A DNA stretch of 64,000 nt from NCBI GenBank assembly GCA_905178155.1, contig CAJINV010000007.1, positions 4,172,265-4,236,264 on the forward strand, written 5' to 3'. Shown piece after piece: positions 1 to 64,000 of the stretch. Each line of letters starts with the position of its first letter. Position 1 is the first letter of the stretch. Under the pieces are notes generated by a model. It was not told the origin of the DNA. It saw nothing but the letters and a program-made list of their open reading frames with translations, and searched no databases. Both the position numbers and the translations under genes were made by a program. Origin of the DNA: Amoebophrya sp. A120 (lineage: Eukaryota > Protista > Dinoflagellata).

Positions 1-877
1 TCCCCTTCAGCTGCGTCCAAGAACTTCGGCACCGGGAGCGCCTTTATGGGGGGCAAGAGCGGCATGTTCGGCGGTCTTCAAGGGAGAACGAAGCCTCCTG
101 GTCCTGTTTCGCCATCAGCGCCGAGCTATCGTGCCGCAAACAGTTCTTAGTGCTGCCGCCTCTATATCTGTCAATACCAATACAATAGTATTTTGAAAAA
201 GAAAATGGAGATGCTCAACAAGCTCATGGTTATGCAGCAGCTGATGCTGCATGAGCAGCGGCTCTATTGCATGATTGTCCACTCTTGATGCCACCGCGTC
301 CAATACGTCGACGTTAAAGCATCAAAAGAACGAGCTGACTACTTTAGCTTTACCTCAGAAGATGCATGTGGTGCATGGAGATGAACAGCAGCACTGCAAA
401 TTGTCATTGACAGCAAAGATGGCAGCGCTAGGCTACTTGAAATTTCCGACCGATACAGTCAACTTTGTTGGCAAAAAACCGCCCGGTGCGGCTTTCGGAG
501 GTGGTGGAGATTTGATCCCTGGCAGCATCATCCCTGGCAGCGTCGTTCCCGGCACCGTGGGAGGTCCGAAAGGTGGACGCTTTTCAACAGCAAAAGCAGG
601 TCCAGCTCCTCCGAAGGCGCTCGCGACCGGTGTGGGTCTGCAGGGCATCAACTTGAAGGCCCGGCCGAAAAAACGCATTTTGAAGCGACCTGGGGACCCC
701 CCGAGCCCGAAGAAGCGGATCAGTTGGCGCGACGGAGCGCAGTCGATGCGAATCGTCCCGGACAGGGTCCAAGATGGAATGCAGTTGCTCGGGGTCGAAG
801 CCCAGGTCGCCGCGGTGGAAGAGAGAAAGAACAATGAAGCCGGGGGTGGAATGATAGACGGAGAGTATGACGAGTGA
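1..877 (+). CDS. 3' part of a G/P/K-rich low-complexity protein (partial, starts upstream of window)
   Basis: Frame 1 is open from 1 to 147. A GT-AG intron at 143-431 joins it in frame to ORF 275-877 (…YLKFPTDTV…GEYDE*). Confidence 0.6.
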
Positions 878-1755
878 AAATGATGATGTGATGAACTGTC
901 GTTTCGTCCCTGAATTGGACTTGCATTTTTCGGCTTGTGCTCAACGCAGATTGATATTAACTATCTCGTCGACGTCATCGAAGATGGTGTGTCATTGAAG
1001 ATGAAAAAGGAAAAGCTGGATCTCGTTGTTCATCATGAAGCAGCGTCGGTGTTGTTTCACCTTTGACGTCGTTTAGTTTTGGCTCCGATGATGTACTCTT
1101 CATGTTCATGTCAAGCTCCTGAACAAAGTTGAGCAGAGCTACTGTAGATGATTCAGTCCGCGTGTCGATTATTTCCTAATTTTTAGGATAAAAGAACAAG
1201 GACAAGCACACCATTGTACTAGTACGTAGTTCGGTGACGGAGAGCGAGGCACCCAGTTGATTTCTCTCGGTTTTTTCCCCTCCATGACGTTGTCGATTCT
1301 GTTTTGCTCGGTTCGGCCAGCGTTGGTAGTTCATTGTCGGTTAGTTTTGCTGTGAAGAAATTCTATCTGCTTTATCTGTCGGTGCTGAAGTGAGCGACGT
1401 CTCCGGTTTTTTCGCAAGAAAATTTATTTTTTTCCGGCGTCAGGAACAAGATTGTGATTGACGCAGCGCATTCGGTTTTGTTTATTTGTGAATCTCTCTC
1501 ACATCGTGCAGTGCTGGTGCTTCTGATCTCCTCGCTTTTGTTCTTCCTTGTGCCAGTCTTGAATTTTACTCTTTGAATTTGCTCTGCGTAAGAACAGGTT
1601 CAGTTTTTCTGAGTTTCTTTTTCATCCCACTACAACATGCAATAGTACCCCGCAACAAAGACAAATTACCGCCCTGTAAAAATGCCTAATGGCTCTCCTG
1701 TACTAGGACAATACTTCCTCTAAGAGTCCCACGAGGAACAACGAACTCCAGCATC

Positions 1756-4700
1756 ATGGTCGACACCCTCCCCGACCTGATAGTCGAGGTTCCCGTGCAG
1801 GCGGCCTCGCTCCCGGAGGGCATCCTGGACGGCCGGTACAAGCATCTGAAGCAGAAGGTCAACCACAAAGATTGTTTTTTCTGTTCCGCTATGGATTGCA
1901 AAAGTGTCTGGGTGTGGAAGAATGAAACTTGTGATGCTGCATTTGGAGTCCAAAAAAATCTGTATTGCATGAGCAGCAGAGGGAAGGCAATTTTCGCTAC
2001 GCAGAGAGGGCATTTGTCATGCGGAATAGGCATCAAGAACCCAGCAAAAAATCTGTGATGCTAGGGCATGCATCACAGACATCCACCTGGCTCATGCAAC
2101 ACGTGCATGACAAGTCTCAGAATCTTCCAGACCCAGACACTTTTGCATTTGATATTCGCGAACGGCTTCTACCTGTACAGCATCGCCAACGCGTCCACCG
2201 GCAATGACAACTACGTGTTCGGCCGGAAGCTGAGCGGGCAAAACTCCTACATCGCCCGGATCGACTCCCCGGACGTGCTGCTCGGCGAGATTTACGTCTA
2301 CGATGAAAAGCAGAACGAGTTTGTGAAGAAGTCCGAGTCCTTCGACATTTGGGTGGACGGCGACGCGTTCCACGGCAACCGCCAGGCCAAGCACGACGTG
2401 TTCGCGCCCCAAGTTTTGCACTTCCAGTCGCCCTATCAAACGTAAAAATGTCTGGGTCTGGAAGGTTGCAACTTGTGGTGCTGTCTTTGGAAGGTAAAAA
2501 AAATCTGTATTGCATGACCAGCAAGAGGAGTTCAATTTGTGCTACGCGGAGTGGGCGTTTCTCATGCGGATTACGCATGAGAGGGCTCTTTAAAAATCTG
2601 TGCTGCTAGGTCATGCATTACAGGCATCGCGGGTCATGCTCATGCAAAATATGCATGACAAATCGCGCATTCTTCCAGACCCAGACACTTTTACATTTGA
2701 TACGCCCTTCGCGGACCTGAACGGGGGGTACGAAATCATCCCGAAAACCTGCTGCCAGCGACCGGTGTACTACTCGGAGGGGCTGCAGTATCCCACGAAA
2801 AAACTGCTTCACTGTGATGACTTTGCAAGATCTGCATCACAAGTTTGCTACACATGACACTGAAAATTTGTCATGCGCGCTTCCCAAGGGAAAACACGCT
2901 TGGAAATCCAATGCCTTGCAGGTGTAGCAAGACAAAGAGTTCTGTGTGCCATTTTCTGCATCACAAGTTCACAGTGAAACAGTTTTTTCTTGCGATATGC
3001 AGCTGTTCTTGATTTTCGTCGGCGAGAAGTGGGTGTGCACGCCGAATGACACGGTGAAGGACGGGTTTCTGTTCAAAGCCGAATCGGAAAAAACCGACCG
3101 GGTTTTTCCCACGGAATGCAACTGGCTCGACGGAAATGTCGTGGAGGAGGTACTTACAACTAGGGAATTCGTGATGTTGATGAATTCGGTGATTGTTTTG
3201 TGCATTAATAAATTCAACTATCGAAATCTATCTCGATTGCAAAAGAATATGCGCAATAACCTGCACGGGACGCAAAAATATCGTGTCAAAATAAACCCCA
3301 GGTTCTCCCACCCGCATTGGACCCGTGGTCGGCCGCCTCCGTTCCTATGGCATCGGTGATGCAACAGGCACAGGAGCTGCAACTTCTTGCGCAACAGGAT
3401 CATCATCTCGAGCAACAGCCAATGGCAGAACCGTCCGCAGGAGCCGCGCAACAAGTAGGGGACCAGCTGCAGGAGGCGCAATCTCCAGCTGCCGCCCGGA
3501 GGGTACCGTCATTGCAGGTCGTGGATCATGAAAGCGAGCAACCCGAAGGGATGGAAAAGGCAGGATTGGTTCCCGAAGCACCTGCCGAGGCAGCAGAAGC
3601 ACAAGGCGAAGAGGCTCGGGCGGCTGGCGAAGGAGGAAATGACGAGGCGGGTATGGCGGATGAAGAAAATAAAGATAGCGCGGGAGTAGAGGCGGAGAAG
3701 GAGAAGCCGGCATCAGAAAACGCTAAAAATGCAGCAGGTGAGGCTGAAGCAAAAGAGGACGCAAAGCCAGCAGCCGGGGAGGGAGAGCAGGCCGACGGCG
3801 GAGAGAAAAAGTCCGCTGAAGATGAAGAGACTACTACCAAGAAACCCGGGGAAGAACAAGAAGAGACCAAGGAGAATGACGACGCCAAGCCGGCGGAAGA
3901 TGTTGCACCAGAAGAAAACCAGCAGGACAGTAAAGACGACGCCGCAGGAGCTGCGGCGGGCAACGAGGAGGGAGAAGGCAAACCCGCAGTGGCCGAGGAG
4001 GGAGCTCAAGAGGAAGCACCAGCAGGCAATGGGGAGGAGAAAAATGAAGCAGAACAAGGCGCACCTGTTGCCGAAGGAGAAGACGCGACAGCTCCTGCAG
4101 CGGAAGAAGCAACGCCAGTCGGAGAAGATGAAAACACTGGTGGCGCAGACGCCGCAGCACAGGAAGCTATTCCGCTCCTTGTGGAACAAGATGAGCAGGG
4201 CAACGAGCAGAGTGAACAGCCAGCCAAGCCGGCGGACGAAATTCCGGTCGACGGCCCTGCCGTCGCACCCACGCTGTTGGAAGAAACGGATGACTCGAAC
4301 AAGAACGTGAAGACCCTCTCCTCGAAACAAGAAAACGCGAACAGTACCTTCGCGAATTTTTTAGCAGACGACAGGCAGCTACGAATGAGGAAATATGACC
4401 CGGCCTCCAATTGGTTCAAGCTTGTGTTGCGTGATGGAATTGTGCGCAAGCGCAACCGCAAGTTAGATAGTAGCACGCTGAAAAGTAGCTGCTCAAGCTC
4501 AATGCAATTTCGGAAGACAAGAAATTTGAGCGAAAAATAACGCACTGCCTTTTAATCTTCTCCTCTGACAAACTTGAATAACTGAAGAGGGCTGGAACAT
4601 ATTTCCATTGCATAGCAGCAAGTGTTGCTGTCCCAGGACACAGCTGATATCCCGGAAAACGTGGAGTACTATCACGGAAAGGACCTCTGCTACAGCACGA

Positions 4701-7700
4701 GACCGGCTCTGTTCGACGCAAATCTGCCCCCGACGGACCTCCTGTCACAAATCGCGAACAACGAGACTCTATCCACTGCGAAAAAACTTAAATTTGGGCT
4801 TTGGTCGTCTTCTGGAACAAGAAGTATGGAAGTGTCAGAATCGAAATTGACAAAGTCGAAAAATTTGTGATGCATAAAATCGATACCAGTTGGAGCCTCA
4901 GTTTCCAAGTGGCGCATACCAAATTTCGGGAGCGCCCAAATCCAGTCTGTCATGCTGTTTGGGCAAAGAAGACTGCTCCTGTCGTGCTACTCTGGCAGCA
5001 CCTTGCATACCTCTAAACAGGCTTGCAATTGGTCTCATTTGCCTGCTCCCCAATACAGGCCTTCAGTGCCCTACATTTTATGCATCACAGATTTTTCGAT
5101 TTTATCGATTTCGATCCTGACACATCCATAAGGAGGTTGCGGAACTTACTGTACTGGTGCAAGCTGAGTATTCTCGTTCTTCACTGCTACACTGCATGCA
5201 CTAGCAGCACTTAAATGCACTTTGATTTTCTTGTATGCACTCTTTTTTTCATAGATACACAACAAGTCGACATAAAGTTGGCCGAAAGTAAACTTGTCAA
5301 CATGCAGCCCTGAAGATTGTTCGTAGCGTCCCAACCAGTTACTTATTTCCAGAGGACCACCACGATAGAGCTCAGTATTTTTTTTTCCGTGCATAGACAA
5401 CTTCCTTGGCCGCCATCGCTTTGGTCGCGGAGTACCCTGGGTACGTGAAAGAAACCCTCGGCCCAAAGCCGCAACAGCCGGACGTGTTTGTCTCGGACAA
5501 CCATTCGCAGTCGGGGCTGAGCAAAGATGACAGGTACAGCGTGCGCCTGTTTGACTTCACGAAGAGCCAGTTTTTCACGATCACGCTTGACGACTTGATC
5601 CCCTGCAGCGGTGAGAAAAACTGGTACGACCGCCGGCCGGTCCCCGTTTTCTCCCAGCCCTGCGGCAACGAGCTTTTTGCGCTGTTGCTGGAAAAAGCGT
5701 TGGCCAAGTTGGCCGGAAGCTACGCGAATTTGTCCGGCGCGCCGTTAGTGTACTACCTGTCGGCCCTCACCGGAACGCAACCGACCACCCAAGAAGTGTG
5801 GGACTTGGTGCAGCCGAACCAGAATCTGAACGTATGCAGTGCAAAAGTATCGTAGTCGTATAAATACATTACAAATTTCCTCAGCATGAGAAATAGAATT
5901 TGTAATGCGGATTCACCCTAAGAAAAAAATTTGCAATGCATGATTGCAATACGAGTAGAGTACGAGTACGATACTTTTGCACAGGATAGAACGTGGTGAA
6001 AAACAAGATCATTCTTCCCGGTGGTGCACAACAAACTCCCCCGAACTGTTTTCCGCATGCCCTGTACACGAAGAAGGTCAGCAACGCAGAACTGAACTTC
6101 GACGACTTCTTCTCCACTGTGCTGCGCACGAATAAGAGCAAGCAAATCGTGTCCTGCGTGATTGCGCCGCGGGCGGGGGCGAGGAATCAACAAAAGAGGA
6201 GACCGGACGGGCTGGTGGAAGGCTTTCCGTACGCCTTGCTGGAGGTACTTCTTAATTGGAATTTCTACTAGCTCGTATCAATCTGTTGGTCATGGAAATC
6301 GATCCCGCACACACGTAACACGATCGCCCCAGATGACGCCTGTTCCTCAATGAAATGACAGTTCTGAATGACCTGAACTAGCCAGATCCTTAGGGAAATG
6401 GTCAGAATCTATCTAGATCCTAAAGGAAACTCTTCTCCATGTTCCGCGAATCCCCCAAATACTACGAAGGCAAAGCCGTCAGGATCGTAGTGAAATGAAT
6501 GGACTCAGCTCGGTCCAGGCGTTCAGAGTGGTCGCCCTGGGGGACTTGACTCCCGCCAGGGTCGAGCACCAATCTGAGCAGGTTGAGGGGTGGACTCCCA
6601 TGCTGTTTGGCCACTTGACTCTGTCCAGGTTTGGTCCTTTTGAATGTGATGAAGTTGGATGATTTGAACCTACAGGATGTAACGCAGCAAGAGACTTGCG
6701 TCACTTGCTTGCTTACTTGCAATTGAGAGAATTCATCGAATTGCTGTTGATAACGAGCTCAGTGGAGCAAGCGCGTGTAAGTGTGTGCGAGTGTTCTCAA
6801 GTCCATTAACACCACGCTACGCCTTGAGACTCAAACTGGCTCTTCTAGTCAGATAAGTTTATTTGAAATAATGGGCCAAGAGGCAAAGCTGGTGGAGAAG
6901 TTGTCCAGCGCGCAGGACTGGCGTGTCTGGCGTCGCGGGGTCACGAACGAGGTTTCTCGTCTCGGACTCCAGGAGTATTGGGATAATCGTCTTGCTGGTA
7001 ACCCACCGGGGATTCCGCAGGCGGCCAATACTGCCAATAACGCGATCCGGGAGAAGTGGCGCGACCTGAAGGATGCCATCTACAAGTCACGCACCGGGTC
7101 CGTGTCCACGTGGGTCAACAGTCAGCACTACATCAACGACGACGCTGCGCAACTGTTCATGCGTATTCGTGATGTTGGTCGCTTCAATGTTGCCTCCCGT
7201 GACCAGCAGCACATCAAGACCTCCTCGATCGACGCCATGCATTTCGACAACCGTGACGCGCCGAAGGATGCTCCGACGTTCCTGGCCCAGATCCTCGACT
7301 TTATGGTGATGGCGCCGAGTGTCTACGTCCCGGAGCCCGGGTGTCCGGTCGAAGATCATCATGTGAAGAACATTCTGGACAAGTTGCCCAAGATGTACGC
7401 GTCGGCCTTCCGCCAGACCATCGACCGCTGCGTGGACGAGTCCGATCACATCACCTTGCAGGAGATCGGGAACCGTCTCGAGAAGAAGCTCGCGCAGCTG
7501 GTCAAGGAAGGCTCGCACAAGATCGAGAGCCCGTCCTTCGGCAAGGCCTTCCCGGTCGTTGAGGAGAAGTCGAAGAAGACGAAGAAGGGAAATAAGCGTC
7601 AGAAAAATGACGATGATGATGAGGAGCCGGACTCCGCTGATGATGGTCAAAATGCTTCTGGCAAAGTGTTCTCGGCGAAAGCCTTGAAGCGCAAGATGGC

Positions 7701-10700
7701 CAAAGTGCGTAAGCAGACCGAAGCGAGTGCCCTGGCTGCCCATGGCCTGCCCCCGAAGGCTAACGCTAAGGGTGGAAGTGGCCAGAAAGGTGGTGGTAAG
7801 ACTGGTCGGAACCAGAGCACTCCCTGCAACACTGTGACCAAACCCAAATGCTGGATCTGTGGCAAGGAAAACCATAAGGCGGACCGTTGCCGCTGGAATC
7901 CTAACAATCAAGGGAAAGGTCAGTGGGGTGGTGCCTGGGGAAACCAGCAGCCGCAGTGGTGTCCGCCGGTGAGCCAGAGCCAGACGAACAACCAGAATCA
8001 AGGGCAGGGAGCCGGTGGAAAGCAGGGTGGTTGGGTCTGGCAAGGACCAGCCTGACCAGATGAAGGAGGAGTATTTATCTCGGAGTATGGTAGCTGTGTG
8101 CTGAATTTCGAGAATTTAGAAGATTTCGGTGTAGATTCTTCTAGCTGTTTTACTGCACAGACCAAGGACGCAGTGAGCTTGGTCGATTCATGTGCAAACA
8201 AGTATTTATCTAGACACGAATCGGATTTCATTGACATCTCGAGCAACGTCTGCCGCATCAACGGCACGGCCGGGGCTCGTGATGGTTTTGTAGGAAAACT
8301 GAAGGAAAACGCTCTAGGTTTGCCCTATGGCGTCTACTTCAAACACTTGCCAAGAGATATTGATCGCGTTCTTCCGTGGCTCGGTGAGGACAATCCCAGT
8401 GATCGTGGGTGGGATCTGAACTACAACAGCTCTGGTGGTTCCTTAGTCAACAGGGAATCCGGTCAGATGCTACCAATCAAGAACCACGAGAGGTTGACCC
8501 TCCCAGTCCTTGGGTGTGATCTTTTCGGGATGGGCCTCCGGGGTCAGGCGACTAGAGACACCGCGGAAGATATTGCATGCATTACAATCGAAGAAAGTAT
8601 TGCTAGTTGTCATCTTACTCGCCTAGAACAACATAGAAGATTCGGGCACTTTCACGTAGATGGTCTTAGTGTCCAGTGCCCTGAATGCGACAAAGCTAAA
8701 GGCGCAAGAAGCTCTCACGCCAAGGAGCGAGACACTAGTAATTACAAACCTGAACCATTGAAACTACTAGCGATGGATTTCGCGGTAGGTATTAAACCTG
8801 TATCGATTCGGTCACGCACCTGCGTGCTGGTGGTCATCTGTGATGCCATCAAGAAGTGTTTCTGGTTCCCTCTTAAGCTGAAAAGTGACTGCGTTGAGGT
8901 TTTGGAAGAAGTAATAAAAGGCATTCGCCAGAAATACGCTTTGACCCTCGAGGACAAAGTGGTGTGGTTCGTCCGTCGGGACAATGAGCCAGTTCTGGGC
9001 AGTGACTCCATGACCAAGGTCATGCAATCGCTGCGGGTCGGTGATGCTCCTACGGTTCCCTACAACCCAGAGCAGAACGGAACCTGCGAACGCTTTACGC
9101 GGACCATATTCGGCGCTGTGCGTGCGATGTTGGTGAACGTGGACAAGCGTCTGTGGTGCTACTCGGTCGAGTACGCTGCAGCATGCTGGGACCGCCTTCC
9201 GCATAAGTATAGCAAAGTGCCTGAGTACGACGGAAAGACTCCGGCAGAGATTCTAGATGAGAGAACTGGCAGAAACAGTTCAAAAGTTGGCACAAGGATG
9301 CTAGGGCGTTTTGGTTGTCTCGTTTATTTTCGTGAACAAGTCAAGAAAGGCGAAGCTCATGAAGCTCCTGAGGGGGGAGTAGAGGTGGTTGCTCCAAAGC
9401 TGTCCGCGCCATTTCGTCGTGGTGTATTTCTCGGCCTTTGTCCTAAGTCTTCGGGCTGGCGGGTTGGGACGTACGTCACGGACGGCCGGCCCGCCGCGGG
9501 ACGTCGTTGGATGGAGTATTCTACCATCGACGTCAAGTTCCGTGAGGAGTGCCTCGTGAAGAATATTGAAGACCTAGCTCCTAACTCCAAAGGTATCTAC
9601 GTCGAGTGCGACGCAATCGAGGCCCTACCTAGTGGAGCGCCGTGTGCGCCATCTCTCCCGTGCGTCGGTCCTGAAATCGGGGCTGTGCGTCGGCTGGGGG
9701 TGGATGTCTCGGAGCACACTGGTAGGCAGCCTGACGGTCCTGAGACGTTAGTGATTGAGAGTGTGGATTGGGAAGATGATCCGGGCCAGATACATCCCGA
9801 GCCTGAAGGTGTTAAACCTGAGGAGGGGAATCTGGACGATCACCCCACTCACAGCAGCTTATCGAGTCCAAGAAAGGTGAGCCCGTCTCCGGCGCGGATT
9901 GTGGCTGGCAACCGCAACTCCAAGCCGCGAGGGCGTGGCCGCCCCAAAGGGAGAAAGGACACGAGAAAGCGCGTGAGACGTACACGAAAAGAGCTCGACG
10001 CACTAAAGAAAGACGCGAGTGCGTTTGCCGCAGCAATAGCAGCGCAGGATGATCGAGAGGAAGGTGAGGAATTCCTTGACGTCCAGCGTTACTTGACTAC
10101 ATCGGCCAAGTTGGATCCCGCTCGTTGCAAAGACTCAGTCGAATGGAACGCAGCAACCAACAAGGAAGATTGTAGACTTGAAGCCTATAAAGTGTGGGAG
10201 CCAGCTACTGACGAGGAGCTAGCGACCGCAAAACAGGTTTTGCCTATTGCTATCCTTCTTACCGAGAAGCGTGACGGTACGAAGAAAGCGCGAGCAGTAG
10301 CACTCGGGAATCTAGATCGTTCGGGCGAGCTGGACACTTTCGCTCCTGTTGTGTCCCATGCCGCTAACAGGTTACTTCTAGCCGCTGCAGCCGCAGATGG
10401 TGATGATGTGATCCCGTTCGACCTTGATAGTGCGTTTCTCAGTGCCTTACTTGATCGCGATGTCTTCTGCCGCTTGCCACCCATCTGGGCGAAAAAGCAC
10501 GGCGTGGAGATTGTCAAGCTCAAGAAAGCGCTTTACGGCTTGAAAGACGCCCCCAGGCTCTGGCATAAGAAGTATGAGGAAGTACTGACCAAGCTAGGTT
10601 GGGAACCCTGTCCCTCTGCGCCAGGTCTGTGGAAGAAACCGAGCTTGGAACACCCTGGGAAGTTTCTGAAGTTGGCAGGGTATGGCGACGATAATCTTAT

Positions 10701-13186
10701 CACAGGTCCTCCGACTGGGTCCGAGTTGGCTGGAGAACTTGCGGAGATCTTGCACCACGTCAAGGGGCGCATGATCGACGTCGAGCGTGTTCCGGAGTTT
10801 AACTCTGTGTCCAAGAAGTTTGACTTCCTAGGGTCAGTAGTGTACTACGCCTGGAATCTGCGAACCGTTAGGGTCGTGATGTCAGAGTACATATCCAAGA
10901 TTTGTAAGAAATTCAACGTCTCAGAAGCGGGCAAGCCGGTCCACTCGCCAAACTTCGATGAGTCTGAACTCGCTAAAGAAGTTGAAGGAGCTAAAGTTAT
11001 TGAAGGTTTTCCCCTTCGAGAGGTCGTTGGCTCTCTGCAGTGGGCTGCAACCACTTGCAGGGTAGACATTGTTGTCCCGGTTGCCACTGTCGCCAGATAC
11101 GTGGGCAAGCCGGCGACTCGGCCTGTCGTAAACGCCTGTAAGAAGATTCTGAAGTATCTATTGACAACGAAGGAGCAGGGTCTGTCGTATAGTCCGGAAA
11201 TTGAGGATGAATTCAACAGAATCTACAGCAAGCTACTGCCCGATGGGAGAGACTTGCCTGATGTGAATCTGTTTTCGGATGCTAGTTTTGCGAATTGTTG
11301 CAAGACCATGCGAAGCACTAGCGGTAGCATTATGTACTTCCGCGGCTTCCCGATCTGTTGGCGTAGCAACCGGCAGACCGTGAGAGCGTACTCCACGGCG
11401 GAGGCGGAGTATATAGCTGCTTCCGACACTATTGCGCTGAGCGAGCAGAATGACTTTACAGAATTCTTCAAACCTCTACCCACTGTCATGGTGGAGAAGC
11501 AGAATGGCTTATCTCCCTCCCTGGGTGATGCCATATTGTGGATCGACAACCAGTCCGCGATAACTACAGCTAAGAGCACAGACAACAAACCGAAATCGAG
11601 GCACTACGCACTGCGATATCTCCGCGTGAGAGACGCAGCGAGCCAGATCATGTTCTGCCCGACCTATCTGATGAAGGCAGACGGTCTTACGAAGCTCGAG
11701 TGTAGTGTGCCGCAGAGACGCTTACTCTTGCACCATATTGATAACCCCGACCCTAAGTCTTTTATTTGTGACTCCTCTGACGATGAGGATGATTTAGACA
11801 CTTTTATAGAGGGGAATCATAAGGGCAGGGCTAAAGTAGGCTATACTTATTCGATCTATTTTGGTTTCTAGAAGGTATTGGGGTAGCTAGTTTACCACAG
11901 CGCGCTCAGGAGGGGAGTGTGGTAGGACGTTATCCAGATTAGCATCACCGCCGCAGCGATTGAGGAGGGGCGTTGGTCATGGAAATCGATCCCGCACACA
12001 CGTAACACGATCGCCCCAAATGACGCCTGTTCCTCAATGAAATGACAGCTCTGAATGACCTGAACTAGCCAGATCCTTAGGGAAATGGTCAGAATCTATC
12101 TAGATCCTAAAGGAAACTCTTCACCATGTTCCGCGAATCCCCCAAATACTACGAAGGCAAAGCCGTCAGGATCGTAGTGAAATGAATGGACTCAGCTCGG
12201 TCCAGACGTTCAGAATGGTCGCCCTGGGGGACTTGACTCCCGCCAGGGTCGAGCACCAATCTGAGCAGGTTGAGGGGTGGACTCCCATGTTGTTTGGCCA
12301 CTTGACTCTGACCAGGTTTGGCCCATATGAATGTGATGAAGTTGGATGATTTGAACCTACAGGATGCAACGCAGCAAGAGACTTGCGTCACTTGCTTGCT
12401 TACTTGCAATTGAGAGAATTCATCGAATTGCTGTTGATAACGAGCTCAGTGGAGCAAGCGTGTGCAAGTGTGTGCGAGTGTTCTCAAGTCCACTAACACA
12501 GTCTAAATCTTCTAAAATCCAAACAGCCTGTCATGCTTTTATTACGCGGCTGCGTCCTATTCTGATGCCCCAGAACCGACAAAACAAACCGCCTCACCGG
12601 CGGGTGCAAAACAAGACCAATTTCAACTACTTTACCAAAAAACCATCTTATCAGGCTCGGATCATTCCCTGCAGTGGCGCACTCCAAGCGGGCATGAGCA
12701 AGAGAATGCTGAAGTTTCGCAACCCCTTCGGAAAAACCTCGTGCTACACCGGTGCCTTCAGCAGAAACGACATGGAAAACTGGAAGAAACTACAGCACTT
12801 CCACCTCTTTTTCAAGGGGGCCGGCGAAGTGAGCAGTTTCTGGATGGAGTACACGGACTTTCTGCTATCCAGTGCAAAAGTATCGTACTCGTATAAATGC
12901 AAATCATGCATCACAAAGCTTGTTCCCAAGGCAAATCAGCATTACAAATTTTATTTCTCATGCTAAGGAAATTTGTAATGCATTTATACGAGTACGATAC
13001 TTTTGCAATCCATATCTGTCCATATTCAGCAAAGTGTACGTCTGTCCGCTGAGCGAAACGGATTTTATTCAAACGGGTAGTGTAGCTGGTCCTTCAGGGA
13101 GTAAGCAGACGCACCTGCAGCAGGCGACAAGTTTTGGAAGTGACCAGTTTGAAATGGTTCTCAACTCCGTGGCGAGGGACGTTTAG
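1756..13186 (+). CDS. Calpain-like (CysPc domain) protein with long E/A-rich linker, probably catalytically inactive; multi-exon
   Basis: Calpain motifs LAAIALVAEYP, ITLDDLIP, ELFALLLEKALAKLAGSYANLSG…LTG, GLVEGFPY (GHAY position), KFRNPFG, FWMEYTDF. Approximate exons: 1756-1889, 2160-2433, 2708-2788, 3003-3149, 3302-~4423, ~4637-4824, ~5136-5150, ~5397-5832, 5994-6244, 12655-12865, 13020-13186. Junctions around 4420-5400 are unresolved. Confidence 0.8.
1890..2154. mobile_element. Introner/MITE-like intron, family A
   Basis: TIR tatggattgcaaaagtgtctgggtgtggaag / cttccagacccagacacttttgcatttgata. Flanks tccgc/ttcgc. Removing 265+5=270 nt gives in-frame CSANGFYLY. Confidence 0.9.
2434..2702. mobile_element. 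Introner, family A
   Basis: TIR tatcaaacgtaaaaatgtctgggtctggaag / cttccagacccagacacttttacatttgata. Perfect 5-nt direct repeat cgccc. Removal joins QSP|FADLNG. Confidence 0.92.
2789..2997. mobile_element. Introner, family B
   Basis: 29-nt TIR (3 mismatches) tatcccacgaaaaaactgcttcactgtga. Direct repeat tgcag. Removal joins GLQ|LFLIF. Confidence 0.92.
4825..5130. mobile_element. Introner, family C
   Basis: ~56-nt TIR tatggaagtgtcagaatcgaaattgacaaagtcgaaaaatttgtgatgcataaaat. Flanks agaag/aggag. Homologous to 39534 and 56892. The spliced frame here is not resolved. Confidence 0.88.
5833..5988. mobile_element. Introner, family D
   Basis: TIR tatgcagtgcaaaagtatcgtagtcgta / tacgagtacgatacttttgcacaggata. 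Direct repeat gaacg. Removal joins NLN|VVKNK. Confidence 0.92.
6284..6811 (+). repeat. 5' LTR
   Basis: Starts TG, ends CA; about 15 substitutions versus 11971-12498 by manual comparison (~97% identity). Confidence 0.95.
6871..8055 (+). CDS. gag: Copia Gag with CCHC zinc knuckle
   Basis: ORF from ATG 6871; CWICGKENHKADRC matches CX2CX4HX4C. Confidence 0.9.
   Translation: MGQEAKLVEKLSSAQDWRVWRRGVTNEVSRLGLQEYWDNRLAGNPPGIPQAANTANNAIREKWRDLKDAIYKSRTGSVSTWVNSQHYINDDAAQLFMRIRDVGRFNVASRDQQHIKTSSIDAMHFDNRDAPKDAPTFLAQILDFMVMAPSVYVPEPGCPVEDHHVKNILDKLPKMYASAFRQTIDRCVDESDHITLQEIGNRLEKKLAQLVKEGSHKIESPSFGKAFPVVEEKSKKTKKGNKRQKNDDDDEEPDSADDGQNASGKVFSAKALKRKMAKVRKQTEASALAAHGLPPKANAKGGSGQKGGGKTGRNQSTPCNTVTKPKCWICGKENHKADRCRWNPNNQGKGQWGGAWGNQQPQWCPPVSQSQTNNQNQGQGAGGKQGGWVWQGPA
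8056..11871 (+). CDS. pol: Copia Pol (protease, integrase, RT, RNase H), in frame with gag after one TGA
   Basis: LVDSCA (protease); HRRFGH…CPEC and MDF/RRDNE/NGTCER (integrase HHCC, DDE); DLDSAFL, LKKALYGLK, YGDD (RT); FSDASFA, STAEAEY, IDNQSAI, ADGLTK (RNase H). Confidence 0.95.
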   Translation, partial: PDEGGVFISEYGSCVLNFENLEDFGVDSSSCFTAQTKDAVSLVDSCANKYLSRHESDFIDISSNVCRINGTAGARDGFVGKLKENALGLPYGVYFKHLPRDIDRVLPWLGEDNPSDRGWDLNYNSSGGSLVNRESGQMLPIKNHERLTLPVLGCDLFGMGLRGQATRDTAEDIACITIEESIASCHLTRLEQHRRFGHFHVDGLSVQCPECDKAKGARSSHAKERDTSNYKPEPLKLLAMDFAVGIKPVSIRSRTCVLVVICDAIKKCFWFPLKLKSDCVEVLEEVIKGIRQKYALTLEDKVVWFVRRDNEPVLGSDSMTKVMQSLRVGDAPTVPYNPEQNGTCERFTRTIFGAVRAMLVNVDKRLWCYSVEYAAACWDRLPHKYSKVPEYDGKTPAEILDERTGRNSSKVGTRMLGRFGCLVYFREQVKKGEAHEAPEGGVEVVAPKLSAPFRRGVFLGLCPKSSGWRVGTYVTDGRPAAGRRWMEYSTIDVKFREECLVKNIEDLAPNSKGIYVECDAIEALPSGAPCAPSLPCVGPEIGAVRRLGVDVSEHTGRQPDGPETLVIESVDWEDDPGQIHPEPEGVKPEEGNLDDHPTHSSLSSPRKVSPSPARIVAGNRNSKPRGRGRPKGRKDTRKRVRRTRKELDALKKDASAFAAAIAAQDDREEGEEFLDVQRYLTTSAKLDPARCKDSVEWNAATNKEDCRLEAYKVWEPATDEELATAKQVLPIAILLTEKRDGTKKARAVALGNLDRSGELDTFAPVVSHAANRLLLAAAAADGDDVIPFDLDSAFLSALLDRDVFCRLPPIWAKKHGVEIVKLKKALYGLKDAPRLWHKKYEEVLTKLGWEPCPSAPGLWKKPSLEHPGKFLKLAGYGDDNLITGPPTGSELAGELAEILHHVKGRMIDVERVPEFNSVSKKFDFLGSVVYYAWNLRTVRVVMSEYISKICKKFNVSEAGKPVHSPNFDESELAKEVEGAKVIEGFPLREVVGSLQWAATTCRVDIVVPVATVARYVGKPATRPVVNACKKILKYLLTTKEQGLSYSPEIEDEFNRIYSKLLPDGRDLPDVNLFSDASFANCCKTMRSTSGSIMYFRGFPICWRSNRQTVRAYSTAEAEYIAASDTIALSEQNDFTEFFKPLPTVMVEKQNGLSPSLGDAILWIDNQSAITTAKSTDNKPKSRHYALRYLRVRDAASQIMFCPTYLMKADGLTKLECSVPQRRLLLHHIDNPDPKSFICDSSDDEDDLDTFIEGNHKGRAKVGYTYSIYFGF
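11971..12498 (+). repeat. 3' LTR
   Basis: Direct repeat of 6284-6811 (first base C instead of T), preceded by the PPT. Confidence 0.95.
12866..13014. mobile_element. Introner, family D, inverted relative to 5833 copy
   Basis: TIR tatccagtgcaaaagtatcgtactcgtataaatgc. Flanks tctgc/tctgt. Removal gives DFL[S/P]IFSKVYVC. Confidence 0.92.
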
Positions 13187-14175
13187 TCGTCAGTTGATAT
13201 GATCTTGATCATCATCTGATTTCTCAGAGTTTTCTTTTGCATCGAGTAACATATAATTCCCCGCTCCAAAAAACACGATCACCACAAACATGAAATTTCC
13301 ACACTAGTTTACCCACTAGAAGCGTACAGATAAGTTTCGTAAGTTTTGGTTTTGCGCATGGTAACAATAATTTCCAATCGAAGCACAAGCAAAAGCATCG
13401 CACACTGTGCTAGCATCGCATCATGTCATTTGTCTTATGGTTTTGAAAAAGTTGAAAAGAGATGCCCATTTTTCACCAATCCTCACGTCCACGAGCGCGG
13501 CATGATCTGTACACTACGCAACGCAAGACGAGCAGCATGCTCATATACTTGCAAGTCTGCTTTTTGAGTACGCATAAGCGTTACGACGGGAATAGAGTAC
13601 TAAATCACATTGCAACCTACCACAATAAATCGAAAATCGCATCCGGCTAAGAAGGGTAGCCGAGACAAGGCACATTCACTGTGTATTCGTGTTCTTACAC
13701 TCTGTTCTTCGCATATGCATCCCCGGACCTGGTTCCGTCTTCTTCGGTAAGAGTCTGTCCCGGACCATGAAAAATCGATCAACCACGACGTGAAAACCAT
13801 TGCTGTGCCCAGCACCAAATCAAGTATCAGCCTGCATTTTTTGACCGACGATCACGATCTTGACCTTGAGACCCTACGCCTGCACTTGCCCCAGCCGACG
13901 ATCTGGATCCTCCGCGTCAGCTTTTTGATCAAAATTTCACTCAAGGATGAACCGGCTTCGAAGACCTCTTGTTCTGTTTCTGCGACGCAATGCGACGGCA
14001 AATTTCCACCCTGCTCTGCTCTCTTTCTACCTCGTTGACGTCATTGTGTCACAGCGACGTGTAGTAGAGGTGACCAGCATGAGCAGCGTTGTTATTGAAT
14101 AAAGCGCACCAGTTGAGAAATTTCCTCGCCTGATTCGTCTACTTCTGTTGCTCGCATACTTTCGTCGAAAAAAAA

Positions 14176-17100
14176 ATGGCAGCCGGCGTCGAGCAGAGTG
14201 ACCTTGTTGCCCCGGGCGCAGGTCTCGGCCCCGCTGGAGCTGCAGACCCCCAACAAGAGCGCCAGGGTTTGGACCTGCCGCGGATTGCCAGGATGGCGAT
14301 ACAGGTCATGGCCGTGCACTACGCCTTCATGTGGATGACCGGAATGACCAAGCGACCCGGTGGTCAGACCACTAGCACGGCGGAGCTGCAGGAGGAAACA
14401 TCAATAACAGCAGCGGCTTCTACCAAGAAAGGATCTTCCTCCGGTAAGAAAAAGCCGAACCGGCCGATGCGGTTCTACAAAAACATGTTTGATCCGGCAG
14501 AGGAGACGTATGATTTTTGGGTCCACTTGCTCACCGAGGATGAGTGGAAGAAGATGAAGAAGAACACGCACGCGGAAAACAAAAAACTTTTTGCAGAATG
14601 GGAAGAAAGCGAGAAGCTCCTGTGGCACGAAAAGAACATCCCGTACAACTTGAAGGACAAGCAGATTCTCGCGGATAAGCAAACACCGGATAGTGATTTC
14701 AACGTCTGGCGAAAAAACGTCACCGTGCCCTTGCGATTGCTCCCGGAATTGGTTTTGCCCTCAGCTTCTGACAGCACTTCGGGACGAGAAGAAGACTTGG
14801 CGCAGCAGCAAGGGGAACAGGAGAAAGACGCCGCAGGCACAAATTTGGTTGCACAAGCGGTAAAAGGCTTAATGGTACCTTCATCGGCATCAAATATCAA
14901 GCCGGATGCTATAACATCAAGCTATCTTCTCGCCTACACCATGCGGTCCACGAAACTGCGCAAGAGCAAGCACCTGTACAGTTACGAAACCATTCACGAA
15001 CGCGTGAACCTCACTCGGATGATGCGCCCGAAGGTGCACCACGAAGAAAAAAGCCTGCTCGGGGGCGGCGGTGCGGATGATCAGGAGAGTGAGAAGAAAA
15101 ACGCGACGACGACCTTAGCTGCCATAGCTGCACCAGACAAAGACGGGACCCAACCCGGTGCTTCAGCATCTTCGTCTGAGTCTCGTGTTTCTTCCAAAAA
15201 CGCTTCTAGTACGTCCACGAACGCTGAAGTAGCGCTCGCCCTGGAACACGAAAATACCAGAAATTCAACCACCACATCACCAACCGCCTCCCCATCATCT
15301 TCGACGAAAGTCGCCCACTGGGTGTCCAAAGTCGATTTTCGCATTGTTTGGGACGACTCCGTTCACAACGACGCCACACTGAACAACGAGATTTCCACAA
15401 ATAACAACCCCCTGGCCGCCATCAAGCGCTTTCCGGACAGCCAGGTGTATCAGCCCCTGGTCTCCGCGACCGACTTCTGGGCGCTAGAGCACGACTTTCT
15501 GCACCTCAACTCCACTGTGCTGGAGAAGGGAGTCAGCCTGGAAGCCGTGCATGGGAAGATCTCAAACACAAAAGATGACGAAGCTGCGCCACACGACCCG
15601 AACGTAGTGAAGAACGTGGTGGATGTTGTCTTTGACGAGGCTGCACCAAGTTCAACAAACCATCACCTCGCGGCCGAGCCCTCGCTCCCCCTCCGTCTGT
15701 CCCACTACCAGACCACCTACGCCGCCTGGTCCATCCAAAAGTCACTGACCGACACGCTGACGATCAAGGAAAATTTCGGCCTGCTGATCGACCCCATGCG
15801 CGAGAGCTTCATGCTGAAGAAGATTTTCCTCAGCAACTCTATGACCTGCTCAAACGTTACAATCTCAAACGTTACAATAGAATTTGGATTTTGTGTTGCG
15901 TGACGAGCATGACAGACTCGGACAGCATTCCACTTTCTGCAATACAAATTTCGCCAGACTGTAGTGCCGTTTGGGACTCCGGAACTTGTCATGCGCAATG
16001 CCATGAGAGTTGGCTACAAATTGCGGCTCTTGCATCACAGATTTCGATATTCTATTGTAACGTTTGAGATTGTAACACCTGAGCAGGTTATAAACTCACC
16101 CATCGTGCTGATTCTGTCCATGCTCTTCATGCTGTCACACTCCCTTATGGCGCTCTCAACTGGTACATTCTCAACTGTTACATGATTTGTCATGCAAATT
16201 TACCACCAAGATCGCCACGATTAAGCTGCTTCGCATGACAAACATCCGAAGGGCTAAACAGGATCTAAATCTGTGCCAAATCTGTAATGCAAAAGGCGCA
16301 TCCTTCCTCCTTTCACTTTCGCCGTTCTTGCATTACAAATCCACGTAACAGTTGAGAATGTAACGTTTGAGAACGCCATATCCCTGTTCTCGTGGTTGGC
16401 CTTCAAAAACGACCTCCAGTTTTGGCGGAAGAACAAGTCCATGAAGGGCCTCAGCGCCCGGTCGATGGTGATCGGCTGGGTGAGTCGGGTGGTGATCGCG
16501 CTCTATCTGCTGGAGTCCCGGGAAACCAGCTACTTGATTCTCTTCGAAATTGGCTTAGATTTGGTGCTGAGCACCTGGAAACTCACCAAGGCGATCAAGG
16601 TGGAAGTGGTATTTGCGAAGATTTTGTACGGGAAGGTGCTAAATCTTCTTTGGGTGAAAACGATGAATAGTACTGCGCACGAAAAGGATGAAGTTTTGAA
16701 GAACCAAGCAGAAGACGATCGGCAAGTGGACCAGAAAAGCGAATTCGATGAAAGTGTTGAAAATTCTAGTGCTAGCTGTCAAGAGCAAGAGGAGCACGAA
16801 ACAGTGGGAGAAACATCATCAGCCACAACTCTCCGGCACCGGCCTGCTGCGGTAGCTGCTACTTCTGCAGAAGAAACTACTGCGACGGGGGCCAGCCACG
16901 ACGTCAAAATAAACCGAGAGAAGGCCGCCAACGGCGGAGAGACCGCGGACACTCTCGATAAAATAATCGACGATAAGACCAAACCCAAAATATCAAAGCC
17001 GTCAAGTGCAAAAGCGAAACCCTCCTTTATCGAAACTTACGTCCTAAAGATCTCCTCGAAAACCGGCTACGACGACGACCAAACGTCCGAATACGACCAG

Positions 17101-17933
17101 ATTGCGGTGCGCTACATGTTATGCATTGCAAATAAAGTATCGCAATCGCGCTCGTACTGGTGCTGTAGATTGCATTCTTACAAATTTTCGCTAAAAAGTG
17201 GAACCTGTAATGCTGCGTTACGTAAAATAAAGAAATCTAGATCAGATTTGATGTCATGCGATGTTGCAACTCCAACAACTATCTACCAATGCCGCGAGTG
17301 CGATACTACTTTTGCAGCGGATACAGGTCCTACCTTCTCTACCCCCTGCTCGGCTGCTACACGGTGTACACGCTGGTGTACAACGTCCACAAGTCCTGGT
17401 ACAGCTTCATCCTGAAAACCCTCGCCGGCTACATCTACGTGTTTGGGTTCATCATGATGACGCCCCAGCTGTATATCAACTACCGCCTGAAATCGGTCGA
17501 GCACATGCCCTGGCGGGCGATGACCTACAAGGCTTTGAACACGTTTGTGGACGACGTCTCCGCGTTTCTCATGGACATGCCCTGGATGCACCGCCTCTCG
17601 TGCCTCCGCGACGACGTCATTTTCTTCGCCTACCTGTACCAACGCTGGGCGTACCGGGTGGACAAAACGCGGCCGACCGCGTTTTCCGATGGGGAGAAAG
17701 TAGAACAGCAGGAACTAAAGTCCTCTGCTGAAGGAGAAGACGCTGAGGGAAGTAGGAATTCGCCCGCTTTAGAAGACAATAAACAAGTAGGCGGAGCTAT
17801 TGCTATTGTAGACGGAAGAACTGAGGTTCAGAACTCAACAGGGAGGGGAAACAATATTGAAATGATCCATCAGCATCAGGGGCAAGAAACCGAAAAAGAA
17901 AACCAGCGACAAGAGAACGACAAAACAAAATGA
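14176..17933 (+). CDS. CLPTM1/CLPTM1L family membrane protein
   Basis: HSLFSWLAFKNDLQFW…SMKGLS, FGFIMMTPQLYINYRLKSVEHMPWRAMTYKALNTFVDD…MPWMHRLSCLRDDVIFFAYLYQRWAYRVDKTR. Exons 14176-15839, 16098-16145, 16386-17119, 17329-17933. Confidence 0.93.
15840..16092. mobile_element. Introner, family E
   Basis: ~44-nt TIR containing tandem caaacgttacaat units. Direct repeat aactc. 253+5=258 nt, frame restored. Confidence 0.92.
16146..16380. mobile_element. Introner, family E-related
   Basis: TIR tatggcgctctcaactggtacattctcaactgttac. Direct repeat tccct. 235+5=240 nt; restores the conserved HSL|FSWLAFKND. Confidence 0.93.
17120..17323. mobile_element. Introner, family D-related; also removable as a GT-AG intron (17118-17326)
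   Basis: TIR tatgcattgcaaataaagtatcgca / tgcgatactacttttgcagcggata. Flanks catgt/caggt. 209-nt removal gives RYMSYLLYP. Confidence 0.88.
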
Positions 17934-18606
17934 AAGGAAATGAAATTTTTCTCTAGATGAAACTATATCTAATATAGCCGAAAAAGAAAAACTAAAACAC
18001 TCCGAGTCCTGAAAGCCGGACTCGCCACTCGACCAAGCGTTTTGCGAAAGCGATGCGGTTCGCACTCGGAAAACGATTGCGGTTCCATTAACACTTGTAA
18101 GTATCGTGTCGTGCAAGTCGAAAAAATAAAAATTCGAATTCTTTTAGCGAAAATCGTCGTCGTCTTCATCGTCTATTCGTATTCATCATCCTTCGTGATG
18201 CTTTTGTCGTGCCCTCGTTAAAGACATCGAATAAATAAGATCAAGACTATGAGTGGTGGGGGGAGAGGTTCAAAAAAGAAGGCAAAAAAGTCAGCTCGAC
18301 ACAGTGTGTGAGTGAAAAGCGTAAACTACAGCTGCAAAACTCGTCGTTTATTTGATCGTCTTCTTATTCATATTCTTTAGATGGAAGCAAAGACGTGAAA
18401 AAGGACCGGCGGATGGATCATCACTAGACGGCAAACAGAAACCAGAGCACATCTTTATATCTGGTACTGGTAGAGCCGACGAGTCCACGTGCGTATTGAT
18501 ATTGGTTGTTACGTCTAAGACAACTCATTTACCTTTTGACTTACCCTATAGTTCTGATAATTCAAGCAGCTGCGCAGGAGACTCTCGTCTACCAAAGCGA
18601 GACATC

Positions 18607-21600
18607 ATGGCGAGGCAGCAGGCTGCGCAGTCATGTTCTTGGGGCGCACGATCACCCGCTCGGGGGGATCGTGTCAGGAACAAGAAGAGCATGCCTTGTT
18701 TTCTGCAGCAACTACTCTATTGCTTCTTCCTCCAGTTCTGTCTTTTTTCGCTGCTACCACCGGCGAACGGCAGACCGCGTATGCTGCGCCGAGAACCGCG
18801 ACCGCAGCAGATTACGCCGGATACAGATACCGCGCAGAACCCACCAAATGTTTCACAACGTGGCATCGATGATGATCCGAGCGCTGGCCGCGCGGCGGAT
18901 ACCACTAGTAAAACCAGCAGCAGTGCGAATTCCTACCCAGAGACGGCGACGAGAAGCACCAATCCCCCATCTTCAATCCTCCAGCAAGTCGAAATCCAGG
19001 GAGGAAATAATGCGAAAATAACCCTCGGCGACCAGGAGCAAGCAAGACATACACATAAACAATATTCTAGAAGCGATGTTACGATTAATAGAGCAACTGA
19101 CGAGGAGCCGAACAATGACAGAGATGACTCCTTCACTTCGGATTCTCCCGATTTCGAGCCGGACCCCCCGGCTTCGTCTCTGTTGCTTCTCTTCTCGGAG
19201 CAGATGCTCGGCGGGCCCTCTGGGGGTCGTGGTAGCTCCTCTTCGCTATTATCCACGTCAGAGGCTGCTGCTGCAGCTGCTGCAACGGGCAACAAAAACC
19301 AGGATCCAGGCGACCAGAACTCCGTGGCGACGAACTTTCTGCAGTTGGAGGAACACCAAACAGAAAGACAGAAGGAAAAAGCGGCCTTCATGTTTGGCCC
19401 CGGGTTCATGATGGCCCGGATGGTGAAGTCGTTGCTGAAAATGTGTGCCGCAGTCGCGATTTTTGCTGTGTGCTTAAGCTTTTTGAAGGGGTGCTGCACG
19501 GCGGAAAACTTCAATCTGCGAAATCTACCGGGGGTCGGGAAGTTGTTTTTGAAGTTGGGGATAGACGAGTTTGAAGATACCAAGATTCTCGTGGAAATCG
19601 TGCAGGCGAAAGATTTGAAAGGTAAAGATGGATCTTTTGTTCTAGCGGTCTCAAAAAACTGCTGTTTGATTTTATCGCTTCACCACTAAATTGTTAGTGT
19701 GGCGTACTTAGCAAAAAATCGAGAACATCAATGCAACAGGATCTGTATCAATATAGCAGCCTTTATTCATCACAGACAATGGCGACATGTAGAATCACAT
19801 CGTGCATAATGTTATACCGCATGCTACGGCTGTTCATTTTTTCTCTACACACCATACCCTCGTGCATAACGTTATTCACCACGCTATTGCGAAGAATGTT
19901 TCGGACACAGGTGAAACTTTAGTGGTGCACCTGCCTATTATTGAAGTTGTATTTCGTCTTTCAGAAGTTTACCACTCAAAATAAAAAATCCGCACAGGTA
20001 AAGGCGAGAAATCCATGCTGCTCAGCGATAACCAATTTACCGCTACCGTCGCGTTTTGGTACGAAAAATTCGAAACGGATCCGTCAGTGAAATGCGACTT
20101 CGGGCAAACGAGGATGATGACCATCCCCCAGGGCGCGTCGACGACAACCTTCTCTGCAACTTCGATCGGGACTGTGTTTATGCACATGGAAATTCAACAT
20201 ATCAACGAGGAGCGTTGTACTGCATGACAAATTTTGATGTTGGTACCGCCTCAAAAGCGAAGTCAAAGAGGTCATAGATTATCTATGACCTCTTTGAACT
20301 ATCTGATAGTTCAGGAGTAGTCGTTCCTGTTCAAAAGTGCACCAGTCATATAATTGTAATGCTAGTGATAGAAGAAGAAGATGACTTGGTGGATTTCCTG
20401 TGCATACTCCCGAACACCCAAATCGGTGCCCTAACCGTGAAGACGAAGCGGGATATTTTGGACCGCGAGAAGTCCTTCTGGGGCAGCAAGCAGACCTACC
20501 GGCTGAAGTCCCTCGAGGAGAATGGAAAGATGGCGGGCACCCTGATCGTGAAGTTCCGAAGGCTGTCCCCCGAACAGGAGGCAAACTACTTCACACCCTT
20601 GGTCAAGGGAATCGACAACGAGTCTGGGCTAGGCGCTGAGTGCATGAAGATTGCGCTGAAACTGAATCTCCCCGACACGTTGCGCAACATCGAGGGAGAG
20701 CTAAAGTGCCGTATCCTCGGGGAAGTGTTGCACGGGCAGGTGAAAGAAGTAGATAAGGGCGTAGAACAGTAGGGAATGAAATTTTATTTTCTTGCACGTA
20801 GAAGTTCACGCACACACGACAACGACCACAACGACAACGGGTCGTTCATATTATCCTCGAAAGCATGACGCATCTGTACTGCGAAATTTTTTAAAGTGGA
20901 GACTTAATTAATAAACCGTAGATAGAAGATTGAACCCCGCGCAGGGCTGTCGTGTGTACGTGTTCTAGAACTAGTGCGGGCGCAAAATTACCCTGCATAC
21001 TCCGGAAACCATGTACATGAAAGTCCAGTACTGCGCCCTGGGTCGCGTGGACTTCTCCGTGCGACAGATGGAGGCGCAGAAGGCCGCCAAGAAGGGCTTG
21101 AATGCCCCAAAGAAGAGTTTCTACTTCTGCGTCTACGAGTCCAAAAAGATTGCGGAGTCCATGGCCCGCGAACCGGTCGTTTTCACGGCCATCAGCAGTG
21201 TGAAGCATGTGAAACCCAGCACGAAGCGGGTGGACGAGTTCACGGTGAAGTGGCAGGTGTCGAAACACCAGAAGGATGACGACGACGGCCCGGATACCGA
21301 CGACGTCACTTTGCGAACCAAGGACAAGGACCGAGACATCATCGTGGAAGCGCTCGACCACTTGCAACAGGAACTCCTCCATGTGAACGATATGCAAGAA
21401 ATTGATTGCGATGATGTGTCCCGCTGTTTTTGCGGGTTCCAGGCAGCTCTTTTGCAGACGTGCATTCATCTTCCACGACTCCTTGAAAAGACTTCTACTT
21501 ACTTATCAAGGCACTTCTGCTATCCACACTTATCAAGGCACTTCTGCCCTCCGGGCGCGGCTCAGACACATTTTGTTTCTTTCTTTCGGAACCGAGTTTA

Positions 21601-22260
21601 TTGTCGTTGTGCATGCAGCAAGAAACGCGTTCCCCCCTCGTATCTTTTCATGTTGTCCTCAGTATAGTACTCCTCTTGCGGACCTTGAAATAGAAATCAG
21701 GGATCTGCTCCTTAGCGGGACACATCATTGTGTAAGTTGCGGCCGTTCATACACGACAGCAAGGACACGCAGCAGGAAACGGCAGAGAAGAAGACGGACT
21801 TTCAGAAGGTGAGCCAGCAAGCCATCGAGGCGAACGGTTGCCCCTCGACCGCGGAGGACTGGACGGGTTGGCACGATCTCATGACCAGCCAGGGCGCCGA
21901 TGAGAACACGGTGAAGGAAATCTACCGGGATCTGGCCCTGTACATTGAGAACGAAAAAATCGACCAGGAGTGGAAGAAAAAACTGGAACCGAACCTGCAG
22001 AAGGAACACGAGTTCTACGACGACGCGACCTTCTGGCGCCGGGACCTGCCCGGGGCAAGTCCCGTGCCCCCCGGGGAGGCCCCGATGCCGCCGCCGCCCG
22101 TGTTCCAGAACTACTTTGACGCGCCGCCACCGCCAAATGTGGCCGAAGTAGACGGCTTGGCGCACATCGACATCACCGGCCCGCCGCCCAATCTACAGGG
22201 ACCCGCAACGGTGAAGGGGAAGGGAGGGAAGGTATTTCGCCGTGTATGCAAAGAAAAGTA
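18607..22260 (+). CDS. Multi-exon protein with hydrophobic segments, C2-like and PH-like domains (RASP2/CERLI-like architecture)
   Basis: C2-like strands KILVEIVQAKDL…FTATVAF…FETD…MTIPQG…QIGALTV…GTLIVKF and PH-like FYFCVYESKK…ISSVKHV…EFTVKW…RDIIVEAL. Start codon and exon junctions are approximate; it may continue into the PDZ ORF. Confidence 0.55.
20179..20406. mobile_element. Diverged introner
   Basis: TIR tatgcacatggaaattca / tggatttcctgtgcata. Flanks do not match (gtgtt/ctccc), but element+5 nt joins ORFs 20015 and 20359 in frame. Confidence 0.7.
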
Positions 22261-22643
22261 GGACTAGGATGCTATATTTGTTAGGACTATCGTTTTTTTA
22301 GCTGTAATGTTCACTGTGTTGAGCGTGAAGACTCAGAGAGATGCCAGCACTGCATCGCTGCGCTCGTTATGAAAGTGCTGACAAATAAATTGATGTCCAA
22401 ATACCAGGCCGCCGCCAAAGGCACCCAGAAGCTTGGTCCCGTGATGCCGTCCGGCGGAGATCAACTAATGAAGGGCGCCGTGATATGCTGGGTAAGAAGA
22501 TCACTCTCGCTCTCAAACTCAATCTCAATCTTTTGTAAACGCAAAAGAAACACGAGTGTGTAGCCCACACCTGCTCTTCCTCTATATGTTTATGCATGGC
22601 TGCACCACAATCACAAATTCAGCTTGAGGGCGATTTTCCATAG

Positions 22644-24751
22644 GACACACGAAGAACCGGCAGCAACTCGCGCAGCAGCAGCTTCAGGTGCAGAAAAAGG
22701 GCCCTATCGGAGGCCAGCAGCCCGATTATGCGCAGCTCAACGCGGGAGTAGCGAACGCGCACCAGATGCGCAAGATGCACGCCGAGGGCGAGGCGGTGGA
22801 CGCCGGCGGAGGTGGAGGGTTTTTCGGTCAATTGGGCGGAATGATTGACGGTTTGTTCACAAGTCGCGGGGAGGGGGACGCACAGTCGCCGGCGAACTAC
22901 GGTACGGGTGTAGTACTCCAGTCCGGATACGACAGTAATTATGCGGGAGAGGAACATCAAGTCCAGCTTGTGCACCCCTTCCTTCTCCCCAAACTGATCC
23001 GTCACACTGGGGCCGCGGACTGGCCGGGTCTGGGGTTTACGGGCTGGGAGCAGAAGCAGGTGGATGACCAGGTGTTACATGACCCAAGCCTTTCCGGCAC
23101 CGACAAAATCGGGCACTTGTTCGGCTTTCAACTGCACTGGAACTCCTACCCTAAGCTGTTCGTTTCCGCCGTGGCGCCGAATTCCCGGGCGAATTCCGTC
23201 GGCGTGAACGTGGGGGACATGCTCCTCGCCGTAAACGGCCAGAGAGTCGGCGGGAAGATGTTGTTTCCAGTACTAGCAGACAGTGCGACAGGTGGTAGTT
23301 CACAAGTCTCTTCTTTCTCCCACCCGGATGACGCAGTCGCGAGTTTCATCATGCAGAGCCACCTGGAGACGGCGGCCCAGCAGCAGCAACAGCCGAAGCC
23401 GATCGGCAAGGCGAAGCCGGTCGCGCAAAATTTTGTTTCCTTCCTCTTTTTGCAGCGACGGTTCCAGAGCGAGTACTTGCAGCTGGAACTAACCGAGCAG
23501 GACTTGGGGCTTTCCGTGAACGCCAACAGCGCCATCGCCTACGTCCACCTGGGCGGCTGGGCCGGGCAGCACGGGCTGCGAGCGGGGGACGAGTTTTTGA
23601 TGGTCAACGAGGAGTTGGTGGTGAACAACCAAAATTTGCTCGAGCAGTTCTTGAACCAACCCCGAACCGGACACCCGCTGCAGCTTTTGCTGCGGAGAAG
23701 GGGTGGATTTGAGGAACAAATTTTCCAGCACGAGGCCTTTGTCGAGAAACCGCTTCCGGTGGATTGGGAGCAGGCGTTGAGCCGGCCCCACGACGACCGA
23801 CGGGAAAGTGTGCGGGATCCTACAACCGGTATGCCGGTCCTGGACTTGTCGGAACTGGAAAATGATTTGGAGGAAAAACAGCACTACAACGCAGAAATGG
23901 CCGGGGTGCTCGGAGCGGCGGCTAAATCAGTGAAGGGGAAGAAGGGGAAACAGGCGAAAACTGGTCTGAAGGGAACGAGACAAGAACCGGGATTCGCGGC
24001 CTTTGGCCTTGCTCCGGGTGCGGTAGCGGTCGCTTCGCCGAAGATGTTTGCAGCGCGAAATAAAGGCGGTGTGTTGTCGACGCCGTCTCCACCGAAGCAT
24101 ACTGCAGTTACCTTCTCGCCCGATACGTATCATCATGACGTTGATCATAGTCACATGTCGCCTGGAGGTGGAGAACCACACCCGCAAGAACTGCATGATG
24201 AACACCTCGCTCATTCGCCGCCGGCATCACATCTTCACAGCCCCCCGGCCGCAGGACTGCGGAAAAGCCCTCCATCAGCAGGAGCACATCTTCCAGGAAA
24301 GAAGAAAGGGAACAAGGGCAAAGGAAGCAAATCATCGCCTTCCAACGCGACCTTTTCTGCAAGTCCGAATAGCAAACTCTCCTCCTTTCCACCCTCGAGC
24401 CCGGGGCCAGTGAGTTCCAATTCTCCTCATAGCCCAGCTGGGGCGGGCGGAGAAGAAGAGCAGCCTTTTCACATCCCACCCCCGCGGCCCCCGGGCTCTC
24501 CTCCACCGAAGGGCGGCGGCTGGGGGGCGCTCGTCGGGAAAGACAAACGGGTGGAAGAAGAACAAAGACAAGCCGCGGAAGAGGAAGCCCTGCATGCGGG
24601 CGACCGGGCGCTGGAATTACTGGATCAACACGATAATGACCCGACCGGGAAGAAAGCGGCAAAAATGGAGAAAAAAGCCGGGAAGATGGCCAAGAAAAAA
24701 GGGAAGGGAAAGGGGAAAAAGAAGGGAGGAAAGCACCACGAGTCCGACTGA
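22644..24751 (+). CDS. PDZ-domain-containing protein (large terminal exon)
   Basis: FVSAVAPNSRANSVGVNVGDMLLAVNG and IAYVHLGGWAGQHGLRAGDEFLMVNE are PDZ-like, followed by a P/S/K-rich tail. The 5' end is uncertain. Confidence 0.7.
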
Positions 24752-25677
24752 AATTGGCCTTTTCCGGTTGCACTCTACGGTCTTTGCGACGTTTGTTTCT
24801 TGAAACTTACTTTTTGTTTCATGATCTTGTAAGATGATATCGACGTTTATTTCCTCCCTCTTGTACAGCGAACTACAAGGGAATGCGGTTCTGTTCACCT
24901 CCCGGTGCGCAAACTGTTTGAATGTACTTTACATGTGAACTCATTTTCAAGAAACAAGTTTCGAAAGTTACGAATATTACCCATGTACGAAAAACCAATA
25001 CAACACCTTGTATCATCTTTCTCTTAGCTATCAATCCCTATGGTTGCTTGTGGGCAGCGACGGGAGGTGACCAACACAAGCAAAAACGAAGGCCAAAGAT
25101 GCATGCGACGGAAGATCTGGAACTCGTCGCAAAGTTGTGCAAGATCTATGTGTTCAAGAACAAGCCCCCATTTGGCTTTCAAAGTTTTCGATGCATGCGG
25201 TCTCTTACTTCGCGACTCGTCGTTTGCCCCTGCCCTATTCCAGTCGCTTGCGTAAAGCAAGGTTGTGAAAAATCAAGCGAATTCTGTCTGTACCCCTCCC
25301 ATTACGAGGATCAAGTCTTGATGATTCTTAGTTTGTGATCATCTTTTCCAGAAGTATTTACTTGTACTTCTATTTAGATTCATCTGCTCGACTGCACCGG
25401 CCCCTTGTTGAGATACATACCTAGGAGCCTTGGTGCTTGCCGGTTCAGAGCATATAGTGAGCTTGTTGTACTTCAAGCCGTCTATATCTATGTACTTCTA
25501 GTTTGTCGATATTCACATCATGATTTTGTCTGGTGGAAGCGAAGTATTTTCCGGGAGGGGCAGTTGTCAAGGACGAATACTACACACGAATTAGGAGCAG
25601 AAAAACACAAGTGGACAAAAAGACACTTTTCTGGTTCATGGCCCGTTGCCAGGTTTTCCCATTCTTGCGCAGTCACG

Positions 25678-28600
25678 ATGCCTGAGGAGTCCGCTTCGCA
25701 CACTGCATCTTCAAGAACCCTGAGCGAAGCAATTCTGAAAACGGCAAGCAAGCAGAACGCATCGACCAGCACGACCACGATGGCGCCGCTCCAAGAAGGA
25801 CAACAGGGCGAAACGTCAGCCTTTTCCTCCCCCACGTCCACACCGGCACAACCGCCCCGCAGCAATGCTGGTGGCCGGACCCCAAGTAGTTCCTCAACCT
25901 CCCGCGCCGGCGCGGCACTTTTGCCCAACCCGTGGCGTGGACGCATGGTCCAGACACAGCACGACGGTAACAAGTGGGGACTGGTGGTTTTAGAAGATGA
26001 GGATAACGACACGCTGCACGTGCAAATTGGTTACGTGTCGCTCTGCTCCGCCCGAACTCCGCCGGCGTCGCCGAGTAGGAGGCCGAGCAAGGAAAACTCA
26101 AGGCGGTCGAGTAGATCCAGGGCGGGGTCGGCCGGCGGGGGGAATGGGACGCCGACTGCAGTGAGTAAAAGCAGTCGGAGACCGTCGGAGGTACTAGGTG
26201 CAAGAACCCGGTGAAGTTTGTGCCGGAACACTTTTTTTAATTTTCCTCGTGCCCTGGCGTGTCGTTTGGATTGCTACAACGTTGCCGCACCGACTCATAC
26301 ATAAACAATGTTGAACACCTACACAAACTCAAAGACTGATAGTGCGAAAATGTTTCTAAGTAGTCCGAGGAAAAAACACATCAAATCAGGACCAAACCGA
26401 CACAATTTTCAACGAGCCCACGGCTGGTGAGAAAGAGGAAGTCGTTCTGGTCAGCAAGAAAAAGATACTCAATTCTTCCTACGCACCGCTCGGGGTTTGC
26501 CTCTACACGAAAGTCGGAATAGGTGTGCTAGTCGGTTTCCGGCCGGAAAACGACTGCCACATACTGCGATTACCGCACAGCAGCACCACAGCTTACCTGC
26601 AACGGGACCAGTTGGTTGGGATAAGTCCCGCGTGTCCGGAACTTCCGGTGACAACGCCCTACGGGGTAGGCATCTGCGTGCGGAAATCGGAGAGTTATGA
26701 CACGTATAGAAGAAGTCGGCTTTTGCTCTAGGACGAGCTGTAGCTGCGAATTTATTAAATCGTTCCCTCTCCTTTGCAAAATTTCTTCCCCAGGAAGTTG
26801 AACTTCGAGATGGAGATCGTCTTCGTCAAGTTGTTCCACAAATGAAATAATGCCTAAACGAACCTACAGATGGACCATAAAGCTGAATCACCACGAGCAC
26901 GGCGGGACGGCGTACCTGAAGGCGGACAAGATCAACTGTGACGCACGCTTTGTCCCACTGGTCGAGGCTGGAAAGCGGAAATGGAAGCGCAAACAGTGGA
27001 AGACCTACACGCTACTCGCGAAACTGCAAAAAGTCGCACAGGAGTCGGGCGTCATCGAAAAAATCACCACGGCGTATGAGGAATCCTCCGCCGAGTTCTC
27101 GTCCGTCTACGACACGGCCAAAAAAGCCTGGGACACCACCGTTGACGTCGTCGAGAAAGAGGTCGTGCTCCCGACGATAGGGGAGACTTTGACAGGTGGA
27201 TCTCCTACTACTTCCCCAGGCAAAGACAGCGAAGTTGTAGACAAAAGCGCAGCAGCACCGGACGGCAATGTCGACAACCAGGATCCGCTTGTCGCGTCCA
27301 CATCCAAATCGCCCTCCCCCCCAGAGTCCGGAGAGGAAAACGCCTTCAAAACGCCGCCCATAGACGACAACGAGCTGCAGTCCGCCGAGGAGTCCTCGCC
27401 GGAAGAGAACGACGACGGTACCATTGTCGACGGCCAATTTGTATGCATTGCAAAAGTATCGTCCTATTTCAAGTATCATGAAGCGCATTACAAATTTGCT
27501 CAACACGACAAATAGAATTTGTCGTGCTAAATTGCCTAAGTACCCTGATTTGTAATGCAAGTCTGGCATTTATACGACTGCGATACTCTTGCAGTCCATA
27601 ATTTGCCGACGCGCAGCAGGGGGACGAGGAATTTGTCAAAGCGCAAAAGTACGTCGAGGAAGAGGCAGACCGGCTGAAAAAATTGGCGGAAACGAAGCTG
27701 GAGGAGCACGCGGACATTGTCCAGGAGGTGTACAGCCAGATCGACAAGTTGGAACACCAGAAGGAGAAAATGTTGGAGACCATGGCGGAATTTGGGGAAA
27801 AGGCAGCTTTGGAAATTGGGAAGGACGAAGACGTGAAGGAAGTGGTGAAATTAGTGGAACAGGCGAAAGATGAAGCGGCGCAAGTATTTTTTAGCATGTA
27901 ATTACGGATTTGTTATGCTTGCTGCGAGTGCGATGTCATCGATCGACAACCACGAACTGCAGGTGCAGGTGATAGGAACCGTGTTTCAACAGAGAAATCA
28001 AACGAATTTGCTTTTGCATGGTTCGCAAGATCATGCAAAAGTCCAAAAATCATGCCACCCGCTACGAGAAGCGGACACAAATACCACGTAGGAATATAGT
28101 GCTCATGAAGAACCGCGAAAACAACATCCAAATCAGGTCCTCGCCTCCGAACTGGAGAAGGGCGCGAAGGTGTACGAGTCCTCCAAAATGGCCAACCTGG
28201 TCAACGAAACCTCGAAACGCCTCCAAGAAAAGCTCGACTATGCATTGCAAAAGTATCGTACTCGTATAAATGCGAGTCTAGCATTACAGATCTGCTTTCT
28301 TACCTGAATCTGCATGACAAATTTCACTTTTCTTCTATGAAAAATTTGTCATGCAATTCATACTAGTACGATACTTTTGTATTGCATATCGACAAGCTGT
28401 CTGCGATTTCCGGACAGAAGTTGGAAGAAATCTCCACCACGCCGGAAGCGAACCAGCAGGGCCAGCAGCTGAACAAGGGACTGCAGGTATCCTGTGTAAA
28501 AACGTCCCCACCCCAGAGTTGTCATGCAAATGCGCAATGACAGAAACGCTTGTAATGCGCATCTCCTTGAGAGGCATTTCCAGTCGTATTTTGGAATTCG

Positions 28601-31600
28601 TAATGCTGTAAACAGGATGAGCAAGTGGCTTTCTCATGCGGCTTTCCTTGCTAACCAGCACTACACTGCAGATAGAAACTTGTCATGCAGAAGTCCCAAA
28701 ACTTGGAAATTTGTGTTGCAGGTTTCCCATCTTAGATCTGTGATGCTTCGGAACTAGCTAAACAGGATTACCACACTACGAGGACAAATTTGTCGTGCGA
28801 AACAATCAAAGCTGGTTGATTTGTCTAGCAGATTTCCCATCTTGACTAGGGGACTTGTCAGATTTTGATCCGTAGGGGGTTTTCGTAAAAGATCCGTAGG
28901 GGTTTTCGTAAAAGAAAGTCAAATAGAGGTAAGATTCGGTGGATAGGTAAGTGAGAGTCGGTTATTCGTGTTAGGCCGTAGAAGGTTGCCACGTCGTTAG
29001 CGCAAGGTTTTGACTAGGTATGAAAACAAATAGCAACAAAATAAAAGCCACAACAAAGATACCAGCACCTCCCCGATGAAGGGGAGGTGTTTGCATAATG
29101 TGCCTTTCTCTCATTTCCAAAATCTTAGACTCTCTTTTTTTTCTGATTAGGGGGAAGTCCTTGCATGAGGTCCGAGTTAAGACACATATGCATAAGCTGT
29201 TCCAGGTCAAGGCAAAAGTCATGGATAAAAATGCAGAGGGAGCATAGGTGTTCTACTTGTATGACAGGTGATAGACCGCGTCTGCAGGTTTCGATTAACA
29301 AAAGACTCTGAATGCGTGGCACTAAGCCTTCATGCGGGTAACAACATCTGGAGAAGGATTTACATTTATGGAAAAGACTTCAGCTGCATTTTTAGAAGTG
29401 AAAATATGTATGGGCATTGGCTTGGAAGAGCAAATATGTATGCAAAAGCTCCACGTGTGAAATTCAAGAAGTGTCTTAACAACTAGAGGACGAGACTTCG
29501 CTTGGATATTGGGGCAAAAAAGAGAAGCAAGCGCGGAAAAGGCAATGAAAAGAAAAGAGGCGCCAGGTACGAATGGGTCTGCGACCTCCTTGCTATCGTG
29601 TTGCCGCACCATAGCGAGGTAAGTGTCAGACTCACGGAGCTAGCCTGTTTATCGGAGCAGCAGACCAAGACTGAAGGGCTGGACGGGAAAGGTATTGACG
29701 TTTGAGCGCTCTGCGCCTGAAACGTCACACATAGCAACAGAGATCAAACGGGCGCCACGATTACAAATTTCGCCGATGTTGCTATCTGGAGGCAAATCGC
29801 AGTCGCATCGCAACCCCGGGAGAAAATATCAAAGACAAAGATGAGAAAAGGGAAAGGCACGCAACTAGGTGAAGCGCACTTTTGTGCATCTATTTCTCAT
29901 CGAGTCCAGCAGAATGAGCCAAGGACACCGCCACCAATCCGTCAGCGGCCGCCCCAGGGTGGTAGGTGTCGACCAGACCGACGGCGATATATTCTGCTGG
30001 GTGTGGGATATAGATTGCCAAAAGAGGAGGGAAGTATGTCAAAATATGCATGAATTGAGTGTGACTCCCGGTAGGGAAGAGCACTAGTGAGCTTGAATTA
30101 CCTCTAAGTATTTGAAACTACAGTTTGGCATGCAGAGGTAAGGCAAGCTTGCGCCACCGATCTATGGGAGGCCCGGATAATTATTGAAACTGGAAGTGAA
30201 GTTGTCATGCATGACTTTGTATTGACTTGTATGAAGAGCCTATGCACCGTGTAGGGCTAAGATTTGTATGAAAAAGAAATTTGTATGAACGCTTCCAGGT
30301 GCGATAATTTCTGGTAACATTCTAGCGGCAATAATAGTACCAGTCTGGGCCTCTGCAAGGAGGTAGGAAGACATACTCGAGGCAGGGCGCCAACCTCTTT
30401 GCGTGCTAGGGCCGAGGCCCCTTTTCCTTTTCTCCAAATTTTTTTTGCATGCGGGTAGCCGTGTATGTGTGTGATGCAAAAGAACAAAAGTTGTTCGCGC
30501 GTGGGAGCGCATTAGTAAGCACAACGGGTGGGTGCCGTTCTCACCGTAACACAAGCCCAGAACAAGAACAAGAACAAGCGAATCCCCTCCCGCAGGCAAA
30601 AAAAAAAAAGTTTCCCATCTTGAATATGGTGTGGGGACGTTTTTACGCAGGATAGCAGGACTTCATGGACCGGATTGCGCAGAAGAACGCGGTGTGGCAG
30701 GCCAAGGGCACGGCTTTGTTCGGTTCGGTACAACGACGGTACTTGGCCGGCCCGGACGGGTGGATCGCAAAGACGAGGAAAAAGTTACAACTCGTTTTAA
30801 AAGAGGACCAGCTCGGGCTGAAACAATGGGATTTTACCACCTACACGAACTCCTTCCAAAAACAGGCGAACGAATTGAACACCGAGGTAACAGAATCCGC
30901 TTTCGGAGAGCAGAAGGAACGGGCGAAATTCACCAAGAAAGCAGTGAATTCCGCGGCGGAGCAGCTGGTGGCGATCGCGAAGCCAGACGAATCCGCAGCG
31001 GAGCTGTTAGCGAAATTGGACCGAATGCGGGGAATGGATATGCTAGAAGCGATAGATCTGCAGGGTAGAAAGATGAATGTTGTGGCTTTTATGCCATTAT
31101 GGTGCTCCTACAGCACCAGGACGATCGTTGTGCCTTTTGATGTTTGCTATTGATTAATCAATGAATGAGGCCTGCGCTACTTCCGCTTGCGAAAAGCTTT
31201 GTTTTAACAATCCAGCGTGTGAACAAAAAAAAAGGTATCCTCGACAAGGCCGGCATCCACGTTCCTTCGTATGTGGCCACCTACTTCCAGGAAGACAACA
31301 CCCCAGCGAGCACAACTTCTCAAAACGACGACGATTTCAAGTTCGACGTGTCCACGCTTACCAACGCCAAGGGGGAAAAAGTCCTCCAGAAGGTGCTCGA
31401 CGACCAAAATCTTGTCGGAAAGGCGCAGGAAATGGTCGGGCACGTGGAGGGGGTGCTAGATAAAGTATCCGACCTGGCGCAGAACAAGACGGTGCAATCC
31501 TTGCTCCAAAATGTGATCGGAACTAGCAACCAAACGGAGCAGCAGATCGCCACGTATGGCACAGACATGGGGGAAACGTTGATGCAGAAACTGGAGACGA

Positions 31601-34081
31601 TCGACGTCGACGAGGCGCTGGAAATGACAGAGAAGACGTTAGCGGATCTGCAAGACCCAGTCAAGCGCGCACAGATGGTTGACAATTTGGTCGATTCTGC
31701 GGTGGACGGGTTGATGTCGCTTTTGCCAAAAATTCACATCGACAACATGGAAGGGCAAAGTCACGACTTCAGCTATCTGGTCGGAAATATCGACCTGGGC
31801 GGTTTCAAACTGCGCAAGGAGTGCGTCAACGTGAAGATAAACTTTGAGACCGCCACGACGGAAAATTTGCAGGAAGGGTAAGTTTGTATACATTTCACCT
31901 GGCTGCAGCACTCTATTTGTGTTTTACGAAGATTTTTCGTCTGCAAGGTCGTGGTGCGAGCTAATATGTCTCCTGTGAAGATGCAAAGCAACCTCATCGT
32001 TATTGTGCAAGTAGTACGAGACTCTTACACAGTACTAGACCGACTTTATTTATTACGTATCCAGGTTCGAGCTGGTTTCCCTGCACGCGTGGAACATGTC
32101 CTGCATCCTGGAAAAGGTGCACTTCAGCTTCGAGCAGCAGAATTTTCCCTACCTCAATGGCGAGGGGATCGCGAAGTGCTTTGCCTCGGACATTTCCCTT
32201 CGCCTCGGCTTTTCCGTCCGCTGGAAGAATGGGGCGCCGCAATTATACATGAGCCGAAGGATGGTCGTATCCAGGAAAAAACACCCATCCCCATCCCTTT
32301 TCTGCATGACAAACACTGCAACTCATGCATGTTTTGCATGACAACTTGGATGGGACTCGGTGTTTTTTCCTGGATAAGTCGACATCGACTTCTTGACCAT
32401 GGAAATCGAGGAGTCTTGGTTTTCCGCTCTGTACAATGTTCTGATTTCCGCGTTTTCCAACTTGATTCGCAACTACGTCAACGACAAGATCGAGGACCAG
32501 ATCGACCAAAATGTCGGGCTGCTGACCGGGTCTTTGGACACACTACTCACCTACGACGCAGTGAAACCCTGGCTCGCAAGTCTAGCGCCAAGGGACAAGG
32601 ACGGGAAGATTCTCCCCGAAGTGATACCCGTCAACGACCCGAGTAAAGAGGGTGCGGCCGACAAAAACCGGCTCCCGCTATCCAGCGAGCGGCGCGCGCT
32701 CGCCGAGGCGAAGAAGAAGGAGCAGGAGGAGTTACGGAAGAAGCAGAAGAAACTCGGGTCGCCGAAACAAGGCGCGTTGTCGCCCTCGAGAAAGATCGAC
32801 CCCAACGCCTACTACCAGTTCAAACCGGAGGGCAGAACGGTCGGGTTCAGCGCAGGAAGTGGTGCCAACAATTCAGGGCCGAATTTTTCAGGTCAGCAGC
32901 AAGCGCAAGAGCGGCGGTCCGAGCAGGAGTCGCTTTCGGATTTAGCGTCCGCCCTGGCGCAGATGACCGTGATGCGCTCGATGCTAAAGTCGTTGAAAAC
33001 GGGAAAACCGGTGACAAAAGGGCAAGTGCAACAGGTTCTGTTCTCCGCTCTGTTCGCGGTGGAGGACGAAGCGGTAAAGCAGTGTTTGTCGGAAATCCAC
33101 GAAATGCTAACCAGGGTGAACAACAAAACTAGTAGTTCGTCGTCGAAACAGCCTAGTGCTTCTTCCACTTCCGGAAGTAGTACCACCGCCGACGGAGCTT
33201 CATCCAAAGACGCAGCTGGCGGCGGTCTGTTCGGGCGTGTGGGCGGGTTTGTGAAATCCGCTGTTTCCACCGCAAGCGCGGCAGTTACCTCCGCTTCTTC
33301 CCCCCAGCCGCAGAACGCCACTGCTGCGAGCATGCAGGAGGTGATCTCTGGGGATGAGAGGAAACAGCTGATTTTCGCGCTTGGTTTGGCGCTTTCCTTA
33401 CCCAAGTTTCAGCAGCCGACTTTGCAGGTGCGGGAAATGAACAAGAAATGTTTAAGAAACCGGAAGGAACAGGACCCGAACAAGTTGATTCCTCTGTCCG
33501 AACTCCGGGAGTTGACGATTTTGTGGTCGGATATCCAGGAAAAAACACCCATCCCCATCCGATTTGTCATGCAAAACATGCATAAAGTCCACTATTTGTC
33601 ATGCAAAAAATGGATGGGGATGGGTGTTTTTTCCTCGATATCGGATTTCAACCGGAAGATGATGGAAGATCTGAACGCGCTGAAGGAGAAGGCGACGGAG
33701 GAAGTGGACCTGATTGTCGTGAAATCCGCGAAGTTCAAAACCGTTGTCGGGAACTTGAACATCTGTCAAGACGCATTGCTGAAAATCAAGATGGACCTCA
33801 CTAAATCCAGCCAGTTGCGGGACAGAAGACAGTTAGAAACGATCATTTTGCACTTATTGGATGCGATCCGGTGTCACACCGACGGGTCGGATTTGTTGCA
33901 CGAGCTGACCGACGAACGGCAGCGGCAGAGGAGGAGCCGGGGAAGGACCGGGTCTGCAGGTAGCCAGTCCAGCATGACGAGTCAGGCATCCACACCCGCG
34001 GGAGGCGGCAGCCCGGTCGTGGGTGGTATGGGAGGAAAAGACCACCATATGCTTCCTGGGGCTGCCGGGGGAAAGAAGTGA
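25678..34081 (+). CDS. Large multi-exon coiled-coil protein with a possible BPI/TULIP-like segment
   Basis: Co-oriented exons joined in frame across introners at 27442, 28239, 28488, 32268 and 33532. FSFEQQNFPYLNGEGIA…EESWFSALYNVLISAFSNLIRNYV is reminiscent of BPI-like folds (inference). 5' exons are uncertain. Confidence 0.55.
27442..27600. mobile_element. Introner, family D
   Basis: TIR tatgcattgcaaaagtatcg / cgatactcttgcagtccata. Direct repeat atttg. Removal joins GQF|ADAQQ. Confidence 0.9.
28239..28388. mobile_element. Introner, family D
   Basis: TIR tatgcattgcaaaagtatcgtact / agtacgatacttttgtattgcata. Direct repeat tcgac. Removal joins KLD|KLSAI. Confidence 0.92.
28488..30654. mobile_element. 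Introner, family F, expanded to 2.17 kb by a nested insertion
   Basis: 28-nt TIR tatcctgtgtaaaaacgtccccacccca (2 mismatches). Direct repeat gcagg. Removal joins GLQ|DFMDR. Homologous to the 338-nt copy at 57656. Confidence 0.9.
28846..30610 (+). mobile_element. Nested ~1.76-kb non-coding insertion with A-tail and 13-bp TSD (possibly retroposed)
   Basis: tttcccatcttga at 28833-28845 and 30611-30623; A12 at 30598-30609; absent from the short family-F copy. Confidence 0.65.
32268..32376. mobile_element. Introner, family G (109 nt)
   Basis: TIR tatccaggaaaaaacacc. Flanks ggtcg/agtcg. 109+5=114 nt, frame restored. Confidence 0.92.
33532..33640. mobile_element. Introner, family G, inverted relative to 32268 copy
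   Basis: 29-nt TIR tatccaggaaaaaacacccatccccatcc. Direct repeat tcgga. Interior is the reverse complement of the 32268 copy. Confidence 0.92.
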
Positions 34082-35032
34082 AGCCTTGGTTTTTGTTGTT
34101 TTCGGGGCGGAGCGATGTCGTGAAGCAGATTTTGATCCTCGCGGCTCTAATGAGATACCGAGCTGATGTCTGCCATGGTGAAATTTTGATTTTCGAAGAA
34201 AAGACTAAAATGATCATGAGTAAGTAGAGCTTCATCTTCTGAAGACTCCTACGCGCTTTAAGCTTCTCCCACTGTTTGGTGTCGAAAAAGACTACGACCT
34301 CCAATCGTGTTAGTTTGAAATCGGCGCATTTTGATTTCTTTTCACACGATGGAGAAAAAAGAAAAAACTACTCGAGCGCAAGAAGCGTAAGCGACGTAAC
34401 AGCACCATCACAGCCCGGGCACCTAGGGCTAGGCGTAGCATCGCTGGACATCATGAACATGTCAAGCCAGCGCTTACTAGGCTTCTCATGCGTCAAAGAT
34501 GACTGATCAACATGTCCTAGTCCTCCTTGTGTGGTCTATCGAGCTTACTTGCTTTGCTGCTTTGTCTTCTCGCGCTTGCCCATGTCGTGTAATAGATTAT
34601 CGTACTAGACAAGATTCTCAACGGTCCGCGCTCAGTTGTCGTACGAACTTGCAGATGTCGTCCGAAATCGTACCACAGAATGCATTGTCCATTGATTTCT
34701 TCTTCAGTCGTACACTTCATCGTGCGCCGTCGCGATGCATGCGAGTCCTCACTTGTATCGGACCCGAAGTTTCGGAGGTTCTTCACGCTGAAGTTCCTCA
34801 ACAAGTCTCCTCATTTTGAGTAGGAGTCTCGCGTGAAATACGCGAACACTGTAAACCGTAAGGAGAAGCACCTCCACAGAACTTTTCCCCCTCTCTCTTC
34901 AGTGACAACAGTTAAGTTTGTGCTACTTCACTACTTTCCTGCTGACAAAGTTTAACTTCTACTTTTTGATATCGCTAGTACCGCCGTAGAGTGCATCAGT
35001 GTAGTTCCTGCCCTTTCCTCCTCCTCCAGAAG

Positions 35033-37540
35033 ATGAAAACGTTGCCGATTACAACACACTCTATCTTTTCTTGTACCATTTTTCTTTTCATTGATCCACG
35101 TCCTGTATGTGGCATACAATCTGCATCATCAAGTGCTGAACAAGATGACAACACTAGCAGTACTTTAACGCGGAGAACGCCATTTTTGGAAGAAGGAATT
35201 CAGCAGCTCAACCTTGCGACATCTGCTGAAGCGCTACAACTACCCGGTCGGAAAAAAAGTGCCCCTAGTATTTTCCGGGACCGCCCCGCTGTTCAACTTT
35301 TTGAACAAAGAAGCGACGAGGCACAGCAGGAGGTGGCTTCTTCCGCTATTGAAAAGCACCAGGCGCGCCGTTGCGACGAACTCACTCCTGCAACATCGCG
35401 AAAGAATTCTGATACCGCGGAGAAACTTGTCAAGTCTTTCGGCAGCGGAAATGGGGGAGCATCTCCCACCGCCGGCCAAGGAGAAACTGCGAGCAAAGGA
35501 GCTAGTAGCGCAGCAGGAGGGCTACCCGTTCCCACTTGGGTATCGAGTAGCGACGAGGATATTCCGGGTACGACTTCGGAAGAATTAGCTGGAGCGTCGA
35601 CTACAAGTGGTTCCGTCAAGAACCCCGATGAAAAACAAAAACCGCAACAACCTGGAGGGCAAGTGAAACAACAACTTCTAGTCCGCCCGCCGACCGCTCC
35701 CGAGGACACGTCACTTTGCCTGTCCCCAGACGTGGACTTCTGCGTACAACCTAAACCGCCGAACGGCTGGACGGACTACAGGGACGACGGATGGAAACGG
35801 GCGGACTTCGTTCGGGAGTCTTTACACTGGAAAGTGTTTGTCGATGAACAGCCATCCTTCGTATTCGAGACCGTCCCGCGCGGCGGGAAGGGGAAAATTC
35901 AACAGCCCTGGGACTGGCACCTGTTTAACCAGTTCGACACGGGGAAATATGACGATGGGATTGATGATTTCGTGAAACAGCAGACCATGGCATACACGCA
36001 GATCGTTTACAAGAACACGATCAAGGTGAAACTCACGCCCAGGGATGAAAATTCTGGCGTGGATTTGAAGAAGTGGTTCAACAGTTGCAATGTCAAACCG
36101 GTTTTCAATAACGAGGACATTGTTGTCAACACGGATAAAGTGCTTGACGAAAATTTTATCGAGCTTTTGATCCCTTTCGACAAGGCCAATCCCAAGATCC
36201 GGCAGCTCTCCATCGAATTCGACGATAGCGAGTCACAACTCGTTTTCCAAGCCGACGATGGCGCTATCGTCGGCCGGGAGCCGAAACACGTCCTGTTTCT
36301 CTTCGTCTCCCCGCCGCTGGAGCGGGAGAAAGATCCTTTTTCCATCTACGAAGAGAACGAAATTCTCGTGATGCAACCCGGCCCGATCAGTTTGGACAAC
36401 TACAAGTCCGCAAAGAAAGTTCTCTATTTTCCCCCGGGTGTCTACTGGATGGACACAAACCAGAAGGGGGAACCTGGAAAACGCGGCGAAAACCACATGA
36501 CGCTGACGGAATCCCAAGCCTGGGTGCACTTCGCGCACGGGGCTTACGTGAAGTCTGCAGTCCACTGGCAGTATGACGAGGAGAACGGGACCTACGCGGC
36601 GACGGGGTACGGGGTGTTGGTCGGCTCTGACTACGTGTACCAGGCGAATCACGCCGGCGACAGATCCTACGACGGTGAGAAGTCGGACGGCACGTCCCTT
36701 CGCATGTGGAAGAGCTGGCACGGATCCCCCGGGCAGACGTTTATCCTCCACGGGGTGACCATGACCGACCCGCCGTTTAATTCCCACGACATGTACAACC
36801 AGCCGAAGATTTTCGCCACAGACTACAAGCAAATCGGCGGCTGGTTCTACCAATCCGACGGACTCACTCTGTACCCAGGCAGTGTATTCAAGGATTCCCT
36901 GGTTCACGCGAATGACGACGGGCTGAAAACCTACCACTCGGACATTCAGTACGAGCGGATCTCTGTGTGGAAAGGCCCGAACGACCCGGTGTTTCAGATG
37001 GGCTGGGCGCCGAAAAACCTGAAGAATGTGTACGCGAAAGACATCACGATTCTGCATACGAGATTTAAGTCTGGTGGGCAAACAGCACTCCCTTCGGCGA
37101 TCATCGGAGCGTCGTACCCTTACATGAACGACTGGAGGTTCGAAACGAACAACGAGATCAGAAGATGGAAGCTGTCCGGCCTCTATTGCGACGACATTTG
37201 CCCGGCGCTAGTTCATATCTACACGCCCATGCAGCACTACCGGGAGTTTGTGATTGAAAACGTCATCTACCGGAAGGGAGGCTACAGCTCCGGGGACTTG
37301 GGGCTAGACCGAGTCACGGCCTGGCGGGACTGGGACATCGGGAATTTCGACGGCGAGAAGAACAATAAGATTACCGTTTGGAACGGAAAGCGAGATGTTA
37401 AGCAAGTAGTGGACTTTCAGTTCAGGATCTCAAACGTGAAAGATGGAAACGGGATTCAGATGGTTGGAGATAATGGCGATGGATTCGGGTGGTGGATCGG
37501 GTACCCGGGACAGTTGCAACCAGCCGGGTATCCATTGTGA
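35033..37540 (+). CDS. Secreted glycoside hydrolase family 49 (dextranase-like), intronless
   Basis: LYFPPGVYWM, WVHFAHGAYVK, YVYQAN…KSDGTSLRMW, DPPFN, DYKQIGGWFYQSDG, HANDDGLK, WKGPNDPVFQMGW follow the GH49 dextranase beta-helix, with catalytic Asp motifs intact. Hydrophobic N-terminus. Confidence 0.9.
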   Translation: MKTLPITTHSIFSCTIFLFIDPRPVCGIQSASSSAEQDDNTSSTLTRRTPFLEEGIQQLNLATSAEALQLPGRKKSAPSIFRDRPAVQLFEQRSDEAQQEVASSAIEKHQARRCDELTPATSRKNSDTAEKLVKSFGSGNGGASPTAGQGETASKGASSAAGGLPVPTWVSSSDEDIPGTTSEELAGASTTSGSVKNPDEKQKPQQPGGQVKQQLLVRPPTAPEDTSLCLSPDVDFCVQPKPPNGWTDYRDDGWKRADFVRESLHWKVFVDEQPSFVFETVPRGGKGKIQQPWDWHLFNQFDTGKYDDGIDDFVKQQTMAYTQIVYKNTIKVKLTPRDENSGVDLKKWFNSCNVKPVFNNEDIVVNTDKVLDENFIELLIPFDKANPKIRQLSIEFDDSESQLVFQADDGAIVGREPKHVLFLFVSPPLEREKDPFSIYEENEILVMQPGPISLDNYKSAKKVLYFPPGVYWMDTNQKGEPGKRGENHMTLTESQAWVHFAHGAYVKSAVHWQYDEENGTYAATGYGVLVGSDYVYQANHAGDRSYDGEKSDGTSLRMWKSWHGSPGQTFILHGVTMTDPPFNSHDMYNQPKIFATDYKQIGGWFYQSDGLTLYPGSVFKDSLVHANDDGLKTYHSDIQYERISVWKGPNDPVFQMGWAPKNLKNVYAKDITILHTRFKSGGQTALPSAIIGASYPYMNDWRFETNNEIRRWKLSGLYCDDICPALVHIYTPMQHYREFVIENVIYRKGGYSSGDLGLDRVTAWRDWDIGNFDGEKNNKITVWNGKRDVKQVVDFQFRISNVKDGNGIQMVGDNGDGFGWWIGYPGQLQPAGYPL

Positions 37541-38274
37541 ACAAGTCATTATACCAATTTTAGCCGTGTCATATATGAGTACTACTCATCGATGAAGGAT
37601 GAGGAAAGAAAGAAAGAATCCCGGTCGGAATTGATCGAGAAAGGATGAGGATCCTGGTTGGTATAAATGAGTACTACTCATCCCGTAGCAGTTCCTTCGT
37701 TTAGTTGAATTGAATAGCAGTTGCAAGACAGAGCAAAGGGCGAACTGGAACTCACAGCTTGTTTTACCTGTCGTGCTCGATTGGTTCTTTATCTGAAACA
37801 GAAAAACGAAAAGAAATGGAACCACGCCGAGCTGCCGCTGCGGATTCACATCCAGGAAGTTGTAGGTGAAGCAGCCTGGGCCTGAAAAATAGGCGATTAG
37901 AACTAGTGCCATTGACTATGACTGGGACTATCGTCTTATTTCTTTGAAGTTGTTCCTGGCGTTTTTCTTTCTTTGCAGCAGGCTTCGGCCCCATACCCAT
38001 CGTAACTTTAGTCTCCAGGTGTAGTTGAGTCGTGTGAAGAGAGAAAACAGAACAAAATAGAGAGCATCGCAAAGTAGATTCCAAAGTGCCAAGAGGGTTT
38101 TTGCGCGTTGCGCTGGGACTCTGAAAGGACGAGAGAAGCTGCATCTGCAAAAATAAGCAAAGGAGTCTAAGTACCGAAAAAGAATTTTTTTCTTCTTACC
38201 GTTTCCAAAGAAAGTGACCACTATCACTAAGCGTGAGAACCATAACCAAATTATTGTAGCAAAAAAATCAAATT

Positions 38275-41200
38275 ATGTCGTTCGCCAAACCTTACCCTCG
38301 CCCGTCCGCCCCGGACCCGGGGCCAAATGGGTCCGTTGTTGCGAATTGGGGACGGAGTCCGGTCGCGACCCGGACGTTAGTCTTCCCGCCATCGGGGTGG
38401 AAGGCCGAGCCAAAAGAGATGCAGCCGTTGAAGACGTTTCTGGCGCGGGATTGGGTGCATGGCATCAACAAGGACGTGGACATCTGCGTCACGGATTTCG
38501 GCTGCATCTACGCGTGTGGGCAGCTGGTGATCGTTTTCGACGAGGCTGAGTCGACTCAGAAGTACTTTATTTTCGAGAAAATTTGATCTTGATGGCAATG
38601 GCTTTGCCCATGCATACACGGACTGAAAATATTATGTGTCAGGCATGGTGGATGCGTCGCTGGTGTAGTTCTTCGTGCGAGCGTTGAGTCGTATGAAAAG
38701 CGGTTGGACTGGTTAGAAACGTACTGCTCGAAATCATGATAATATCAGGTACTTCGAAGGCCACACGTCCGACATTACCTGCATCGCCTACAACAAGGAG
38801 CGCAATATCTGCGTCTCCGGGCAAAACGATCCGAAGGGCAACGCCGGACCGTTTCTCTGCGTTTGGTCCCCGGAGTTTCCGGCGAGCGGATCCTTCGCCG
38901 AGTGCAGGTACTTCGTCGACAAAACGGATCCGAAGGACATCGAAATCACCGACAACATAAAAATGACCCAGGGCTACGTCTGTTTCCCGGAAAGGGTGCT
39001 GCGCGCACCCGTGAAAGAAAGCGGCCTGGAAAGAGTGCAGGTAGTACAGACTACTTCTTTAAATTGATGATGTTTTTCTTGTCCTCGTACTACGGTGAAG
39101 CAGAGTTATTTGTTCCCGGCCAGGGCATTGACGCGGCATCGTGCGCAACGAACAGTCTAAAACCTGTAGGTTTCCTACTTGGCAACAAGATTAATATTTT
39201 TATTTGTGACGCCACCTAGACTGTGTGTGACTGTGAGTGTGCCTGTAGACCACGAGGTAAATCTGTCTTGAATGAAAGTATGTGCATGTTGCTATCCAAA
39301 CGAGCATAACATCAACATGATTACAGTACCCCATGGTCGTTGACGGTTCCTCGCAAGTCGAGGCCCCCCTCCGGAAAATTCAAGCCTGCGCCTTCACCCC
39401 GGACGGCCGCCGGGTTGTCGCCATGGGCGCGGACGACATGAACAGCCTGCTAGTCTGGGACATGGCAAAAATCCAGAACTTCAACGCGAAGAACCCCCCC
39501 TTGCAAACGTTGGTGTACCGGAAACCAACGGTGTATGGGAGTGTCAGAATCGAAATGGACAAAATCGAAATGATTTGTCATGCATAAAACGGATTCCAGT
39601 TCGTGCCCAGCCCCAGTTTCTAAGTGGCGCATGACAAATTCTGGTGGTGCATAAATCCAGTTTGTAATGCTGTTTAGGCAAAGAAGACCGATTCTCTCAT
39701 GCTGCTCTAACAGCTCGAGCTATAACCCCAAACAGGCTTACAATCGGCCTCACTTGCCTGTTCTGCAACGCACGCGCTTCGCGTCATGCATTTTATGCAT
39801 CACAAATTTTTCGACTTTGTCAATTTCGATCCTGACAGTTCCATACGGTGGTAGTGCAAACGGGCCGGGACGCGATGCAGTCCATGCTGATGTTCAACAT
39901 GACTCTTTCCCTCGAGGGAGCCGACAACGACGATGCGGCGACCAAATCCGTGTACTCCGCAAAACAAAATAAATCCTCCGCCTCCGCCGCTATCAACAAG
40001 GCCGCGGCAGCAAGGTCATCGCGAATGTCCTCTGCAACCAGACAGAGCCGAAGCAGTGCATCATCCGGAACAAACGGGAATTCCGCTACAGCGAAGGAGA
40101 TGCCGCCGTTCCGGTTTCTGTTGTGGGGCGCGAACGACAAAACGTCGTATTTCAAAAACTACGAGTGGCGCCACACGGAGTTTGTCACGAAAGTCGGGGT
40201 GTGGGGGAAATACCCGAAGCCCAAAAACATCAACGGTGCGGCCTACGACCTAGCCGACGGATCGGGCGGGTCGCTGTGTCTTATCGGGGACAACGGGTTC
40301 TTCTACACGGTGAAGGGTGCGAACGTGCTGTCCGCGACCAAGATTGGATCCGAAACGCCGGATAGCCCCGCACCGTTTCTAGGATCGATCCAGTACTACA
40401 AGAATAGCATGTTCCTGGTCGGGGGGAACAGCGGCACTTTTTACATCTTGAAATGTACTACGAGCAACCCGAAAACCTTGGACAAAATCGTTCTTTCTGT
40501 CCTCCCCGGGTCGGAGTCCGCGGTCGAGCAGCTGTCGAAGGTGAAGATTATGCAGGGCAGTATCGGACAGAGATTGAACGGTATTTGCGACGCGGTGGTC
40601 TACGGCTGCACCAACGGCAACACGTTCTTCCGCTACTTCCACAAAGACGCTCCTGAGACGGCCACCGGGGATCAGACCCAGCCGGTCCTCACCGACGAGC
40701 TGCAGGCGGCTGGGGCGGCCGCGGCGGGGAACGTGAAAGCGAGGAATTCCACGACAGGAGAAAACAAGAACAGCCGGCCGGCGAGTCGGAGTGCGAAGAG
40801 CGGGCAAGGCCAGCCTGGAGGTGGGAATAAAACAACACCGTCCCGGCCGAGAAGTTCCGCGAGTCAGGCAGGGGCCCGGAGTTCGAAATCAGCGAGCCAA
40901 ATAAATCAGATTCCGGGACGACACCTAGCGATTCTTTCCTTGGCCCACGGGGGGGAAACGAAGGCACTCGCGATGCACCCGACGCTCCCGGGGGTGTACA
41001 TCACGGCGGGGACGGACAAGGTCGTGCAGTTTTGGTCCAGTATCGAACGAAAACCTCTGGTGGGGAAGATGTTAAATATGGAGAAAGCGGTCCACAGTGT
41101 CGCTTTCGATGTTTCAGGGAAGCTTTTGGCAGTCGGGATGGCGGACGGCATGGTGGCGGTGTATGATTTCCCAGACGCCTTGTTCCAGAGAATCCTGTCT

Positions 41201-43739
41201 GACGTGAAGTGCGAGAATAGGGGGAAGGAATTTGGTATGACGGAAATCTTACGGATTTTTTTGCTCCACCCGGAGCGCCAGGCAGCAGATGCGTGACTCA
41301 TGATAATATGAATACGCGATCAGACGTAAGCGTAGTTGTGTCTTGTATGTCTATGTGTATTGCAGCATGATCGTGATGCTCTACTCTCGTCAAGTAGATC
41401 GGTTTAACACATCAAATTCGCAGGTCGCATGGTTGGTCTTCGGTTTTCCCCGCTTCTGAACCCGTCGAAAGCCGACACCATCCCGCCTTCCGCCAAGTAC
41501 GACCGAAATCGGGAGCAGGCGAAGTCCATGTTTCTCGCCTGCGCGTGCTCCGACAACAAGATTTATTTGCTGAAGATCAAGGAAGTCGTCACGGGGGAAG
41601 ACATCAAATCCGGGCAGAAACAGTACGGCTCCCAAGTCTCCATGCACAAGCAGCTCATCGGCCATAGTACCACCCCGTACTGCCAGATGTTCTCCAACGA
41701 CGGGCAGTATCTGATCACGAACACGAGAGACGGCCAGATCCGGGTCTTCCACACCATCAGCGGGCAGCTGCAGAAGTCCTTGATGGCGTTTCGCGACCTC
41801 CAACTGCAGCAGCCCTTCACCAACCTGCTCGCGTTCGAGACACTCGGCATGTGGACGAGTGAGTACGATTTGTCCATCCTGGACACGTGCTGCTCGTTTC
41901 AAAACGAACACTTGGCCATGGGGGACGACAACGGCCGGATTCGGCTGTACAAGTTCCCAGCGTGCTACCTAAACCAGCCCTACAACGAGTACTTCGGGCA
42001 CGGGTGCGGCGTGGCGCAGGTCCGGTTCTTCGAGGAGCAGTCTCTGCCGGTGCTGATTTCCTGCGGCTACGTCGACAAAATGATCATCCAGTGGAGGCTC
42101 TGTGAGCCGAAGGACGAAGTCTACGCGTTCCAGAAGATACAGTAAGAGGAAGAACCTGCTGCCATGCTGTAGCTTTGTTCCATGACGCAATTACAAAATT
42201 CAATTTCTACTCTGAGCAGATGACTTTGTGCTACGACGACCATGCTTTACTTTTTCCATTCAGTTGTACTTGTATCAGTTTAAGTCGCTACAAAATCAAT
42301 GCAGATACCCCTGGACGTCGTTTTCCAACGGCTATGGTGACGTCGTCGACAACATGCTGGGCCGCGCTGCGGCCAGCAGCAGCCAGCGAGACAGAGCGCC
42401 TGGAGCAGGTGGTGGTCGCGCACTAGCGGATTATATGATCCCCGGGCCGGATGGCGTGCCGATTGTTCCATTTGAAGGAGATCAGAAACTGTTCCAACCC
42501 CCGCAAGAAATAGACGGAGACCAGCAAGCGGCCTCGAGTGCCAGTCCGCCGAAGTTGCGAGGAGGAAGGAGCCCGGTCGTGCAGCACGAGCGTAGAAGTA
42601 CTAACGCAGCAGCAGGAGGACATCATGCACGAGTTGCGCAGCATCATCATCAAAGCTCGAGAGGAGCTGCTGGACATCATGAAAAAGCGACTTCCAGTTC
42701 CTCAAGAAAGCATCACGATCACGACCATATCAACCTCTACACCCATGATCGCCGCGAGCACTACCACCCGCCGCACCGCATGCAGCAGTCGTTTCGCTAC
42801 GACACGAGGGCGGATCAGCCGAAGCCTGAGCCTTCCCGGGACCCGTTCACCTGGCGAGATGAGAAGAGGAATGGTCCGAAGGATGATGATCAGGCAGCAC
42901 ATAGAGCAGGAGGAGGCTTTGATCAGGGATCAGTGCACTCAGTGCCACTGAGAGAACAACATCACCAGCAACATGGCATGGCTGGACATCAGCGTGGTAG
43001 ATCATCCCGCGCTGGAGGTGCTGGACCGCCGATGATGTACTACCAGGAGCCGCCAGATCACGCGGGTCGGTCAGCATCACAACTGCAACCACCTCCGCAC
43101 TACATGCTGCAAAACATGCAGCCGGCGCACGCGAACTTTTTTACGGCTCCGCCCGAGGAACTGCAGCAGCATTCGCGGAACATGGTGCACTTTCGGACCA
43201 CGGGGAAGACCGTCCATGACGATACGACAGCGCACCAGGATATTAATCAGAGACTTCTTCATTCCCCCGGCAAGCAGTCGATCGGAAACCAGTCCAGCAT
43301 CAACGGTCGCGGCGAGGTAACGTCGGTGTACAAATATCCGGAAAACGCACCGCCGAACTTCGGCGCCACACGAGGTGGAACGCCGAATGGTTCTAAGGCG
43401 AACCACATAAATCAACGGCAGAGTGCCTTTCAGCCAGGAGAAAGGGCAACAAGGCAGCACCAGCCGCACCAGGGGACGATGAAAAACGTCACGTTTGGGC
43501 GAGCCCGGGCAGCAGGGGCAGACCAACACCAAATCGAGCAGCATCGCGGGGACGTGGAGATGCAGCCACTCAATACCGCAGACCAGCAAGTCGCGGAGTT
43601 CTTCAAAATAACTCCTGACCATAACTCGAATTACCGACCCGCGCCTGGGCAGCCCGGACAGAGGTCCGGGGGGAGCAAAAGTGCACAAACTCCCGCGGCG
43701 CGGAGGTGCAAGAGCATCGCGAATAAGATGAGACGATGA
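38275..43739 (+). CDS. EML/EMAP-like HELP + WD40 protein
   Basis: LARDWVHG, IYACGQLVIVFD…QK|YFEGHTSDITCIA…VSGQ, ITAGTDKVVQFW, AMGDDNGRIRLYKFPA…YFGHGCGVAQVRF…DKMIIQW. GT-AG introns plus one introner; low-complexity C-terminal exon. Confidence 0.85.
39534..39845. mobile_element. Introner, family C
   Basis: TIR tatgggagtgtcagaatcgaaat. Direct repeat cggtg. Removal joins KPTV|VVQTG. Confidence 0.92.
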
Positions 43740-44856
43740 AGATAGAGGGTCGGAGGTGCGGCGGAAGCAGGACGATGCAATTCTAATTGCGCCAGCAGCT
43801 GCAGGAGGATGTCTTCTATAGCCACTTTTTGTTTCGATCTAGTTGCAGAAGAACTTCAAGAAGAATACTCGAGCAAGCATTAAGAAACTTTTCTGGATTC
43901 AAATAACACCACGCAGAGCTGTTTTTGACGCCCACCTGGGGGCAGGCAATATCGAGTTTCCCGTTTTTTTCAAGGCCGCAAACCTTTTGTAGAATTATCT
44001 GCCACGACAAGATGAAGACTACAAAACGATAGCAGAACCTTGTAAATTTTGCACACTAAAGCAAGTAGTCAAAGTGAATAAAGTCACGCACCAAGAACTT
44101 TCGTATGATGACTAGGCAGGTCGCAAGCGCAAGGAGTTGGTGCCTTGGTGTTCCGTTTTTGACTTGGTTCTTTCAGCAGAACAAGGGTCGCTGCATGTTT
44201 TTTCTTTTTTGTCGCTGACACTGCGAAACAAGACGTACTTGGGCCACCCAATTGCAATCGCATCAGTTGAGCTTTCTGTTGTCCCGCCAGGAGACTTGAT
44301 TTTTTATTTTTTTCGCCGAAGATCGTCGGAAATCGAAATCAACTGCACTGGTGGTCTATTGTCCACTACACTGGTGAGACGCATCAAAATCAAATAGGAT
44401 CCTGTTTTTTTGGAAAGGCAATCGGTGTAACCATAATTCAAAGTGTAACCAAAGGAAAAGGAGATCATCCTCTCGCTCTCCAATATTTATCACGACCGCA
44501 AACACCACTTCTAGCTCTATCGTCATGACTATAATATCCGGCAAGCGAATTAGCTCGTCGCCGGATTCTGAAAATATTTTCGAAGCCACACGACGGAAGA
44601 GCAACCTGACTGAGTCGGCGAACAAGCTGCCAAGTATTTTGAATGATCCAAGAGCTTAGATAATGTCAAATAAACAGAAACAACACCATAAATAGGCTTA
44701 GCTTATTAAGTACAACATCTTTAAGAGCAACCGATTAGTAGAGTGACTTCTGTACTATTGCCATTTCTACTACAAGCGAATTTTCGACACTTGATTGCTT
44801 TTCTAGTTTTTCTTTTTTCCCTCTGACTCCTATCAGGACCACATCAAGTTGTCAAG

Positions 44857-46158
<1,302 letters not shown>

Positions 46159-47087
46159 AATGTAGATGTACCTTTTTTCATGTTCGAAAATGGTACGATG
46201 AACCACATGAATTTGTGATCAAGCATTATGCCATATTGAGTTATATCAGAACTCCTCCGGCGTTCACGCTGCAAAGCAGCAAGTTGCCTTCTTGTGAACT
46301 CATTGTGGACGAGATTCATAACTGTCGTTCATGTCGTGCTCGTGACGTGCAGGCGCAACATGTAAGGGAAATGAAACATGGCCGACGTTATTTATGATTA
46401 CACTGTACCTCTATTGATGTACTCCACTTATTTCAACAGCGATTCTATTGCCATTACAATTTAGGAGAAAGCCGCTCTTTGATGCGGATGCAGATAAGAT
46501 CCAAATTCACAACTATACCGCCGTCTCTAATTATCGGGACCAAAGCGATTGCCAGCTTTTGCCTCTCATCCTTCGAACGCGCTCAAAAATCTGGCAAGGA
46601 AGTAGATAGAGTTCGAATAACAAAAAAAAGATGAGCAGTAGGTACTTGTTGTTTCACCCCGCTTATATTGATTGCCCACATCAAGTTTTGTTGATACCAT
46701 CGTGGTAGTAGTACTAGCGCGATGTTGTCCCCCACACTTCTTTTGGTGAAAAACACGCCCACCCCACCTCAGAAACGCATTTTCCTCGTTGGATCCAGTA
46801 AATCTTACTCTAATACGCAAGTCGGTTCTTCGTCTCGTGGCCGGAGGACGAAAAAGATACGCAGAGGAAAAGCGCAACCACAAAAAGCCTGATATAGCCT
46901 CCTCAAATAATCTCACACGAAAAATAGTGTTCGGAGATAAAAATAAACATGTACTCACAACTTTGCTCAGCCACTGCCACATAGTAGTCTGACATTTTCA
47001 TCGGTCGAACTTCACTCTGTCATGGATTGTGATCATTTTCCGCAGGCTGTGCTGCAAAACTAAAACATCGCTATAATCGTGAAGATA

Positions 47088-47158
47088 TATAGATGATGTT
47101 CGATGCACGAGAATACGATCCATGGGTAAGGAACATCTCGTAGGTTCTCACTTTTCAG
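47088..47158 (+). repeat. Split direct repeat A1
   Basis: 68/71 identical to 47895-47965. Confidence 0.93.
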
Positions 47159-47598
47159 TTCCTACATCGATGTGAGCGAGGACCGTTCGGCCTCCACCCT
47201 CCCCAGAGCTCGAGTGGATTCGTCCACGCTCTGTTTTGCACTTCAATAAAAATAAAATTTTGAACTTTCGCGGTTCAACGTATTTTTGTTGCTGCAAAAT
47301 GTCTCAAGACTACCCACCTCCTGCCCCTGGCACCTCCGGTTGTTTTGTTCTGTTGGCCCACCAGCCGACCCTCCGATCCACACGCGCATATAAATTAAAT
47401 CTCGAATTTTCGCGGATTTTGTAATCCGTTATAAATAAAATTTTGAGTTTTCGCGGTTTTTTGTGGACTTTCGCAGTATGCTCCGTTCTCTCCCTACTCT
47501 GTCTACGCTATCGTTGTCTGCATGGGAAAAATGATCCAACGAGCGAATGCATGCTGCTTCTTAGTCTCTTCAATGGGAGGGAGACATAGTACGGTCGA

Positions 47599-47965
47599 GC
47601 GTGGCATTGCTATATCCTAGTTGCTTTGCGAAAACAGTTCGGAAAGGCTCGCTGAGCCTTGTTTCACCTTTTCACAAAGATCCTTGTTGCTGCGCACGTT
47701 GCCGTGCTTGATCACGGTCAGGCTGCGTACCCCGCTTCCTGAAAGCATCGAATGTACCAGCAAGCTGACACTTTCTCCATGTACACATGAGGTTCCTCGA
47801 ATATAGAAAAAAGATGTCGATGCAAAGGTATCGAAGATCAGCTTTGGATCGTTTTGGGTCGTGTTCGAGTAAAAAGAATTTAAGTATAAAACTTTATAGA
47901 TGATGCTCGACGCACGAGAATACGATCCATGGGTAAGGAACATCTCGTAGGTTCTCATTTTTCAG
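47599..47965 (+). repeat. Internal B1-A2 junction
   Basis: The 300-nt B copy overlaps the 71-nt A copy at tata (47895-47898). Confidence 0.93.
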
Positions 47966-48061
47966 CCCACCCGTTCCCATCCCTTTTTGATCTTTCTCAC
48001 TCGCAGAGCATCGTTCGTGGATTAATTTTTGTGTGTACTTTTCGGAGTTCTTTAGTAAAAA

Positions 48062-49219
48062 ATGAGCACTTTGTTAGGAAGTTCCTTCGGATCTCTTGAT
48101 ACAGCGACCAGTGGTGACGACAGCCCTTTGCACATCCCTAATATATGCGATTTGCATTGGAAATTATTTAACGTCGACCACAAAATTACGGATCTATTTG
48201 TGCCCGAAGTGCAATCGCCTAGTCTATATTGTCCCACCGCCGCCCCAGACAGCCTCCTGCAAATCGAGGCGAGGGACACGCAAACGGACTGGGCCTTTCG
48301 GCAAGAAGTTGGAGTTAACGAGGTGCAGGGTTCCGATCTCCTGCATCAGTATCGTCACGTACGTACGTTGGGACTTGCAGCGAAGCGCCTCATCCCGCCC
48401 ACGTACTCGTTGGTGACCGCGGATATCTCGCCGACGAACGTGGTTTCTCCAGCTTTGCCTGGGCGACAAACCGGCTATACAGTCGACTCCAGAACAACTA
48501 CTAATAGTTTTTGCAAGTTCTTGTTCTGGTTCAACCCGATCGGGCACCCCTGCTACGCGGGGTATATCGAGATCCTGTGTCGCGACTTCACCGATCTGCA
48601 GTTGGAAGAGTTTCTCAACTGCACCGAGTGTTTGGACAAGATTATTGCAGGCGTCGTGAAAAATTACGTGTCGAACGAGTTATATCTGCGTACAAACGAC
48701 ACCAACCTGCAGACTGACTTTGACATCGATTTGGTGAACACCGTCTTCGACGGTGTCGGCTCGGAGTTTCACTTTCAGGACGTCAAAGCCTGCCTCGAAA
48801 CTTTTAACAGTAACGAGTTTTTCACGCCGGAAAATATTAATTTTAACGAGGACCTGGATCGTGTTCAGGCCGCACTGTTTCTGCAGCGGCATCTGGTCGT
48901 CGTTCCGTCCAACACGCAAGAGACACGCCACGTCGGCGACATCGAGTTGTGCGCCTGCTGCGTCATCGACCCATCTGCTAGTGCGAACCTGGGTGCTAGC
49001 CTAGTCCGCGCGCTGGATAACAAGGTTTTCTTCGGTGCCTTTGGTTCGCTTGAAGAGAATCGAAACGAAGCAGAAGTCGAAAACCCGGACGACCTAGAGG
49101 AGATCTGGCCGGTCTTCTTTCGTAAGCTGGGTCCGTCTACGCCCGACCCGCGGCAGTCCTTCACGACTTCATCTGATGTTTCCGGCAGAGCTTCTGCGAC
49201 AATCAGAGGCGGCTTCTGA
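48062..49219 (+). CDS. ORFX of the YR retroelement, unknown function (385 aa)
   Basis: Intronless ATG ORF just inside A2; overlaps the start of the YR ORF by 44 nt; no motif recognised. Confidence 0.7.
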   Translation: MSTLLGSSFGSLDTATSGDDSPLHIPNICDLHWKLFNVDHKITDLFVPEVQSPSLYCPTAAPDSLLQIEARDTQTDWAFRQEVGVNEVQGSDLLHQYRHVRTLGLAAKRLIPPTYSLVTADISPTNVVSPALPGRQTGYTVDSRTTTNSFCKFLFWFNPIGHPCYAGYIEILCRDFTDLQLEEFLNCTECLDKIIAGVVKNYVSNELYLRTNDTNLQTDFDIDLVNTVFDGVGSEFHFQDVKACLETFNSNEFFTPENINFNEDLDRVQAALFLQRHLVVVPSNTQETRHVGDIELCACCVIDPSASANLGASLVRALDNKVFFGAFGSLEENRNEAEVENPDDLEEIWPVFFRKLGPSTPDPRQSFTTSSDVSGRASATIRGGF

Positions 49220-51134
49220 AGCCGCACAACCAGTCCTTCAGCAATCGCGTCCACTCGCAAAGTGGCGTGCGGAGAAACTGGAAAAAGAACAAGCTGCTTT
49301 TGAAAAATCGGAAGCAGATAAATTTATGCGTGAGCGAGAACTGCGGCGTGCTCGCGCACCCGCATACATGCCGATGAACATTGATTTTTCGAAAATTCGT
49401 CATCCCGCGGACGCTGGGGACAGCTTTGGAGTTCTTCCCGACGATGTTGGCCTTCTTTCCGACGAGGAGGACCTTCTGAGTTTTGATAATAAGCCGCCTC
49501 GGCCTTCTGGGTTACTAGGGAGCTCGTCTTCGGCTCGCGCAAGATCCCCTCGTCGCATCTCGACTACAATCAATAATTACAACAACGTCAACGTGATTTC
49601 GAGTTCTTTCAATTCTTCTACGACCACCGCCCAGAGCTTCGCATTTTTCCAGCCGCCGCAGCAGTCGTCGATGGAAAATCGTCGTGTGCAGTTCGAAGCC
49701 CCTGCTACGGAAATCGAAGAAGAATCTATTTTGCTACATGGTGGCTCGGTCGCTGACCCGCCTGTTGTGTCCGGTCAGCACCTCATGAATTTTCATGCTG
49801 CTCGGCGTGCTGCTGCCGTGTCCGGGCAAGCCGACATGCAGATCGATAACAAGAAAAGAATTCCGGACGAAGAAAATCTGACCGAGGAGCAAGCTCTTAA
49901 TGCTATGCTTCAAATCGTCGAATCCGACGATCCTATGGCTGGGCCCGACCCGAAGCACAAACCTGCTGGCGCCTCCATCAACAGCACCCCGCAGGAGATC
50001 ACGGAGCAGATTAACATCGTGAACGAGAGTTTTCGCTGGAATAAGAATTCTTCCGTGAAGTACCGGGTGCAGTACGCCAGATATGCCAAACTCATGATCA
50101 CTTGTGGTCTGCGTCCCTGGCCTGAAGATTGCACGCACTATTCAATGATGCTGCTCGGTCAGTTTATGCTGAAAATCGGGAAGGGAAAGCAATCCCGTTG
50201 TACGAACATCAGCCACATCAAGTCGTTTATCGCAGCCGCGTCCCCGCTGTCGCACAACGCAAAAGAAGCCTACTCGGCGACTTTCAAGATGTTCTTGCGC
50301 CTCAAGGCCCCCGCCATGAAGAAGACGGGTTTTCGACTCAGTCATATGGTAGTCCTGCTGCTTAACATCGAAAATTTGCGGGTGCGCGTCGGTGCTTTGG
50401 CTACATCCAGGGGCGCGCCGATCCTGAAGTTTTATCAGTTCATCCTCGCCATTTGGTGGGGACACTTGAGATTCGACGATGCGGGATCAACCCGTCGTCT
50501 CTGCAACGGCGACGAGTTTGTGGAATACACAATTTTTAGTGCCAAGAACGATCAGTCCGGAGGTCATCGTGATGGCTGGCTTCTGGGCTGCGGGTGCAGT
50601 ACGGCGCCGCTCGTTGGACAAGGTTATGTTCGCTTCTGCCCGGTCCACTGCATCGATACGATGGACTGGCAGACCATGCGTTTCTGGGACATCCAACGTA
50701 TTCGTGGTGCTTTTCTCGAGATGGTGGAGCGCGGTGGACTCCGTGATGAAGTCGACCAAATGGAGCGTAACGACGACATCGGTACGCACTCTGTGCGTAT
50801 CGGTTCAGTGCAAAGTGCCTACGAAGGTGGTGTTCAGCAGCATGAGCTGCAGCTGATGGCCCGCCACAAGGACGCTAGCACCACCAAAGGTTACATCAAC
50901 ACCGCCCTCCTCTTCCCAGATACGATTACGATCGGGTGGCCACGCCTGCGGGGGACACATTTTGGTCCGAATCCGCATGCTGTGCGATTGGCGACAAATC
51001 ATCAGTTCATGGCTCAGCAGAAGTGTTTCAGACGCGGCGTGCTCCCGCGTGACAGGGTGAATCACGCGGCGTTGTCCGACAGCTTCTTCGAGTATAGAAA
51101 CCCAGCTGATGTTAACGATGATGCTGTGCCCTAA
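49176..51134 (+). CDS. Tyrosine recombinase
   Basis: Catalytic set R (GHLRFDD), K (SAKNDQ), HxxR (THSVRIG), H (ARHK), Y (TKGY), plus the DIRS-type CPV motif. Confidence 0.92.
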   Translation: MFPAELLRQSEAASEAAQPVLQQSRPLAKWRAEKLEKEQAAFEKSEADKFMRERELRRARAPAYMPMNIDFSKIRHPADAGDSFGVLPDDVGLLSDEEDLLSFDNKPPRPSGLLGSSSSARARSPRRISTTINNYNNVNVISSSFNSSTTTAQSFAFFQPPQQSSMENRRVQFEAPATEIEEESILLHGGSVADPPVVSGQHLMNFHAARRAAAVSGQADMQIDNKKRIPDEENLTEEQALNAMLQIVESDDPMAGPDPKHKPAGASINSTPQEITEQINIVNESFRWNKNSSVKYRVQYARYAKLMITCGLRPWPEDCTHYSMMLLGQFMLKIGKGKQSRCTNISHIKSFIAAASPLSHNAKEAYSATFKMFLRLKAPAMKKTGFRLSHMVVLLLNIENLRVRVGALATSRGAPILKFYQFILAIWWGHLRFDDAGSTRRLCNGDEFVEYTIFSAKNDQSGGHRDGWLLGCGCSTAPLVGQGYVRFCPVHCIDTMDWQTMRFWDIQRIRGAFLEMVERGGLRDEVDQMERNDDIGTHSVRIGSVQSAYEGGVQQHELQLMARHKDASTTKGYINTALLFPDTITIGWPRLRGTHFGPNPHAVRLATNHQFMAQQKCFRRGVLPRDRVNHAALSDSFFEYRNPADVNDDAVP

Positions 51135-51522
51135 ATTTTGCACGACATCGTTCCGGATCTCGAACGTCAGTTATGTACGATCGTAAGACGGCTAACTGGT
51201 TCGAAGTCTTTTTATATCAGATCTTTTTGCAAATTTGAAGAAAACGAAAATCATATAAATCCTCGCCTCCGATCAGCCCCTCGCAAATTCCATCTTAATT
51301 TGCTCCTCGCTGTTTAGGCTCTGTTCTCTCGATCTTTGATCTGCTTTTCACAATAACAAATTTACTTTTGCTTGCGTTTTTCGCTCGAAGTTAATTCGTT
51401 TTTCGTCTTCTTCATTTTTCGCTCACAGGGATTCGCGAACTGAAGATCTGTTTTAAGACTTCGACCAGTTACTTGTTTTTGTCTTGCGACTTACTACTTC
51501 TTTTTCAACCCAAAAAGACAAA

Positions 51523-52341
51523 ATGGCAGCTGCTGTTCCGGGTGTGGCCGATGCCGCTGCTCTCATGCAGGCGAACATGATGGCTCAGGCCGAGATCGGT
51601 CTGGGTGTTTTGACCCAGCAGCAGGCCGATGACCTGCGTGTCGCGCAGCAGAACTGCTCCGATACTATCGACGGGCGCCAGTACTTGTACCTCTTGCAGA
51701 TCGGTGGAAATCAGCGCTTGGATGCGTTGCACTCCGAGTCTACGCCGCCGACCTGCCGCCTGACGCCGGGTCAGACCCTTACGGGCTGTCGTGCCATCGA
51801 GTATTTAAACGACGATCAATATCGTTCGCTGAAGGACATGTTGTACGACGCCTGCCGCGACCAGATGCCGACTTTCGCCGATATCATGTCCGGAAATATG
51901 GAGAAGCTCGTTAAAGCCCTTCCAATTGAGAAGGTCTCCTCCATTTTCTCCAAATGTTTCAAGGAGACCCTTAAGCGCGACTTGCTGCCGAACGTCGCCG
52001 CGGGTAACGACGAGTATCAGCGCCGCTGCACGCTCGCGTTGACGAACAACTTCCGCATCGCCTTTACCTCCGCAATTGCGCTCGAGAAGCGTCTGGCTGA
52101 GGTAACTCAAGATGTTGCTGCTACTTCGTATACACCGACTAGAATTAAGGCGGACGGCACTCCCCTCAAGGAGGTGAAGAAAGTTGATCGTATTTGTATT
52201 GCGCACATTCGTGGCAAATGCACAAAGGGTGCTAAGTGCAAGGACTTACACAAAGCCCCTAAGGCACGGTTGATGAAGGTGTTGAAGAACTTCAGCATCA
52301 CCTTGGCTGACGACGAGCTTAAAAAGTTCGTCAAAGAGTAA
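51523..52341 (+). CDS. Gag-like protein with C-terminal CCCH zinc finger
   Basis: CIAHIRGKCTKGAKCKDLH matches C-x7-C-x5-C-x3-H; lies immediately upstream of RT. Confidence 0.7.
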   Translation: MAAAVPGVADAAALMQANMMAQAEIGLGVLTQQQADDLRVAQQNCSDTIDGRQYLYLLQIGGNQRLDALHSESTPPTCRLTPGQTLTGCRAIEYLNDDQYRSLKDMLYDACRDQMPTFADIMSGNMEKLVKALPIEKVSSIFSKCFKETLKRDLLPNVAAGNDEYQRRCTLALTNNFRIAFTSAIALEKRLAEVTQDVAATSYTPTRIKADGTPLKEVKKVDRICIAHIRGKCTKGAKCKDLHKAPKARLMKVLKNFSITLADDELKKFVKE

Positions 52342-52665
52342 TTTTTATGCCGTCCGCCTTTAACACTTGTATGCCCACCCGACATAGTCGTATGTAGTTT
52401 CCGTTCGATGACGCTACGCTTATGTTTCGGTTCGTACAAAATGCTTCGTTCACATGTAACTTTTGGCGTACTGATTTCGTTGGACTTTGGAAATTTAAAT
52501 AACAGATTCCGCACCTGCGATTTTAATCCGCGCTCCGCGTCTCCCCACGTCCAGGTCTCAACCCCCCTTGCTGTGGCCTACCTGTGGATGGAATAATAAG
52601 ATCTTGTGCTCATTACTATATACTTGTTCAATTCTCTCTTACTTCTTTTTCTTTCTTACATCATC

Positions 52666-55062
52666 ATGGAACGTGTTTATATCGAGGTTATGGACACCAA
52701 TAAGTCTCGTGCTTACGGTGTGCCGCGAAGTTATCCAGACTGGGTGTTGAACTCAATCGAGTTTAATAAAGGACGATCTGATGAGGCTGTTTGTGAGAAA
52801 AATCAGGAATGGGCTAAAAAGCTTCTTCAGTACGCCCAAGACCGCAGTTTAGATGCGGAGGAAAAAGCCTTCCATGAGCAAATTCCACAGCCGCGTCGTG
52901 GCATCTATTTTGGTAAGCGCTTCGTGCTTCTTCGTCGTCTTCTTTCGGAAGCTGTAGATCAGCTCCCGCAGCTACACCCTCATCGTGAGAAAATTCTAAG
53001 TATTGTTACGAAGCTTCAGGCAGGCTTCGTTACCGACGGAAAGATCGACCCCTCCGGTTTCTGGTCGGCCCTCTCCGAAGACAAAATTTTCAAGCAGCTT
53101 ATTGAGGCGCAGGCAAATCCGATTGAAGACTTCCAAGAGCCCCCGACTTCGCACTGGGCTGCCGAAGAGGACATTGAGTCCCTTTACGAGGACTGCGAGA
53201 AAATGATTTCTCGTGGCCTCTGGCGCGTGCAGGATCACGCTGACTTGAAGCGGCGCGGAATTAAATATAGGGCGGCAATAGCTTTTCCCGTCAAGCGCGT
53301 CGGTAAACGCAATCGCACCTGCATCGACAAGAGGCGTTCGAATTTCCACCTGCAGTCGATGGAGAAGATTCGGCTCCTTGGCTGTCGCACAGCAATCCAG
53401 ATCAAGGAAAGATGCCTCTCCCGCTCGTCGACGCATGTGGGCACCTTTCAGTACAAGCAGGACATCCAGGCGGACGTCCTGACCGAGTTCGCGATTCGCC
53501 GCTCTTTCGAGCAGCATGGCAGTATTTCACGCGAAAATTTGCGTATGAAAGATGATCGTATTCGCTCGCCGCTTTACTCTTTTGTTCCCGGTGATTTCGT
53601 TCGTGATTTTGAAGGTTTTTACTATCAAACTACTGTAAATAACGAATACATGAACTCGATCTGGATTCCCGTTCCTTTTTCGCGTGTGAAGCCTAAGGAC
53701 CGAAAGAGAGACTCCGCTGGGAACTTCGTTAGGACGTTCCTTCTTGTTTCTTCTCTTGTGTCCGTATTTGGCTCTTTGACTAGTATTCACGATTGTTGTA
53801 CTGTCTCCGAAGCGCTCATGCTCGTTTTTAATCAATTGTTTAAACTAATTTATACCATTTATATTGATGACGGTCATGGCCATTCCAGGCTGGGTGCTCA
53901 GCGGTCAGACGAAGCTCTATGCGATCTCGCGTTGCACATTCTGGGGTGGCAGCAGTCACCAGGCAAGCAACAGTCTTCGCTGCTTGGTGCCGTTGTCGCG
54001 TCGTTTAATGATGCTTCTGCTTTCTCGCCGGTTTCGTCGTCGTCTGTGCGTGATGTGGTTCAGAAGGCTATTGTCGTGCTCGGAATCGCGTATCAAGTCA
54101 ACTTCTTCCGGCAGAAAATCTTCGTTTCCGTTGCGGCCGAGAAGCGGGCGCAATTTCGTGCTGATGGTCACGATATCTTGGCGCGTTTAACATCGCGTCG
54201 GGATCGGGAGTTGTACCTACAACATTCGGCGCTCCTCTCGTTCATTGGGCTGTTTCGCCATTGTATTCAGTTCAACAGGCAGTTGACTTTTTACGCCAAG
54301 GGTCTGGACATCTGGCAGCAGGAGTCGTTCTTCAAGAAGAACATCACTCGTACGGCGTCCAGGAACGAGCTCAAGCATCGCATCGTTACGGCCCTCTTTG
54401 TGGAGCAAAATCTTCGCGACAAGGAGATTTCTCGTGCGTCTGTGGATAAGGAAATTATCCACATGTACACTGACGCCAGCATGCGGAATGCGCCGGCGTG
54501 TGCGAAAGCAGTGCGTGCGGGCCGAGGCAAGCCGGAACTTTTTCGGCCGTCGCTGTCGCCGTTTGAAATCCGCTGTGCTGTGGTGTTGTATGATGGGCAA
54601 GAGTCTGTCCTTGCCTTTCGTTCTAAACTTGATCAAGTTCCACCTAAAATCGCGGAAATGCCCTCCACGGTGAATATAGGTGTTTTCGAAGCCTTGTCAC
54701 CGCGGGTGGGTATTGATGTGTTTCAAAAACGTTTGTCCGGTAAATTACTCATTTTGCATCTTGACCACATAGGAGATGTTTTCTCCTTGGGCAAGAATTC
54801 GTCTAGAAATTTTATTATTCAACACATTTCTCATGCTTTTCATCAGTTTTGCGTTAAATACGACATTCAGGTTTATTTCACCTGGTTGTGCTCCGCTCTG
54901 AATTTTGCAGATGTCGGTACGCGTGCCGATCGTCATCATCTTTTGCATTCTACTTTTCCAAATATTCAAGAACGAGTTATTCCATCCGCTCTTCTGCAGG
55001 CCCCCCAGCTATGGGGACTGGACATCGAAGAGGAGCCTAGCCTTCTGTTTACTCCTTTTTAA
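52666..55062 (+). CDS. Reverse transcriptase / RNase H (DIRS-like)
   Basis: FPVKR.GK..R..ID.R..N, DFEGFYYQ, VFGSLTS, YIDD (RT); YTDAS, NIGVFE, LHLD, NFADVGTR (RNase H). No DDE integrase or protease. Confidence 0.92.
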   Translation: MERVYIEVMDTNKSRAYGVPRSYPDWVLNSIEFNKGRSDEAVCEKNQEWAKKLLQYAQDRSLDAEEKAFHEQIPQPRRGIYFGKRFVLLRRLLSEAVDQLPQLHPHREKILSIVTKLQAGFVTDGKIDPSGFWSALSEDKIFKQLIEAQANPIEDFQEPPTSHWAAEEDIESLYEDCEKMISRGLWRVQDHADLKRRGIKYRAAIAFPVKRVGKRNRTCIDKRRSNFHLQSMEKIRLLGCRTAIQIKERCLSRSSTHVGTFQYKQDIQADVLTEFAIRRSFEQHGSISRENLRMKDDRIRSPLYSFVPGDFVRDFEGFYYQTTVNNEYMNSIWIPVPFSRVKPKDRKRDSAGNFVRTFLLVSSLVSVFGSLTSIHDCCTVSEALMLVFNQLFKLIYTIYIDDGHGHSRLGAQRSDEALCDLALHILGWQQSPGKQQSSLLGAVVASFNDASAFSPVSSSSVRDVVQKAIVVLGIAYQVNFFRQKIFVSVAAEKRAQFRADGHDILARLTSRRDRELYLQHSALLSFIGLFRHCIQFNRQLTFYAKGLDIWQQESFFKKNITRTASRNELKHRIVTALFVEQNLRDKEISRASVDKEIIHMYTDASMRNAPACAKAVRAGRGKPELFRPSLSPFEIRCAVVLYDGQESVLAFRSKLDQVPPKIAEMPSTVNIGVFEALSPRVGIDVFQKRLSGKLLILHLDHIGDVFSLGKNSSRNFIIQHISHAFHQFCVKYDIQVYFTWLCSALNFADVGTRADRHHLLHSTFPNIQERVIPSALLQAPQLWGLDIEEEPSLLFTPF

Positions 55063-55124
55063 AAATCTAGTGAGCTGAAGGTCTAACGTCAGCATTTTGT
55101 ACAATACTTTGCGCTATAGTCATC

Positions 55125-55424
55125 GCGTGGCATTGCTATATCCTAGTTGCTTTGCGAAAACAGTTCGGAAAGGCTCGCTGAGCCTTGTTTCACCTTTTCA
55201 CAAAGATCCTTGTTGCTGCGCACGTTGCCGTGCTTGATCACGGTCAGGCTGCGTACCCCGCTTCCTGAAAGCATCGAATGTACCAGCAAGCTGACACTTT
55301 CTCCATGTACACATGAGGTTCCTCGAATATAGAAAAAAGATGTCGATGCAAAGGTATCGAAGATCAGCTTTGGATCGTTTTGGGTCGTGTTCGAGTAAAA
55401 AGAATTTAAGTATAAAACTTTATA
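55125..55424 (+). repeat. Split direct repeat B2
   Basis: 300 nt, no differences seen versus 47599-47898. Confidence 0.95.
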
Positions 55425-56098
55425 ACGAAACTCGGTTTTGGATCCAAATCGTGGAGTAGATAGAGCAAGGTGCCAGGGCTGAAACAAGTCTCAAAAGGGA
55501 CCATGGGGCTGGGAGTCATGGAATCTATCGTCAGATACCGTGGGGAGGAACTGCTTACACCAAATAATTGTTGACATATGTTCAATTGCTACTCTTAGGT
55601 CGTAATTCCTTTGGCCTTTTGCTTGTAGCACTAGAACGACCAGAAGTTCAGTTTCTGCTCTTGTGCCGGCTTACGGGTTTCAGCAAAGAATTCTACATAT
55701 TATGCTCGATCACCTGTTTTTAGAAAACTTTTTCGAAGCATCGAATTTCCGCAATATATTGGTCTTGCTTTATTTTCAATTCTTGGAAATACACTTGATT
55801 GACCTGCTAGTCTTATTACCGTAGACACCACTAGCTGTGCCACAGCATAATTTTTTTCTTGAAAGTAGAAGGCGTAACAGGAAAAGTGGGTCCAGAATTC
55901 AAATTCTTTATGGCCACTGCGTGCGTCGGCCCTTGAGCTCACGCCGTTCTTCAGGTGAACTCTGACATCGATCACGAACAAGAGCACCAACGCATTTTGA
56001 TATTGTGCTGCACCAGCAGCAGCACGAAGGTCACCTGACAAACGGGAGACACACCACCACCACCACCAGTTTCTGCGAGCCAACCGCCTTCTCTGAAA

Positions 56099-58830
56099 AT
56101 GAACGCTGACCAGCACCGTCATTATGACGGTAACAACCAGCGGCCACTGCCGGATGCGCCCAGAATACACAAATCACCCGAGATGATGCCGGGCGTGTCC
56201 CTGGGGCAAAGGTATAATTGGGGCCACCAGTGCACGCCGAGTGGGAGGTCACTTTTTCCGCAGCCGCCCGTGTCGCAGTTTCACAGAAGTATACACAACT
56301 AAAAAAATCATTTACTCACATGTTTTGTTATCCGCCGCTGAGACGCGCCAAAGTTGAATGTGATTCTTCCTTGATGCCTTTCTGCATGACAACCGCAACC
56401 AAGAATAGAAGATGGTTTTAGTCGTATCTTCAAATTTCTTGAGGTATCAACCAAGATGCCGAGATGGGGAATCTTTGGGTCGACGGCTCCAACACCTATG
56501 AGGACGCCCGACTTTCGACCCAGCCCTACCACCTGGAAAAGTATCAAATGCAAAAATGTCTGGGTCTGGAAGAGTGCAGACTTGTCATGCATATTTTCCC
56601 TGCCCCATGAGGTCTGGAATGCAGGACCTGGCATGACAGATTCTGCGAAGTCTCTATCATGCCTATCCTGCATGAGAGACTCCCACAACTCATGTTGGTC
56701 AAAAAAGGACAATTTTAATTTTTAGCGATCACGCAACACAGATTTTTGTGTGACCCACAGGACGCTGCATCACAAGTTCCATTCTCCCAGACCCAGACAT
56801 TTTTACAATCCATAAAAAGGACGTCCGAACGATGACAGCTTACAGCTACGACCGTAAGGTACCTCCAGGGACCTACGTCGAGCCAAAAGTGTATGGATGT
56901 GTCAGGATCGAAATCGACAAAGTCAAAAAATTTGTGATGCATAAAATGTAGAGCACTGAGGGCCTATAGTAATAGTACTAGGGAGCAGGCAAATGACGCC
57001 GATTGTGGGCCTGTTTAGGGGTATACAACGTGCTGCCAGAGTAGCACGACATGAGAAGTCTTCTTTGCCCAAACAGCATGACAGACTGGATGCGGGAGGT
57101 GCCCCCGAAATTTGTCATGCGCCACTTGGAGACTGAGGCTCCAACTGGCAATGGCATCGATTTTGTGCATCACAAGTTTTTCGATTTTGTCAAATTCGAA
57201 GATTCTGACACCTCCATAAAGTGTTTAACCAAGGCAACCACGTAAACTGGAAGACCCGGCCGCTGGACAAGTTTGAGCAGGCAAAAATGAGGCGAGACAT
57301 CCGCTGTTACTCCGTGCCGAAAAGGGGCGTGCAGGGGGAGCACCACCCTGTGTGTATTTAATATTTTTGTGTTCGAGGACTTCTTGTTCATCTTCATGCT
57401 GGAGTACTTACGCAGTACATCTGTGATGCGACACCACCCTGCTGTGTACTACGAGTGAAGATGATCATCTCGTCCACCTTGCATGTTGAGTTGTAGATAT
57501 GAGGAATTTTTTACCGTGCGATTTTCTCCAGTCAATCTCCCAACAGGTTGCTTCGTGGGGTTTGTAGAATGGACCATGGAACGCGGGGCGATGCCAAGAG
57601 GAGAGCAGGACCGGCTCATGTACGCGGCTTGCGCAAGTAAATACCCCTGCAGTAGTATCTTTTGTAAAAACATCCCCACCCCATAGTCAAGTTGGGAAAT
57701 CTGCAAGACAAATCGACAAGCTTTGGCTGCTGCGCATGACAAGTTGGGCCCCGTAGTGTAATCCTATTTAGCTATTTCAGCAGCATCACAGATCTAGCAT
57801 ATCATGATGATTCGAGCATGACAAATTCCGAAATACGACTAGAAATTGCTTCTCATGGGGCTCCGCATGAGAGACATTTTCACCATGCTGATTTGCATGA
57901 CAGCTCTGGGGTCGTTTACAAAGGGGAGGCAAAGTGTGCCGCACTTCTGTTTAGCATGACAACTCTGGGGTGGGGATGTTTTTCCACAGGATAAGTAGGC
58001 CAGCAACCTACGAGGAGTACATATCGCATGGCATAGCAGGCCTGCCCTTGATCAACCAAACGAAATACGACATTACGTTCGTCGGGCCAGGTACCGTACT
58101 CGCAATGATATTGATTCGTACAACTTCTAGTTGCTCTTGCATGTTTACTTCTAGTTGCTCTTGCTATTGTCGCATCATGGATTTTTGAGATTGAGTTGTC
58201 ATCGATCACTACGCAGCCAGGTCTCCTGCTCGAAGCATTTACAATCTATCGTTGATGAAGATGATGACCAAAAAAACGCTGCATCGTCTTCAATATCAAG
58301 GTAGCGACAAAATCGGCCCGGGCGTGCTTGACCATAAGAACACAAATTTTGCACGAAAGAAGGTAGTCTTTCCCGGTGACAGAATGGACGGGAGCAGTGG
58401 CCAGATTGAAATAGACGACTCGTCCTGCTGGGGCAGGAAAGCATGTACTGAAATGTCAAAGTGCCTTCGTTTTTTGAACGATTTGCATTTCTGACTTATA
58501 CTCAACATGGGATAAGTTTTTTTATGGGTATGTTCTGTTACTTTGGCTAGTATGGCTAAACTCAGTACAACAATTCTGACCAAAATACGCCGACTGCAAG
58601 ATCGTCTATCATGAGCCTAAAGATCTTGATCAACCAAACCTTCAGGCATTGCCGTCGTTTACCAGAACCGGTTACGGAAACAGCCCTCGTTGAAGCAGTT
58701 TGGGCTCTTGAGGAACACGCTCAACAAGCCGCTAAACGAGTTGCAGGCGAATAATCTGAACAAAGACTCGACGCAGTGGGACACTTTTCAGCACCTGTAC
58801 AAGCAAAACGCACGGGTCACGCCTTTGTGA
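56099..58830 (+). CDS. Hypothetical multi-exon protein
   Basis: The + frame stays open across introners at 56542, 56892 and 57656 (…YHLEK|DVRTM…EPKV|FNQGN…; …YPCS|RPATY). Last exon is GIAVVYQNR…VTPL*. Confidence 0.65.
56542..56814. mobile_element. Introner, family A, inverted relative to the 1890/2434/62422 copies
   Basis: Family A TIR; direct repeat aaaag; its right arm is the reverse complement of the left arm of the 1890 copy. Confidence 0.92.
56892..57218. mobile_element. Introner, family C, inverted relative to 4825/39534
   Basis: Direct repeat aagtg; interior is the reverse complement of the 4825 copy. Confidence 0.92.
57656..57993. mobile_element. Introner, family F, inverted relative to 28488
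   Basis: TIR …aaaaacatccccacccca; direct repeat agtag; frame restored with +5 nt. Confidence 0.92.
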
Positions 58831-60124
58831 GGAGGATTCGGATTAGTTGGTTGTGCATCAAAGATTTTGATGGACAAGAAATCTTCGTAGTCACCGTTGC
58901 ACACGTGAACATCATCACGACGAAGAAGAGCGAAACAAAGATCAGTAAGCTTTTGCGCTTCATTCCTTCGACCATAAAATGATTGATCATCATCATGTCG
59001 ATCATATAGTACATCTTAATAATCTTTTCGCTTTCATCTTTTACGCGTACTCACTGTATCTATTCACTCCGTTTAACATTGCAATTTCGACCACGCAGCT
59101 CTTGCGATTTTATTTTTAGCTGTTGGATCAGTTTCTGTAGAATTCGATATTGGCATACTAGGATAGACGAGAAGTAAGGACACTAACAAGCGCAAGTCCG
59201 TACTTTTTCCCTTGTTTTCCGAGCGTCTCGCGGCAGACGCTGCTGGCTAGTAATTGTTGTATCAGTCCAGATGATGGCAACCAGTAGCACGAATCTAAAA
59301 ATTCTGTATCAAATGGTTTCCGCAGAAGAGCTTACCAACCATAACCAAGCGGAATTCACCTTTTCATCATCATAGAAGGTCGGTAAGATTTCTGTTTGAA
59401 GTTCTCCGAATTCGCATCTTGCTCCCGATATGAAAGACGTGACTGACTAAATTGATCTCAAGCTCCTGCAACAAAAGTCCTCGGTCTGAGTCGGAATCGG
59501 AAATACGATAACAGGCGACTTCATCAGGAATTCTACATGATCACAACATTGTTGATGATTTTCTGAGGTCTGCTCGGTTCAGATTTGTAATGTGTACAAG
59601 AAAAAAAATTATCTTGACTCGATCGAAAAATAGAATTTCAAATCAAAGCTAGCGGGCAATGATGATCATGTTACTATAGCAGTAACTCCGACATCTTGAA
59701 AAATTCGCAAGAAATCTGCCTCGGTATCTTGTTCATCTTTTTGCATTGAAGTCGTGACAATGATCATAAATGTAAATCATTGTGACTTTGTATAAATATA
59801 CAAATATTTTCGGTTCGATTTGCCGGCCGCCTGACCCTTGCTGAACCAAAAGACCACGCTTGAAATTTCCTCGAACGAACACACAGCAAAAAAGCGCAAA
59901 CATCTCCTCCTCCAATAGTGGCACCTCCCGCTCGACTTTTGAAAACTCACCTTTCCCGCAGTTTTTAACCGCACGGATCCAAGACAATCTTTTGCTGCCT
60001 TCAGAACTACACAACCAAGAATAAACTTTTAACAAAAGAAACTCGTACTCAACCCACCTAATAAAGACTACAAGTTACCTTCTAACTGTCGTACTACCCG
60101 ACACATTTTCTACCCAAAATCAAG

Positions 60125-63082
60125 ATGGTGAAGTCCAACGAGCAGACCAAGGCGCGCTATTACGCCGCCGGGCAGGCCCCGGAGCCGCAGGTGGTTGTGG
60201 TAGAGGCCCCGACGCCCCGCTACTACCGCGCGGCCCGGGACACGGCGGGCTCGCAGACGCTGCTCCGTGTGGGCATTTCCGTGACCCAGGGGCTGGTGTC
60301 ATTCTTTAGTTCCTTCTACCTCTTCCTGCTCATCTGGGGCGCACGCATGGACATGACCTACGTCGCTGGCTGGATGCGGGACGGTATGAAGTCCGGTAAC
60401 GTTTTCAACTACTCCTTCATCAAGTATCTCTCCTACGGGTACGGCATATCCAGGAAAAAACCTGTGTAAGTGGAGTTTTGTGTAGCGGAAACACGATGCA
60501 GCACGATCATAGTTTTTACACTTGTCATGCGTAACGTAAACGTGCGTCATAGAGAAGTTGTAAGTGAGTAATTTATTTTTATTCGCACGCGTTTTCACGT
60601 ACAAGTAGAAGTACGACCTGCGCCGGATGACAATTTTGCGCCGTCATGCGGCCAGAGGACAGAGTTGTCATATTCATTGTTTCCATTCTCAAGGAAAGCA
60701 AAAGAGTATACACTAACACAACTTTTTCCCCGCATACGGCACCAAGGGTACGTAACGGTGAAACACGACAAGCTAGTATTTTTACCTCCGCCTGCTCTGG
60801 TCGGGGGAATACAGAAGCAGGGGACGCAATTTTAGAACGCGGAGACAGAATAGATTGAAATTATGGCTGCTGAATATCATGCATACGTAAATTGTTCTGT
60901 GACGTCAGGCGAGCTCCTCGCTTCTGTTTCATTTTTTCCTTGCATTTGCGTCACCGCATGAAACGAGGCGAGTTCAAAATTTTGTCTGCGATGAATACGT
61001 ACGAGAGTGTTTTCAAGGCCGCAAAACGAGTTTTATTTTTTTCTTTCGCCTCAACAGGGAGAGCGAAGAGGGAAATACTAGCTCAACATCTTTGCAAGGG
61101 CATACACGACAAGAGCCTCGAGCTCGACGGGCCTCTCCCAACTCCTGCGCAAGTCGGAGCAAAGCTGCAACAAGTGCTACAACAACTTGGTCTTTAGGCA
61201 TTGCAAATATGTCAGGCACTGGGTCCGGACGGTGGGAAGCTTGTCATGCTAAAAAAATAAAAAATAAAACAGAAAAATCATCTGTTGTGGTGCATAGTTA
61301 GCAAAAGATGCGCAGTTCTTGTGTCTCGGCGAGAAGTCCTGAAAACCCGCAGGAGCGGATCTTTTGTCATGCTCTGTGTGCATTCCAGTCCTTTACCTTC
61401 TTGCAAATCCGAGAAATGAATCGCAAATGTCTGCATTCTGCCCGACCCAGCCCTAAGATTTGCAGTGGATACACTTCCAGTTCCAGTTGGGCAAATTCCT
61501 TCCAATTTGGACACGAGTGTCGTCGTGAACTTCTTCACTGATGTGCAACGGAACATGTTCAATGTTTCAGTTGCCGAGGTTTGCATTCTGTTCGCCCTGG
61601 TGTTCATGCTGCAGATTGCCAAGTGCACCCCGCTGTTCCGTGACATGAAGAAGACGACTGGGCTTCTGGTCTTCCTGATCATCACCCTGGTTATGGTCTT
61701 CGTCTCCTTCGTCTTGGGCGTCGTCCGGTGGGCGCGCGTGGCGCAACTCTTCAGCGCGGAGAATGCGGTGATCTGGAACGAAGTTCGCGCGGGGAATATT
61801 TTCTCTCAGGCTCTTGCCATGTTTGGGGCTGCGATGTCGTACTTCGTTGGCAAGAATTATTCCCGTCCTTCGGTATCAAAACTGAAAAGTGCCCAACCCC
61901 CAGAAACGCGAAATCCTTTGCATTTTTTCCAAAGTTTATCTTCCTCATTATCTTGATGTTATTGTTATGTTTATCCTACTGACGAAGACGAACTTAAACT
62001 TGTAGTTTGCTTGCATGATGGAGCTGCGAGGCGTTTTGGTTCAGAATCTAGAAGGGAAGTAAGTAGCTGTAGTGAACTATGTCGAGCATGTTCCTCCGCC
62101 GTGCGTTGCCACAGGTCTTCGCTATAATTCATTCAGGATCGAGTTCGAAAATAGATACTCGGTGATGCTGCTACATGCAATATAGCAAATGTTTGTTCCC
62201 AGCACTGGGAACCACATCTTTTCCAATGCAGTCACTTATATCCGCTCTGGGGTACAACTAGGGGCGCTTTTCATTTTGATACTCGGCGGCTGACATGGTA
62301 GAGATCGGAAAAATCGACTACACCAAAATTCAGGCGAGCACAGGCATGCTCTGGCTCATGGAGGTCTGGATGCCGGTCACCTTCGTCACGTCCTTCATTC
62401 TCATTGTCTGGGGCTACTGCCTATCAAATGCAAAAGTGTCCTCTGGGTCTGGAAGATTCTAAACTTGTGATGCTGTCTCTGGGTTCGAAAAAAATTTGTA
62501 TTGCGTGACCAGCACGAGGAGTCTAGTTTGTGGTACGCGGGGAGGGCATTTGTCATGCGGAGTAGGCATCAGGAAGCCCTCTACAAATCTCTGACGCTAG
62601 GGCGTGCATTACAGACATCCTGGGTCATGCAAAATATGCATGCCAACCCGGCAATCTTCCAGACTCAGACACTTTTGCATTCGATACTGCCGCCTTCCGA
62701 AGGCCTACTCGCCGCAGCAGCGCTTCGAGTACCTGCGGTCCGAAGAGCCGTAATTGAACATGTTTATGCAATACAAATTTCCCGAAGCCGTACGCGTAAA
62801 TCTTATGAATTTCGGAAACTTGTTGAACATTATTTTTATCTTAGGGCGGCATATTGACACTTGTCCTTGTCGTCCTGAATAGGATTGAGCACACGTTTTG
62901 TCATGCAGAAACTGCATTGGTTAGTGTACGTGCGAGGGAAATTTGCTGTGGATACTGACTTGTGGGAGTTATGATTTTGTTGAGATTTGAAGTGTAGAAC
63001 CAACCTTTTGTTGCAGTTACAGAAGAAATACGGCGACCTAGCACAAATTCAAGGCGGAGTAGAAGTGAAAGTTCTTTGCTGA
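60125..63082 (+). CDS. Hypothetical multi-pass membrane protein
   Basis: Several hydrophobic segments; frame restored across introners at 60447, 61195, 61874 and 62422. The 3' end is ambiguous. Confidence 0.6.
60447..60736. mobile_element. Introner with G-like end
   Basis: TIR tatccaggaaaaaacctgtgtaagtg / cactaacacaactttttccccgcata. Direct repeat cggca. Confidence 0.85.
61195..61471. mobile_element. Diverged introner
   Basis: taggcattgcaaat…ctgggtc / gacccag…atttgcagtggata. Flanks gtctt/cactt. 277+5=282 nt, frame restored. Confidence 0.75.
61874..62281. mobile_element. Introner (singleton here)
   Basis: TIR tatcaaaactgaaaagtgccc / gggcgcttttcattttgata. Flanks ttcgg/ctcgg. Frame restored. 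Confidence 0.85.
62422..62686. mobile_element. Introner, family A
   Basis: Family A TIR; direct repeat ctgcc; 265+5=270 nt. Confidence 0.92.
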
Positions 63083-64000
63083 GAAAAAGTCTAAGTGATC
63101 AGTTTGTTTCTTTTGAAAGTGAAGCTATTCATTGCTACATAGTAAAGCTTACTACTCAGTGTTGTTTATGTTTTGGAGCAAACCAGCGGCGAATGTTTAT
63201 TTGAATGAATACGCCATAAAGTAGAAGGACAAGTTTTGGCTCCCTTTCCCTGATGCTGTCATGCAGCTGCAACATCACGCACACGTTCACGAGTACAGTT
63301 GTCCTAGGTGAGATGAACCACACATAGAGGAGATTTTCATGGAATTTTATCGAGAAGTTGATGTTTTGACCCAAAAGAAAAATGAGAGGCGGAGATGCTT
63401 TCTTCGAAGTTTTGATCTAGTAAAATCGACAGAAGATTGCTACAGGAGAAATCAACAATTCTGCGGCAAGAAAGCCGCCAGCTGTTTTTTTCTACCCGAC
63501 ACCCAAGCAGAGAAACACGACAGACCAGATCTAAGCTACTTTTCCTTTTGAAAATGGAAAATAAGAGCAACATCACAGCATTTATTTTCTAGTTGTACTA
63601 CTACCGGATGCTTTTTTTTGCTGGCGCATCATCGTCATCGCGAAGTAGCACTTGTAGAACTAGAACTAGAACAAGTAGAGCTGGGTCTTTTTGGAATGAA
63701 AAACTCAAGAAATAATGACACCAAGAAAGAGGAGCGCTAATGTGCTATCTTATCACATGCTTGAGCCATGGTTCATAGTTTTGTCGCACCATGCCCCCGA
63801 ACTAGCACTGCAGATCCTGTTCTTCAGTAGTACTTCTGAATCAAGTGTTAGAAGTACGTCGCAAGAACGTAATGCACCTGGTGACTTGTTGTAAGAGGAT
63901 TATGTTATCCTCGGCAATGGGAATGGCATGTAAGTTGTATGATGAACAATTATCATATATGTATGATGTATACGAAAGAAATGATGATGGGGGGGCAGAT

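Follow-up and report, generated by a model that had tools for sequence, protein, structure and literature searches.

Between positions 47088 and 55424 of the window, by which we mean the whole 64,000-nt stretch of Amoebophrya sp. A120 DNA that was analysed, a direct-repeat search delimited an element with the layout A1-x-B1A2-[ORFs]-B2. Its features, all on the + strand, are as follows.

47088-47158, +: A1, left terminal repeat, 71 nt, 96% identical to A2, beginning with TATA
47159-47598, +: x, non-coding leader of 440 nt, the A1-to-B1 interval as seen in the ORF listing
47599-47898, +: B1, internal B copy, 300 nt, 100% identical to B2
47895-47898, +: TATA, 4-nt overlap of the B1 end and the A2 start, also present at 47088-47091 and 55421-55424
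47895-47965, +: A2, internal A copy, 71 nt, directly 5' of the coding region and followed by CCCACCC
48062-49219, +: ORFX, 385 aa, an open ORF in the ORF listing
49176-51134, +: tyrosine recombinase (YR), 652 aa, recognized by catalytic residues and a match to Cre
51523-52341, +: gag-like ORF with a CCCH finger (frame open 51484-52341, first ATG at 51523)
52666-55062, +: RT/RNase H (RT/RH), 798 aa from the first ATG (frame open 52606-55062), recognized by motifs, an AF2 model and Foldseek
55125-55424, +: B2, right terminal repeat, 300 nt, ending with TATA at the element boundary

Repeat coordinates and the ORF listing agree on the order A1…B1A2-[four + strand ORFs]-B2 that the preliminary description had given, to which the leader at 47159-47598 between A1 and B1 must be added. 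This leader contains no + strand ORF of at least 80 aa. A short motif occurs in it three times (47234-47275, 47376-47417 and 47417-47458; repeat family D3) and is dispersed in the genome, with hits to about 18 loci elsewhere and to the x region of a related element, C5a.

The limits of the element can be read directly from its flanks. A1 is entered from the left as ...gaagata|TATAGATG, B2 is left as TATA|acgaaact, and on both sides the bases beside TATA differ between flank and element. Since TATA both starts A1 and ends B2, a B2-A1 join would recreate the internal B1|A2 junction exactly, and the TATA at 47895-47898 is presumed to be an internal copy of a circle junction and is a candidate recombination core. 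The 3' end of B1 forms the palindrome TATAAA-ac-TTTATA. The combination of terminal repeats with an internal copy of the joined ends (B2|A1 with a single TATA) is the repeat signature of a YR retrotransposon. Chance could not plausibly yield 300-nt repeats that are 100% identical. The two pairs differ in their state of preservation, with 3 of 71 nt differing between A1 and A2 and 0 of 300 between B1 and B2, a split that has a chance of about 0.007 if uniform decay is assumed and that equal re-templating of the two pairs would not predict. No other copy of the window's A or B was found elsewhere in the 115-Mb genome, and in a search for an empty site or a second haplotype the flanks proved unique in the assembly. 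The family is single copy at the DNA level, so that boundaries rest on one copy per family.

The four open ORFs, together with identities for the YR, the CCCH gag-like protein and the RT/RH that were verified by motifs, profile and fold, uphold the view that this is an intact YR retrotransposon. The YR overlaps ORFX by 44 nt in a different frame; its C-terminal half is the catalytic domain, and its N-terminal half is of low complexity. In an alignment of nine YR paralogues, R432, K457, an (H/Y)-x-x-R motif, an (H/W) position and Y573 are invariant, the YR profile matches Cre recombinase over box II (E about 9e-4), and a weak match to Pfam Phage_integrase was obtained. A Pfam scan of the element gave no rve integrase, endonuclease, protease or methyltransferase domain, and the YR takes the place of a DDE integrase or endonuclease. 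ORFX is restricted to a subgroup with long YRs and is missing from a short-YR subgroup. Homologues with about 27% identity lie 5' of the YR in four related elements (C10a, C16a, C5a and C5b), and dN/dS between the C10a and C5b copies is 0.07. It had no Pfam match and no usable Atlas match, and an AF2 model from five sequences was poor (pLDDT 43). ORFX is probably a conserved accessory protein.

The gag-like ORF carries a C-x7-C-x5-C-x3-H (CCCH) zinc finger close to its C terminus, with Pfam matches to Torus and zf_CCCH_4. Its cysteines are invariant in an alignment from seven elements, one of them metagenomic, and dN/dS is 0.07 between the copies in C35a and C3b. The protein may be a nucleic-acid-binding analogue of gag. 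In the RT/RH, an N-terminal domain of about 190 aa, helical throughout, precedes the RT (YIDD), a connection and RNase H, whose motifs (DAS...E...DN...N-x-x-AD) are kept together with YIDD in the alignment. Pfam RVT_1 did not match the RT. The AF2 model reaches a pLDDT of 91.7, its best Foldseek matches are the RTs of MMLV, CaMV, Ty3 and HIV (E 1e-9 to 1e-6), and the modelled fold indicates an RT/RH of the LTR-retroelement type. This is the most conserved of the ORFs, under strong purifying selection (dN/dS about 0.1); across related copies, all four ORF types fall at 0.07-0.15. The identity of B1 and B2, the open ORFs and dN/dS of about 0.1 in related copies make recent activity plausible. 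Three RNA-seq runs labelled as the same species had zero reads on 46950-52949, a result that is no test of expression, and a further RNA run yielded one 151-nt contig within B.

The placement of YR before gag and RT/RH, which the preliminary description had singled out, is shared with at least eight other elements of the genome, whose proteins are 16-40% identical to those of the window copy, and with one metagenome contig. Genomic carriers of (ORFX)-YR-gag-RT are C10a, C16a, C5a, C5b (RT deleted), C6a/C90a, C3a, C15a, C35a and C3b. In seven to eight of the other elements B1 lies 5' of all ORFs. Four of these (C5a, C3a, C15a and C3b) show the complete A1..B1A2-[ORFs]-B2 arrangement, with A and B sequences unrelated to those of the window; C10a, C16a, C5b and C35a likewise have B1 5' of all ORFs. 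The layout, which might have been peculiar to the first copy described, is not a one-off. Within each of five elements, which represent four unrelated families and include the window's, A1 and A2 are 96-100% identical; B is 100% identical across 269-476 nt in four elements. C3a and C15a have proteins about 93% identical, lie at separate loci and both possess A1, which means that A1 travels with the element. A junction palindrome, at or across the junction, is present in three families, with a different sequence each time. We conclude that the 5' B|A junction and the YR-gag-RT order are genuine traits of a lineage and not a rearrangement.

Relatives extend beyond this genome. The metagenome contig, from another organism and found with the single-protein query P0020, reads B1-YR-CCCH ORF-RT-B2, with B 100% identical; A1 was looked for in it and none was detected. 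There were 2,230 RT relatives among 1.84 billion cluster representatives, and look-alike clusters of the RT in the Atlas are labelled Perkinsozoa and Euglenozoa. A search of metagenome and viral contigs with the RT alignment gave no matches, nor did a protein homologue search with the window RT and a 77-sequence alignment, in which P0061 returned only itself. The FastTree tree was built from a trimmed alignment that did not include named reference elements. The lineage is highly divergent, diverse in the Amoebophrya sp. A120 genome and present in metagenomes. We found no description of this layout, or of YR elements from Amoebophrya sp. A120, in the searchable literature.

Together these observations indicate that the element is probably an intact, autonomous YR retrotransposon of the order DIRS in the broad sense, belonging to a divergent lineage and organized as A1-x-B1A2-[ORFX, YR, CCCH gag-like, RT/RH]-B2. 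Its genomic RNA would start within A1 and end within B2, and the 5' leader of an RNA running from A1 into B2 includes one whole B|A junction (B1A2). The RT/RH would turn this RNA into cDNA, with B1A2 serving as a bridging template on which the lost tips of A1 and B2 could be restored and the ends joined, to give a closed circle in which the B|A junction occurs twice. The YR might then recombine one junction, at the TATA core beside the short palindrome, with a target TATA, an integration that would leave TATA at both ends of the element. Once circularized, A1-x-B1A2-[ORFs]-B2 is the same molecule as the Ngaro/VIPER plan A1-[ORFs]-B1A2-x-B2, opened at the other B|A junction. The difference from Ngaro and VIPER would lie in which junction is opened at integration or, equivalently, in which arc bears the ORFs. 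Since it merely permutes the Ngaro/VIPER plan around the circle, the layout leaves the standard circle-junction model as it stands; the proposal that the element needs a modified replication scheme finds no support, the circle being identical to the standard one and requiring no new replication chemistry. The split-direct-repeat model predicts near-identical repeats at insertion (PMC6681497). Earlier work also found the position of the internal repeat to vary, in nematode Pat1 and in Kangaroo (PMC4157794), and the order of YR and Pol to be shuffled in VIPER/TATE (PMC6681497) and in Symbiodinium DIRS (PMC5890265).

The repeats invite other explanations. Because all ORFs are flanked by B in every element examined, the element could be read as LTR-like, with a transcript from B1 to B2, strand transfers that homogenize B, and A1-x as an integration by-product or relic. 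The perfect identity of B over 269-476 nt in four elements, set against the imperfect A of the window copy, points the same way, as does the metagenome element with B1 and B2 and no detectable A1. However, A1-x would be lost from any RNA that began in B1, and A1 is present, at 96-100% identity to the A2 of the same element, in five elements from four unrelated families and was inherited through transposition in C3a and C15a at their separate loci. Searches for an rve integrase, a tRNA primer site and a tRNA gene found none, and we regard the LTR-like account as improbable. Less probable still is a chance tandem or rearrangement, either a mini-element A-x-B beside A-ORFs-B or an artefact of assembling a tandem array. 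Formally, A1-x-B1 followed by A2-ORFs-B2 is a head-to-tail pair, and TATE elements are reported to occur in tandem clusters (PMC6681497). Against this, five elements from four families share the arrangement, and A and B are unrelated in sequence from one family to the next. A search of the 115 Mb gave no second copy of the window's A, x-flanks or B, and the lack of any further A or B means that there is no resident mini-element. Collapse of a tandem array would have put ORF sequence, not A1 or x, 5' of B1, and 99% of the stretch's words occur in two DNA runs, which belong to one sample and study and are perhaps the assembly's own source. A mini-plus-full tandem, an assembly collapse and a one-off rearrangement were all rejected, given a recurrent layout and no free copies of A or B.

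A DNA-only, Crypton-like element, in which the YR excises and integrates a DNA circle and the RT is a passenger or otherwise used, would be favoured by direct B|A-type sites, which would permit circle excision by the YR from an integrated copy. We consider it highly unlikely, as the RT/RH is the most conserved ORF, is under purifying selection and in all full elements accompanies the YR and the repeats, and as the redundancy of split repeats suits a retro-copying cycle rather than cut-and-paste. The remaining question is one of classification, namely, whether these are VIPER/TATE-like or Symbiodinium-type DIRS elements with permuted repeats instead of a distinct lineage. VIPER and TATE have a YR before the RT/RH, long YRs, no methyltransferase and separate ORFs (PMC6681497), the RTs of Symbiodinium DIRS have diverged beyond recognition by Pfam and their integrase and Pol ORFs come in either order (PMC5890265), and the Perkinsozoa and Euglenozoa labels of the RT look-alike clusters fit such an assignment. 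Compared by description only, however, VIPER, TATE and SymbioDIRS start with A1 on the 5' side and finish with B1A2B2 on the 3' side (PMC6681497, PMC12278014, PMC5890265), and a CCCH ORF between YR and RT appears in no description of the three. We see such membership as a possibility to be entertained, short of an even chance.

Of all retroelement classes, YR retrotransposons are the least understood, and the model of how they replicate is based on repeat geometry. A family with its junction template 5' of all genes shows that a single circular design leaves both junction position and gene order free to vary, and makes these elements a natural test of the circle-junction model. They also expose, in marine protist data, a large RT/RH clade that is invisible to Pfam and missed by standard transposon annotation. 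In the genome paper of Amoebophrya sp. A120, repeats were mostly unclassified and YR elements not reported. Pyrimidine-rich tracts ending in AG lie at the end of A and 5' of the gag-like ORF, and spliced-leader trans-splicing would explain them. A more speculative joint reading, which we put forward tentatively, is that of an unnamed YR lineage of superfamily rank with an LTR-like B and a trans-spliced polycistronic RNA. The lineage would occur in marine alveolates and other protists, with YR first, a CCCH gag, a 5' junction and an RT/RH with more than 2,000 cluster-level metagenome relatives; B would act as both promoter and terminator and be homogenized in each cycle; and the four separated ORFs would be expressed through spliced-leader trans-splicing. 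Being intact, present in few copies and equipped with defined ends and a 4-bp core, the elements lend themselves to RACE, circle PCR and recombinase assays.

Resemblance to LTR retrotransposons is confined to the B1/B2 pair, since Pfam rve and protease domains, a tRNA primer site and Rfam features were not found, and the sequence after B1/A2 does not start with TGG. Inverted repeats at the element ends (repeat search) and a methyltransferase domain (Pfam), both DIRS1-like traits, are lacking. Nematode Pat1 and Kangaroo of Volvox have the internal B1A2 between the methyltransferase (MT) and YR regions and not at the 3' end (PMC4157794). Part of their coding region lies 3' of the junction, whereas here all of it does. 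They also carry an MT domain, with gag-RT/RH-MT 5' of the junction and, in Kangaroo, an inverted YR (PMC4157794); here, no such domain was found by Pfam. SymbioDIRS-Dnmt3 and other Symbiodinium DIRS are likewise YR retrotransposons of the dinoflagellate lineage with RTs that align poorly to Pfam, and they come in two structures with the YR and Pol ORFs shuffled (PMC5890265). SymbioDIRS is described with the usual A-coding-B-A-B repeats and with a Dnmt3 domain inside Pol (PMC5890265), in contrast to mirrored repeats and no such domain here.

VIPER and TATE of kinetoplastids share with this alveolate element a YR 5' of the RT/RH, long YRs (in TATE), no methyltransferase, a very divergent RT, 100% identical repeats in intact copies and no expected target-site duplication (PMC6681497, PMC12278014). 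Their order is gag-like-YR-RT/RH with YR and RT overlapping, and their repeats run from a 5' A1 to a 3' B1A2B2 (PMC6681497, PMC12278014; Tables 1-2 of the former), whereas here YR and RT are separated by a CCCH ORF and B1A2 lies on the 5' side. By analogy of position, ORFX, where present, could match the position-defined gag-like ORF of VIPER-like elements. Ngaro differs in its A1-[gag, RT/RH, YR]-B1A2B2 plan, compared with a junction 5' of all ORFs (in the window, C5a, C3a, C15a and C3b) and the (ORFX)-YR-gag-RT/RH order of all the elements here, as well as in a CCHC rather than CCCH gag finger and in that the RT here is not recognized by Pfam RVT_1. What the element shares with DrNgaro1 and the Ngaros of Cafeteria is nonetheless extensive: a YR in place of an integrase, an LTR-type RT/RH, no methyltransferase, separate ORFs, split direct repeats with one internal B|A junction, low copy number and several unrelated types per genome (PMC8547959).

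The element at 47088-55424 on the forward strand is real and intact, and it is ordinary in kind: a tyrosine recombinase (YR) retrotransposon. A repeat search of 45000-58000 found two direct-repeat families, A and B, in the same A1…B1A2-ORFs-B2 layout as in the preliminary description; inverted terminal repeats, tRNA genes, and Rfam features were not found in the element region. The 440 nt that separate A1 from B1 form a leader, x, without a forward-strand ORF.

Features of the window element.
47088-47158, +, A1, 71 nt, 96% identical to A2
47599-47898, +, B1, 300 nt, 100% identical to B2
47895-47898, +, TATA, four-base overlap of B1 and A2
47895-47965, +, A2, 71 nt, 96% identical to A1
48062-49219, +, ORFX, open, between A2 and B2
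49176-51134, +, ORF2 (YR), open, 652 aa
51523 (first ATG) to 52341, +, ORF3 (gag-like), open
52666 (first ATG) to 55062, +, ORF4 (RT/RNase H), open
55125-55424, +, B2, 300 nt, 100% identical to B1

The start of A1 and the end of B2 are the same TATA as the B1/A2 overlap, and outside it flank and element bases disagree at both ends. Because all three places have this TATA in common, B2 fused to A1 with a single TATA shared by the two reads exactly as the internal B1|A2 junction.

Pfam recognized next to nothing in these proteins, with only a sub-threshold Phage_integrase match on ORF2, Torus/CCCH matches on ORF3, and no Pfam match on ORF4. Alignments and models nevertheless bore out the YR, gag-like, and RT/RNase H assignments of the preliminary description. 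In ORF2, the tyrosine recombinase, R432, K457, (H/Y)-x-x-R, (H/W), and Y573 are kept across nine aligned paralogues, and the YR profile matches Cre recombinase in the H-x-x-R...W...Y region (E ~9e-4). ORF3 is gag-like, with a C-x7-C-x5-C-x3-H finger; none of the finger's cysteines varies among seven aligned elements. For ORF4, the RT/RNase H, seven paralogues from the same genome align over the RT motifs FPV-x-Q...R-x-C-x-D-x-R-x-x-N, D-x-x-x-(F/Y)-Y-Y-(Q/N), F-G-S, and Y-I-D-D, followed by DA(S), E, (H)-x-D-N, and N-x-x-D of RNase H; an AlphaFold2 model built from a 77-sequence alignment (pLDDT 91.7, pTM 0.91) has the RTs of MMLV, cauliflower mosaic virus, Ty3, and HIV as top Foldseek matches (E 1e-9 to 1e-6). 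ORFX has no match in Pfam or Atlas and an unusable AlphaFold2 model (pLDDT 43), and its homologues, at ~27% identity, are confined to the long-YR subgroup.

Between related copies, dN/dS is 0.07 for ORFX, 0.09-0.15 for YR, 0.07 for gag, and 0.09-0.11 for RT. Purifying selection acts on each of the four ORF types, and ORFX is therefore a real gene. Three RNA-seq runs under the same species label placed 0 reads on 46950-52949 and are uninformative on expression; one run guessed to be RNA gave a single 151-nt contig, within B. Pyrimidine-rich spacers of 325-390 nt separate the ORFs, and we speculate that spliced-leader trans-splicing could serve their translation. For the published 115.5-Mb assembly of Amoebophrya sp. 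A120, introners are described, as is a dinoflagellate spliced leader in truncated form (PMC7789003).

In that assembly the window element is single-copy at the DNA level and its flanks are unique. Protein searches of the same genome, with fetched loci tiled by their own contig coordinates, found relatives at 16-40% protein identity (C10a, C16a, C5a, C5b, C6a, C3a, C15a, C35a, and C3b), all in the order (ORFX)-YR-gag-RT/RH, C5b without RT. By self-comparison, four of these loci have the layout A1...B1A2-[ORFs]-B2, with A and B unrelated in sequence to those of the window, which rules out a one-off arrangement.

Repeats of the four relatives with the full layout.
C5a: A 99 nt (98%), x 456 nt, B 348 nt (96.8%)
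C3a: A 95 nt (100%), x about 0, B 681 nt (99.6%)
C15a: A 111 nt (100%), x 172 nt, B 476 nt (100%)
C3b: A at least 82 nt, cut by the locus edge (100%), x about 500 nt, B 123 nt (100%)

A B1/B2 pair is also present in C35a. When 3' flanks were used as queries, with matches given as coordinates only, B1 was located upstream of ORFX in C10a (387 nt, 100%), C16a (375 nt, 97%), and C5b (with the C10a B repeat as query), and the search for the C6a group gave no upstream copy. C5b (C5:1224963-1230353) derives from the C10a family by deletion and lacks RT; it reads B1-ORFX-YR-partial gag-B2, with B copies each 96% identical to the C10a query and ORFX and YR still open at dN/dS ~0.1 against C10a. Proteins of C3a and C15a are ~93% identical, and because both carry A1 at separate loci, A1 belongs to the transposing unit.

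C6a represents a third subgroup (C6:2867038-2878084, C90, C91; L028-L030, L054-L056) and is identical on C6 and two short contigs, C90 and C91. Its YR is 623 aa long and its RT 815 aa, with a large ORF in the middle; the ends of C90 are identical over 95 nt and so point to an assembly that is tandem or circular. Downstream of the C10a B2 (L031:1-500; C10:2219999-2220500) are two short repeat families, ~190 and 270 nt, with dozens of copies genome-wide at 75-86% identity, which may be MITE- or introner-type elements.

Across families, the core common to both sides of the junction is TATA in the window element and TATAG in C5a, and a short palindrome lies at or across the junction, its sequence differing from family to family: TATAAA-ac-TTTATA in the window element, TATATT-tgg-AATATA in C5a, and TGATA-atgga-TATCA in C15a and C3a. 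This shared core and palindrome fit a recombinase site. The A repeat terminates in a run of T followed by CAG, CTG, or TGT. CCCACCC directly follows A2 at 47966-47972, not A1, and follows A2 in three unrelated families (the window's, C5a at tile 2290-2296, and C3b at tile 808-822, as CCCGCCCGCCCACCC); at this repeat boundary it may signal priming or processing. Within x, a 30-40-nt motif (...AATAAAATTTTGAACTTTCGCGG...) stands at 47234-47275, 47376-47417, and 47417-47458. It recurs in x of the unrelated C5a (L014:1497-1705) and in small clusters at ~18 other loci (L003-L021) with YR/RT coding sequence absent within 1.5 kb. The motif could belong to the host as a regulatory repeat, or be a dispersed element of small size.

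Outside this genome, a HMMER search with the RT profile against 1.84 billion cluster representatives returned 2230 proteins at E <=1e-3 and 113 at <=1e-30. Apart from one at 100% and one at ~50%, representatives share at most ~36% identity with the RTs of this genome, and a few distant ones touch Pfam RVT_1 below threshold. In a 77-sequence FastTree, the genome's RTs fall within one half of the tree, interleaved with ~20 metagenomic representatives. One of these, P0020, is encoded on JGI contig Ga0099797_100011 (L062, 43% GC), where B1 (5437-5705) and B2 (12674-12942), 269 nt and 100% identical, enclose a YR, a CCCH ORF, and an RT; hhalign of that YR with the nine-paralogue alignment gives probability 97% (E 3e-11), and no A1 was detectable. 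A gene order that starts with the YR, with every ORF enclosed by the B pair, thus reaches at least one other organism. Atlas look-alike clusters carry the labels Perkinsozoa and Euglenozoa, a lead only. On Ga0099797_100011, a 2238-aa ORF without a Pfam match (12869-19582) starts inside B2 and runs into the flank. In P0030, a metagenomic RT/RH relative of 1126 aa, residues 677-816 form an AlkB-like 2OG-Fe(II) oxygenase domain (Pfam E 5.6e-16), an accessory domain within a YR-type RT protein.

A1 and A2 differ at positions 12, 17, and 63 of 71 nt, against no mismatch in 300 nt between B1 and B2; under uniform decay, the chance of all three falling in A is (71/371)^3, ~0.007. C10a, C15a, and L062 likewise have B pairs without a mismatch. 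These comparisons hint that B is homogenized more thoroughly than A and suggest that the two pairs are renewed in different ways. An LTR-like role for B has this as its single favoring observation, perfect B identity against imperfect A.

Nearly all long ORFs in the window lie on one strand. Upstream of the element, in 1-46000, 11 of the 12 ORFs of at least 300 aa are on the forward strand, and the sign of AT skew flips near 46000. Gene arrays that run in one direction, with the element near a regime change, fit this pattern. A forward-strand ORF of 1257 aa at 8098-11871, whose RVT_2 domain is of Copia type (E 5e-25), marks an LTR/Copia element or something derived from such an element.

Drawn as a circle, A1-x-B1A2-[ORFs]-B2 becomes [B|A]-x-[B|A]-ORFs. 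The same circle results from the textbook layout of Ngaro and VIPER, A1-[ORFs]-B1A2-x-B2, the sole difference being which B|A junction opens at integration. Following the split-direct-repeat model, we infer that RNA would span from inside A1 to inside B2, that the internal junction would template completion and joining of the cDNA ends, and that the YR would then insert the circle. Because the circle is the same and the split-direct-repeat model, which also predicts that the members of each repeat pair are nearly identical when an element inserts (PMC6681497), works unchanged, the modified replication scheme proposed in the preliminary description is not supported. The element is divergent, and a literature search found no description of the order YR - CCCH gag - RT/RH together with a junction that lies 5' of every ORF. 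The A120 genome paper leaves repeats mostly unclassified and mentions neither DIRS nor tyrosine recombinases (PMC7789003). Set against VIPER, TATE, Symbiodinium DIRS, and Ngaro by description only, this lineage is divergent, apparently undescribed, and rotated in its architecture. Intermediate states are already on record among known elements: nematode Pat1 and Kangaroo have the junction between methyltransferase and YR regions (PMC4157794), VIPER and TATE place YR ahead of RT (PMC6681497, PMC12278014), and Symbiodinium DIRS, with RTs too divergent for Pfam, carry YR and Pol ORFs in either order (PMC5890265).
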